Origin: Lepidodermella squamata
Taxonomy: Eukaryota > Animalia > Gastrotricha
DNA length: 64,000 nucleotides
NCBI GenBank assembly: GCA_047495785.1
Contig: JBLDXI010000020.1
Span: 2,418,001-2,482,000 of the forward strand
Direction of reading: 5' to 3'
In this document: piece after piece, positions 1 through 64,000 of the stretch
How positions within the stretch are numbered: the stretch's first letter is position 1
Layout of the letters: every line of letters starts with the position of its first letter
The notes under the pieces: model-generated
The model's input: only the letters and a program-made list of their open reading frames with translations
Databases searched by the model: none
What the model was told of the DNA's origin: nothing
Made by a program: the position numbers and the translations under genes

Positions 1-298
1 CAGTTGGCTGAGTTTACAAAATCTGCATATCTCGAAGTGGATCAACAAAAAATAGATTATATCAAAATCAGCAATTTTCATAAGAGTATTGATAAAATTT
101 TAAAATCTCAATGCTATCACAACGTTGCGTTCAGGCAAAAATTGATTATTATTTATCTTTGAAGACAATTATAATATTTAAAAATTAAAAGTATATAAAT
201 TCACTGTGGTTGAACGATAAGCAGTAAATCGTCATAATATCTATGCGCATGCAATTTTGGCATCAAACTGTACAATGAAGAGCAAACAAATATCCAGC

Positions 299-3200
299 TT
301 AAAAATCCTCGGCGGCACGTGAAAATCTAGCTCCCATCGCACTCGGCGGTCGGCCGGGTGAATTCAGGCGGGGTGTGATGCTTGTAGGGGGTCCTAATTG
401 GCTAGACGGCGAAATCGGTCTTCGAAGCCCGAGTGAGGCAGAAGTTGGCAAGGGTCCGAGGGCGGAAGGAGAAGAGGGCCGACTAGAGTAGGGCGACGTT
501 GATTCCGTCTTACCCACCATACTAGTGATCTGAGGCGTACTAGAGCTTGTCGTAATTGGCGGTCTAGGACTGGCATGGGTGCTACCAGCATCCCCACTAG
601 GGACTGGAATCAAATCGCGCGATATCTGGAAGTCGCCCTTCTCCTTCGACAGCCAGTTCTTGCACGGGAACGTCCATTTCTTGCCAGTATTTTTATTCGT
701 AATTTCAATCCGCTCGAGGAACCAGCTGCGGCGCCAGCTAGAATTATCGTGCTCAACTTTAACCTTGGTTAACTCGCCCAAGTCGAGAGCTTCTATCGTG
801 AACGTATCGGTCTGGCCATTCTCGAATAAATTTTTCCACTTTTGCTTCAACTCGCGTTTCCCAGTATCGCCCAATTCGCCGAAAATTGTGACCGAAACAT
901 TGGCATCCGTGCCTTGGTCACCAGTGACAACCGAAATTTCGTATTTTGTCGGCTGAGAAGCTGTAGAAAAAATTATTAAAAAAATTAAATTCAAAAGAAT
1001 TACACTTACATCTCACAGCTTTGACCATTCCAGTTTCGACCTTTTTCAGGTAAAGATCTGTCCCACTTTCGCCAGCATGGCGACCAACAGCGATCTCTCG
1101 GTCGCAAGGGAAAACGAATTTGTCACCCGTTGTCACATCAGTAACTGTCACATCCTTGCAGAGCCAGCGATCGCGATCAGAATGATGGTCATTAGTCGAC
1201 CGGACTAGACCTATCGTTACCCGGGTGATTTTACCCAGAGGCCGCGAGTCGGTTTTGAAGACATCGGTTTGGCCAGTTCGCAAAATTTGATTCCGCGGCG
1301 AGTTTTCGAACAACAATTCTTTCGACGAAGCCTTTTCGCCATGTAAAACAATCCATGGGCTGTGGACCGATGCGGAACCAGCTGCTTCGGCGGTTGTAAA
1401 CGCGATTTCGTACATGGCCCGATCGCCGTGGGCGTGGCTGGTCTGAGCCGGGCTAGCGCAGGCTAGTTCTCGAACCAGCTGTTTATCGTCCTCGGATTTC
1501 GATAGCCAGCGATTGCACGGGAAATCGTACCATTTATTCGTGCTAGTATCCTGGATTCGAACCGACTCCAAATGCCACGACGAGCCAAGCCCGGAATTAT
1601 CATGCCAGATTCGAACTTTGGTCAACTCGCCAAGGCTGTAGACGTCATTCAACGCGAACACATCCTCATTGCCACTTTGGAACGGGCTGTTGTGAGTTTC
1701 GGATTTTTTCAGCCTTACTTCACCTGAATCGCCGTTTTGGCCGAAGATGATGGCGAAAACTCTTGCACTAGTTCCTGATCCGGATAACGAGCTAGTCTTC
1801 ACATGGATTTTATAGCTGACTTTAGCCAACATATCACGGCCTCGAGCTGTAGTTGGGACCAAATCATACACCAGCTTTTTCTCATCCTTCTTATCGCTGA
1901 TCCAATGCCCGCATTTGAAGTGAGTCGTTTCCATCGTCCGAGCGTTGAGAACGTCGATTGAGTCCAAAAACCAATCAGTTCTATCGCCTTTTTTCGTATG
2001 GGTGACTCGAAGGCGGATAGGTTTGCCGACATCTTCCAATTCCAGCTTAATCGTATCATTCGAAGCTCGTTCGAACCGATCAGCTGTTTTTTCAACCACA
2101 ATTTCACCCGTCGATTTTGCCTCGCCGAATAATGTGAACAAAATGTTAGAACTTGTCCCAGCGTCTTGCACATCGCCAGTTCTGAAGGTTATCTCATACG
2201 GAACCTCTGCAAATTGTATATCAAATTTTTTAAATATTGAAAAAAGAAACGATTGATTTTTTGATACAATCAAGCAGTTTATTATTTTTGAAATTTCAAA
2301 CCAGAATAAACATTTACTTCGAAGTTCGAACAAATTTGTTAAGAATTTTTTTACTGCTATACTTCACTTCACATCCAAAACGAGTGCAAAGTTAGTAGTA
2401 CCTATCTAAATTTCACGTGCGGTTTTTAACGGGGTCAAGGTTGTGTCAATTGTTAATTGAGTTAGTTCATTCAAAAATAATTGGCCAATTAAATCACGAG
2501 TCAACATTCAAATAAATAGGTTGTAGATCTATGTCAACTTCTTTCTTTTGGCTTCAATTTGACTTGTCTAAAATAGGAAAGCAGGTGCTTGTTGAACTTG
2601 AAAAATAAATAAAACAAAAATAAATTTTTGATTCCAAATCTATATGGTAACATTTTAGAATTATCTCAAAAAATCTTACTTGGCTTAAATGTTGAGATTT
2701 GCTGGTCTGATATAGGTACGATTCGAACTGTCCGTCCATCGCCGTGCTCTTTCGCAAGCCAGTTATTGAAGGGGATGACGTAACGTTTCCCTCGAGTCGG
2801 CACCTCTAAGATAATCTCATCAACCAACCAGCCGCTGCCCGGTGAATCGCCATCATGACCCAGCTCGATTTCCCGAATGTCGCCAATATCAGCAGCTTCA
2901 CAGTTGAAAACTTCATTCGACCCGGGTAAGAAGCCGTTATTATGGGGCAGTTGCAGGAATATCCGCCCGGTGTTCATCGGAGCATTTCCAGGTGATTGAT
3001 CCCTGCCTCCTCGGCTGAGGGCTGACTTCAAAGGAGCCGGGCCGAACAACTTGCACCAAGCATTTGCTTTCGTCCCGGCATCTTTATCCCGCGCAGTCCT
3101 AATTGTGATGACGTAAGGAATCACAGGACCCTCCGGGGCCTCTTCGATTGCAACACTTTGCCGGCGGTTGATGCGAGTTTTGTTCGATAGCGACGAGTCA

Positions 3201-6200
3201 ACGCTGACCTGCGAACCGAGGCGAGCCGAGACGCGGCTCGAAGTTACCGAATTTTTATCGCCATCGTAATTCTTCTCCCACAAAACTCGTTCAATCTTCT
3301 TATCGTCATGACTCGACGACAGCCAACGCTCGCAGTGGAAAACAAAGGTATGGTTAGTCATCGTATCGACAAGTTCAACTTTATCGAGGAACCACGCTGA
3401 TTTGAATAGGCTAGAATTGTCATGCCGGATTTTGCATTTGATCGGCGTGCCTAGATCAACGGCTGAAATTTCGAACTCGTCCATTTGATTGCGTTCAAAT
3501 TTGTTCATGTTTTGCGATTTTGTCAACTTGTGCTCGCCTGTGTCGGAATTTTCGCTGTAGAATGTCACGAAGACGTTTGCGTCTGAACCGGCTCCTGGCT
3601 TGTCAGCAGTATATACGCGGCATTTGTACTTTTTCTCTGTGAAAAAATGAAAAATTACGTTATTTCATTCATAAAAAATTGGACCCAATTAGAAAAAAAC
3701 CAATTCGAAGACTGAATTTTTACAAATATTTTCGGTTTCTATCATAGGGGTTCCTCGGTGCTTTCAAAACCATGCTTGAATTTGATTGGCATGCATGTTT
3801 TGATATGGCGCAAAGTGAGACCCGATTTACTGCTAATTACTAATATTACCAAGAATTTTCTGCAGGTTCCAGGTCCGCCCGCCCAATGTTCAAAGCGAGC
3901 AATCGAACATTACTCGCGAAAATCAAAACATGGAATTTCGAGACTGGTTTTCAACGACATTCACGATGCATGGCACGATGAGGAGATTCAAGTGAGGAAC
4001 TAATTAATAGTTCATTGGGTGAATAAATATTTGTATTCAAGTGTATTCAACTACAAGTGATACCGGACTGACACAATGCTATTTGAAAAACAAACCGTCA
4101 TGCGCCGATGTTTCCACGGGCATTTCCTTGGGCATTTCAAATTTAGGCTTTTCAACTACGGGGCGAACTTATTATTCAAATAATATTGGGGAATTATTAA
4201 AAATATTCGATTTATAAGACTGAACAAATTACCAATTGGCTTCTCTCGCTCGGTCATGACTTGTTTAATGGCGCCATCACGGCCAACGAATTCATCCAAA
4301 ACCTTGTCAGGAACGAGTTCTCGCACGATTTGCTTATCCTCCTCAGATTTGTCGAACCATCGATTGCACGGGAAATTCCACATGCGCTTGTCTGTAGTGC
4401 TAAGTTCGCCGGTAATCGGGTTCGAGACGAATTTGCGAATTTCAACATGGTCCATATGCCAGCCAGGACCCATGCCGGAATTGTCGTGGCCAATGCGAAT
4501 TTTAGTGATGTCATTGCCAACATCTGGTAAGTCGAGGACAAACGTGTCAATGCTGCCATCTTCGAACCTTTTCGCCCGTTCCTCCTTCGACGAACACAGC
4601 GATTTATTGCCAGTGTTCCCGTCAGGTCCGTAAATATTGACGAAAACATCGGCGTCTGTGCCGGCGCCGCGTTTTTTCGACGTGAAAACCGTGATTTCAT
4701 ACGGCACATGGGGTACGAAATCTTCAGTCGCCAACTCTTGCGGGTACAAATCACGTTCGATTTTCTTATCGCCCTTATCTTTGGAAAACCACTGTTTGAC
4801 AGGGAAATTCCACCGGCGGCCAAGACGCGGCGCCTCGATGACAACCTTCTCGACAAGCCAATCAGGCCCAGCGCTGGAATTATCATGGCCTAATTTGATC
4901 TTCTTAAGATCGCCAACATCCATGAGTTTGAACTCGAAACGATCAGTTTGCCCATTCTCAAACTTATTCGAATGAGTTTTCGAATTTTTCAGCCACAATT
5001 GGTCGGTGGTCTGCTCTGAGCCGTAAAGCGTGATGTAGACATTTGCATCGGTACCTGACCCAATTTCTTTCCCGGTTACCACATCGATATGGTAAGTTGT
5101 TAACGCGGCATTTTCTTCGAGGGTTGAATTGCTGAGCATACTTGAGGCTTTCCGTTCCAGGACTCGCTTCTTATCTTCAGGCCGCAGAGCTGGTAAATCT
5201 TTGAAAATGCTCTTGTCTTTGCCTGTTCCGATCCAGTCGTTGCAACGGAAGAACCAGCTGTAAAATTTCATTAATAAACGAAAAATTCCTTAATTTGAAT
5301 TCACTCACTTGTTTCCTGTTTTCATATCAATGACGTCAACATGGCTGAGGTACCAGTCGGATCCTGGCCCGGAGGCATCTGTCCGAATGTGAAGTTTCTT
5401 CAAAATCTTGCCCAGGTACGGGATATTTTTCAGCAGGAAAATATCAGTCTGATTGCGTTCGAACTTGTCGCGTTTCGCCCCTGATTGATCCTTTAACAGC
5501 GAGTCTTTCAGCACAATCAACCCAGTTTCTCCATTATCGCCGAATAAATTGATGGAAACGTTAGAATTGGTACCAGCGCCAATAACATCGCCGGTAACCA
5601 CTCGAACTTCATATTCAGCCATATCGATATTTGATAGGAAATTGCCGCGCTCGTCTTGGGGCAAGAAAACGCGAACAATTTGCTTGTCATCCTCGTCCTT
5701 AGCGAACCATTTGTTGATGAAAAACCAGTAAGTTTCGACGTTATCTTGAGTTTGAGGGGCGTCTTGAATCGGTTTTCCTGATTTCAAATCGTGCATGCTC
5801 GGCCGCCGGTGTGCGGTTTTCAGGCGCTGTAGCATGACTTTTTCGACAAACCAACCCGGACTGCCGCCGGAATTATCGTGACCAATGCGCATTTTTTGAA
5901 TCGCGCCAACATCAGCCGCGTTAAACTTGAAAATAAATCAAATATTTAATCAGCAAAATTCAAAGTAAACATGTTTGCATCGCTACAAAGCAATTTCTAG
6001 TGAATTTCCAGTCAAAGCAGCACATTCTAAAGCCATGTAAAATTTTTATTTCAAAATAGCTCCCAAATTGTAAAATTGAACCGTATAAAAATTGACCAGA
6101 CAAATTACCACTACCAAGGCGTGAATTACGATAAAAAATAACGAATTAAATAAGGCTTATTATGTGACGTGATTTTACAGGTATGTTCTCGGAATCTGCT

Positions 6201-9200
6201 TCTATCGTAAGCGTCGTAAAAAAATAAATATAACCAAAAATGCACGGCGAATCATGCACAAGGCAGTAGTAATATCGGTGACATAAGTAAGAAATATCAG
6301 CCCACGGAATGAATTGTAAAACTCAAGAAGGTCAATTATCAAGTCATTATTGTTATTTGTCGGTTTTGTCATCTTTTTTGTGACTGTACAAGATTGTCCG
6401 GGATTTTTCATGATTTTGGCTAGAGCTCTTTTTATTCAGGGTAGAAAAGGAGTTCAAGTACGTCACCTTTTTTGACGTATTCTTTGAGAATTACCCGTTT
6501 AGAAATAAGAGGAAACAAAACACAAAATAAATCAATGAAATAAACGTTGGTGTGAAGTTTAAATTTAAATACCTTGAACGTTTCCTTTGATCCGGATTCA
6601 AAATTGTTCGACTTATCGTCCAGCTTAATTTCATCGGTTTTCTTGTTGTTTTCGCCAAAAAGTTGGACAAAAACATTTGCATCCGTACCAGAGCCCCGTT
6701 CCTTACCGGTCCAAATGGTAATTTCATATGGTGCAGCTGAAAATGAAAAAAAATCCTAGTAAGAACATGGAGTATAATTTTGAGATAGAAAATATGTGCT
6801 CGATAAATATAAGAAAATCTGCGTTCGAGAACATATCTAGGACGGACAATATAGTCGCTAAAAACTGTACCCGTTGAAATTATCGTTATTTCGTCTATTA
6901 ATTTACAGTATTTCATTAATTCAAATTGACACATAAAAAACGACAAAATGTCCCTTTCGGACGAACAAGTACCTTTTTCGACTTCCTTCATCGAAGTAAC
7001 AGGAAGCACGACTTCTCCATCGCTGGCTTTAATCCAGCGACGAGCTGGGCAGAGATACTCAAGGCCAAGCTGTGGCACGTTTATAGTCACGTCCTCGAGG
7101 TACCAATCAGCTCCTCCACCGCCTCCGTCATGGCTGACCTTGATCTGCTTCAGTTTGCCGATATCGTCAAGTTCAAAGGTAAATTTATCGACGTTATTCC
7201 GCTCGAATTTGTTAACAGTGTGCGTGTCTGATGTTTTTAGGGGCATTCGGGAAGTCTCCAATTTTTCGCCTCCAAAAGTGATGAAAACATTTGCATCCGT
7301 TCCGGCGCCGAGTACATCGCCAGTTTTCACCAAAACTTCGTGCGTTATTTCTAAATAGACAAAAATGAATAGACTTATAGTGAAATAAAATAAGCTACTC
7401 ACTTTTAATCGCAAGGGATCCAAATTCGGTTAGGTCGCGTTCAATTTGACCATCGTCTTCGTCTTTCGCCAGCCAGCGATTGCATGGGAATATCTGCTCG
7501 GGACCACCTTTTCCACTCAGTTCTTTCACCAACACCTTTTCCAAATACCACCCAGGCGCGCCTCCACTATTGTCATGGCCAATGCGAACGCTCTTGATGC
7601 GCTTCAGGTCAACGGCTTCGATTATGAATACATCGGTCTGTTGAAAATTAAACGATGAAAATTTCAACTCTCAATTCATTAGAATTATTCAGCCACTGAC
7701 GAGACAACATGTCTGATGCGATAAGTACCGCTAAGATTTGTGAATAATTACGAAAATAACGTAAAACTTCTCACCGAGCCTGTTTCAAATAATTTCTGAC
7801 AACACGATCAAATGAAAGCTGAATTTATGTACTAGTAATTATTGTAGATGGCTTACTTGTCCTGTTTCAAATTTGTTCTTGTTGGTTGAGGATTTTTTCA
7901 GAGGCCGATCGCCAGTATCACCGCGTTCACCATTCAAGCAGCAGTAAACATTTGCATCGGTACCAGATCCCATTTTGTTGCCAGTTACGACGCTGACCTG
8001 GTATTTAAGCAATGGAAGAGGCTCTCTGATGCCGTCACCCGTCGCCGGTAATTCTCGAATTATTTCACCATCCTCCTCATCGACGGCAAGCCATCGACGG
8101 CAAGGGAAGGTATAATGCCGACTTCCGCTGGCAGCTTCAATCTACAAGGCAAAATATTTTAAATCATGGTAGATACTCAGGTAATCCAGCACGAACCTTA
8201 TCCAAATGCCAACCCGGGGCAGCGCCTTTGTTATCATGCCACACGCGAAGTTTATAAGGAGTTCCAATGTCTTCAGCTGGAACAACAATATCGTCGATTT
8301 TGCCGGTTTCAAACTTTTGACCCGCCCCCTCGAATCGCAGCATTTTCGTCTTGCCCTTGTCGCCGTATAGCATAACAAACACATGGGCGTCTGTTCCAGA
8401 TCCCGTCAAGTTCGATGTGAACACGCGGAAATGCCATTGAGTTGTATCGCCTGTGTGGTTAAAGTTACGAGTTAAAAATGAATAAAATATTGTCAAAAAG
8501 AAAGCGATGGGGCAAAAAAATTAAAATGGCCAGGTATAGCTTATGTTTCACTTCAGCAACATAGAAATGATCAAATGCCTGAATAACAAACCATATTTTT
8601 GCGATTTATCCGATACTTGAATGTTTCAAATCATCAGTACCAACCTGAATTTGCGAAAAAAAAGTTGGTTACTTACCATATTTCTCATCACCCATCTGCC
8701 CAGGTACAAGCTCAACCCATACGTGACCGCGCGATCTGTCACCGCCAATCCATCGCCGACATGGGAATTCAGTGATTCGGCTATCGTCGAGATCTTCAAC
8801 GATTACTTTCATGAGGTACCAGCCGGGATGAATGCCATTGTTGCAGTTTCGGATTCTTATCTTACGAAGAACACCAACCGAAGGCATTCTGAGTAAAAAC
8901 GCATCTTCACTAGCGCGTTCGAATACCCGCAAGTAGGGCGTTTCCAGGCGCACACTTTCCGAGGTACCGAGCTCTCCAATGAGCTGAATGAATATATCTG
9001 AGTCTGTGCCTGCGTCTGGTTGCTTTCCTGTATATGTGATGACTTTATAGCGGCGCTCTTTGCGTCCATCCAGGGGATGTAAAGAGGCTGGGAATTCTCG
9101 AGATATAACGCCGTCATCGTCGTGTATACTGAGCCAGCATCCACAAGCGAAGAAGTAGCGCTCGCGAGGATCGTCACGATTGCTTATCACAATTCGCTCG

Positions 9201-10690
9201 ACAAACCACCGTGGTTGCAAGCCAGTGTTGTCGTGTTCAATTCTGAAATTAGCATTGGATAATCCGAATATTCGGAATAAACCATTAACCCAAAGCATAC
9301 CTGATCTTTTTTAGACGACCCACATTTCTCGCTCGCACCACGAATCTATCAGTTTGACCTCGACGGAAACACCATCGCTTGCGGTTCTTTAGCGGCAATC
9401 TATCAGTGTGACCTTTCTTTCCAAATAACGTCACAAAAACATTTGCATCAGTTTCGCAGTTGTCTCGGTCTCCGGTAATCACGACAATTTCATAATCTAC
9501 GAGGCGTTAAAAAGTTTAGATAGCAGGAATGAATAGGAGAAATGAATCTTATACCAGCAACTTCAATCCGCTCGGCGTACAATTCGCGGCAAATTTTTCC
9601 ATCGCTCTTGTATGCCGACAGCCAATCGTTGCACGTGAAATGCCATGTGTAATTTCGAGTAATGTTGGCTATTTCAACATACTCCACGAACCAGCCATCC
9701 TTTTTCTCCAAGCCGTCATGCTGAAAAAAAATCATGTCAGCTACAAGTTTCCAGTATCAAAAATAAGTTTACCTCCAAAATTATAGACCTCAAATCTCCG
9801 AGGTCTGGCGAGTAAACTTTGAATGAATGCACTGAACCGGGGGCAAAATGAAACGGTCGAACGTTCGCGCTAGATGGACGTTCTCCTTCCTTTAAAGGTC
9901 TTTTAAGCCGAATTTTATTAAGCTTTCCTCGAATTCCGTTGATGCGGAGGAAAACATTCGCATAGGTACCAGCATTCGGCATATCGCCAGTCGCGATTAT
10001 AACCTTGTAAACAGCGCAAGCATCGACACTGCCCATACCTTTGCCCGCAATGGTTGTTTTCGGGCGAGAATCCTATCAGTCACTAAATAAATAAATTCTT
10101 GATTTCTTCAAGTATTCTCACCTCTCTATTAACTATGAACTTTCTCCGATAATATTCCTCAAGATGGGGGTCCTCCAAAGAATTGTATAATGGAATGTCA
10201 GCTGTTTTTGTCGGAGCCGCTTGCTGCGAATCCGCTCGAAGCACCACCGGGTTGTCAAAAGCTGAAAAATAATCATCAAGTTGTTTATTTGGATAAATCA
10301 AAATTATATACATTGAGTGAATGATCGACTTCGCTTGAGTTGTTTATTGACGTAATGGGAAACTTGATGGTTGTGGTGTGAGTCGTTGAAACATGGCGCA
10401 CAAGGGCCAGCGTGACTGTAATTGACTCTAGCAATTCCACCAGTCGACGGACGCGGAGGTCTCATACGGCTCACATGATTACTTTGAGGAATATCTTCAA
10501 ACGCTGCGTAAGGAGGAATAACCACGTGGGAGCTTCTGTGATCGTGATTGCCCATGTCATAGTGAGAATGTGAGCTTCGAATCAACGCCATCTGATTATG
10601 GGCTGATTCATAGGGATCATGAAAATAAGCCATTCCTGATCAGGAATATGAACAAAGCTATGCGTTGTAAGTGCCAGATGGCTTACTCAT
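299..10690 (-). CDS. LOXHD1: Lipoxygenase homology PLAT-repeat protein (LOXHD1-like), multi-exon, about 16 PLAT/LH2 domains, with an N-terminal extension and an S/P-rich tail
   Basis: Minus-strand ORFs repeatedly show the PLAT pattern Y.I.V.TG...AGTDA.V...L.G..G...FE.G..D.F...DLG....I.HDN....PGW.L..V...F.C..WL..D.I.REL. Checked junctions are phase-compatible, e.g. KYG|gtaagt at ~8677 joins cag|GC GAT ACA at ~8451. The start is either ATG 10633 or ATG-A|gtaagc at 10690; the stop is at 299. Confidence 0.9.
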
Positions 10691-10735
10691 AACTTTTTTG
10701 CCGAATAATGAATGAAAAAATTAGGCAAACTGTGC

Positions 10736-10751
10736 GTTGCTAAGGTAAACA
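10736..10751. promoter_or_regulatory. Putative RFX X-box overlapping a forkhead site upstream of the LOXHD1-like gene
   Basis: GTTGCTAAGGTAAACA contains an X-box-like GTTGCT-AAG-GTAAAC and a forkhead core GTAAACA, about 50-100 nt upstream of the candidate starts. Confidence 0.35.
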
Positions 10752-12386
10752 TGAGTTACTATGTTTTTAGCAAAAAATAGAAAATCAAGAATCTATATAA
10801 ATTTAGAATTATACCTTGTTATTATCAAATTTTGGTGAAAACCATTTTTGGAGTAGTTACCCGCGACATCACTTTCTCCTGAAAACCCTTTTTTTCGGTT
10901 TTGGAAAGGTTCACCCTTCTTGTCAAGGTTCTTCGCTTTTCGCTGGAGTCTTGCGTGGGGCGCAGGGCGATGGGCGCACTAGGCACTGCTCTATGTTATA
11001 TTGTAGCACTGCTACTCAGGCTCAAACGGCTATTACGTATAAGTTCTTCGGTCTTCGGAAAGCTCGGATCTATTTTCGAACTTGATTTTCCGCTTTCTCG
11101 GTACAGCGAAACTTGAGTCAACTATGTTGGGGTCAGAAAATGCCGATATTTGTCTCGGACGAGGCAATTATGAACTTCTCGCCATTTTGAAAGGTCTCAC
11201 AAAGTCGGTCAGGCTAGATACTTGTGGCTCGGTCCACAGTAATAGGGTCGTAGTTTCCATAGCGAATCTGTCTCTTGTCTCCTGACTTCTGTGAATGAAT
11301 GAATGAATGATTTTTTATTGTTAAAGCGCCAGACTCTAACATAAGTATTCGAAATTATTATTGGTTTAATCAGCTTAGAGATTTAAGATGCAACGTTTTA
11401 AGAAATGTCTCACAATAATGTCGCCAATATATAATTCACTGAAAACCTCTATGCTTGGTGCGAATGCTGAAGAGTGCCGAAAAATGGCGTCATACCTCTA
11501 GAAGCTCCATGTGATATTTTAGTTTCTAGGGTTTCTATCGAACATCTAAGGATCGGCCTCCGTGGAAACGGGGCAATTGACAGACTCGATGGCAGCGCTC
11601 AGCGCATTGCAAGACATCGTAGACCTTAGTTTCTGGACATTTGACATGGTTCCACTGACGAGATGACCCTGTATGCCCCGTACGCGGTTTGAGATTAAGT
11701 TCAATATTTGGGTTTTGAACGTTTAATTCTAATGCCGGTAATTTGTAGCTTTTTCTCAGTTATGAGCTGGCATTGGGTCCGAATCTTTCCGTATCAATCG
11801 CCTTCGGCCTTAGTTCTAAGCGCGCTTTTAAGTTTGAGCGAATCCGCCTCTTAATTATTTCTCTTTTAATGACTTCACTTATTACTCGTTCTTCTCGGAG
11901 TTTGAATTAGCTGTTGTTTGCAGCAGCCTAAATCGTTGCTGACTTTTGGTGTGCGTTAATCCAAGATCTCAAATTTAGTTTCGCTTTTACTTATTCGCCG
12001 TTCTCTGGATTCATCGCCAACTTAATCCAGAGTCCGCATCGTTCGAATAAATTCTTAGAATTGTTAGGCTGATTCACCCATCTTATTTATCAATAATATG
12101 CAATTTATCCCGCTTGATTAGTCGTACATGAACGTATATGAACGTTGTTATGTTTTGAATTATGTAATATTCCTCGAAAGAACCGCGCGACGCGTGAAGG
12201 TAGAAGTTTCAATCTTTGCATCATGCAAACATGCTTTGACACCATCACGTGCAATTTTTCGGTATTTTCATGTTGAAATCTTATGTTGAATTATGATTCA
12301 ACACGTCATCTGCATGATAAGATTCGGTCTTGATAATCTTGATTGGCGATTCGTTTATCAATTAGGTTCTGTTTATTTTTGAAATA

Positions 12387-12804
12387 ATGTCATCAGCTGT
12401 TTATCGCGCCATCATTACAACTGCGGATCGCTTTGTACCGAACAAATTGCAGCCTATATGGAATCACCCGGCTGGGCCGAAAACAGTTTTCTTTTGGGCT
12501 CCAGCGTAAGTTCTCTGGAAAAATGATGTATGATGGAAACCTAAGATTATTTTGCAGCATTAAATGGGGCCTTGTCATTGCTGGCCTAAGTGACGTTATG
12601 CGACCCGCCGATAAGTTGAGTGCTTATCAGTCTGGCTCTCTTGCTCTGACTGGATCGATCTGGGCTCGATATGCGCTTGTTATAATACCCAAGAATTACA
12701 GTCTATTCGCTGTCAGCATCTCTGTCGCTTCGACAGGTTTCTTCCAGCTGGCGCGCATTGCCCATCATAAATCAACCTCTGCACCTAAGCCTGCTGAAGT
12801 CTAG
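12387..12804 (+). CDS. MPC2: Mitochondrial pyruvate carrier 2 (exons 12387-12505, 12558-12804)
   Basis: Spliced product reads MSSAVYRAII...LQPIWNHPAGPKTVFFWAPA|IKWGLVIAGLSD..RPADKLS..QS.SLALTG.IWARYALVIIPKNYSLFAV, the MPC2 signature. Confidence 0.95.
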
Positions 12805-13030
12805 GTTCTGCCTTGCCGAGTCTTCCGAAGAATCAACCCGAGGGAGTCTTACGAGTCCCCGGTGCTGTTGCCATCCTTTCGGTGCACTTTGTTTTGCCTG
12901 ATCAACATTGAAAATATTTTATTATACGTGATACCCAATAAACCCTCGCTAACTGTAGACATAGCATTTATTTATTACTTTTATTTTAGAGATATTAAAG
13001 AGAAATGTTTCACGTCGCAAGGTGAAAGCA

Positions 13031-16000
13031 ATGCCAGCGTTTCAGACGAAAACTATCGAAAGCATTTTGGAACCAGTTGCTCAGCAGGTATATGGTTTTT
13101 GTTATGAATTAGTGCTACTGCCGTGATGATAATTACAGCGTTTTAACGCGCGAGCCGAATCGCCCTTAATAAGCACTTTGCTTGTCGCTAAACAGCAAGT
13201 GCAATCGGTAAAAGAGCGCTTCCGCAGCGCGCGATGGCATTATTTTACGATGACTACTGACGATCAAACGCAGCATGTTGCCGTTTCGTTATATATGGGC
13301 GTACACACTTGTTTATTCAGAGCTATTGTTTGCGGCCGCTGTTGGCTTTTCTTTTGTCTCTTCCTATTTGGCTCGAAATTAAAAGACGGCGTGTTGAGAC
13401 CGGAATTTACATATAATAGTGTAATGGTGCGACCCAGCAGCAGTAGTGGCGTTGCGCATTTATTAGGCGATAGAAATAGCCCTTGCCGCTATTAAGCTGT
13501 ATTTCGCGAGTATTTTGCCACGGTTTTGTTTTTGCAGCAGCAATTTACATTGTTTCACTACGCGCTTGATGTGTGCTACCCTTCCAGAGGTGTTTTGCTT
13601 ATTTATTACATAGTCGCGCAACGGAAGATTACGTTATTCACGTATTACTTCCTCATTGGCTTCCGGCCGAGATATGGTGGAAAAGTTATCGATGATAGGC
13701 TTTTACGACACTAATCCTTCTACGGAGTTACTATTATGAGCCGAATAAACCCGCTATGTTTATGATTAATATCCGCGGCAGCTACCGTCTTATTCCATTG
13801 ATAACTTCTGTATGTGCGGTGGCACGCTAAGTGGTACTTATTTTGACAAGCTAGGCGGTAAACAAGATGTAAAGAAATTGCTATAAAACAGCAATGCACT
13901 GTATTTAATGTGATTCTTAAAGAAACAAACTCGTTATTTTAATGTAGGTGTCGAGACTTGTGGTTCTTCATGAAGAAGCCGAGAGAAGCGGCGGCGTTAT
14001 GCCGGATTTATCGTTGCACGTCGATGGCGTGCAGAGCGCGGTTGAAAATCTGGTGAAAGTCGGAATTGAAACGGTCGAAAGTAGCGATGACCAGATTTTG
14101 CGTCAAGACATGCCGGCTATGTTGCGCCGCGTCCAGGAAGCGTGTGACCAGCTCGTCGATGCTTCGACGATGCTGCGTGAAGACGCGAATTCACCCGATG
14201 CCCGTCAACTGCTGATAACTGGCTCGCGTGGCATTCTTCGATCCACCTCGTTACTGCTGATCACATTCGACGATTTTGAAGTCCGGAAGCTGGTTAAACT
14301 GTGCAAAATTGTCCTTGATTACCTGGTGGTAGTTGAAGTTCTCGACACAATGAATGATCTGGTTGAATTCGTCAAAGTGAGTGTGAAAAAATTGAGAAAA
14401 AGAAGAAAAGAATAATGAAAAATTCGGTATTTATCAATTACTTATCGTATTTATTTTGTAGAATTTGAGTCCTGTCTTGGCGCGGCTTTCTCGTGAAGTC
14501 TCTCAACGGGCGAATGATCTCACAAGTCACGAGCGAAAACAATCACTGTCGTTGCAACTCGACGTTGTACACAGCCAGATGCCCAACTTGGCTAATGCCA
14601 TCAAAACCTACATTTCCACTAGAAATCGAGGTTCTAGCATTTTGTTCTCAAGTGTCCTTGTAATTAATTCTTATATCTCCATACAGGTAATGCCGTGCAA
14701 GAGGCAATAGAGAATCGCAACGTTTTATGCAGTGCTATGACCAACGCTATCAAGGAGGTTAGTTTAGGCCCTGCTAATTTATGGAATTTTACGTGCTCCT
14801 TCTTACATCTGCAAATTTTGTTTTAGATAATGTCGATTCTACAAGCTAATCCGTTGGTGGATGACGAGGCGTGGAATTTCGAAGACCCATCGACAGCTCG
14901 TAGAATGATGCTGACCTACCACAGCCAGCAAAGAACAGCCCATGATTGGTTACTGGACACATCGGCCGTCGCCGGTTGTCTCGGCGAACGTGTTGTGCGA
15001 GACATGTTGGCTCTGGCTGAGCAATTCGCCGATCGTTACGCTACAGGCGCTATAGTCATCCTACCAGATCGACCCGACGAGGATCGAGAGGAGGGAAGAG
15101 CTGCGATTATTAAGGCGGTTCGAGACGCGCGTTCAATGATAGATGCTGTTAGTGAGCTGCGGAATCAAAACAAGGGAGCTACCCCTCAGTCGTTAGCCCT
15201 CGGTCGAAATACCGAGGACAAGCTGAAAGTCATCGGAAGAGTTATGTCTTCTGTTGTCGACTCTTTCGAAGACGCTCGACAGGGCCCGGCGCCTCGTTCT
15301 GCGAATGTCTTGACCCTGGATCAGCAGGAACGACCGACTTTATTAGTCCGGTTGGCTCGATGCCAGGATTTGCTGCAGCACCAAACCGACCCTCATTCAC
15401 TTTTCGAAGCTTCTCAACTAGCGAGAAGTGTTTCTGATGATATTTTACGCGATATCAACGCGTTGACCGGGCATCCTTCACATCAGAGTTTTGCTACATT
15501 AGCCGGGTGTAGCCAGGCGTTAGGCCAGGCTGCCAACGATTTAGCCGCATCGATCAAAACTAACTCGGTTCACTCGCCGGCGGGAATTAACGCCCAAACG
15601 TGTACAGGCTCGTTAGCTCGGCAGGTATTCAACGAATACCAGCATTTGCTGGCTCGAATGGTCGTCGACCAATTTGCGGACGCGAAAGGGCCGGCTGAAG
15701 TGTTGTTTCGTTGCGCCATGTTGGGGAATGACGTACCCGACCGAGTTCCTCGTTTCAACACCGCGGCTCGTAATTTCGCGGCTCACGCCACGCAAATTTT
15801 AACATGCGCCCGAATTCTCGGCCAATCAGCGTTCACTGAGGACAGATTGACCCTGTCGCGTTTATGGACCCTGACAAACCAGCTGACAGATTATGCCGGT
15901 CAAATGGGTCGATCGGCCGCGATTTGCTTCGACAACCCCGGCGAACGGTCTTCCGCTGAAAACCTACTTCTGATATTGAAACAGTGGAAAGAAGGCGTTG

Positions 16001-17638
16001 ATGAGTTGTGCCGATGTGTTGATGATTTGATTGACACTATCGTGTTTCTTGGGCTGTCTGAAAAGGCGTGCGAGGACGAGTTTCTGCGCGCTGAATCTAG
16101 TCTAGGCAGTGGCAATCTGGCGACAAGTTCCGCAGATTTCCTGGCCGCAGCGGCACAAATCGCGCGCTGTGCCACGCGTGTTGCCCAGGTCGCGTTTCGC
16201 GAGGCTGAGAATTGCGACGACCCAGCCTTCGTGCAGGTCGTTCAGCACGCCGCTAATGAGGTCAACACCGTTCAAGATCAAATGATGCAAACTGCCTCTT
16301 TTCTGGCTGGCACGAGCATGGCGGATGCCAGTGCTCAGACGCAATGGCGCCAGTTGACGCAGAAAGTTGTCGACCAAGTCGCTACTCTTCGACGTATTTT
16401 TGAAGAGTATGTGTCCCAATTCGGCAATACGGACGTTTTTAGCCGGGGCGAGGGATCAACAGCCGATGGTACGTATCTCTCTTCTATTTCAAATCCCTTT
16501 ACTAATTATTTTTCTTTATCTAAGATCTTGGATCGCCTCCTCCTAGACCTCCGCTGCCGCGAACCCAGGTCACATCGCCGTTTTCAGTCTCCAGCGAAAT
16601 GGAGGATGAAGCCGAGGCTGAGGCCCGCCAGTTGTTCAGAAACGGCATCGAACACGCTGCTGTCAACCCTTCAGCTAATCAAATTCACCACCCGACCCAG
16701 CCTATCCTGAAAGCTGCTTATGATTTACATCAAGAAGCCGGCCAGTGGAGCAGTCGAGACAACGATATTGTCGCTGCTGCGAAGCGGATGGCTATCCTAA
16801 TGGCGAAATTGAGCCAGCTCGTGAGGTAAATAGTCTTAATTTCTGAAATTACATAGGTTGTTTACGAAATTTTCGCAGAACGGATGGCGGCTCGAGATGC
16901 GACCTCATCGCTATCGCGAAAGCGATCGCTGAGCAGTCGCTTGTGGTAACCAGATTGGCGACAGATCTAGCAGCTCACTGCACTGATAAACGCATCAGAA
17001 CCATGCTGCTTCACGCGTGCGAGAGATTGCCTACGATTGGCAACCAGCTGAAAATTCTAGCGACTGTCAAAGCTACGATGATTGGTCAAAATGGTAAATT
17101 TTACAGCCGAGTTGATAGGATTTCGAATTTAGGGTTTATGTTCTGGTAATAAATGTTGTTTGAATTAGCCCAAGCTTATAGAAAAAGAACTTCGTCCTCT
17201 TATGAGCGGTCTCAGGAAGAAGATGAAAGTGAACTCACTGCCGGTAATCACGCGACCTGATTTCCCGCGTGATTGAAACCCGCTACCATAAAAATAAGAA
17301 ATAAATGTGGCGAGAATAACCTATTAACATTTTTGGCATTTCAGCTTGTCTTTTCATTTATCTCTTCAACTTTGATTTCATTCTTTCTTTTTTTTACAGT
17401 TACCGAGGAAGATCAAGAGGCGACTGAAATGTTGGTTGGAAACGCCCAAAATCTGATGACCAGCGTCCGTTACACAGGTTAACCTGAGCCACCTTGTAAA
17501 ATCGAGATGAGTAATGTCATTTTATTCGTTGTAGTTCGGTGTGCCGAAGCTGCTTCGATTCGCATTCGCGTTGACTCTGGAATGCGAGTTAGGTGGGTAC
17601 GACGCCGACCTCTGGCGATGTTCAACAACACGAATTGA
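13031..17638 (+). CDS. VCL: Vinculin (multi-exon; exon 1 is 13031-13087, followed by an 860-nt first intron)
   Basis: N-terminus [19 protein letters not shown]|[10 protein letters not shown]. Tail reads [32 protein letters not shown]...CTDKRIR...[20 protein letters not shown]...[18 protein letters not shown]...[21 protein letters not shown]. Confidence 0.95.
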
Positions 17639-18497
17639 TTACCCGATTGTGATGGCACCTGAAATGACTAATAATAAGAGGTCGATTCTATTTTGTTATA
17701 TTTTGGTATTGCTACTAGTTTGATTTACATATGATTTCAATCGACGCTGCATTGTAGCCTCAACTGCCATGATGCTTTAAAATACTTATTATTCATATTC
17801 GGAGATATTTGAATGTTTTATCCTCGCGTTACCCGAATAGCTTCGACGTTAAGGTTCGAGAGAGTTGTTCCGTGCTACTTCTCACCCGTGTTGTTCAGAT
17901 GTGCAATTCAGACGTTTATGTATGGATATGTAAGAATGATCTTGAAAAATCATGCTAATAACATATTTGCCCATTGGACTCCCATGCCTTTCGAACTGAT
18001 TTCAGCTTGTTGTATGTTACATATGCTATCCAATGGTGCTTCTATTTGATCTGTCTTCGGTATGATGAAAGCTTTGATGTATTCAGATGTTATAATTTCC
18101 ATCTACGCATTCTAAGCATCACCTCCTTGCGCCGAAATTATATTGTGAATGGTCGTCTACTGCTAATCAGGTACGCCATACTAATATCATTGTGCAACTA
18201 TATTCTACGCTTTACCTTGGCCGGCAACAATCACCGTGATTTTTCCAAGTTGCTCCTGGCCGATGATACTTAATATTTTACCTTATTTTACTTGTTGCTG
18301 CTGAAATTCACGCAAGTCACGATATATTATATTGCATCTTATTGTTACCTTCGTAACGAAACCAAAGTTTTTCTATGCTGTCTATCCTTGGTCGTCTACG
18401 CGCTATTTCAAAATAAAAGTCATCACATCAATACAGCATTTTTATTTCAATTCAAGGCACAAAATCAGTCGGCACATTTTTGCTGCAGCGGATAGTG

Positions 18498-19736
18498 CTA
18501 ATTTTTGTTAACCAAGCTCAAAAGTCTGTCAACTTTCCGATCACGTGGAGCATGAAGAATTGGATTCCAGCCATCAAGTCGAGGAAGGGCGGAAACACTT
18601 TGCTTTATCCAGGATGAGGTGCACTCTGAAGTTTTCGGTTGAATACGTTCCGATATTTTCGGTTCAAATGCTATTTCGTCAAAAACAATTGGACTGATCA
18701 GAGCTGTCGAATTTCCGGGTAGTATTGCAAAGAAGCAGTCTGCATTATCAGTCATTTCGGTCTTCTCTGCAATAAGAAACTCCTTTCGAGAGAGCAATGA
18801 AGAACATAATACTTCAAATCTATTTGAGTTATTTGCGAGTTCGTTCCATTCCAGTCTCCAGCAAGCCGTTGGGCAAAGTTTCATCGGAACTCCATACAAC
18901 AAGGCTGGCGAAAACCTTGAGAGTGGCACTCGATAGACAGAATTCAAGTTGTAAACCGATTTTTTAGCCTCTTTTGTGGCAGATGAAACAAGGTCTTCCG
19001 GATTTAGCATGATTTCAATAATGTCACACGCAATCGGCTCATTGCCGAAGCCCGGAACAGTCAAACGCACAGGTGGACATTCGACGGATTTATCTGTGAG
19101 CCATTGCCTGCACACGCCGTCAATAACAAAGGATTTGTTCAAAACGTAGTGAAACGAGACCGGCATGGCCAAGTTTTCCGCAAAAGAATAAAATATAGGC
19201 GGCTCAGCGTTGGCCTTATCAGATTGATTGTACAGATGAAAAAACTTGATCCGCTCGAAAATGTCAGAGAACTTATCTTCCGAAGACGAAATACATTTGA
19301 TCACCGTGGAAAGGAACCCTTCATTGTTATACCAAATGTTGAGCTCAGGCTTCTTCAGATTTCTAGATTTCACGCATTCACTGATAGGAACAGAAAAATC
19401 TTCGAAAAAAGACGATAACCCTTCAAGATCAGGTAATGCTAGCTTGGTTTTACAGGTTGCCAATGTACTAAAGCAGTCAATGAGGTCTGCAAACGCCGCA
19501 CTTGCCAATTGATAATCAAATAAAATGTGGAAGCCCAGTCCAGTCCATATTGCGATGCTGAAATAAGGAATTCTCGGCAAAGCGGAGTTGGACAGATGAT
19601 TCAATCGCATTACGGCTTTCATGGAATCAGCAATGTCTTCGATCGCGTTTCTCGAAAAGGATGTCAAGTCCATGAAAACGCATTGATTAGGTTGAGAATG
19701 AAACGGAATATATGAATCAGCATCCATCAAAAGCAT
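18498..19736 (-). CDS. M1AP: Meiosis 1 arrest protein homolog (intronless ORF)
   Basis: LYGVPMKLCPTACWRLEWNELANNSNRFEVLCSSLLSRKEFLI matches the M1AP block YGLP..L.PT.CW.L.W.EL..N...F..LC.SL. The N-terminal QP...PRIPYFS region also fits. Confidence 0.8.
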   Translation of the reverse strand: MLLMDADSYIPFHSQPNQCVFMDLTSFSRNAIEDIADSMKAVMRLNHLSNSALPRIPYFSIAIWTGLGFHILFDYQLASAAFADLIDCFSTLATCKTKLALPDLEGLSSFFEDFSVPISECVKSRNLKKPELNIWYNNEGFLSTVIKCISSSEDKFSDIFERIKFFHLYNQSDKANAEPPIFYSFAENLAMPVSFHYVLNKSFVIDGVCRQWLTDKSVECPPVRLTVPGFGNEPIACDIIEIMLNPEDLVSSATKEAKKSVYNLNSVYRVPLSRFSPALLYGVPMKLCPTACWRLEWNELANNSNRFEVLCSSLLSRKEFLIAEKTEMTDNADCFFAILPGNSTALISPIVFDEIAFEPKISERIQPKTSECTSSWIKQSVSALPRLDGWNPILHAPRDRKVDRLLSLVNKN

Positions 19737-20974
19737 TTGAGGCAGCGAGACAACAGAACCGAACCTTTAGAACTTGAAGACTTCGGAAGAACAGGTGAGC
19801 GCAGTTATTTGAATTTCGAATTTTGAAAATACCGCCAGCTTAGGATGTTCACATTTAATAATATTGTAACGAGAAATTATAATTTATTGATCTTTCTTGA
19901 TACGTTTATTTGAAGACATGTTATTTTTTATATTTCGCGCGGATAATCCAAGGTAGAGGGTGTCAACGACCTGACTGAAGGGGCTGACGTGAGGCTGAAT
20001 CGGCCAAAAATCTTCGAAATCTGAATGCCCGTTGCTGATGCACCGTTTGCTGCTGAGCCGCTCAGTTTAAACTTTGAACTTTGTTTAAAGTTTTCACAAT
20101 CAGTCGTTATTCGTCATCCCCTTGATGAAGTGGACTCTCTTCCACTTTTTCAGGTTCCGAGTTCCGATTGAAGTTCAAGTTCCACCTTGAAGCATCGCTG
20201 ATTTGTCCACTTTTTTACTCGCACGTTAAGTGTGATTATTGATAATGTTCAATTTTAAACCTTCAAAGATGTGTGTATAAATGGGTTGGATTCACACTAG
20301 GGAAGTCGTCTATTCTGATTGAAACGCCGAAATAATCCCTTGCTCTGCTGGCGGCAGGCTGCTCACTCACGGGTTGAAAGTTGAAACATACTATATCTAG
20401 ATGGGATTTTCTCCTGGATTAATCCTTCGAATGTTCGACTGCTGTCCAATGTCCCCGCATTTGATTTACTTATCTGGTTACTTCGGATCGAGGACCTCTC
20501 TTCCACTGGAATAATAGATACTGAATTTTACATTCATGCAAATTATAATGTAGTCACTTTCAAATTGAAGTGGTAGGAATCAGGAACCATTGTTTTACAT
20601 AGTTATATTATCGAGGGGTCGTTAACAATCATAGACGTTAGGTGGTCAGATTCCAATTTCGCTTCGTGATACGTGGTTTTCTTCGTGGTCTGCTCCATGA
20701 GGTTACCGCTCTCCCGCCGAAGGTTCAAGTTATCGAAACAGTATCAAGTCTAGAGCCCGTTGTTACTCTGGTTTTTATTTAAAGATTTCTTTTTAAATAT
20801 GCCTTGTTATAGAATTGGGGCATGTGCAATGTCCGGTAAATTCTTAAATGGTGATTTTTATCACCACAGCCTCATTGTATACTCATTTCAGTAAAGTGTT
20901 CCCATAATTTCTTGTTAACATTTCCCGTTACCATGTATTACTCAATTTCTCTTTATAGCTTATTAATTCACAAA

Positions 20975-21569
20975 ATGCCGAACATCAAGCTTCAGAGCGC
21001 CGATGGAGACGTTATTTCTGTTGATCGAGACGTCGCTCGGTTGTCCGTTACCATTAAGACCATGCTAGAAGGTATAAAATTCGAATGTGCTTTCGATGAA
21101 TGTTTATTTCGTTTTTAATTTGCTCAAGATCTCCACGTTGCTGAAGAAGACGACGAACCTGTACCTCTCCAAAATGTCAATTCGGCCACCTTGAAAAAGG
21201 TTATCCAGTGGTGCACCTATCACAAGGACGACCCACCCATGCCCGAGGATGATCTGAACAAAGAAAAGCGTACTGACGATATTCCTTCGTGGGATCAAGA
21301 GTTTCTCAAAGTCGATCAAGGCACTTTGTTCGAGTTGATTTTGGTAAAGTTACTTCAGAACTTCGCCTTCAGTTTATAACTGTTATATTTAGGCTGCTAA
21401 CTACCTGGATATCAAGGGTCTTCTGGACGTTTGCTGCAAAACCGTCGCCAACATGATCAAGGGTAAAACTCCGGAGGAAATCCGCAAAACCTTCAACATC
21501 AAGAACGATTTCACGCCTCAAGAAGAAGAACAGATTCGAAAGGAAAACGAGTGGTGTGAAGAAAAATAG
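20975..21569 (+). CDS. SKP1: SKP1, SCF ubiquitin ligase adaptor (3 coding exons)
   Basis: [11 protein letters not shown]...SVTIKTMLE|DL...[25 protein letters not shown]...[18 protein letters not shown]|[40 protein letters not shown]...ENEWCEEK*. Confidence 0.97.
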
Positions 21570-22103
21570 ACACGTACTCATCTGGTCAGCTTGAAAGAGC
21601 GTCCTCTTCATGGCATGCGTGTTCGTGTGATAACTATAAAACTATCTATTGAATCTGACTTAGCCTAACATGATTTTGCGCAATTGTAACTTTGGAACAG
21701 CGACTTCCGATCGCCGTTTACAAATACTGAGCTGAGCCCTGCATCAGCTCTGATCGATTTCAAACACATTTTTTCAGAGTAAATATAGCAACCGAAGTTC
21801 GTGCCCAGCCATTTATTTTAGTTCGTTCATCCTAATTTTTCAACGCCCGAGTCGCTTTTTCTGTGTTAAATGTGTTATTAAATGACAAATATTCACTAGT
21901 TTTCGCTGTTATGACTTCGAATACCGGTCAACCGCGATCTGGGCGATGTCATGAGTAGGCCTTTGTATATTGCTTGCTTCAAAAAGCGTATCGTTTTCTG
22001 ATGCACTCGAACGAAACAGAAATGAATTAAAATAAAAATAAAATAAGACAAACTTGTTTTTATTTTTCGGAAATCAGTAAAAAATGGAACAATTGAGCAT
22101 AAT

Positions 22104-23487
22104 CTAAAGCAGTTCCTCTTGGGTATCATTTTCAGGTAGTGACCACAACTCCAAACGGGAATACTTTTTCGATAAACGGAATGGATTCAGTGCCTGCAAA
22201 CGTTGAGCGTAGGGCAATCCGATCTTGAGAGGGTCAGTTTCAAGAGACTCCGCATCATTCGGATCAATGACGGCTTCTTCATCTGACTTTTCGACAGGCT
22301 CATCTTCCAAGGACGATAAATCAGTCCACTGATCTCCGTCATTTCTTCCAGGTTCAGCATCTACGTCGCCTGACTTTTTCATTTTCAAACCAGGGGGTAA
22401 ATTAGGACCGGCTCCTTCATCGAATTGAAGCGGAGGATTCCTCATCAATGCATTCATTTGCTAAAAAAAACATTGAAACTATGTATTATTCAATTTTCGA
22501 GCTCATAAGAACAACCTTATCGGTGAATTGCAGCAAATCACATTGATCCTCGCGTGCCAATGCCAGGCCGATGCGTCGCTCGGTAACCTTCATTTTTGCA
22601 GATCGGTTCGGCTTATCGTGAGGGGGTCGAGGAGCCGTGAGCAGCCGATGTTTTCGTTGAAGCAATTCGAGCGGTGGGACGTTTTTCGATGCGCGACAAT
22701 TCGCTGATTGCTGAACCTAAAATCAAGAAAGCCAGCCTAATTTTCAAATTATGGGAGTATTTACGAAAACTACCTGCTCCATGAGGTCAAGAATGATCAA
22801 GGCATCGATAGGCCTTAGAGATTTTGGTTGTTCGGGTATGCCCAACACCAATGCAGCCAGCCAGTTGTAAATCGCGCCGTAATTAGGCTCGTCCGGTGGC
22901 ATTTCCCCGTTTTCATCATATCGAGGTAAGGACGGCTCTTCATATCGGCCGATGATACCCAGAGCCAAACTGAACGCCCGTCGCATCCATCGACCATCAT
23001 TGCCGGCCAACTCATCCATAAGCGACAGCCAAAATTCGATCGGAGACGAAGGCTTATCAAACTCGAACATGCCTCTAACAACACTGTATTTCTGATCGTT
23101 ACGACGGCAACAAAAATCCAAGTATTGCTTGATTTCTTCGGCGGTTTTTCCCGGCAGCAATTCGGTCAGCTGATTCGGATCATCGATACCACCCGTCAAT
23201 TTGACAGCTTCGTAGACAATTTTCAGTTCTTCAAGCGACCAATGTTGACGCAACTCGTGTTGAGACATTGACTTGTAGTCAAGTTTGGCAGGAGCGGGGG
23301 GCTTTCTTTTTCGAAATGAACGACGAGGCCGCGAGGGCCCGGCACTGGTAGACGGGACGTCTTCTTGAGCCGTCTCTTCATTCTGATCACTTTCACTATC
23401 TTCCACTGCAATTTCCATAGCACTATCCTGTTCTTCCTGCGACCCCTCTCCGTCTTTTGAGCTGGATATCCGCTTTTTTGGTGGCAT
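22104..23487 (-). CDS. SNAPC2: snRNA-activating protein complex subunit 2 (SNAP45)-like, 3 exons
   Basis: Starts MPPKKR and has a SANT-like segment WSLEE...LPGKTAEEIKQYL. This is followed by PIEFWL.LM, AFSLAL.I, NY..IYNWL, L.PIDA.IILDLM and a C-terminal LNPF, the SNAPC2 motif order. Confidence 0.7.
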
Positions 23488-24553
23488 ATTTTCTTGTGAT
23501 ATAAATTCTATTTAAAACACGCAAAATTCGAATCATTCACTTTTAATTTGATGCAAAAGCTGGATTATCGCGTTCACAATCGATTTAATATAATTTATCA
23601 TATATATATCAATTTTTGAATATAAAAGGACCAAGAGGTCTTGGTAAATTCCAACGAAGTGACGGTCGAAAAATTTGGAGCAAGGTTTTTTTCAATGGTT
23701 GATGTTTTTGCAATGCGCTCTTGCGTAGGTACAATCAAACACAAACGTCGCAAGATTGACAAAAGCAAGCGTGATGAATATAACGCGAAAAAAATAGCAT
23801 TAGCAGCAGCAAAAAAAATTGTTTACATAGAAGTATTTCGATTCAAGCTCCGAATAAGAAATATAGCCAGTAAATCAAGTTAATTTTCTCAATATTTACA
23901 TCGTGAGCACAAACGCCATAAAATCTAAAAAATATATATCAGGATTGGTTTGTCGATATGAAAATTAGGCACAAATTTACATATGATTTCGTTGATTACT
24001 TCCAGAACTGCTTTCAACTAATGAGCTCGATGTGAATTTGCACTTCTCAACAGTCCGGCAGCATTTTTTTCAATTAAAAATAGACCAATCAAAGACAAAC
24101 AGCAGTTAACAGACAAATCAACACGGAAGGCATCAGTTTGTTATTGTTATTTATAGCGCGATGGAATGAAGAAAGGTCAAGAAAGCGAAAATGATTAATC
24201 TTTCCGATTTCTCAAGTATTAGTCAAGATAAGAGCTTGAAAGTCGTGACATATATCTACATTTACACAGTATTTAGTTGTTCACACGGTAAATTTGTTGC
24301 TTAGATGGTAGAAATAAGAATATTAATAATAATATCCATTTTCACTAATCAAAAAAATCGAAGTCCCAATAGAGCATCACCAAGTGTGTGAATTGTGATT
24401 GAATCACTGAGATGCATCAAAAAGTTGAAGTTACGCTCGACACAAAAGTTCGCTGAATTCATTTCAACTATATAAAAGACTAGTGGGCTAAGAAGGCCTC
24501 CAAATCTGCAACAACACGAGGGTAAAACAAGCCATTTCTCGCCCACTTTTGAC

Positions 24554-25555
24554 TCAATGTTGATTGGCATTGTGCGATTCTTCATCGTAAGACGCATCTG
24601 AGTCTTCTGATGAGTCTTGGTCGTAGGCTAGAAAATTTATTTTTATTAAATTTTATGATTATTTTATTGTCAATTTCAGCTACCTGGCAAATCCTGCCGT
24701 GAAACCGGGGTATTACCCAACTGTTGAAAGCAGGTATCGCAAACACGCAAGGGTTGCGCAGATTGGTTTGGAAGCATCGTCGTGTTACTAGAGCAAGAAT
24801 TGCATACAACAAAACCGCACCGGCGACCTTAATAAAAAACAACCGCCCATTCAAAAGTAAATAGAATTAAAGTTGACATTTATATTTACAATGATGCCGT
24901 CTGTTTAGCATATTGAATCGTTTCCCGCATCTCATACAAACTGAGGTATAGTAGTCGGGTACCCAAATAGGCGACTCGGCAATATTTTGACTCGGCGATG
25001 TGCCGCCTTAATAGAGAAAAAGCGCGTTATTACATATGTACGTGAAAAGGCAGCGCAGTAATGACTAACGCTTCTCGTGAAGATATTCGCACAAACATTT
25101 CATGTACTTAAGCCACTCTTCTTTCTCGACAGCGGTAGCAGCCATGACAATGAAAGATTTCGAGGGGCTAGCAATTTCCCACGCATGCTTTTTATCTGCA
25201 AAACACGTTGGTTTGCTAAAACGGCTGATTAAACAATTAAAATTGTCTTACCGTCTTCGTCAGGCAGCGATCTTACACTGACATCTTCGAGGTTGAGAAT
25301 ATGCTGGCCGACGTATTTTTTGTTCGCGACAATGACAGTGCCATAGACTAAAATGTCGCTGAATAGAAAGAAAACGCGCTTTTTCGGCTTTTTACGGCAA
25401 ACTTTAGTCAGTTCGCCCTCGCCAACAAGCGCTCGGCCGGGTATCAGCAACGGCTGCCCGTTTTGGCCAAAAGATTGCTCGATCCTTTGAATACGCTTCT
25501 TATTTTCAGCAGAATTCGCCAAAGCTTCAACTTGAAGCAAAGGAGACGTATTCAT
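24554..25555 (-). CDS. PLEKHF2: PH + FYVE domain protein (Phafin/PLEKHF), 5 exons
   Basis: PH domain LANSAENKKRI...GQPLLIPGRALVGEGELTKVCRKKPK.RVFFLFSDILVYG. FYVE domain WVPD...CMRC...RRHH|CRRCGFVVCNSCS...LRVCDTCF. Acidic tail DSSEDSD. Confidence 0.9.
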
Positions 25556-25753
25556 TGCGAATTAAAGCAACTAAAATCAAACAAATTGATTAATGATTAT
25601 CATGGTCTTTATCAACTTCTTCAAACAATCAGAACAAAATACAATTGATGGCAGCCGGTAACCTCGAAAGAATCACAAATATTCACGTATACAATAATTT
25701 GCACGACCATTTTAAAATGGAAAGTTTTTAAACAAGATCAAGAGATGATTGCT

Positions 25754-27394
25754 TCACCATTTTGTCCAAGCCTCGGCGCCTAGAGCTTGAATGGCCTTGA
25801 TGCGCGGGCGAGCGATCTTCAGCCAAATCATGCCAATGAAAAGACACAGAACACACTCGACGTAGTAACCGTCGATCAACGGAGCCGGTTTGCCGTCGCT
25901 CGTATCAGCGAGCGGATTTTTGAAAGTCAGATCTTGAACGAACCAAAGCGCAACGGTGACTGGCCAATTTCCGCCCAGGTTCGTAAAAGTGTTCAGCAAA
26001 GTCATGTAAGTGCCACCAAGACGAGGATCACTTACTTGGGCGTGATATGCCATCATGTTCACGAAAACACCATTAGCGAAAACTTGGTGAATCATGTGGC
26101 ACGCTATTAGCACGGCGTAATAATAATAAGGAAATTCTCCGCCGAACGAATGAGTCCAATAGACTATGAACGGGTAAGCATTTGCAGTTAACATGCGGTA
26201 AAGCGTGCTATCCAAAGCTGCGAGCAAAGGCTTCGGACCTGACGAAATGTGAGAAATCGCCAGAGGAAGAATTAGTTGAATGGGTGTTAACGGGATTGCC
26301 ATCATCGCCATTCGATCGCGCGTCATACCAGCCTCAAGCATTTTTAATCCAGTAACACCTTCAGCAGCAGCATAACCGACTTTCCAGGTCAACAACAATA
26401 CTACGTAAGATCTCACAATAGGTAGGCAGCAAATATGATACAGCTGGCGATAAGTCTCAATTATAGATGTATTGCTTTGATGCTCGGGATGACTAACTTC
26501 GCGTTTGAACACGCAAACTGTAATTGTTCCGATAATAAAGCACACTCCCCAGAATTTAAGAAAGCCAGCAAGAGAGATAAAACCTCCTTCTTGAGGGATT
26601 TCGCGAACGTAAGTGTTGGCGAAATGAGAAGATTCGAGCGTGAGAAGGACGACATGTCCGATGAAATAACCCGCTGTTTGACCAACACTATTGCAGGTAG
26701 ATGCCCAACCAACGTGACGTTTAGGTAGCATGGTTAAAGCCCACCCATCGACGGCAATGTCTTGAGTGGCCGCTAGGAAATTTAGCAGCAGAAAAGTTGC
26801 TGTAATTGAAAAGATCTGTCGAGCGGCTAAATTATAATAGAACAATAAATACTAGTTGAAAAAATGCAATAGTTTATTACCCAAAAGATCGTTCACGCTT
26901 GTGGACAGGACTAACATCATCGCACCAATGAGTAACTGGCTTGCCAAGACCCAAGTCTTTCGTAAACCCAAGGCTGGTATGCATTTTGTATCAACAATAG
27001 GAGCCCACAGAAGCTTCAAACTAAATGGCCAGAAAGCAAAGCTAAAAACAGCTTGTTCGTGATAAGAGATGCCAGCATTTTGAAGTAACGTCGGAATAGC
27101 GCCTGTGCAAGTACATTAATGAGAAATATAAGCTAAATGTCAGGGCGATTGTTGAGAATATACTTGAAATGCCCAAGGGAATCCCTTGCAACACGTATAA
27201 GAACATTAAAACGCCAACATTTCGCCAAAAGACTCCATTTTTTTTATCCTCAGCGTCATCCTTCCCGTCGTCCCCTTCTGTAAATTGATTGAGATTGATA
27301 TAGATGATGATGTTGGGCGATACTTACCATCTGACAGCTTGGATTTACTGTCAGCTGCTTCCAGTTCGAAATTCGACAGAACTTTACGCTTCAT
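25754..27394 (-). CDS. SLC33A1: Acetyl-CoA transporter 1 (AT-1), 3 exons
   Basis: LMFLYVLQGIPLG, QAVFS.AFWPFSLKLLWAPIVD, RKTWVL..QL.IG, FLAATQDIAVDGWALTML...VGWASTCNSVGQTAG, VSDP.LGGTYMTLLNT..NLGGNWP. Confidence 0.95.
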
Positions 27395-28584
27395 ATAAAG
27401 ATAAATTATCAATAACTAAAACGCAACTGCAGTCTAGCCAATAAATTATTCTGCAATTGAGAGGAATTGTGTACGAGAGTTCTTATCCTGGCTTAGACAT
27501 ACTAACCACCTGTTGCTCGGAGCGCGAATAAAATGAATCAGATGCATATTGTGGCAAAAATTCTTCTTGCTGACCGCTTTGCCGGTGTCCAAACCGATCA
27601 TTATTGGCCGACATAATGACAACGAATACAGTTAAACTTAAAAATACACTGAATATCAACGAAGAAATGACTATTTACTCTACTCAAGAAATCCCGGCAT
27701 ACTACCACCATAGGGAATGCAAAGCTTTGAAGCCATAGGACTGTATGCGTTTAGCTTATGAGAAATGTATGCCATTACACATCCAAGTTTGTGTAACCGA
27801 GAATAATAGGCAATCACAAAGCGGTTGAGAAAAACAACGCACAACTGGCAATTGAGTCATGCGACACGCCGATAGCTTCTTTTAGGCCCGATCAGTGCGA
27901 GATGGGAAACGGAAAATGGGAAGGCAAAACTGATTCCAAGCGATGAGAGATGTGATACGCGGTAAGAGTCATCGAAACTTCAAGCTTGCCAGAGACAGAA
28001 ACTGAGTTTTAGGCAGACGAAGCATTTTCGCGGCAATGAAAGATTACGATTACCGACTTGGCCTTGAAATATGAATATATAAATTTTATTCGAATGGGAT
28101 TATTGTAGTGTTTAAATATTACATTGACTATATTTTTTGCCAAAATGAGGCTTTTCTTTCAGTTGGCTGATCAGCTGGTTCACAAAGCCCAGGATGCTAA
28201 TACGTGAGATGGAGATCGTTGACGTCTGCCAAAATCCGAACTTCAGGGCCAAATGGGAAGCTGTGTGATAACATATTGGTGACCCCTCTTCTTAATTTTA
28301 TTTTTATACTTGAACCCTATTATCTATTCATTGCTTGTGCATGTTTTGATCCCTTAAAGAGCTCCGCGGCAGCTTACCCTTACGCCTTAACTTTAACCTT
28401 ATTTCAACAGTCCTTGGAAAACATAGTTGAATAGAGATGCAGGAGCTTATAGCTCGTTCTGCGTGCCAATACCCAAGATTCTATAGAGAAAGCCTCTTTT
28501 AATAATTTTCCTTGTTATAGAGGGCCTATATCAATGTTAGTTTAAGCGAATAACTTTTTCTTTATCCATCTGATCTGTGATACT

Positions 28585-29687
28585 ATGGATTGGCTTATTG
28601 GGTGAGTTCACGAGTGGCTTTGACCACGTTATGTTACTTCAATATTGTTCACAGAAAGCGACGGGGCCGCGCTGAGAAAGATACAACCGATTCTAAAGAA
28701 ACGACCGATGCCTCCAACGCACAAAATGGCGCTGCGCAAACGCAAGCACAGACCACCTCGCAACAAGATCCTGGTGGCGGCACTAATTCCAACGATTTGC
28801 TTGGCGACGAAGTCTTTCCATATCTAGTAAAGCTGCCCAGCGGACTCGATGAAAGGGAATGGTTAGCCACTAACAGTAAGTAATGGTCAACTAGCTCAAG
28901 TTATGTTCACTATCTATAATCTTGCTCCTAGCTATTCCATTTTTCAACAACACTAACGTATTGCATTCGGCGCTGTCTGAATTCTGCACATCATCGTCTT
29001 GTCCAAATATGTGCATTTCTCCCAATTGGCCTCTGTGTTGGATCGACGACAAGGGCAAAAAGAAGAAATGTTCCGCCTCGAAATATGGAGACCTTGCGTT
29101 GTCTTTCATTCAAAAGCAAATAAACGACGAAACCATTTTCCCCACAAAAAGAGGCATTCCATTCCCCGCTCATTTCGAAAGTGTGCTTCGAAGGATTTAT
29201 CGTTTCCTATTTCAAATCCTCGCACATGCTTATTCCGTACACCTTCGTCAGCTTTCTGCAGCACATCTGGGGCCACAAACTACATGCGTTTTTAAGCATT
29301 TAGTCGTAAGGGCTTAATCTAGAAGTTTTGCCGTGTTTCAGATTGTTTTTTTTTGTTCTGCAGATGTTTTCGTTGGAGTATCGGCTGCTGGAAGTCAAAG
29401 AAATGGAACCTGTCGCTGATTTGGTGCGGCGGCTTTCTCAACTGAGCGGTTGTAACGTTTCGCCATCTCAAACGAGCCTCGTGAACAGTGCCAGCACCAC
29501 CAGCAGTGTTTTGAATATTAATACTAACAGCTCAGAAGCAAGCCGAGACAGCAGTTCATCGATGACTCTTTCATCAACCATATCATCATCTTCGGGAAAC
29601 CCCGCCTCTCTCATGTCGAATTCCAGCAATGCCGCATCATCTCCAGCGGCCTCTTTAACCCACCTACAATTACAACCCGTTGCGTAA
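28585..29687 (+). CDS. MOB2: MOB kinase activator 2, 4 coding exons, Ser-rich tail
   Basis: First micro-exon MDWLIG| (cf. MOB2 MDWLMG). Core LVKLPSGLDEREWLATN...LSEFCT..SCP.M...W.DDKGKK.KC.A..Y...DETIFPTK.G..FP. Confidence 0.9.
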
Positions 29688-30520
29688 AACACATCCTTTC
29701 CGATCTTTCAGTTTCGTCTCTTTTGATTTAGCGGATAGACCACGGTGTACTTACCATTTATCGAAGAAACTCGAGAAAGAACGCTTTTCGTGTAGCGATT
29801 CGCAAAACTTCATTGTGTCCAGTAACCTTGTCAAATTTCTTCTTCCGGCTATGATATCCGAAAGAAGCAGCAAATTCCCTGCTGAGAAGCGCACAATCTT
29901 AAATGACTCTAAACTATCGCCATGATTGCTTGATATTTGTGGTTAATCCTTGCAATTTTCCCATGCTAAGTTTGTTATACTTGAATATGTTTTATGATCA
30001 TCATAATTATTAAAAATAATATTTAAAAAGTTGCAGTAATTTTGTGCTGTGGTGATTGATCTAACTTTTTACGGCATCCAGACAGCATGCCGTTTTCATC
30101 ACATTGGTGTGAAACATGTCTCAATTTCTATATATGAATATATTATACTAGAGCTGATTCCATCTTAGCAATTGTCTGTTGCGTCTGATTTTAACGTAGA
30201 GCGGGCCAGCAAAAAATTTAATCGAGACTCTACGGTATTCTCGTGTTGTTCGACTGAAAATGCGACGAACCAGAAAATTACGCCCAGTATATATGAAAAC
30301 CGCGCGTTTGTATCAGATGATTGATTTGAGAAAAATGATATATTATTATTCATGTGTAGCTCTTCGTTACACGTTTCAGTTAGCATCATCGGCTTTTTGA
30401 CGTTTATGTAATGACGATTTAATATCAATTATAGACGTGGAGGCACTAAATTTGTGCATTGGAAATAATAAAGCCGTTATGGTTTAATTCTCGTTTTTTA
30501 TTTAGATTTATTTATAAAAA

Positions 30521-32660
30521 ATGTTGAAAAGGAAGAGAGGCTTTAATGCTGATAAACAGGAGCAGACACAATCGGCGGGGCATGTTTTACCATTTGACGA
30601 TGCTTTAACACTTCTGGAGGATGAATTGAATGGTGCTGAAAAAGTCCGATTTTCTGGCAAATTGGCGATTTTACCCGGGGATTTACAGCTGCCTGAAACA
30701 ACGGTTGGTCAATTGTTGGACACGAAACTATTCGCGTATTTGCCGGCGGTAGAGGGCGTGTTGTTGGCTTACCGGGATTTGAAGGTCACATGCCGTTTGG
30801 CGCCGACTTACAACGAACATCCGTTCGCTCACGTGGCTTATTCCGCCAACGCGGTCGTTTTCAAGCCACGCATTGGCCAGCGGTTGCGAGGTACGTCCTA
30901 TTACTGTACTATTTATGCGTAGGCGTGTCTGACCGACGGCTTTGTTCTGCGGTTGCAGTCGACCACGCCACTAGACGAGCATGCTTTTTAAACGTCCGTC
31001 GCTTGCACGTTTTTATTCATGGCCCGGCTATTTCTGTGCGTGGTCACCTCGGTTGGATACTAACTCTATACGGCAGTATTTTCGGCAGCAGCTGATTACG
31101 AACGCGTATGGTAGTTAGTGTTCCGTGCAACCGGCTGCGTTTATGGCCGTGATGTCGCATTTTATTAGCTTAGCCTGATATTTTGCCACGAGCGCGCTCG
31201 CTCGTAAAGCCAAGACACATCCGTTGTTGGGATGCTAAGCAACACGTCTTTGTTGTTAGATAGACAAGAACAACGTTGTTGCAAGTGCGGGCGCCACGCC
31301 GTGTTTACGTGTTGCCATTACACCGATAGGAATTTATTATTTCTCAAAATATTAACCTCTAAAACGGCAATTATACTTACTCTACGTTTCATCTCTAGGT
31401 GTCGTGAGCCAGGTGTCGTCTATCAAGAAAACTGTTACTTGCGTGCTATGCGGCGTTCTTAATGTCTCGATACCGCTGGACGAGACGAAAAATCACCAAA
31501 CACTACCGTTTCGCTCCGGCGACAATATCATCTTCGAACTAACTGGTTTTACCATCACGCCTACTGGGGCTGTTTCATTTGTTGGTCAGAAATGCCACGC
31601 GACAGACGTGCGAAACATGAATATAAAACCTACCGTCACACCGGTGCCGAAATTGAATACACTTGCAGTGAAAACGCCCGTGGTTAAAACAAGCTTAACT
31701 CCTCAGAAAACACCAACGTAAATTGATTTTATTGGTTTTTATTTAATTGAAAGATGGGGAAATAAGCTCGATTCAAGGCCAAATCGAAGGAAAAATCGAA
31801 AAAATATTCCTTTCATGACTCGTCAATTTCCGCTCTTTGGTGAAGGTGAAAATTTGACCCATTTTATCTGTGATTAAATTAATAAAATTAGTAAAAAATT
31901 AATGACATAGTAACCAGATGAATAAATTCACGGTCACCACTCGGGGTCAATTGTTGTCAACCGCTTGTTATATCCCTATTCGCTGAATAGGTAGATATTC
32001 ACGCCATTAATCTGCTTGTATTTCTTTTGTGAAATTAGCCAAGCTCACGGTTTTTCTTAGAGCTGAGGGCGGGGAGACGGCGTGGTGGCGTGACCTATGA
32101 ATTGTAGTGTAATTGAGCGTTCCTTTAAGTGCAATTTACGTTTTTAATACCATTGACTACATGTACGTTTCATTTTATTATTGACCTAACAGATGGTTGA
32201 AATCTGCTGAAAAAGCAGTACCACAACGCAAAGTTTTCGACTCGTCTTCCTCTTCATCAGAGTCCGACGATGATTCGGATGCCGACTCAGATCGACCGGT
32301 CAAGTCGAAATTGTTGACTGCAGCTAATGGCCGCAGCTCGAGTAGCGGCAGTGGCGAGAAGTGGAAGACCAAAAAGCAGTCAGATAGCAGTGAAGAAAAC
32401 GGCCCTGGTACACCCGCCCTCAGGTATGAATCGATTTTCTTATTGTTTTACCACCAACGTGCGACAATATTATTGTATTGAGAAAACAAATCGTTATTTC
32501 TGTTGTATTAATGAATGTGTATTTTTCTAGAAAAGTGCCGTCGAACGATGAGTGCAACGAGGCTAAGCTCGAACCGATGACGCCCAGCCGGCATGGCTCG
32601 TTTTTCGACAAACAACAGCAACCTAAATCGACCAAGAAAAGGAAGTACTTGGCGGATTGA
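30521..32660 (+). CDS. POLR1F: RNA polymerase I subunit RPA43-like (exons ~30521-30891, 31399-31717, 32192-32423, 32531-32660)
   Basis: LDTKLFAY.PAVEGVLLAY..LKV...P.AHV...ANAVVFKPRIGQRLRG|VVSQVS....VTCVLCGVLNVSIP is the RPA43 RNP/OB pattern, followed by a low-complexity S/D/K-rich tail. Confidence 0.8.
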
Positions 32661-33613
32661 TTCAGCTTCCAGCCGTCATTCCACGACTATGCAACTGCTA
32701 GCCAGCAATAATCTTACGTTATATGTGCTCAGAGATATTCGAAAATTCCTATTCGTGTATACACTTTCAAACAAACGTTCCTAGTGCTGCTGATGATGTT
32801 GATCAAAATGTTATTCTACGAAAGATTGAGAGCGAGAGTTTGGGCGGTGTTCATTTGTTGTTTTCGATATATATAAAAGTATACCTATATGTATATTAAA
32901 ACTGCGCTTTTATTTGTATACAACGTTACCGAGTGTGTGTTTATTGCTGCTGCTGCTGTAGGACGGCCGTCTGCTTGAATTATGGCCGATAAAGCGGGCT
33001 CGCGAAATGACTGCGGTAGTGCGGAAAATGAGTGTACCTAATGACGTGGCTATTATTCGAAACGTTTCAACGCACCAGTTACCGCTAAGTGCGTTTGAGG
33101 GTTAAAACAACTGATACACATCGGCAGGTATATCTAGTGATCGCAACCACGATTATGAGGGGTCAGCAGCTGAGGTGATTGCCACCCCGTTCAGTCCGGG
33201 TAGCCGCGCTATTGTTCGAGAATAGGCCTCCCTCCAATGGTGCATTTGGTTTTTTGTTGCTCCATAGGCTGTTGAAAATAGCAAATCAGGCAGTTTCATT
33301 CGCCGGTAAGTTCCAATTAATTGAGTGAGTTCAATTGAAAGAAAGAATGACGTCAGACACCACCACTGAGATCAACAGCCAACCCCAAATAACATGTGAC
33401 ATCTTTAATCCGACCAAGTTAGCTAATTCACTCAATGCAAACTGCAAAATGCGAAATCGAAAATGTGCCTATAAATTTGAGAATTTTCCGTATTTTTAGC
33501 GGTTGAGAGCCGCGAATCGAATAGGTACAACTGAGGCAATTTTCATGTTTCTCGGATCTCGTCCTATCGATTGAGCAAAGATGATTGATGATTGGCAAAT
33601 TTAGAATTTAGGT

Positions 33614-34026
33614 ATACCGACAACTGGGGTGACTTTACACAGTGGGGTCATTTTGGCATACCAATAATCGAAATGGTGAGGTGAAGACCCCGTGAGTAGG
33701 GTACCGTTGGATAACCCAAGAAAAGGCCAGTGTACAATGCCCACATCAATACAACCCGTTTCGGGAAATTACAGGTAACGTTATGGGAATTTTTTTTATT
33801 TCATTAAAACTGTGGGGTCTGCTTAAAACCGCCTACTTAAAATAGAAACCATATGCAATGTTCAGATTGCCCTTCCTCCAGGCTATCCAACGGTATCCCA
33901 CTCACGCGTTCTTTACCTTACCATCTTCAATTTTTGGTATGCCAAAGTCACCCCCATTTTGCATCCCATTTTGCATCGTACCACATCTTGCATCCCACCG
34001 CCTAAAGTGACTCCAGTTGAAGGTAT
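33614..34026. mobile_element. MITE-like non-autonomous DNA transposon relic with long imperfect inverted repeats
   Basis: 33644-33728 (ggggtcattttggcataccaataatcgaaatggtgaggtgaagaccccgtgagtagggtaccgttggataacc) aligns to the reverse complement of ~33869-33954. An outer pair atacc..caactgg.gt.acttta lies at 33614-33637 and 34003-34026. No transposase ORF. Confidence 0.7.
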
Positions 34027-34263
34027 CACTTTGAGTCGGATATATTTTGAGTCGCTGTTTCGCTTTCGGATGAAGAAGAGTTTTCTCGTCCATTTATGAT
34101 CAAGGGGAATAGTTGGCGGCGGGAATGTAATAACGCAGAATATTGCAATATAATAGGCAAGAGTTTATTCAATGTTCCCAATAAATGGTTAATGGTTAAT
34201 AATTATTGGCGCCAATTATCCGTTGTAGTCGAATCAATCAATCCACACGCCTCCTAAGGTTTG

Positions 34264-35044
34264 TCAGCCTCTAACAGAAGGTTTGAACGGCGCAAAGCTG
34301 GTAGCTGATTTTTTCTTATCGGCAACTTGGACGCGCTTCAAGAAATTGAATTCAGAGCGAGCGCCATGGCGACTTCGGATGCGCACTCTAGACTTCCCCA
34401 ATGCTTTCAGCAGTCTGACGCTTAATAAATTTGAAGCGTCACCTGGAGCAGCAGCTTGATCTCCGATTGATAACTCATTCCTTAAAACAACGAAATTTGA
34501 CGGTTGGGTAGAATATGGGAAAAGGTCAAAATTGTACCTCTTATTAAACTCAGTGGTATTGTTGATTTGACTGCTGTCTCCAGCATTAGAATTAAGCGAT
34601 TCCGAACCAACTTGTGATGGGTCCGTACTGGCCCTGCGTGTATTGATCAGCCGCCTTTCTCATTAGAAAATGCTATGCTATGAGTAGTAAACGTTAAACT
34701 TGACAATCTCACCTTACAACTTCGGCTATTTTTGGGTTCTTGGAAATGACTACAGCAGGAACTTTCGGCTTGTTATGGGTTGTCTTCATTGTCGTCAGAC
34801 TATCAACAATTTCCGCTCGTTCAGCTTGGCTCAATTCGTTGTTGTGAGAAACATATAGCAAAAAAGGTGAGGGCCGCCGGTTACGCGATGAGCAGAGGTG
34901 TTTTTCGAGGTAAGATCCTCGAGTTTGGAGAGCGACTCGCTTCGTTGAGTCTCTTCCCGCTTCTACTGCATCGATATCACAACCGGTAGTGAAATGATGC
35001 ACTACAACCGTTGGACTGGTTTCAAATTGACTCTTGGCTGACAT
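34264..35044 (-). CDS. Uncharacterised basic protein of about 220 aa, 3 exons
   Basis: ATG 35044 ORF ends VVR|gtgag. Two further phase-2-compatible exons (RLINTRRASTDP...; NELSIGDQ...FKPSVRG*) are separated by ~55-75 nt introns. No recognisable domain. Confidence 0.55.
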
Positions 35045-35303
35045 TGTTTTGGTATCGTCCGGCAGTCAGTCGATTTGATGCTTTTAAAATGCAATAAATC
35101 TAAAAATGGAATGCTGTTGCTGTGTTAAATTATTTTAAGGTAGATGTTTCAAAAAGTGTTTGGACGAAAGATAATTTATCAGGTTCGTGTTCGTATACTT
35201 TTTACTATTTCGTGTTCAGTGTCGAATCTGAATCAGGATGGTGAATATCAGGTAGGACGTCAAAACAGCGAATAAACTCGAATTGACCTGGACAAATAAC
35301 GAA

Positions 35304-35618
35304 ATGACCGAACTAGTTGCCACCGGGCTTTTTCTACAGCAAATTTCAACTTCCGCGTGTGAAATCGCAGATAATGGATGGAAATTTCCTTCAACAAGTT
35401 ACTTAAAAAGTTATGAATTATTGTTTGCAAAACTCGAAAAAGATTGCGCATCTTTGTACGCTGTAGTACAGACCACAGAACTAGTATCAAATGCAAATAT
35501 TTTACGAACCTGTGATTTGTGGTTCAGCCTATATCTGGAGTCTGGCAAGCGTATTGCACATTTCTCCATGCCTGCCTTGACGTTACGTGCTGCCAACTCA
35601 AATACTTATTGGTCATAA
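35304..35618 (+). CDS. Possible small uncharacterised protein or terminal exon
   Basis: Open frame of about 110 codons with globular-like composition (MTELVATGLFLQQIS...SNTYWS*). No family recognised and the 5' end is unclear. Confidence 0.25.
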   Translation: MTELVATGLFLQQISTSACEIADNGWKFPSTSYLKSYELLFAKLEKDCASLYAVVQTTELVSNANILRTCDLWFSLYLESGKRIAHFSMPALTLRAANSNTYWS

Positions 35619-36555
35619 GACGCGGGCCTATTGATTATAGTGGGAAAAACTGAATACCCGAAACCGAAACATCCGGAAAAAAAATTGAGCGTTAGATTAA
35701 CTGAGCGACTAATTCAGTGTCGGAATCCATAGGCTCAATTTAAGAGCTGAATATTTCTATAATTCTTCTCTTCTGGATGAGTATTTTGGAGATCAAATTC
35801 CGGTTAAATTGAACACCAATAGAAACAAAATTCGACAATCCTGACCGGAACTCGTATCCGCGGGTCTAGAAACCCAAAACAATGCGGGCATAGGTACATG
35901 TTTGATACAAACGTTTAGCCAATTTGTTTTTTTTCAGCTGAGCTTCCAAGCTAGATAATGATGAATTCAATAACTTAGTCTGCCTCAAGGAAGTGAATTA
36001 AAAAGCTCATGATAAAATTTCCATGCTTTTATTCTTAGAACCTTTTCAAAATGTGTACAAACGTAACAATTCGTCAGAAAAAACTGCCGGTTAAAAGCAG
36101 TGCACAACCATTGATGATGCATTAGAGCTATAAATATTAAAAATTTGCGCAAAGTTTACAGCCATTATAGTTGGAATAAAATTTTGTAAGCCTTTCTCGC
36201 GATGTGACAGCTGGAAGCGAACAGGCCTGGATAATAATAGTCGATATAGTTCTCGTATAATCAATCCATGTCAAATAATGACAATTGCATTTATACAATA
36301 GGATAAGGTAGAAAATTTCATGTGAAACGACTAAATATGAGCGATAAAACACAACCAATTTCGATGGATTCAAGCTTCCAAAAATTGTAGCTCTGAAAGC
36401 CTCTTATCTCACAACCATAACAAGATGAACCAGAAATCTCTCATCAATCAGGGAAGACAATTGAATCAGCTTTGCAAGCCTCCTCAAGTCACGAAAAGCT
36501 AACAAGCACATTTTGGCAAAAATCAACATAGGTAATCGCTATTTAAAGCTCAAAG

Positions 36556-37077
36556 CTACAAAAACCGTAGCAAAGCGACAACAATTAATGAAAGAGAGAA
36601 TCCAAGTCCAACATTTGACCTATGAGCTGAATTGCAGAAGATATACTCATCGCAGAAACAGAATTGCTGTTTCGACTCAAGGACGAAGGAGAGCGGGTCG
36701 TATTTTTTATTCTTTGTAATATGACTCCTCGCAGGAAGGCAGTAACCATGACGACGCAGTCCAGGCATCTTCTCGCGGAAATACGTCTTCTTCATCATTG
36801 TCGTAAGGCATCCGCGGTAGACTTTTCGAGATCCTCCAGAATCATCGACAAATTTGACGCACTGCTCCTCGCACCATTCAGAACGTTCTCTTTGGACTTC
36901 CCAGTCCACTTCATCACCACAGCCTGGCTGGCCATAATAACATGAATAGCACCAGAGGCCACATTCCGCTGAAAAATTTGAAATAATTTGACAGGGAAAT
37001 TAATAGAGTGACTGCTCACCTTTCTGCACGAAGAACGTCAAGCATCCAATGCCAAGTATAAAAGCGGAGTACCTCAT
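36556..37077 (-). CDS. Ly6/uPAR three-finger (quiver/sleepless-like) GPI-anchored protein, 2 exons
   Basis: Signal peptide MRYSAFILGIGCLTFFVQK|AECG, then LWCYSC...GC...WC..QCVK...YRGC...YC...FCFCD...CNSA (10 Cys) and a hydrophobic GPI-signal tail. Confidence 0.85.
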
Positions 37078-37142
37078 GTTTCTTACAAGTGTCTAAAATC
37101 AAAGCAATAAAATTGTAGTTAAAAAGTTTCATGAAGCTAGAT

Positions 37143-37658
37143 TTAACGAGAAGTGAAAGAGAATAGCCCAAGATGTACATCGTTCATGTATTCTTCATCA
37201 ACAACTGTTTCTTGGCAGAAACTAGATCCTAATCTGAAAGCAATTTGGGCAGCGAGCCAGTGTTTACAAAGAGGCCTAGGACGCCGCTGCTTAACGGCCG
37301 TTCTGAATGCCGGACAAGTACAAAACGGAGCTGCACAATCGAACAGAACTTGATATCGCTGATGTTTATCGACGGAGCTATGAACTTCGAAGATACGTCT
37401 TCCGAGGGGATTGGAGGTTAGTAATTTTACTTTCCCTGATTCCACCATCTCAAGGACGGCCTCGCACATCGTAGGGTAAAGCGTCCAGAAGAGAGATACA
37501 GCACTTTCAAGATGCGAACTGCGATGCTCTACCGGGAGCAGGTTACCATGTTCAGCTCCGTCTTCATTGCCAAGAAATGCATTGCAAGTAGCTTTTTCGA
37601 ATGACGAAAGGAGCTGATGCTCAGCATGAGCAATCACTTGCCGATCACACAGTTGCAT
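37143..37658 (-). CDS. ZSWIM7: SWIM zinc finger protein 7 (SWS1, Shu complex), intronless
   Basis: AVLEMVESGKV....PLGRRIFEV.SS....Y....FCTCPAF..AV.....LCKHWLAAQIA..LG..C carries the CxC-x-CxH SWIM motif in ZSWIM7 context. Confidence 0.88.
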   Translation of the reverse strand: MQLCDRQVIAHAEHQLLSSFEKATCNAFLGNEDGAEHGNLLPVEHRSSHLESAVSLFWTLYPTMCEAVLEMVESGKVKLLTSNPLGRRIFEVHSSVDKHQRYQVLFDCAAPFCTCPAFRTAVKQRRPRPLCKHWLAAQIAFRLGSSFCQETVVDEEYMNDVHLGLFSFTSR

Positions 37659-38677
37659 GAATCAATAGAAACGAGAACGTCACTAACAACTAGAACAAGA
37701 AGAAAGGAAAATGTAAGGAGGATTCATTCCACGAAGTAAGAAGTAATGGGATCAGGAATAGCAATAATCGAGCGAAATACCCAGCGACCACTCGTTTACA
37801 CCAATATCAAACAGCAGGAGTGGTATAATCAATGAATAATGAGAACTCTAAAGACTGCAAGTAAAGTTTCAGGAGTGCGTGAGTCAGTAATAGGAATATC
37901 TGCATCTTATCTACCAGGCAGATAACAGCTAGCAGATAGATGCATCTCAAAAAGAGCTAGTTTTACAGATCCCAGATTCTAGAAGACATAGTATGGAACT
38001 TGAGGTCGCAGCTATGTTTAAAAAGCGTCTAGGATTGAATGATACATTACTGTGCCAAATTCGATGCGCTCACGCGTGACCATCGATGTCGGTTTCAGTT
38101 TTTCGTTAAAAGGTGAGGGTGTGCGTGCCTTCGTCGAACGCATGTAATTATTATTGATTAGTGACTAGATCTTCCATCTCTCATCTATCTCCGACGGTAA
38201 AAATTATCTGAAACGGCGACATACATGTTTGCGGAGCGCAGCGGAGCACTTATAAACGCCTTTTAGACGCCCTCTTATCACGATCAAAAAATTTCTAACA
38301 AAATAATCGCCACATCCCATTTAATATAGTAAATTTTAATTCATAATTTTATAAAAATCCATCAAAAAATCATAAATCGATGTTAAATACATTGGTTTCA
38401 TTTTTTGTTTTGCAGCAGAAATTTATCCTTCTCTCGCTTAGCTCGGGCCAAATCAACCGTGACGATTGTCGCCGAAATCACGTTTTTTCTCCAAGCCCAA
38501 GTTTCTGCTCAGGTTAGCATAGTAAAAGAACTTCATGAAACTTGAATGAATTCTGCTCTGAATGACAAGCAATCTTTTGGCATTCATTTTAGTCTAATCT
38601 GATAAGTTTCCTTGGTCCGTTATCACCAATGCTACATTACCTTGCACTTGGGATCTCCATTTCTTCATGTTTAGCGA

Positions 38678-38730
38678 GCAGCAGGGCGATGGCAAGCTCG
38701 GCTCCGCCTCGCTTGCCATCGGCCTGCTGC
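38678..38730. repeat. GC-rich inverted repeat (20-bp stem, one mismatch, 13-nt loop)
   Basis: gcagcagggcgatggcaagc-tcggctccgcctc-gcttgccatcggcctgctgc. Confidence 0.8.
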
Positions 38731-41507
38731 GAGCCTATCTCCATTCCAACCACATTTCACTTTCGTTCACTTTCACTAATCTAATATCAGATTTCAAACT
38801 CGCCAAATTCAACAGTCAATGCTAGTAGTCATTCCAAGAATTTGCACTTTGTCGATTTTAGGCGACTAACAAGCTAATACGCCGAGCCTGACATTTGAAG
38901 ATTTCACGTCGCTATACTTTCGACCAATGATGAAGTCGGGTTCGCATCTTAGTGAGATGGATGAGACGACTGACGGTTCTATTCATCACTACACGAATAT
39001 GATTTCACGAAAGAGTAAGGTAGAGCAGGTCGTGCGGGGGATAAAAACTAATGATAAAGAGTCGTTAAAACTGAGCCGTCAAGCTGATGGGACCATTCTC
39101 CGGACCCAGAATACGATCTCCAAAAAATGATAAATGGTGTTCAAAAAATAATAAGGAGTTATATATAGCATTGATTCGGGTTCTTCGCGATAAAAGCTCG
39201 CATGTCGAGAAAACAAGGAGTGTTAGGCATTCATCACTCAGGACACGTTTTCAGAAACGCCAGACCAAACTGAGAAAAATGATGAATGGGTGGATGCTAT
39301 GCCCTGCCACCAATTCGGGCGATTTAAAAGAGCTTGCGTTTATACGGGAGAAAACATGTCCTCGATACTTCTGTGTTAAGCGCAGGGATAGCACAACAGT
39401 ATACAGAAATAAATGACGAAAATAGAGTTATGAGGTATGATCCATGTGGTCCGCCCGGACACCTACTCGATAAAAATCGCTGCAGGTGGGCAGCTTTGTG
39501 ATGAGAGGTCGAGCATGCCAGCAATGAAGAAGTCAGTTTGGCTGAGAGCCTTGGAGCCAAAGATGAGGGATAAGTGTTTTAGTCGATCTTGCTATTCGAC
39601 TTCGTGGGCTAAAGGCTGCATTTGTCGGAGATGCGGAGTGCGGGATTCACAGGTAGATTCAACTCGTCGAGACACTCGACAGACGCTTCACCGTGGCTCA
39701 GGAAGGTCATTTTGTTTCCTCCAATATGTAATTTGTCCCTGAGCAACAAGGTGAGTTGAAATGCAAAATGCAAGACCATGCTCTAAGAAGCTCTATCTAG
39801 CAAATATCTTACTACGTTGATGACCCTTCCGTGCATCGTGCATCAATGTCTAATATAGTCGAGGCACAATGTAAACTACCGCAACACAGTACTTCGCAAT
39901 AATGGGAAATGGAAATGTAGATAATGTATAATGTATGGTGTAACAATCATGACGCAACATAAGCATTAACCAATCAAAAAACCTATGCGTTCAATTGGGA
40001 GGACAAATGTTGGAAACGAATTAAGAATTCATATGCTATTCTAATTTGTGATAAATTAAAGCTAGGAGAGAGCTCAAAGCTTAAAGACACCATACACCAT
40101 TTAAAAACACGGTTTTGTCTAACTCTTTCTTTCAAAGAACCCGGCGCGCTCCGCTATGACACTTGGGACTTCAGACACAAGTGGAATCGCCATGTTATAT
40201 GTATCATGTCTCTTCGTGTCCTTGCCGTCCATTTTCAGTTTTCTAGCTACAAAGATTTTAAATCCGGAATTCAACTTCCAGCAAGGCAAACAAATCATCA
40301 TTCAAAAGAGAATGTAATAAGAGCCATTCCACCATGCACAGACCAGAGACCATAGAGACAGTTTCGCGAAGTCAACCGACGCATCGATCGACGTGATTTT
40401 TTAGATAAAATTTTAAAACATCGGTCGCTTTTAATAAAAATATTTCTTTTTGATTTTGGAAACAATATCATTTTAAAAATTCTTTCGAAGTTTAAAATAT
40501 TTAAACGATAATTAATTTAGCTGCAGTATATTTGTCATTAATGGTTAACTTTCGCGAGCGTTTTTGTCCCCGAAAGTCTTTGACACCTCTGTTACCTGTT
40601 ACCTGTGACAATTAGCAATAAATTATGATTGTTTCATTTTGTTGCTGATTAGGAAAATATTATACGCTTGACTTATTCAAAGACTTGATTCTTGGATTCA
40701 ATACCAATGATGAGGTTCTTGAACCGGTGGAAACGACCCAGTAGCCATTTGCCGCTGCAGAATCATTGTTGCTCAATCGGCCAGGCCGAGAGCCACATGG
40801 AGAGCCCTAGTTCCTCTGCACAGACGCACACAACTCCACATCACATTTTTTGAAAATTGAGGCAATCGTTTTTTTTGAACAACTTCCATCAGCCATCAAA
40901 TAATTTAACGCAAGACGCAAGTAAACCAAAAGCCTTGTCGTTCTTTTCATGCAATTTTAAGTATAGACGCCTTATGCAGAACAAGGTGAATAAGGCGTGA
41001 GAGATGCACGAGAAACTTTATGAATGGAAACATCCTTTTCAGTCGCTTGCGAATGAATATCACGCACACACGAGGTTTCCTCGCAACGCTAGACTCGCCT
41101 TTTAATAGGCAATATTTTTACGATGTTTCCTTAGGAACAACTCACCGGGTAATAACTTATTCTGCCGCGGCGTATTGCAGGATTTCCGGATAACTAGCCA
41201 TTATCTAATTTGGGTTGTGTCATATTGTTGTCCCCGAATCTTTGCAGCGAAACTTACAATCCTTGGATTGACTAATATAAATTTTCCACTTTGAAACTAA
41301 TTGCTATCTTATGTAGGTAGGTAGTTGCCTTATAAAAAATTACCTTATAGGTATAGTAATTAGTAATTTAAGTAATAAGTCATCATTACAATTCTAATAA
41401 ACAGATTAGGGCAGCCTATTTGTATCTGATTTCACCTTAATAAGCTTTTAGATGATACTTTTATATTAAATGATAATGAAATAATCAAACAGTTGTGATA
41501 TTAACGT

Positions 41508-44500
41508 ATGGCGGACGATGACGGCGAGTATCATGTCCCAGTTGGAATTCTCGTAGCGGCCGCCGTAGTGGGTGTTATCTTTATCGGAGTTGCAATAGGC
41601 CTTTGCTGCTATTTCTGCTTACCCCGCAATCACAAGTGTCGGCGGATCTTTAAAACCAACCGAAGATCGCAAACATCACCCGTAGATGGCCGCCCATCAT
41701 TGGTAGAAGAGGAAAACTGTTGTGCCTCTTGTTGCCAGTGTGGGTCTCGACCTCCACCATGGCGCGAGCCATACTCACCGACTCCCAGTGAGCAAGCTCG
41801 AGGATTTATTCTCATTGACCCCTATATTATTACAGTGGACAATGATAACAGACATAGACCGCCACGCAGGCGCAGGGAGGACGATTGTTGCAAGAAATGC
41901 TGCCAGCCATGCTGCGCTTCTACGTCGGCTGATTGTTGCAATAATAAATGTTGCTATCCATGCTGCGTTCCTATACCGACTGCAATCCCTCAGACTCGGC
42001 CTCCACCTCCAGTTATAAATACAATACAACCGACACCCATTCCTCCTATTGTTCCAGTTCCCATTCCAACCCCAGTTGTTGCTCAGCAGCTATTTTTCAC
42101 TCGTCAGCTTTCCGAAAAAATTCTATCAAAAATTCCTGATAAAGCTGTTTTTGAATGCGAACTCAATCAGCCCAATGCGACAGTGAGCTGGACAAGAAAT
42201 GGATTCCCAGTAGATCGCCGCCGGGCAAAGATCGAAAGCATTGGCCGCATTCATCGGTTAACTATTGACAAAGCCGATCCTGGAAATGATGAAGGGACCT
42301 ACGAATGCTCTGTAATTCCAGCTCAACCCTACAACAACTTGTCCTCATATCCGAAAACGGCTGGTGAATTGAAATTTCGAATAGTCCCGACAATGCAGCT
42401 TGACAAGTATCTAAACAAAATTACCGAAGTTAAGGTGGGTTCTGTGGTTTATTTCCACATACCTTTCACGGGGCAACCTCGACCAAAAATAACTGCTAAG
42501 CTCAACGGTAAGCCATTGCCCGACGTTTCAAGAATGACTATATCGGATGCTGGTCGGGAGCAAGTTGCTATCTTCACGATAAACGATGCAAAACGGAGTG
42601 ACTCAGGCACGTATACTATCACTGCTGAAAATGATAGTGGCAAAGTTGTCGGCGATCTTGTATTATCAGTTAAAGGTAAGCTAAATCGATATTAATTTTT
42701 CCGAAATGAACGCTTCTGTTTTAAGATCGACCGTCACCACCCAGAGACTTCAATGCATCGGATACCTTGGCAAAATCGACCAGGTTGAATTGGCTGAAAC
42801 CAGCTGATGACGGGGGTTCACCGATCGAAGCCTACGTTATTGAACGTCGATTCGATTCGGGCCCTGGCAAACAAACAGACCATCCATGGGAAACTATTGG
42901 ACGCTACACCCCAGAAACTCTACAGGCTTTATTCGCTGATTTGAAGCCAAACAGTCCTTACTCATTTCGGGTCGCAGCATTTAACAAATACGGGGTCTCA
43001 GATTGGACAACCCTGGTCATGACTGCTAAACAAGGCATTGAGCTTCCCGGCAAACCGAACGTCCCGCATATAGCTGAAGCATCTGCTTCTCGATGCCGTG
43101 TGAACTGGTCGCCACCTGCCTCTGACGGTGGCGCCCCTATTAGCAAGTACGTTGTCGAGTTCGCCGAAGCGGGCACGAATGATTGGCAACCCATACCGCG
43201 TCAGCCGGCCTCGACGTTGCCTCCCTTGTCAGTTCCAGTGTCAAACCTGGTTGAAAACAAGAAGTATCAGTTTCGAGTCGCAGCTGAGAATTCAGCTGGC
43301 CTTGGGCCGTTCAGTGATCCATCTAGACCAATGTCAGCTAAAAACCAGTTCAACCCGCCGAGCAAGCCTGATCCGCCACGTGTAACTGAAGTTTTTCGCG
43401 ACAAGTGTCGCGTCGATTGGCTACCGCCTCCATCGGATGGTGGCAGCGCGGTCACCAGCTATTTCGTCGAGAGGGCTCCAGCTGGCACCAACGCCTGGGA
43501 ACCTCTGCCTAAGATCTCTTCAAATCCTCTTCCACTTACTACGCCAGTAGCTGGTTTATCTGAAAATGGCGAATACCAATTCAGGATAGCTGCAGAGAAT
43601 AAGGCTGGGCGAGGGCCATGGAGCGACCCTTCTAAAGCAATAACTGCGAAAGATCCGTGGCAAGTCCCAAGTAAACCTAATCCGCCGAAAGCTTCCGATA
43701 TATCTAAGGCTAATTGCCGCTTGAATTGGGAGCCACCATTGAGCGATGGTGGTGCGCCAATTACTCGGTATCTGATCCAAAAAGCTCCAGTTGGAACGAA
43801 TAATTGGGAATCGATACCAACTTTCACATTTCCGACTGCTCCTCCACCTACGTCTCTGCCAGTTGATAGGTTGGATGACAAGAAAAAGTATCAGTTTAGA
43901 GTTGCTGCGGAGAACAAGGCCGGCCATGGTCCTTTCAGTGACCCTTCAGATCCCATTGCACCCATAGATCCAACTAAAGTGCCCAGCCGGCCTGGTCGGC
44001 CTGAAGTTACAGATTTGACTACCAATTCGGCTAAAGTCATCTGGTCACCTCCTGCTTCTGACGGTGGAGCGCCTATTACCGATTATGTCTTACATCTCCA
44101 GCCGAGCAATAAACCGGATTCTCAGGCGGTGGATTTACCTGTAGGTAAACCAGCAACTAATCACGTGCTCAAAAATTTGAAACCCGACGAGACCTATCAA
44201 GTGAAAGTTCGCGCGAAAAATGAAGTCGGTTTAAGTGAACCTAGTGAGCCAAGTGTCCCAATTCGAGTCAGGGTTCCTACGCCGCCTCCTACGCCGAAGA
44301 AAGTCGAAAAGGATGCGCCACCCTCTGATTCAAAACCTCCTATAAAGCCGACACCAATACCCCCTGTTATCGTGCTTCCGGTAGCTAAAGCTGAACCAGT
44401 CAAAGAAACGAAACCAAGCCCGTCTCCGCCCGCAGCAAAATCACCAGCTCCAAGGTCTACCCCAGATCAAAAGCCGGAGCCACAACCGCAGAAGCGGCTG

Positions 44501-45106
44501 CTTTCTCCGCCAAGGCAAGAGCCGCAAAAAGTAGCTCAAACAAATCCGAAGCCCGAGGCAAAGCCGCCGTTGCAACCCGAACCTAGAAAAGAATCGAAGC
44601 AGCCAAAGCCTGTGACAAGACAGCCACGGCAACCTGAACCTAGGAAAGAGCCAAGGCAGCCAAAGCCTGAGACGAGACAACCACGGCAACCTGAACCTAG
44701 GAAAGAGCCAATGCAGCCAAAGCCTGAGTCGAGACAACCACGGCAACCTGAGCCTAGGAAAGAGCCAAGGCAGCCAATACCCAGGCGAGAGCCAGCGCCA
44801 CCCGTACCTAAAAGGGAACCTCGTTCAAGATCTGAGCGACCTTCTAGGCCAGTATCACTACCCACTAGGCGAAAAGCAGCTTCAGTGCCACGCACACAGC
44901 CTGTTGTTTCAAACAAACGAGTTCGATTCACTGCAGCTCCAAAAGCAGCAGATTTTGGAAGCCGGTACGATACGCCACCGAAAAAGCCCAAAAAGGACAG
45001 ACTAGATCGTCTCAACGATCCAAAGCCGGAATTTACCACCTTTTTCGGCATGCAGTCGAACTCGCTGAATCGACACGACATTATGCGTAAAGTTACCCAG
45101 TTTTAA
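41508..45106 (+). CDS. Single-pass membrane protein: TM, Cys-rich, Pro-rich, 2 Ig, 5 FN3 (titin/twitchin/MyBP-C type), PEVK-like tail; exons 41508-42675 and 42726-45106
   Basis: Hydrophobic helix VPVGILVAAAVVGVIFIGVAIGLCC. I-set Ig motifs AVFECEL...VSW..NG...HRLTI...DEGTYEC and IPFTGQPRPKIT...KRSDSGTYTI.AEN..G. Five FN3 domains with W.PP.SDGG.PI..Y and Y.FRVAAEN.AG. The splice VK G|gtaag..aag|AT gives the canonical VKDRPSPP linker. Confidence 0.88.
44573..44777 (+). repeat. Coding tandem repeat with a 57-bp unit (QPEPRKEPRQPKPETRQPR), about 3.5 copies
   Basis: Near-identical units caacctgaacctaggaaagagccaaggcagccaaagcctgagacgagacaaccacgg. Confidence 0.9.
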
Positions 45107-45468
45107 GAGCGGATTAATCAAAAAAGGTGCCGAACACATTTTCGAAAAAAGAAACTGGCTGAATTTCTTATTATATTTTATTGCTGTTATTAGTGTGTTA
45201 TAATTATTATATCAATGAGATGAAAAATGATGCTCATAAATTCTATGTACTTCCGCAAAGAAATTCCAAGTAAAATTTTATCAATGTGACCAAAAAGAAA
45301 AAGAACGATAATTCATTGGATGACATAATAGTGCCGAAATAACTGTATTGCATCAGCAGTAAACCGGCTTCAATAAGCAGGAAAATAATAAGAAAGATCG
45401 CTCACATCAAGAATCTAAAACAATCTGGCAAGACATTCAAAACGATTGATCATGGAAAAAATTGAGAG

Positions 45469-47797
45469 TTATTGATGATGAGCAGTTAGAGCAACACGAG
45501 GTGATGGCGCTTCAATGCCATTTGCATCAACTTGTATACGCCCGATAGCTTCGGACAACAACCGCACTTCGAGATCAGCGTTAGGGTTTGTTTTGTTGCG
45601 AAACTCAATATTACCGGAATTGGCCAAGAACAACAGAGATACTAAACTGCGAGCACCTTCACGGCGAATGCTCAAATTGAGCTTTTCAGCGTCGGCGTTT
45701 TTTCCCTCTTTATCTTTCACCATTTTCATCACGGTTTGTTCTAGAGAAAACCACTTCTTCTTGCCAGTTTGCTGGCCAACAGCGACCATTTTCGCGCAGT
45801 AATCATTGACGTCGAATGGGCTTCGTTCGATAGCGCTTAGGCGGTTCTCGACGTAGCGATCCCACTCCTGGACGCGTTTCAGCCTGCTTTCGTCGAAAAC
45901 ATCAGGCGGCAACATTTCCTCCAAATTTTGGACCTCAGGCAAAGGCTCCAATCCACCGTTCATTTGATTATTATCACCAGCAAGACCTGGCAGGTCAAGA
46001 GGAGGCTGTTCACCTGAATCAACAGGCGGCTCTTCATTATCGCTCTCGTCATCCTCGTTACCAAGCCCGCCTTCTCCAAAAACTTCTTGCGTGAGCGGAA
46101 TTTCGACGTCATCTCGCAGCGCCTCGGCTACCTCGATTTCATTTGTTGCTTCTCGTAATTTCGACGCTTGAGACTTTCGGCCGCATGCAACTAGTACGTT
46201 GTCGTTGAATTTTTGAACCATTTGCTCGGACAGCTCGACTGATACCGAGTCGGCAATACTAGCCGGCATTTGAGCGGGCGGTTTCAATGGCGGCATATCT
46301 GATTAAAATATAATTTAAATAACTCCTTTATCAACAATTATTGAATTACGTTGACTGAAAATATCGTCGGATTTGTTAGAAGTAGAAATGTTAAGTTTCG
46401 TGGCACTAGCCGATGACCCGTCTTTTTGCTTCTGGTTCGGCAATTTGTACGGTTTTCCTGGTGCTTTAGCCAACGGTTTTGATTTCTTGGCCTCCATTGA
46501 ATCGTCGTACGGATCAAGGCGGGTAAGGAATTTATTGACATTAGCAGCGCCGACTGTCTTAGTTCGAACAAGACGCTCTTTACTAGGCATTGATTCTTGA
46601 CTGAAAATGTCCTGGCTAGGGTTCAAATCGGAATCCCAGAGAGGTTGCGGGGCGTATTCTGGCATCGAAGATTGCTGGGAGGCGAATTGAGATTCGGGTA
46701 AAGCAGTAGATTGGCTCGGAGGGTCTTCGATCATCAGATTGGGACAGAGATCTGAAACAAAAGTTACAGCAATTGAACATGCAATTGAGCTAAAACTTAC
46801 TCAAAACTGGTTCGCTACGGGATTCGAGTTTCACAGGTTCGGTAAAAAATGCGTCATTATCGATGAAACCGGGATCTTCCGTTTCTTCGTCATCGTTATC
46901 TACATCCATCATTTCCATGGTCCGATCGGGATTAGCCGATGTTCCTTCAAGCAGACGCACGACTTGCTCGACATCAAAAGTGTTCGAGTAGAAATCGCAA
47001 TAATCGCCAAGAGCGTCGCCATTCACACTGAAATTGGGCAAATAATGAAGAGAAACTCTTTTTTCAGGACTACGAACTTTTTAATCTGAATTGCTACAGG
47101 TAACCGATACACAGGGTGTAGGTCGAAATTGATTCGAGGCCGTAAAGTGTTTTTTGTATCGATGTCGCCGCTATTTTTGTGCAGATCTATATTCTCGCAC
47201 TCGGTTACAGTTACCGGACGGAAAATGTCTTTCGGAGATCGCAGGTCTTCCAAGGTCCAACCGGCAGTCTTTTGCTTTTGCTTTTTCGGCACATTTTCGG
47301 GCTGCGTGGGACCATTGCTGTCTTCGCTATGAATATCATGCATGTCTGCTCCGTTTTGATCCGACTCCCTGCACAAAATTACGCAGGGTATTACTTATTG
47401 AGTTTCAAATGTCTCAAACTAACTTATTGCCAGTTACGGCACGTTGTAAAATCAGGTGGAGGAAATCGTCCAAACTATCGACCTAGTAGTGATATTTTTG
47501 CAAAATTATGAAATTACCTCATGAATGTTTCTTACCTTCTTTCCCCATACTTTGGCAGCCTTAGAGACAATGAAAGCGGGCTCAGTGAAGTTGAGCTTAG
47601 AGTAACCATCGTCAGCGGACAAACAATCTTGGAGCTGAAACAAGCAGTAATTTTATCCAACTGAGGCAATTCTAACTTGGACAAACTCTTTTCGAATATT
47701 CCTCCAAATATTGTTCCAATGGAATCTCCCAAGCTTGGGCGTGATTCTTCTCATTCAGCAAATTTTCAAAATTATCGGTGAAGCTGTCAGATGACAT
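45469..47797 (-). CDS. NCAPH2: Condensin II kleisin subunit CAP-H2, multi-exon
   Basis: Spliced N-terminus FENLL....AQAWEIPLEQYLEEY...LNFTEPAFIVSKAAKVWGKK|VDSL. Middle LDPYD....KP...GKPYKLP. C-terminal VQEWD....RL.......FDV.DY...ARSL.SLL.LANSGNIE. Confidence 0.85.
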
Positions 47798-48141
47798 ATT
47801 AATTAATCGATTCTAGAACAGTAATCATCGATATTTGCAAGAGTGTAGTGATAAACAGCCTTTTTCGTATTACTCTATTTATTTATACCAAAATTCAACA
47901 TTTATAACATCTGAAATTCTGCCTGATAGCAGATTCCACGGATGAGAGCGGATGCTAGGCAGGCAAAAATTTCAACGCTGGTATGACAAGAGAAATTATG
48001 GCCTAATTTACTAGTGATAGCGTGGTACAACAACAAACACGTTGACATATGAAATCTGGACGCGCCATCAAATTTTTTTATCACCGAGGCGATAGAACAC
48101 CCGAGTTCAGTCCCTCTGAAATTTCTGAAGTATGAAGAGAA

Positions 48142-48501
48142 TTAAAACGCGCCTCCGGTCTGCTCCTGAACCACGTCGATACAATCACCATCTTCCATGT
48201 CCAGCTGCGTCGGAGTATCAGTCTCGTTTAGACGCTTGCCGTCAAACATGAAGCGAACCATGCCACCTTTAAGGCCAGCTCGGTCACAGTAGGCGTTCAT
48301 CAGCTTTCGAAGAGGGGTGTTACGCTTGATTTTGAAATGAACAACGCTACCGTCACTTCCAGCAACCTGAAAACCAAGTTAATCAACTAATTTGTCGCTC
48401 GCTCATTAAATTACCTTCAGGTTAAGGTGCTCAGACTCGCCACCACCAGCTCCGCTCGCTCCATAATCATCCCCAGCACCGTCGTTACGTTCATCAGACA
48501 T
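48142..48501 (-). CDS. SUMO: SUMO (SUMO2/3/Smt3-like), exons 48415-48501 and 48142-48366; not in the ORF track
   Basis: MSDE...EHLNLK|[29 protein letters not shown]...[38 protein letters not shown]. Confidence 0.96.
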
Positions 48502-50405
48502 CTTGAGCAGTTAAGACCAAAACACGAATATAAAACTTGATATCTATTATCGAATGTAATATTATTATTATATTTCCGAGCAACGATGCGATGAAAAAAT
48601 AGACAATGACACTATTTTCAACCAATATATTTCTCAACATTTGCAGGGGCGGAGATAAGGGCTCGTAAAGGGCGGTAATGTTACCTCTAGCACGCGCTCC
48701 GCAAAATGGACGTGCCGCACCATTTATGTGGAATTCTTTTAACGCTTTTGAACTTCAGACCAATGACACTCCTAAATGGCGTAACGAGGTCAAAAATGTA
48801 CTATTTAACATGCTTACTTAATACTAGAGTACCACTTGAAATAGGATGAACACTCTAGACGGCAGAGCTATAGCAATTACAAGCCTCCTATTATTAAACT
48901 GATAGCTGCTATTAATAAATGAATTAAAAATTGGACCGTTGGAAAAGCAATGAAATCCGGCATCGTTTATAATTTGTGCACGATTGAAGAAGCATTGCGT
49001 TAAGACTTCTTCGGTCAAATCGTTTAACTGAAATAAAAAACCCGATTGGTGCTTTCCTCGCGTAAGATAAGTTGAACACAATTCAAGTGCCCGAGAGCAA
49101 ATCATTGCTTAAAATCGGGAATGACATTAAATTTCTACCCTCCCTTCACTTTCCAAGAACGACCAAGACACTTTCCACTCCACGCATCCACCCGTTTTCA
49201 AAACTACAGAATTGATGTCGATAAATGATGAGGGTTAAGGTTTAAGATTTGTTTGTTGGTTAGCCTCTCTCTTGGGACAAATAGACATAATTTGAATTAA
49301 TCAAATAATTTAGAACGCAGACTTTGGCTTTGATCAGCAATGCCTGTATCCGAAACTTCAAGATAGGATTTGCCGGTGATGAGGGAAAATGAGAGCGACT
49401 CATTGGGCTCCGAGCTTCGAGTCATATCTATTTTTGGAGGCTTCCACGCAGAAACGGATCGAAACTGCTTACTTTCACGGTAACACCAGAGAAATTAATC
49501 AAAGAAAATTCCGTGAATTCCGCGAAACCGTGATTAACTTGCGCCTTTATCTGCGATAAAAACACCTCGACAGCAGCTAAGAAATCGTTACGATGGTTAA
49601 TCAAAAGAGACCATAGATAATGGTACAAAAGGGGAGAGGGAGGAGATCCGACTTGAAGGTTAAGATTGTGATGTAAGACCTCATCACCAAGCAAGACCTC
49701 ACGTTTCTCGCACCGTCGCCCTGCTGAGGTTTGCCCGCGCAAACTGAAAATTCAAAAATTAAAACTATAAATTGAATTATTAATATAATATTTTTTGTTA
49801 AATCAAAATTTAAAATTATTATAATCTAGGTGTGAAAGATTTTTGCCACAAGATCCAAAATTCTTTGTTTTGAAAATGGCGCACTTTTTGTTGATTGACG
49901 ACGGCGACGACGACGGGATACCTTTGCCGACATCCGATACCCGATTTGCCAAATTAGCATTCTGAACGAGCTCCCCTGTTCAAGATAATGAGTGAAATTC
50001 GTTTGCATGGCTTCCGATTGCCGATATGTTGCCGATATCTAACGCTATGTTTTCTCTATCCTCAAGTCTCAAATCTCCGCTCGTTCGTTTGTTGATTATC
50101 GTTTCATTCCAGGATGTTAGGTCATTTAGCTGCAGCTAACTCCTGACTCCTACCATCTACCATATCCCATATTCTTAATCCAAGGGTTCATTTGCCGACA
50201 AATTTGCATTAAATTACTGCATTTGAGTTATTGCGACTCGATCAGCTAACTAGCTATTGACGCAAGCCGCATGGCTGAAGGTTGTCCTAGACTGGTGGCT
50301 GCTGGCTTGTATTAGCATAAACCATCAACCCACCTTTCAATCTCTTTCTGTTAAGTTTAGCAATGCATAACACTCTGTTCATTCTGTGCTGTAGGATTTT
50401 ATTTG

Positions 50406-52715
50406 ATGGACGGATACTACAGACCCTATGGGTCCAGCCATGTCGGGTATATACATCAAGTTTGTGTAATCTTCACGCTTAATGCCTTTTTATTACTTGC
50501 AGTCAACCCATCTACCCGCAATCTCTCTATGCTTGTCCGCAGCAACAATCTACTCCTGTTCCACAGCATCATCCTATCGGCTTTAATGTGCCATTCTATC
50601 AGCAGTCTCAGCAATATAGTGATTCTGATGGCAACGACGCATCTGATGATGCTGACAGTAGTCACGACGCAGAGAACGACGCGCCTAACTTTCCTGTCGT
50701 AACCGGCAAGATCATCAACAAAGGAAAATGGACGAAACAGGAGGATGAGAAAATGAAGGAGTTAGTTGAAATTCACAAGCAAGACTGGCGAGTGATAGCG
50801 AGTTTCTTCCACGATCGTTCCGAATCGCAGTGTCAGCGGCGGTGGACCAAGGTCTTGGACCCCGAGTTAATAAAAGGGGCTTGGACGAAAGAAGTAAGTT
50901 GTGAGTTGTCCACGTTGATACCATATATATTTTTTACCGATTACAGGAGGATGATAAAGTCATGCAGCTGGTTATGCAGTATGGTCCAAAGAAGTGGACT
51001 GTGATATCGTCTTTTCTGAAAGGTCGAACAGGAAAGCAATGCCGCGAACGGTATGTATCTCCTAAATTATTATAGAATATCAAAACAACCGTTCCTTTTT
51101 ATAGGTGGCACAATCATCTTAATCCTGACGTGAATAAAAGTGCATGGACTGAAGAAGAGGATCGGAAAATTTACGAATTGCACAAAGTGATGGGCAATAA
51201 GTGGGCTGAAATCGCCAAGTGTTTGCCTGGCAGGACGGACAACGCTATCAAGAATCACTGGAATTCGACAATCAAAAAGAAGGCTCATCTCTTTGAGCAA
51301 CGTACCCACAACAGTGTGCCGAATACCGCCACTGGCCCCGCGCAATTTCCTACAGAACAGCCTAATCGACCCTTCAGTGACCGTCCATCTAATTCCCTGC
51401 TTACTCCTCATGTTTACGACCGCGCTGGATTCTTTCAAAACTATACCCCCGATCCTCAAAGGCCTATTTATCCGACTAACTTCCAGCATGAAATGTTTCA
51501 CACTCCAGTAAGTTGGGTTTATTTTACTAATTGATAATCGTTAACCTTTGTATTTAATAGTGCCCTCTTCCTACGCTATACCCGATGAGGCCAACGCCGC
51601 CGTCAAGCAGTGAAGTGAATTTGTCTTCCAAGTTCTGTGTATTCGAAGAGTCTGGAAAAGCACCGATGTCTAGAACAAACCCGAACTCGGTATCTGCTCA
51701 ACAACTAGCTAGCTCTTTAGCATGTGAATTCAAAACGCCGTCTGTCAACAATCTTCAGATGACTCCTATGTCGATCAGCAGCAGAGTGACCCCAAAGCAA
51801 GAGCCAAGAACCACCCCAATTCAACCAATTAGCCGCCCAACATCGTCAATTCCTATTTCTCCTCTGGTTTCAACCAAAAAAGCACTAACTCCAGTATGCA
51901 ACGTGAAATGTGAGGCTGTTGAAGAGGAGGGAGAAGAAACTGAGTTGAAGATAACCCCAGACGATACTGCGGAGTTGTCGAAAACCGAACCAGCTGGTTT
52001 TATCGACCTCGCCTCGCCTCAATTAGCGCGTTACCGGACTCCTAACATTTTGCGACACGGGCGGAGGCGGCGAAACAGCAGTGGAAATCACACAGCATCT
52101 GCCAGTTTCGCCGACTCTTCTGTCACCAAAACGCCGAGGACTGCTAACAATGGACCGAGATACACGTCAACCCCGGCTACTGGATTGTTCACTAAAGACG
52201 AAAGTGTTATGCTAAGGACTCCTTTACGCGCCGCTTTTCGAGCGATTGATAATGAAGTTGCGGAAATTACTACTCCATCGCCTCTGAAACGTGATTTAGA
52301 GAATCTTGGCGCGAATTGTTCTCGATCAGCTCGCCGTCAGTTGATTTCCGGCGAGGAGTCAAAGCCGAGCAGCCAAACTTCAAGCGGCATGTTTTCTTCG
52401 AACGTGTCTCAACCGGGCGAGGGTTTGATGGTGCCGAGTGATTCAGCGATGAGTGTTGAGGAGAGCGGAACCCCGAGTAAATCGTTGCTGGAACACGATT
52501 CTGGGGCTCATTTGTTGTTATCGCCGCTCTACCTAGCGAAAGAGGAAGGATTTGTATGTGCTGATGGCTTGATTTCCTCGCAGCATTTCGGCGACGAGAA
52601 TCGCCGCGATGAAAACAACGGCTCGTTCGACGAAAATTGGTGGCAACCTGTTGGCAGTGAAGTTAAAACGCCGTCAAAAACCAGCCCGTTCAAGCCTCGG
52701 GCGCTTTTTATGTAG
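50406..52715 (+). CDS. MYB: Three-repeat (R1R2R3) Myb transcription factor, multi-exon
   Basis: KGKWTKQEDEK..W..IA..F.DRS..QC..RW.KVLDPELIKGAWTKE|EDD...YGPKKW..I...LKGRTGKQCRER|WHNHLNPDV.KSAWTEEED...GNKWAEIAK.LPGRTDNAIKNHWNST, then a TP/SP-rich C-terminus ending RALFM. Confidence 0.95.
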
Positions 52716-53472
52716 AGAATGAGCGAGAGAATGAATCTATTAATCAACATATATCTTGTGCACTTAATTATATTAATTTCAATATTATCTTGTTGCTTTG
52801 TGCATTTTAGCAACTGAAAGGTAGACTTCGGAAAATTCATAATGAAAAATTAATGTGCATTTTTTGTTATCGATATTTATATTTACCTACCTTAAAAACC
52901 GCGTTCGCTGTGCAGAAGTTTGAACGCTGAAGTGTGTAAATATGCGACAAATAACTTTTTATTTCTAACGGTATCGTATAATCTACCTTCATTTTGTTTC
53001 GGTTTTTTGTAAAGTGAGAAAATCGCATGTTTTTTTTCTGATATAACGTAATCGTGTTTACTTGAGCCGCGTCAAAAATTTTGCTTTTTTTCTATGTTAT
53101 TTACCTGTTTCAATCAGCGAGTCATTGTGTACTATATAATTATCGTATGCTATCTAATCATCGCTTTTCAATCCTTAGTCTTTTCAATTTTTTTCCCGTC
53201 GCGTCGACTAATCCCGATCATGCGTTACTATCTCTTTCGCTTTTTTTGTGTTTTTTTTCTGGCTGTCATAACACGAGCCGTAACATAACCGATTACAGTC
53301 GATAATAAAGTCGCGTTTTTGCTAGGTTCTCTCTTTGTATGAATTTTTTTCGCGGCTAGTTGATGAATAATAGATGAGGCATTCGGGTAACCAACAACCA
53401 GTCGAGGGGTAAAGGCGTATCGATTGTTACAAGAATAAATTTCACAATTCGCAAACAGAAACAAACGAAAAA

Positions 53473-55142
53473 ATGTGGCCAAGTTGTGCCATTTTAGTAG
53501 CCTTATTCATTGTCCCATCCGCATCGGAAAGCGAATACGAGAGATGCGGAAGGCTGGTGAACGAACGATTGGCCCAGTTCAAAGACCGCGAGGTGCTGAT
53601 ACCCCCGAAAACACCGACTAAAGTTCAAACTGGATTAGCAGTGGTCATGGTTAAGGGAATCGAGAGCGAGGAGCAGGTGATCATTCCACTTTAATTTCAC
53701 TCATAATTTCAAGAACAAATTTAATTCAGAAACTGGCAATAACCGTATTAGTCACGATGCAATGGGAGGATTGGCGAATCAAAACACTTGATCCCAACTG
53801 CAATAAGAAAAGTTGGAAATATGTTGTCGAAGCTACGCGTTATCTGCCGTGGTACCCGCATTTTACCATCGCAAATTCCGCAGATTTAGTCCTCAATGAA
53901 GACGGTTGGCGGTTCAGTCCATCGCTGATCTACGCAAATGGTACCGTGAAATGGGTTCAGGAATATCGACTCGAGGTAAATAGAACCTTTTTGAAGAAAA
54001 CGGGCAAATTATTGAAATTCGTGAAATTTCAGACCATCTGCATTCTCGACCTAGTTTTCTTCCCATTCGACATGCAATTCTGTAAAATCGACATCACCAG
54101 TCCTCATTACAGCATAGATACTCTGGAGTATGTAGTATTTAGCGATGACCGAGCTGTGGAACTCGTGTCAAGTACCTCTGATCTCGGGCCAGTTTGGAAG
54201 CTAATTGGTCAAACGTATGAAATCCTCGATGGATCACCTGGCATTGCGGTAAGACTTGAAATTATTGAAATTCTATAGTGAAATTATTTAAAACAATGGC
54301 TATAGTTTCAACTACAATTTCAACGACGACCAGCATTTTATCTCTGTGCCATAATGTTGCCAACGTAATTTTATTAAAAATGAAAAAAAATCGGCGATAC
54401 CGTTATAGAAAAATCTTTCAGACTGATCCTAAGCGTGATGACTGCCGCGACTTTTATCGTTACGCCATATTTCGAGGAAAAGGCCCAGTTGGCACAAACG
54501 CCACTTTTGGCTTACATGTTGCTCAACTTGGTATTTTATGAGTTCGGTGGGTATAATATAATCGAATAATAATCATAAATTAACGCTGCTCCCTGATTAG
54601 TTCCCGCCTCCTCGAATTCACAGCCCTATTTGATCGTATTCTTCACGATTCAGGTAGTAGTATCTTTGATTTTCTTTTGTAGCTTAGGTTTATCTGTTAA
54701 TTTCCTCAGAACTTTCTGGCCCTCGGCTGCTTCTTGGCTGTCTCGTTTCTTTTCCGTAAAGAAGTAAGCAATGACGAGAAAGCTGAAAAGCACGTGAAGC
54801 AGTTTGGAGAGGATGATGGCTACGACGAGAATAGGGTAAATCTATAATTTATTTATTATTTCCTTAGATTAATTCTAGTTTTTTCATCAGCGGCTCTTCG
54901 ATGATCCATCTGTGATAAACGGTTTGTTTTCTTCCACGAAACTTTATTATTGTTAAGATTTTATTTTTTCTCCTCCAGATTTTGTCTTCATCTGCTATTC
55001 GGCAACCGTTGCTGCGACTTACATTGCCACCTTCGTGTTTTTCATCATGGGCGCTGTTCAGCGTGGGGCCCTGGGTGTCTCCGAAGGTTACACCGCACCT
55101 AAAGTTGCATTGTTCACGTCTGATTCTGGTGATATGAAGTGA
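53473..55142 (+). CDS. Divergent pentameric ligand-gated (Cys-loop, nAChR-like) channel subunit, copy 1
   Basis: Signal peptide, W.D.RI, PWYP, NGTV.W, Cys-loop CILDLVFFPFDMQFC, pre-M1 QRRPAFY, and four TM segments across short exons. Confidence 0.88.
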
Positions 55143-55429
55143 CACCGAGAATGTCTTGGAACAGATTAGCCTATTTTTTTCGTTATTTAATGGCAAATTA
55201 AACTAAATAAATAAATTATTCACTACCCATGCAAGAAACCTGCGTTTTTTTTACATCGAGCCCTGTAACCAGCTTTGACAATGCATTCTTGTCGCCTGGC
55301 TGATAGGTGCCAACTGATCGATGCCATTGATCCAAGGCGTTATCATTCAGGCGGCGGCAGTTCGATCAATGTCGAATTTTTTAGCAGCTGACTAGAAACG
55401 TGTGGGGTATTCACAAAATTTAGTCGAAC

Positions 55430-57024
55430 ATGAAGTTCCCAATGTTTGCCATAATACTGGTAGCAGGATTTCTATGGCCGGCTCAGGCTGATATGACACT
55501 GGATGACTATCGGTACTGTTCAACCTTGATTAATAAAGCAATTGACAGCAGCAATACCTACATATTGATACCTCCGAAAATTCCGCTAACGGTATGGACG
55601 AAGTTGATTGTCAACACTTTGACTGGGATCGACGACGAACTTCAAATTCTGGCTGCTACCATCACGCTGCAGCTCACCTGGCAGAATCCTCAGTTGGCGC
55701 TTACGGATGCGACGTGCTTAGGAAATCCTGATTACAAGTACATCATCGATAAAGCTTTGTTCCTTGACTGGTTTCCCCACTTCATTATTGCTAACAACAA
55801 AGCTGTCATGTATCACGGTAAAGTCGTCAAGATTATTCAAATATTTTATTCATCAATTTTACGATGGCAGATGCTTGGGTCGACCATCCAGCCATCATCT
55901 ATTCCAATGGGACAGTCTTATGGCAGATAACTCTGGCTGCTGAGGTAAATAGAAAAAGAGGGAAAATATCAATGTTTCTTACATTTTTTCGCTGAAATTT
56001 AAGCTTGAGTGCATTCTGAATGTCGACCTATTTCCTTTCGGTATGTTTTTGCCCGTAATTACGACAGATTCTTATAATATTTGAATGTATCCAGACCATC
56101 AACAATGCAAAGTTGAGATAGTCTCAACACAGTATAACTCGGCGATCTTGAAACTGGCTGCGACCGACGCCGAGCGAGCAGTTCAGCTGTCGTTTTCACA
56201 GTCGGGAAAGGCTGCCGTCTGGGAAATAATCGGCCAAACTTATACCTTACCTTCAACAGGACACCCTGCTATAACCGTGAGTTGAAGTAATTCAAAATTA
56301 AACGGAAATACTTAGTTTTATCCCAGTTCAACCTTTTGCTGAAACGAAAAGCCAATTTTTACGTGATGTCGATAATACTGCCGCTTCTATCCCTCAACAT
56401 GTTGACTGTGATTGCTTAGTAAGTCTGCTGTATGAACGAGATCGATTCAGGTCAAATTTTTTCCACCCCGACTACAGTCTCTTGCCTCATGCTCAGCACG
56501 AGAAAATGTCGGCATCGCAAATTCCAGTGATGTGCTACTTCATTGTCAACGTTTTCATCTACGAATTCAGTCTGAATTTTCGAAATTTTTCGATAAAAAT
56601 TCTGATAATTTTCTTTGCAGTGCCGCCTAATGACAACCAACCATTCTTGAATATTTTCCTTATTATTCAAATGTTCTTAGCAGCGGTTTTGTCTGGGGTA
56701 GCTGCGTAAGTTTTGCTCGAATGTTGTTCGGATTTCTTGAAAAATGGTCTTTCCAGCTTCATCTTCAAGAACCAGAAAAGATGGAAAGAGCTGAAAGATT
56801 CTGGTCAAAACCTTGAAGAACTCCAGGCTCGATACAGAATGATGTTCTTATGCAGCCCGGCGAATGTCAACCGATTGGCTTTAATCGGCTACTGCACCAG
56901 CGTGCTTGCTTGCTGGTTGGCTACTGCCCTTTATCTGGCTTTGGGCTCCGCGCGACAACGCGCCACAATGAATCTGAACTATTTGCCCCCACTTGTTGTT
57001 GTCGATACGATTGAAAGCAAATGA
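55430..57024 (+). CDS. Divergent Cys-loop channel subunit, copy 2
   Basis: Signal peptide, GIDDELQIL, WFPH, spliced Cys-loop CILNVDLFPF|DHQQC, pre-M1 LKRKANFYV, M2 HEKMSASQ, and M4. Confidence 0.88.
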
Positions 57025-57099
57025 CAGTTGTTCTTATGATCACGTTGAAGCTTTTATGAACTATTTTTTCAAGGCGTTTTCAAATTTTAGAGACTAGCG

Positions 57100-58791
57100 A
57101 TGACTTCTTATATTTTGAAATTTATGGCGGTGCTTGCTCAAGTGCACCTTTCGATAGGAATAGATCCAACCTACCTCGATTGTGCCAACGCCATGAACCA
57201 GGTGGTCAAGACCGCAAAAGAAGTTATGATTATGGTCCCACCTGCGTGGAGATACGCACCCTTACCGGTCCAACTAAGGTTAGTTCTAATTTTCTTTCGA
57301 CGATCAAACAACTTTAAATTTTAAAACCCAGTGCCAAGTTGACGATCGTCGAGTTGCATGGCATCGATACCGACGAGCAAGCTCTTGGCATGACTGCAAT
57401 GTTGACGTTACAGTGGAATGACTTCCGTCTTGCGGCGAACAACAGCGGTACCTTTTTCGGCAAATTGTGCTCGACTTCCAACTTCTCAGATTGGCACTAC
57501 ACCGTCGAGGCAATCAATCGTTTGCCGTGGTACCCACAGTGGGTCATTTCTAACGGCGGGAAACAGTTTGTATTTGAAGTATTGAGCAACCATATTTTTT
57601 ATAAAATTCTTCGCATATCAGCGTTACGCTCCATGAGGCATGGGATTATTACCCTGGTAAGCTCAGGAACTCCTTAAAATTCCATTGATCTATTCCGTTT
57701 GCAGCCATGGTTCACGGAAATGGAGACGTTGAATGGCGAACGATTTATCGGATGAAAACTGAGTGCATCCAAGATGTCTTGTAAGTCGGATTTTCGAACT
57801 TGTAACCAGTGTCAAATGTCCCCAATTCAGCTATTTTCCGGCTGACGTTCAGCGCTGTAATGTCTCTATCACGTGGCCTACGCTTGACTACCGCACTCTT
57901 GAGGTGGGCAAACCAGACGACTCTAAAGCAGTTGTACTTCACGATCACGACAGTCTGAAGGCCTCACTGTGGCTTCTCGAAGGCCAGATGTTCCAACTTA
58001 GCGATTCAAACATTCCGAAAATCCAGTTTTGCCTGTTGCTTTCGCGCCGTTCCACTTATTATGTCCTCGCGATGATGGTTCCAACACTTCTAGTCAATCT
58101 TATGGTCGTCTGTGGCTTGCTACTACCACCGTTGGCGCCGAAAAAGGCTGTTGTCTTATTTGTAAGCTGCAGTCAAATAAATGTACAATGTGCATAAATA
58201 TTTTTCCCTTAGCTCAACTTGTCGACCGTTTTTCTCACAAGCATCGAATACTACGACTTTCTGCCAAGGACATCCGATGATACCAAGGCGCCTGTTGTCC
58301 TCTACTTTTTTGCTTGCCATAATATGCTGGCTGCCGTTACCACTGCTATATCCTGCGTCGTCTGCCGAAGTTAGTTCGTGACTGAAATTTTCACTAATTG
58401 GTGAACTGTTAATTGCAGTTGCTGAATTCCGCGAAAAACGTGAGGAATTTGAAGAAAAGCATGGCGGAAAGAAAAAGGGCGGGGCCCATGTGCCGCAATA
58501 TGACAAACCGGATGAAGCTCAGGAAAGCGGATGGGACCCTGGCACTCTGCTTTGCAGCTGCATGAATTCAGTAAATCCCCTTTTTTCCTTTTATTACGCT
58601 GTTGCAAGTTTGATTATTCTTAGCAAATGTCCCTCATGAAAATGAACGACACCGTCGCGTTCGCCTACCTTGGCATATGCGTCGTGAGCTACGTCATAAT
58701 ACTAGGATTCCTTTACGGCGGTTCCGCCAAGGTGATGTCAACCTTATGGACACAAGGCTATGAGAAGCTGGAGGTCGCCAGTGATCACTGA
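57100..58791 (+). CDS. Divergent Cys-loop channel subunit, copy 3
   Basis: Signal peptide, GIDTDEQAL, WNDFRL, PWYPQ, spliced Cys-loop CIQDVF|YFPADVQRC, pre-M1 LSRRSTYYV, and M1-M4. Confidence 0.87.
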
Positions 58792-58901
58792 AACTTCGAA
58801 TTTTATTATAAAAAATTTGAAAACTGTATTTCGTTACAATAAAAACTCTATTATTACTTCAGTTATACACCTGAGTTACATTTTATTCCTCAATATTCTA
58901 G

Positions 58902-60654
58902 ATGGATTATCAAATTAAAATGCAAACACTGCTGGCTTTTATTTACCTTCTGGCTCTGTTGAAATCGATTCATTGCAGCAGCGATGCTGCAGCTTTGTCG
59001 GCCAGTGATACGGAAAGTTACATCTACTGCGGCAATCTATTAGATACAGTGATTGGTGACCATTCGATCACAGCTGCATTCAAGGTCATTCAAGTTCCGC
59101 CGAATCTGCCAGACGTTACAGAAGTTGAAACCGAACTAACAATTCTACAATTTCACGTAAGTACTAAAACTTAGATTCAGTCAAGGACTTTATTTTGCTT
59201 CTTCGCAGGAAATAAGCGATGAGCAACTGTTTTCTGTTACGGCAACTGTGACGTTTAGCTGGGAAGATGGCCGGCTGAAGCTTGATGGTAAGCATTTATA
59301 AGGCCGGAAACTAAATAAATGCTTACCTTTTCTGTACTCAGATGACATTTGCAAGAATTCGAGCGCACAATTTACCTTGATTACCGCTCGTGCTCTGCCT
59401 TGGTATCCGCAGTTCACTGTATCAAACGGTCATGGAAAAGTTTTGCTGAGAGACGCTTGGCAGGTTGTTTCACGGCCAATCATTAATTTCGTGGGAAATT
59501 TGATGTTCCGTATTTAAGGCGAATCCTGCCATCCTCTACGCCGATGGCTATGTCACCTGGAAAGTATCGTTCGATTTCTTGACAGAATGTCCTTTGGATG
59601 TCTCACTTTTCCCGTTCGATGTCCAGGTATGTGACCCGTATACAAATCGCCGAATTATCTCTTTATCATATCTTTGTGTGAAGGAATGTTCCATCGACAT
59701 AACTGCTCCTCATTACGATAATGCTGTAAGTTAGCTTGCACTATTTGATCCGAATCAACCCCAATGTATCTTTCTAAAGATTATGCACTACTCATATGCA
59801 GAAAAAGCAGTGACAGCCGAGACTTCAAACAGCTTGAAGTCGCCTGTTTGGCAAGTCATCGGCCAAAGAACAACCACCGTCACAAAACAATTTCCTTCTG
59901 TGTCATTTCGAATGCTTGTCCAACGTCGACCTGGGTTTTACACCGTTTCACTGATTCTGCCTGTGGTTGTAGTTAACATCATAACGGTACCTTAGGACCT
60001 ATAATGATAGCGGCAGCTCTGTAGCTTTCTTTTTATTAGGCCTACACGTTCCTGCTGCCTGCTTACCAATACGAAAAAACTTCGACAGCTCAAGCTGCGG
60101 TGGTCGCCTACTTTTTTATCGAAGTCATGTTCTACGACTACGTCCCCATGTCCAGCGATTACATTCCTGGCCTCATCATTTTCCTAACTTTCCACGCATT
60201 TGCAGCAGTCAGTGCCTATTTGGTCGAATGTCGCTTGTAAGCTTTGTTATTTCTTTTTTTACAACGAAATATTATAAACGGAACTTCAGGATTCGTTTCA
60301 CCGAATACAAGGCTGAAGAGGAAGAGAGCGTTGAGCTCAAGGCTAAAGGATTAGTCAAGAAACACAACAAAATTGTGCCGTTCGACGCTCTAGATGCCGA
60401 GGTGGAGGAGAAAAAGAAGGGTCCTTTTGATGGCTTGTCACCTGAATACGTCAACGACTGGTGAGAAGATATAACTATTACACTAATTCATAATCCGATT
60501 CGTATTTCCTTTTTCTTTCAGGTGCCTGATCGGTTACTTGGTGGTTGTCCTTCTCAGCTACCTGATTTTCTTCATGTATCTCCCTCTGAAAGCAAGCACC
60601 CATCGTGCCGCCTTGTTGGGGTCTACATTCTCTGATGTACATGTTGAAAACTGA
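58902..60654 (+). CDS. Divergent Cys-loop channel subunit, copy 4
   Basis: Signal peptide (start 58902 or 58920), WEDGRL, PWYPQ, Cys-loop CPLDVSLFPFDVQ|EC, pre-M1 VQRRPGFY, M2 YEKTSTAQ. Confidence 0.88.
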
Positions 60655-60899
60655 ACTTTGAATCGATCGTCGTTTCTATCGCATATTTCTAAGCATCGAT
60701 TTAATAAAAAATGGGCTACCCTGTGTAGCGCATAAATTTTTCATAAATCCAAGGCGCTTTCTTTAACTGACATAAAGCATCACACCTGAATAAAAAAGTG
60801 TTGCTGGAAACGCCATAACATCTTTATGAGCGAGTTCAATACAATACAATAGGTAAAAACAATCGATGTCATAAAATGCATCAGAAAGATACACGTGAA

Positions 60900-62555
60900 A
60901 TGATCAAGAACCTGATCTATGCTTTGACCGGCCTAGTTTTCGCCCTTCATGGGGCTGAGAGTGCGGCTGACCCCACTGAGACAACAGTTGCGCCCGTGAT
61001 GCTAGGGAATTTCAACCTATCTGCTTACGTTGCATGCGGCGATCAGGTGCGGCTTTCAAAAATGCTTAGCTTATCGCTTCTACATTGAAGGCGCCTATTA
61101 CAGATGAAATCTCGTATTCACCAGCTAGACGACGGACATAGTGACATATTACTATATTACCTGGACCAACCTGACAACACGCTTGGTTGGAGCTACGCCT
61201 TTGTTCGATCCCCTCCAGCACTTCCAACCAATGTTGAAATTGACATGAAAGTTGTTCTTCTTGGCGTACGTACCCAGCATAATGCCTTTCTCCCTTCGAC
61301 CCGAGGTTTTCTTTATTTTAGGGAATCGACGATCGGGACCAAGTGATGAGAACAACTGCTATGCTACACTTTCAATGGACCGAACCGCGGTTGGCATCAA
61401 AGGATCCGGTTTGTCTGGCGAATGATGGAGCTTACGTTGTTCACCCGGTTCGAAATATGCCGTGGTTTCCACAGTGGATTGTTTTAAATGGACGAATGGA
61501 AAACGTTCTCCGACAAGACAGTTGGGAATTCGGACCGATTAAGGTGTCAGACAAAGGACTTGTTGATTGGTACATGTCCTACGAATTCATCGTCAACTGC
61601 ATTCTCATTGTCGAAGTATATTCAATTGAGCTCATATTTCAGATTCTTGAGTATACGGTTTTTGCAGTACTTTCCCTTCGATGTTCAGATCTGTTCCATC
61701 GACATTGCAGCTCCGCAATATGACTCAAAAGTTGGTACATTTTTCAATTTACGCTAATTTATACCATTAATCCCGGCATCAGATCCTAAATTTCGATTAT
61801 TCTGATGATACGGCAATAACTTTGTTGGAACGCGATAGCCAGTTTGCACCGTTGTGGAAAATTGTCGGGTTTCGAAGTACACCAGTGTCCAAGAATTATC
61901 CCTCTGTTTCTTTCAAATTCCTGCTGGCACGGCGAGCAACCTTTTTCGTGGCTGCCCTTATCATTCCAACCGCTGCGTTGAATGCTATGATGGTTTGCTT
62001 TACACCCACTTGTAACACTGATTTTGAACTTGTGAATTTATTTTTAGGCATCTTTGTTCATCACAGCGGCGAACCAAGAGGAGAAGGCATCGAGCTCAAT
62101 GGCTTGCGTAACAGCTTATTACTTCATAGAAATCCTGTTTTTCGATCTCAGCCCGGTTTCATCTGACGGCATTCCCGTTATTTGCATTTTCTTCACATTT
62201 CACACGTTCTTTGCACTGTTCACGTGCTTCATGGCCGCTCGTCTGATTCACTACGCCGAGATGGTCGAAGAGCACGAAAAAAAAGACGAGGAAGAGGAGC
62301 ATGCTGTCAAGGAACATAAGAAATACGAGGTCAAGATCAAATATCGAAGCCCCGAGTTCTACAACGACCTGTAAGCAACTTTTCGCAAAAATTGGTAGTT
62401 TACATTTAATTTCTTTTTCCAGATGCTTGCTGCTTTACGTTGGCATTATTCTGGTGTCTTATGTGGTTGTTTTCGCTTATCTGCCTATCAAGTCGAACAG
62501 TGTCAAGTCAGACTATTCCAGCACCTACAAGACGCCAGTGGTTGCAGCCGAATGA
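60900..62555 (+). CDS. Divergent Cys-loop channel subunit, copy 5
   Basis: Signal peptide, GIDDRDQVM, WTEPRL, PWFPQ, Cys-loop CILIVE|YFPFDVQIC, pre-M1 LARRATFF, M2 EEKASSSM. Confidence 0.88.
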
Positions 62556-63124
62556 AAATAATCGATTGAACCAATTTTTTTGTTTGCACGCTTCTCAATT
62601 TCTTGTGATTGAGCCTAAACATGTTCGCCAATTTACTCGAATAAATGTTGGGGAGCTCCGAGCGGAACGCGTATCGCATGTGAAATATGGATGGGTATAT
62701 TAGTAAAACTTTCGAAGAACAGATCGGCTACTAGATTTCGTAAAATTAAGGTAGCTTATTGGTGAAATCGCGGCTAACTGCGAAGACCAAAGTTCTACAC
62801 CAGAACCACATTCTGCAAATTTAGCGTTGAAATCTTAAGCTGGACATTTTTAAGCGATTATTCAAGTCTAATTTGAAGTTTGAAAATAGTGTTTCGTCAG
62901 ATAAATCGAACGTGATAAAAGTTTAAAAAAAGTCAGTTTCCAGTTAGTTATTTTATTCAAATTTATAACTAGCTGACTAACAAACCAGCACTTAAAATAA
63001 AATGATTAGCACTAAGTTCCAACTACAATAATCGGTTAACGATGTTAACAAAGTCTTTTAGCGAGTCTCTTTCCAAGAAATGTCTGCGTTGACTGGGTAG
63101 TTTAGGACCCTGGAGAAGCGCCAG

Positions 63125-64000
63125 TTATCTGCCATGGCCATAGTGATGCGATCGTGACCGCGGGCTGCGTGATCTCGATCGATAACTGCGCGAATTCGAG
63201 TTCGAATGGCCTCCATTGCTGCGACGGTAGTCGTTGGAACGTCTCGTTGATCGGGATCGTGAGCGGGATGAAGCCGAAGAAACTGATGAGCTGCTGCTCC
63301 ATGATGAGTCGCTGCTTGAATCGACGGATGACGCGTACGAGTCACTGGACGATGACGAACTCGACGAAGAATCAGAAGCATAACCTCCCGGAAAGTAGTT
63401 GGTCACAGACTAAAAAGAAGAATCATAACAAATCAAATTAAATAACGTAATTTCAATTTTTCGATTCGGTGAGCAGCCAAGCAGCCAAACAAAAAAGGTC
63501 CCTCGATATTTTCCTCAATTCTAAGGCTTTTCCTAATTTTGCATCAACCAGAAATTTCGGAATTGTTCTATATTTGACCCTAAATCAGAATTCACAAGTC
63601 AGTCTCATTTGCCAATGTTAGGATTCTTGCATTGCGATGAATATTTTCAAGCAAAATGTCGAAGACTTCGCGCCTCACGAGTTCAAACACTTTCACATTC
63701 CTATACCAAAAATTATTTGAAATATTAGAAATTAGCTAGTTACATTGGGATTTTCGTAAATTTTGAGAGCGACTTCTGCCATTTCTGGCCGAACGATTTG
63801 CAACGCCTTGAGCCATTTACGCGCTAAAATTGGTCGATTTTTCACGGCATGCGCAAAAACGGTAGAAAAATTGCCCGGACTAGCAAAATTCTGCGTCACC
63901 GCCACAGTTGTATCCAAATTTAGGACAACGTGCCACCAGCCAGACGGCACGAATACCGTTTCGCCCGGGTGCTGCACAAAGTGAACTGGCTTGAACTCGG
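63125..64000 (-). CDS. JMJD6: JMJD6/PSR JmjC dioxygenase, 3' part (continues beyond the window; last exon ~63125-63409)
   Basis: [36 protein letters not shown]......RP.LARKW.K.L....PE, then a spliced poly-Ser tail [14 protein letters not shown] characteristic of JMJD6. Confidence 0.92.

What the first reader, a model, noticed from the sequence alone, without database searches (positions are those of the whole stretch)
41508..45106. Membrane-anchored mini-titin: sarcomeric-type Ig/FN3 modules behind an N-terminal transmembrane anchor
Seen: an acidic N-terminus (MADDDGEY), one ~24-aa hydrophobic helix with no separate signal peptide, then basic PRNHKCRRIFK, Ig-Ig-(FN3)5 and a P/E/K/R/Q-rich tail. 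The TM and Ig domains are in one continuous exon. Established: the PPxSDGGxPI and FRVAAENxAG FN3 signature belongs to intracellular titin/twitchin/MyBP-C/myomesin proteins, which normally lack TM segments, and the positive-inside rule predicts N-out/C-in. Inference: this is an integral membrane protein presenting myosin-binding-type modules to the cytoplasm, possibly tethering filaments to the sarcolemma or SR. I know of no described protein with this architecture.
Basis: partly seen in the sequence, partly recalled or inferred. Interest (0 to 1): 0.8.

Follow-up and report, generated by a model that had tools for sequence, protein, structure and literature searches.

The report
Membrane-anchored titin-type Ig/FN3 protein
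A small invertebrate has a real two-exon gene for a protein that starts with one membrane-spanning helix and continues with a rod of muscle-type (titin/MyBP-C-like) modules that should face the cell interior; I found this combination described in no paper and in only one other, related, uncultured organism.

Summary
A two-exon gene at 41508-45106 (+), with one 50-nt GT-AG intron, encodes about 1,182 residues. In order these are a 9-residue acidic N-terminus, one strongly hydrophobic helix, a basic and Cys-rich juxtamembrane stretch, a roughly 155-residue disordered linker, two I-set Ig domains, five FN3 domains, and a Pro/Lys/Arg-rich tail ending in a conserved C-terminal peptide.

An ortholog on an ENA metagenome contig has the same helix, the same CCYFC motif, the same domain order, and the same intron position and phase. 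It also has the same downstream neighbour. At saturated synonymous divergence the helix is conserved at least as well as the Ig domains, so it is translated and functional.

Charge (-4 on the N side, +7 on the C side), helix length and the absence of a signal peptide predict N-out/C-in. In solved structures, Ig1, Ig2 and FN3-1 to FN3-4 match MyBP-C or titin best. FN3-5 is ambiguous.

Still untested are the 5' end of the transcript, the topology, the tissue and the binding partners. A membrane-to-myofilament tether is inference only. A profile of the N-terminal module, searched against 1.84 billion proteins, found only the one ortholog.

Verdict: real, and a new variant of a known kind; moderately interesting.

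The parts
41508..42675 (+). Exon 1: start codon to splice donor. It holds 389 full codons plus the first base of the junction codon.
   Evidence: ORF list and sequence. GT at 42676. The ortholog has the same exon end and phase.
41508..41534 (+). Short acidic N-terminus (MADDDGEYH, net charge -4), predicted to be extracellular or lumenal.
   Evidence: The ortholog has MSHDLP at this position.
41535..41621 (+). Single transmembrane helix (residues 10-38, VPVGILVAAAVVGVIFIGVAIGLCCYFCL), with the conserved CCYFC at its cytosolic end.
   Evidence: Kyte-Doolittle 2.9. AF2 models a helix at 12-37 with pLDDT 76-85. Conserved in L001: pN 0.27, and 17 of 20 identical residues use different codons.
41622..41666 (+). 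Basic juxtamembrane flank (PRNHKCRRIFKTNRR, net charge +7).
41718..41741 (+). First Cys cluster (CCASCCQC), partly conserved: two of its Cys residues align in the ortholog.
41757..41837 (+). Conserved juxtamembrane motif P..(P/A)YSPTPSE..(R/K)GF(I/V)L(I/V)(D/E)PY.I.
   Evidence: Alignments A2 and A3. pN 0.30. A contig of the cDNA-like run covers 41757-41829.
41886..41966 (+). Second Cys cluster (CCKKCCQPCCASTSADCCNNKCCYPCC). It is a lineage-specific insertion, absent from the ortholog.
41967..42083 (+). Pro-rich linker. It is the end of the roughly 155-residue stretch that is modelled as disordered.
   Evidence: pLDDT is below 50 for residues 38-192. The ortholog is Pro/Gln-rich here.
42090..42386 (+). 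Ig1, an I-set domain of MyBP-C/obscurin type. It keeps the Cys pair (C217, C267).
   Evidence: Pfam. Best domain-level PDB match is cardiac MyBP-C residues 557-681, 36 bits.
42387..42675 (+). Ig2, an I-set domain that lacks the canonical disulfide Cys pair in both species.
   Evidence: Pfam I-set at 305-388. MyBP-C residues 961-1060 score 34 bits and titin 25 bits.
42676..42725 (+). Intron: 50 nt, GT..AG, phase 1.
   Evidence: The ortholog has a 52-nt intron at the same position and phase. No read spans the junction.
42726..43033 (+). FN3-1 (divergent, AAFNKYGVSDWT), preceded by the DRPSPP linker.
   Evidence: Pfam. Best single-domain PDB hits are titin at 47 bits, against 35-37 for extracellular domains.
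43037..43339 (+). FN3-2.
   Evidence: Pfam. Titin 8omw scores 62 bits.
43352..43654 (+). FN3-3.
   Evidence: Pfam. Titin 8oq9 scores 62 bits.
43664..43963 (+). FN3-4.
   Evidence: The nine best chains of one FN3 domain are titin or myomesin (45-62 bits). The best extracellular single domain is sidekick-2 at 35 bits.
43973..44266 (+). FN3-5. Its class is ambiguous.
   Evidence: Titin scores 51 bits; NCAM2, Dscam and contactin-4 score 52-55 bits.
44267..44911 (+). Disordered Pro/Lys/Arg/Glu/Gln-rich tail (PEVK-like in composition).
   Evidence: Composition. No Pfam match. Poorly conserved in the ortholog, but with similar composition.
44572..44777 (+). 57-nt (19-residue) tandem repeat x3.6 inside the tail.
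   Evidence: TRF: 91% matches, score 328.
44912..45106 (+). Conserved C-terminal peptide (KRV.F ... PKK.RLDRLN..KP.F....GM..N.LNRHDI.RKVTQF) and the stop codon. It ends in T-Q-F, which fits a class I PDZ-ligand pattern.
   Evidence: Alignment A1. The motif was found in no other retrieved protein. The PDZ reading is inference.

Best explanation
This is a genuine protein-coding gene for a single-pass type III (N-out, C-in, no cleaved signal peptide) membrane protein.

Proposed layout. A 9-residue acidic N-terminus is translocated. One long, very hydrophobic helix spans the bilayer. Everything after it stays in the cytoplasm:
- a basic, Cys-rich juxtamembrane region, probably S-acylated at the conserved CCYFC;
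- a roughly 155-residue disordered linker carrying one conserved YSPTPSE..GF.L..PY motif;
- a rod of about 30 nm made of two Ig and five FN3 domains of the intracellular titin/MyBP-C class;
- a basic proline-rich spring-like tail;
- a conserved C-terminal peptide that could dock a partner (possibly a PDZ domain).

Proposed function. The most likely role is a one-polypeptide tether between a membrane and a cytoskeletal or myofilament structure. The length of the helix makes the plasma membrane more likely than ER/SR.

Shown here: gene structure, domains, conservation of the helix and of the architecture, and purifying selection.

Inferred only: topology, acylation, which membrane, muscle expression, and the binding partner.
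For: - Gene model.
- Domains: Pfam finds 2 I-set and 5 fn3.
- Ortholog: L001 has the same helix, CCYFC, juxtamembrane motif, Ig-Ig-FN3x5 order, C-terminal peptide, and intron position and phase. It also has the same downstream CAP-H2 gene on the opposite strand.
- Selection on the helix: pS is saturated (0.8-0.9), while pN is 0.27 for residues 1-40 against 0.32 for the Ig pair. 17 of 20 identical residues use different codons.
- No other start: the next in-frame Met is near residue 297, and a stop lies two codons before the ATG.
- No upstream exon candidates: there is no plausible + strand ORF in the 3.8 kb upstream. The ortholog has only about 490 nt between the neighbouring minus-strand gene and its ATG.
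- Topology determinants: N flank -4, C flank +7, a 26-29-residue helix with Kyte-Doolittle 2.9, and no second hydrophobic segment. AF2 models a helix at 12-37.
- Cytoplasmic-type features: Ig2 lacks the disulfide pair in both species; FN3-2 to FN3-4 each carry a single unpaired conserved Cys; only one of five N-glycosylation sequons is conserved.
- Module class: cardiac MyBP-C is the best PDB match of the Ig pair (1.3e-34). Titin is the best single-domain match for FN3-1 to FN3-4. Every animal hit that carries a descriptive source name in the top 120 is titin or twitchin, and none is named as a cell-adhesion receptor.
- Expression: a run carrying a SMART cDNA oligo covers 41567-42652 and 42834-45186, but nothing in the bins covering 40300-41566 or the bin containing the intron (42653-42833).
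- Reading frames: variants are 22 synonymous to 9 non-synonymous.
Against: - No read covers the TM-coding bases (41535-41621) or the splice junction, so the 5' end and the join are predicted, not observed.
- That run being RNA is itself a guess.
- Topology rests on rules, not on an experiment or a dedicated predictor.
- FN3-5 is as close to extracellular FN3 domains as to titin. The margin for the other domains is moderate (about 47-62 against 35-45 bits).
- The DGGxPI signature also occurs in FN3 arrays from metagenomes, one of them named a phage tail protein by its source.
- Ig1 keeps its Cys pair.
- Nothing shows tissue, membrane or partner.
- Only two lineages carry the gene, so the conservation evidence has depth two.
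Confidence: 0.62

Rival explanations
1. Type II orientation: the helix works as a reverse signal-anchor, and the Ig/FN3 rod is extracellular. The protein would then be an unusual adhesion or matrix molecule with a 9-residue cytoplasmic stub.
For: FN3-5 scores equally well against NCAM2, Dscam, contactin and Robo. Ig1 keeps the canonical Cys pair. By language-model features, exon 1 looks like single-pass Ig receptors, though with scores of 0.86-0.88, below the level the tool treats as meaningful.
Against: The charge difference across the helix is about +10 in the wrong direction for type II, in this genome. It points the same way in the ortholog. Ig2 has no disulfide pair. The FN3 domains carry single unpaired Cys residues. 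CC clusters and a highly basic Pro-rich tail are atypical outside the cell. N-glycosylation sequons are not conserved. The Ig pair and FN3-1 to FN3-4 match sarcomeric proteins best.
Confidence: 0.12
2. Gene-model error: the mature protein lacks the helix because of a different start or an upstream exon spliced in after it. It would then be an ordinary soluble small titin/MyBP-C-like protein.
For: No cDNA contig reaches 41535-41621, and coverage starts somewhere in 41567-41747. The exon join was not seen in reads.
Against: The helix and CCYFC are conserved as protein at saturated synonymous divergence, better than the Ig domains. There is no in-frame Met between residue 1 and about 297. A stop lies two codons upstream. 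cDNA-like contigs cover codons 84-108, and the genomic sequence offers them no other in-frame start. There is no upstream + strand ORF.
Confidence: 0.1
3. Same topology, but the job is not in muscle. The protein would be a cortical scaffold in epidermal, neuronal or gland cells, or an anchor on an organelle such as ER/SR, using Ig/FN3 modules as a generic spacer.
For: No expression or localisation data exist. Cytoplasmic FN3 domains do occur outside the sarcomere (integrin beta4, FNDC3, RIM-binding proteins; my own knowledge). Integrin beta4 and FNDC3A FN3 domains appear among the weaker PDB hits.
Against: The best matches are thick-filament proteins. This is resemblance, not localisation.
Confidence: 0.16

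Closest known systems
Titin / twitchin / projectin A-band modules
   Same: The FN3 domains carry W..PP.SDGG.PI..Y and Y.FRVAAEN.AG.G. Ig2 is a disulfide-free I-set domain. The Ig-to-FN3 linker is DRPSPP. Titin is the best PDB match for FN3-1 to FN3-4.
   Different: This protein is about 1,180 residues, not 0.5-3.5 MDa. It has no kinase and no Ig/FN3 super-repeat. It has five FN3 domains in a row and an N-terminal transmembrane helix, which none of those proteins has.
Myosin-binding protein C / H
   Same: Cardiac MyBP-C is the best PDB match of the Ig pair (1.3e-34). Ig1 aligns to the C4 region and Ig2 to C8. FN3-2 and FN3-3 align to C6-C7.
   Different: It lacks the C8-C9-C10 (Ig-FN3-Ig) end, the M-motif and the C0-C2 head. 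It is membrane-anchored. MyBP-C is regarded as a vertebrate family (my own knowledge).
Myomesin / M-protein
   Same: The domain order Ig-Ig-FN3x5 is the same as My2-My8 of myomesin (my own knowledge). A myomesin FN3 domain scores 54 bits against FN3-4.
   Different: It has no C-terminal five Ig domains and no myomesin head. No myomesin hit for the Ig pair reached E<=1e-5. It is no closer to myomesin than to titin.
sAnk1.5-obscurin tether between SR and M-band
   Same: This is a functional analogy. sAnk1.5 is a small protein inserted in the SR membrane by a transmembrane domain. Its cytosolic tail binds a sarcomeric Ig/FN3 protein, and the pair holds the SR around the myofibrils (PMC9026860).
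   Different: There, two separate proteins do the job and the membrane protein has no Ig/FN3 domains. Here the anchor and the Ig/FN3 rod are one polypeptide. There is no sequence similarity.
Integrin beta4 and FNDC3A/B (membrane proteins with cytoplasmic FN3 arrays)
   Same: They set a precedent for tandem FN3 domains on the cytoplasmic side of a membrane protein (my own knowledge). Both appear as weak PDB hits at 31-43 bits.
   Different: Integrin beta4 is a type I receptor with a large ectodomain. FNDC3 is anchored by a C-terminal helix. Neither has Ig domains or titin-type linkers, and neither has an N-terminal anchor.

Membership tests
Intracellular (sarcomeric) Ig/FN3 domain class | FN3 domains closer to titin, MyBP-C or myomesin than to extracellular receptor FN3 domains. 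| tested here: met
   For FN3-1 to FN3-4 the best single-domain PDB hits are titin (47-62 bits), against 35-45 bits for extracellular domains. FN3-5 alone is inconclusive. No tree with extracellular references could be built.
Intracellular (sarcomeric) Ig/FN3 domain class | I-set Ig domains that can do without the canonical disulfide. | tested here: met
   Ig2 lacks both Cys residues in the window and in L001. Ig1 keeps them, as many MyBP-C/obscurin-type Ig domains do.
Titin / twitchin / projectin proper | Giant size, a Ser/Thr kinase domain, and Ig-FN3 super-repeats. | tested here: not met
   The protein is about 1,182 residues. Pfam finds only I-set and fn3, with no kinase.
Myomesin family | Ig-Ig-FN3x5 followed by five C-terminal Ig domains (My9-My13), preceded by a myosin-binding head. 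| tested here: not met
   The first half of the domain order matches. After FN3-5 there is only a disordered tail with no Pfam match.
MyBP-C / MyBP-H family | A C-terminal Ig-FN3-Ig module (C8-C10) that binds light meromyosin and titin. | tested here: not met
   The domain order is Ig-Ig-FN3x5, and no Ig follows the FN3 domains. Similarity of the Ig domains to cMyBP-C is real, but it is not membership.
Type III (N-exo/C-cyt) signal-anchor membrane proteins | One hydrophobic segment near the N-terminus, no cleavable signal peptide, and a more positive C-terminal flank. | tested here: met
   The segment is residues 10-38 with Kyte-Doolittle 2.9. The N flank is -4 and the C flank +7. The n-region is acidic, unlike a signal peptide. 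The ortholog shows the same pattern.
Type III (N-exo/C-cyt) signal-anchor membrane proteins | Experimentally shown orientation and membrane insertion. | not testable with these tools
   This needs protease protection, glycosylation scanning or tag accessibility.
Extracellular IgSF adhesion receptors (L1, contactin, Dscam, Robo, LAR) | An N-terminal signal peptide, an Ig/FN3 ectodomain, and a C-terminal TM helix or GPI anchor. | tested here: not met
   There is no signal peptide and no hydrophobic segment after residue 38. These receptors score lower than titin or MyBP-C for six of the seven domains.
FNDC3 / integrin beta4 (cytoplasmic FN3 membrane proteins) | A C-terminal tail anchor (FNDC3), or an integrin beta ectodomain (beta4). 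| tested here: not met
   The only helix is N-terminal, and there is no integrin domain in Pfam.

The most novel reading that the evidence does not exclude
This would be the first example of a sarcomeric-type Ig/FN3 rod joined directly to a membrane anchor. A single polypeptide would tie the sarcolemma (or SR) to thick filaments or another myofilament structure. Vertebrates do that job with separate proteins such as sAnk1.5 and obscurin. It would define a new, lineage-restricted class of membrane-cytoskeleton linker.
Probability: 0.3. Interest if true: 0.7.

Novelty: new variant of a known kind. Interest (0 to 1): 0.52.

Why it matters
How myofilaments are fastened to the cell membrane and the SR is understood mainly from vertebrates, flies and C. 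elegans. There it takes chains of separate proteins: integrin or dystroglycan complexes, and ankyrin with obscurin.

A protein that fuses a membrane anchor to titin/MyBP-C-type modules would be a much simpler solution. It would be a natural test case for what such modules bind, and for how far from the membrane a roughly 30-nm rod plus two disordered springs places its conserved C-terminal peptide. It would also show that the intracellular Ig/FN3 toolkit can be recruited to membranes by adding a short signal-anchor exon segment.

The limits are plain. The gene is known from one genome and one metagenomic relative, and there are no functional data.

Tried and rejected
- C-terminal tail search: a word-index protein search with residues 690-792 of exon 2 returned nothing. 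The conserved peptide is too short for that database size.
- Exon 1 word search: this also returned nothing at E<=1e-8 and missed even the known ortholog, so the blank carries no weight.
- JGI metagenome scans: two scans, with exon 1 and exon 2 alignments, gave pattern matches but no confirmed relative.
- N-terminal profile search: the 114-position profile run against 1.84 billion representatives found only the ortholog's own exon 1. The three weak hits are tandem-repeat or unrelated membrane proteins.
- ESM Atlas look-alikes: exon 1 gave generic single-pass Ig receptors below the meaningful score. The FN3 region gave generic FN3 clusters. Neither helps to discriminate.
- Exact look-ups: exon 1's ORF is not on record. 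The ortholog's clusters hold only unnamed ENA metagenome members, so the organism could not be named.
- Upstream synteny: the upstream neighbours of the two loci are unrelated.
- Myomesin homology: rejected, because the match is in domain order only.
- Mitochondrial outer-membrane signal-anchor: rejected, because the helix is too long and too hydrophobic. This is inference.
- WH2-like reading of the C-terminal peptide: considered and dropped, because the spacing does not fit.
- Paper searches: five searches found no description of this architecture.
Full report
**Gene structure**

The + strand carries an ORF from ATG 41508, with a TAA two codons upstream at 41502-41504. It runs into a GT at 42676. 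Fifty bases later an AG (42724-42725) restores a long ORF that ends at the stop codon 45104-45106.

The junction codon is G|AT = Asp. The join reads ...DLVLSVK-D-RPSPPRDFNASD..., which is the familiar Ig-to-FN3 linker of titin-family proteins. The product is 389 + 1 + 792 = 1,182 residues.

I did not type or join the spliced protein. All searches and the fold were done exon by exon by reference.

**What the protein contains**

- Pfam finds two I-set Ig domains in exon 1 (6.4e-23) and five fn3 domains in exon 2 (5.9e-72). It finds nothing in the first 200 residues or in the last 272.
- There is one hydrophobic segment, residues 10-38, with a Kyte-Doolittle 19-residue mean of 2.9. No window of exon 2 exceeds 0.73.
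- The nine residues before the helix are MADDDGEYH (net charge -4). The fifteen after it are PRNHKCRRIFKTNRR (+7).
- Residues 33-153 hold 21 Cys residues, mostly as CC pairs.
- Residues 154-192 are Pro-rich.
- AlphaFold2, run on exon 1 with a two-sequence alignment, gives a helix at 12-37 (pLDDT 76-85), no structure for 38-192, and two beta-sandwich domains at moderate to low confidence.
- The tail after FN3-5 is 25% Pro and 23% Lys+Arg. It includes a 57-nt unit repeated 3.6 times at 91% identity.

**An ortholog keeps the whole arrangement**

The FN3 search returned mostly titin fragments, plus one 819-residue ENA metagenome protein (P0002) that ends in the same C-terminal peptide. Its contig, L001, carries the following:

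- An upstream ORF that starts MSHDLPVPVAVLAVAAVLGLLCIGVALAVCCYFCFP.
- The motif YSPTPSE..GF.L..PY.I, followed by the same two Ig domains.
- A 52-nt GT..AG intron at the same codon and phase, with the same GAT junction codon.
- Five FN3 domains, a basic low-complexity tail, and ...RLDRLN..KP.F....GM..N.LNRHDI.RKVTQF.
- The same downstream neighbour on the opposite strand, condensin-II CAP-H2.

Identity is 51% for exon 1 and 48% for exon 2. The second CC cluster (residues 127-153) is an insertion in the window's lineage, and the ortholog is Gln-rich there.

**The helix is coding and under selection**

Between the two genes, synonymous sites are saturated (pS 0.80-0.92). The non-synonymous difference is 0.27 for residues 1-40, 0.30 for the juxtamembrane motif and 0.32 for the Ig pair. 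17 of the 20 identical residues in 1-40 use different codons. Variants seen in public runs are 22 synonymous to 9 non-synonymous in the proposed frames.

**The start codon**

- There is no in-frame Met between residue 1 and about residue 297, and a stop lies two codons upstream.
- The 3.8 kb upstream holds no plausible + strand ORF.
- The ortholog has only about 490 nt between the neighbouring minus-strand gene and its ATG.

**Expression**

Two public runs hold the stretch. X2 covers everything evenly and behaves like DNA.

X1 contains a SMART cDNA oligo and has contigs only in the bins covering 41567-42652 and 42834-45186, plus the next gene. It has none in the seven bins upstream (40300-41566), and none in the bin that contains the intron. 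That pattern fits a transcript of this gene.

It does not reach the TM-coding bases (41535-41621) and does not cross the splice junction. Contigs do cover codons 84-108. The genomic sequence offers those codons no in-frame start other than 41508.

**Topology**

Three determinants of signal-anchor orientation agree on N-out/C-in. These rules are from my own knowledge: Hartmann 1989, von Heijne, and Wahlberg and Spiess 1997.

- The charge difference is about +10 towards the C flank.
- The helix is long and very hydrophobic.
- The N-terminal stretch is very short.

The ortholog points the same way. An acidic n-region and an h-region of 26-29 residues do not look like a cleaved signal peptide.

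Independent hints of a cytoplasmic location:

- Ig2 lacks the disulfide pair in both species.
- FN3-2, FN3-3 and FN3-4 each carry one conserved unpaired Cys.
- Only one of five N-glycosylation sequons is conserved, and that one sits inside the generic AEN.SGK motif.
- CC clusters next to the membrane are typical S-acylation sites.

The helix length suggests a post-Golgi or plasma membrane rather than ER/SR (Sharpe et al. 2010, my own knowledge). This is inference.

**What kind of Ig and FN3 domains these are**

Against solved structures, the Ig pair matches cardiac MyBP-C best (1.3e-34, summed over many domains). At domain level, Ig1 scores 36 bits against the C4-C5 region and Ig2 scores 34 bits against C8. 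Two-domain constructs of contactin or Robo score about 42 bits in total.

| Domain | Best titin-family single-domain hits | Best extracellular hits |
|---|---|---|
| FN3-1 | titin, 47 bits | about 36-37 bits |
| FN3-2, FN3-3 | titin single domains, 62 bits | not compared domain by domain |
| FN3-4 | nine best chains of one FN3 domain are titin or myomesin, 45-62 bits | sidekick-2, 35 bits |
| FN3-5 | titin, 51 bits | NCAM2 55, Dscam 54, contactin-4 52 bits |

FN3-5 is therefore not discriminated.

In the large search, every animal hit in the top 120 that carries a descriptive source name is titin or twitchin. However, the single best score went to a metagenomic FN3 array that its source names 'predicted phage tail protein'. 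Several FN3 arrays with no eukaryotic source name also rank high.

The conclusion that these modules are of the sarcomeric class is supported for six of seven domains, by a moderate margin. I could not build a tree with extracellular references, because no tool gave me such sequences.

**How widespread it is**

A profile of the first 114 alignment columns (helix plus juxtamembrane motif) was searched with HMMER against 1.84 billion representative proteins. It found only the ortholog's own exon 1 (1.3e-47). The three hits near E = 1e-3 to 1e-5 are repeat artefacts or unrelated.

Two JGI metagenome scans were blank, as were two word-index searches. None of the retrieved titin-like eukaryotic proteins has an N-terminal helix or the C-terminal peptide. 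The ortholog's clusters contain only unnamed ENA metagenome sequences.

The module is either confined to a poorly sampled lineage or diverges too fast to follow. The blank searches cannot tell these apart.

**The organism**

It is not named by any tool. Earlier notes of this scan call it a small short-intron invertebrate with a titin-type gene, miR-1/miR-133 and a PHRED-1-type receptor. These are unverified leads, not evidence. They make a muscle context plausible and hint at a spiralian.

**Mechanism proposed**

The layout is a type III membrane protein. Its cytoplasmic part consists, in order, of:

- an acylated juxtamembrane patch;
- a roughly 155-residue flexible linker with one conserved motif rich in Ser-Pro and Thr-Pro sites;
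- a seven-domain rod of about 30 nm;
- a basic proline-rich spring;
- a conserved terminal peptide ending T-Q-F, which fits the class I PDZ-ligand pattern.

The best-supported function is a direct tether between a membrane and a myofilament or cortical structure. The nearest functional analogy is the two-protein sAnk1.5-obscurin link that holds the SR around myofibrils (PMC9026860). Integrin beta4 and FNDC3 are precedents for cytoplasmic FN3 arrays on membrane proteins (my own knowledge).

It is not a member of the titin/twitchin, MyBP-C, myomesin, FNDC3 or adhesion-receptor families. In each case a defining feature was tested and not met.

**Verdict**

- The finding is a new variant of a known kind: known modules in an undescribed membrane-anchored arrangement, conserved in at least two lineages.

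Noticed in passing
window 42970-43258 (and 42107-42194): The DNA-like run X2 yields two contigs of similar depth over the same 289 bases. They differ at 22 positions (7.6%), nearly all synonymous. The cDNA-like run shows the alternative letters at some of these sites. This means either two well-diverged haplotypes or two gene copies, both apparently expressed.
   Followed up: partly
window 45469-46734 (-) and L001 4608-5570 (-): A condensin-II CAP-H2 gene (CNDH2_C, 4.4e-09) lies tail-to-tail just downstream, and is syntenic in the metagenomic relative. Cys-loop receptor genes follow in both loci.
   Followed up: partly
window 14830-16710 (+): A 626-residue single-exon ORF belongs to the vinculin family (PF01044, 1.7e-29). 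It lies about 25 kb upstream and is another membrane-cytoskeleton linker gene. No link to the finding was established.
   Followed up: no
window 299-7423 (-): Several ORFs carry repeated PLAT/LH2 domains (up to 1.4e-48). They are probably exons of one large PLAT-repeat gene.
   Followed up: no
window 25754-26845 (-): An ORF matches the acetyl-CoA transporter family (Acatn, 2.7e-72).
   Followed up: no
window 45108: A contig of run X1 continues past 45108 into the SMART cDNA oligo AAGCAGTGGTATCAACGCAGAG. This marks the run as cDNA-derived. The orientation looks chimeric, so it does not define a transcript end.
   Followed up: no
window 41886-41966: The CCKKCCQPCCASTSADCCNNKCCYPCC insertion resembles the CCQP-type repeats of keratin-associated and other intracellular Cys-rich proteins. 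It is absent from the ortholog, so it is a recent lineage-specific gain.
   Followed up: partly
P0010, P0012: Annotated but unnamed mollusc proteins (Littorina, Lottia) consist of about ten consecutive titin-type FN3 domains with no Ig domains. They are another little-described sarcomeric-type FN3 architecture.
   Followed up: no
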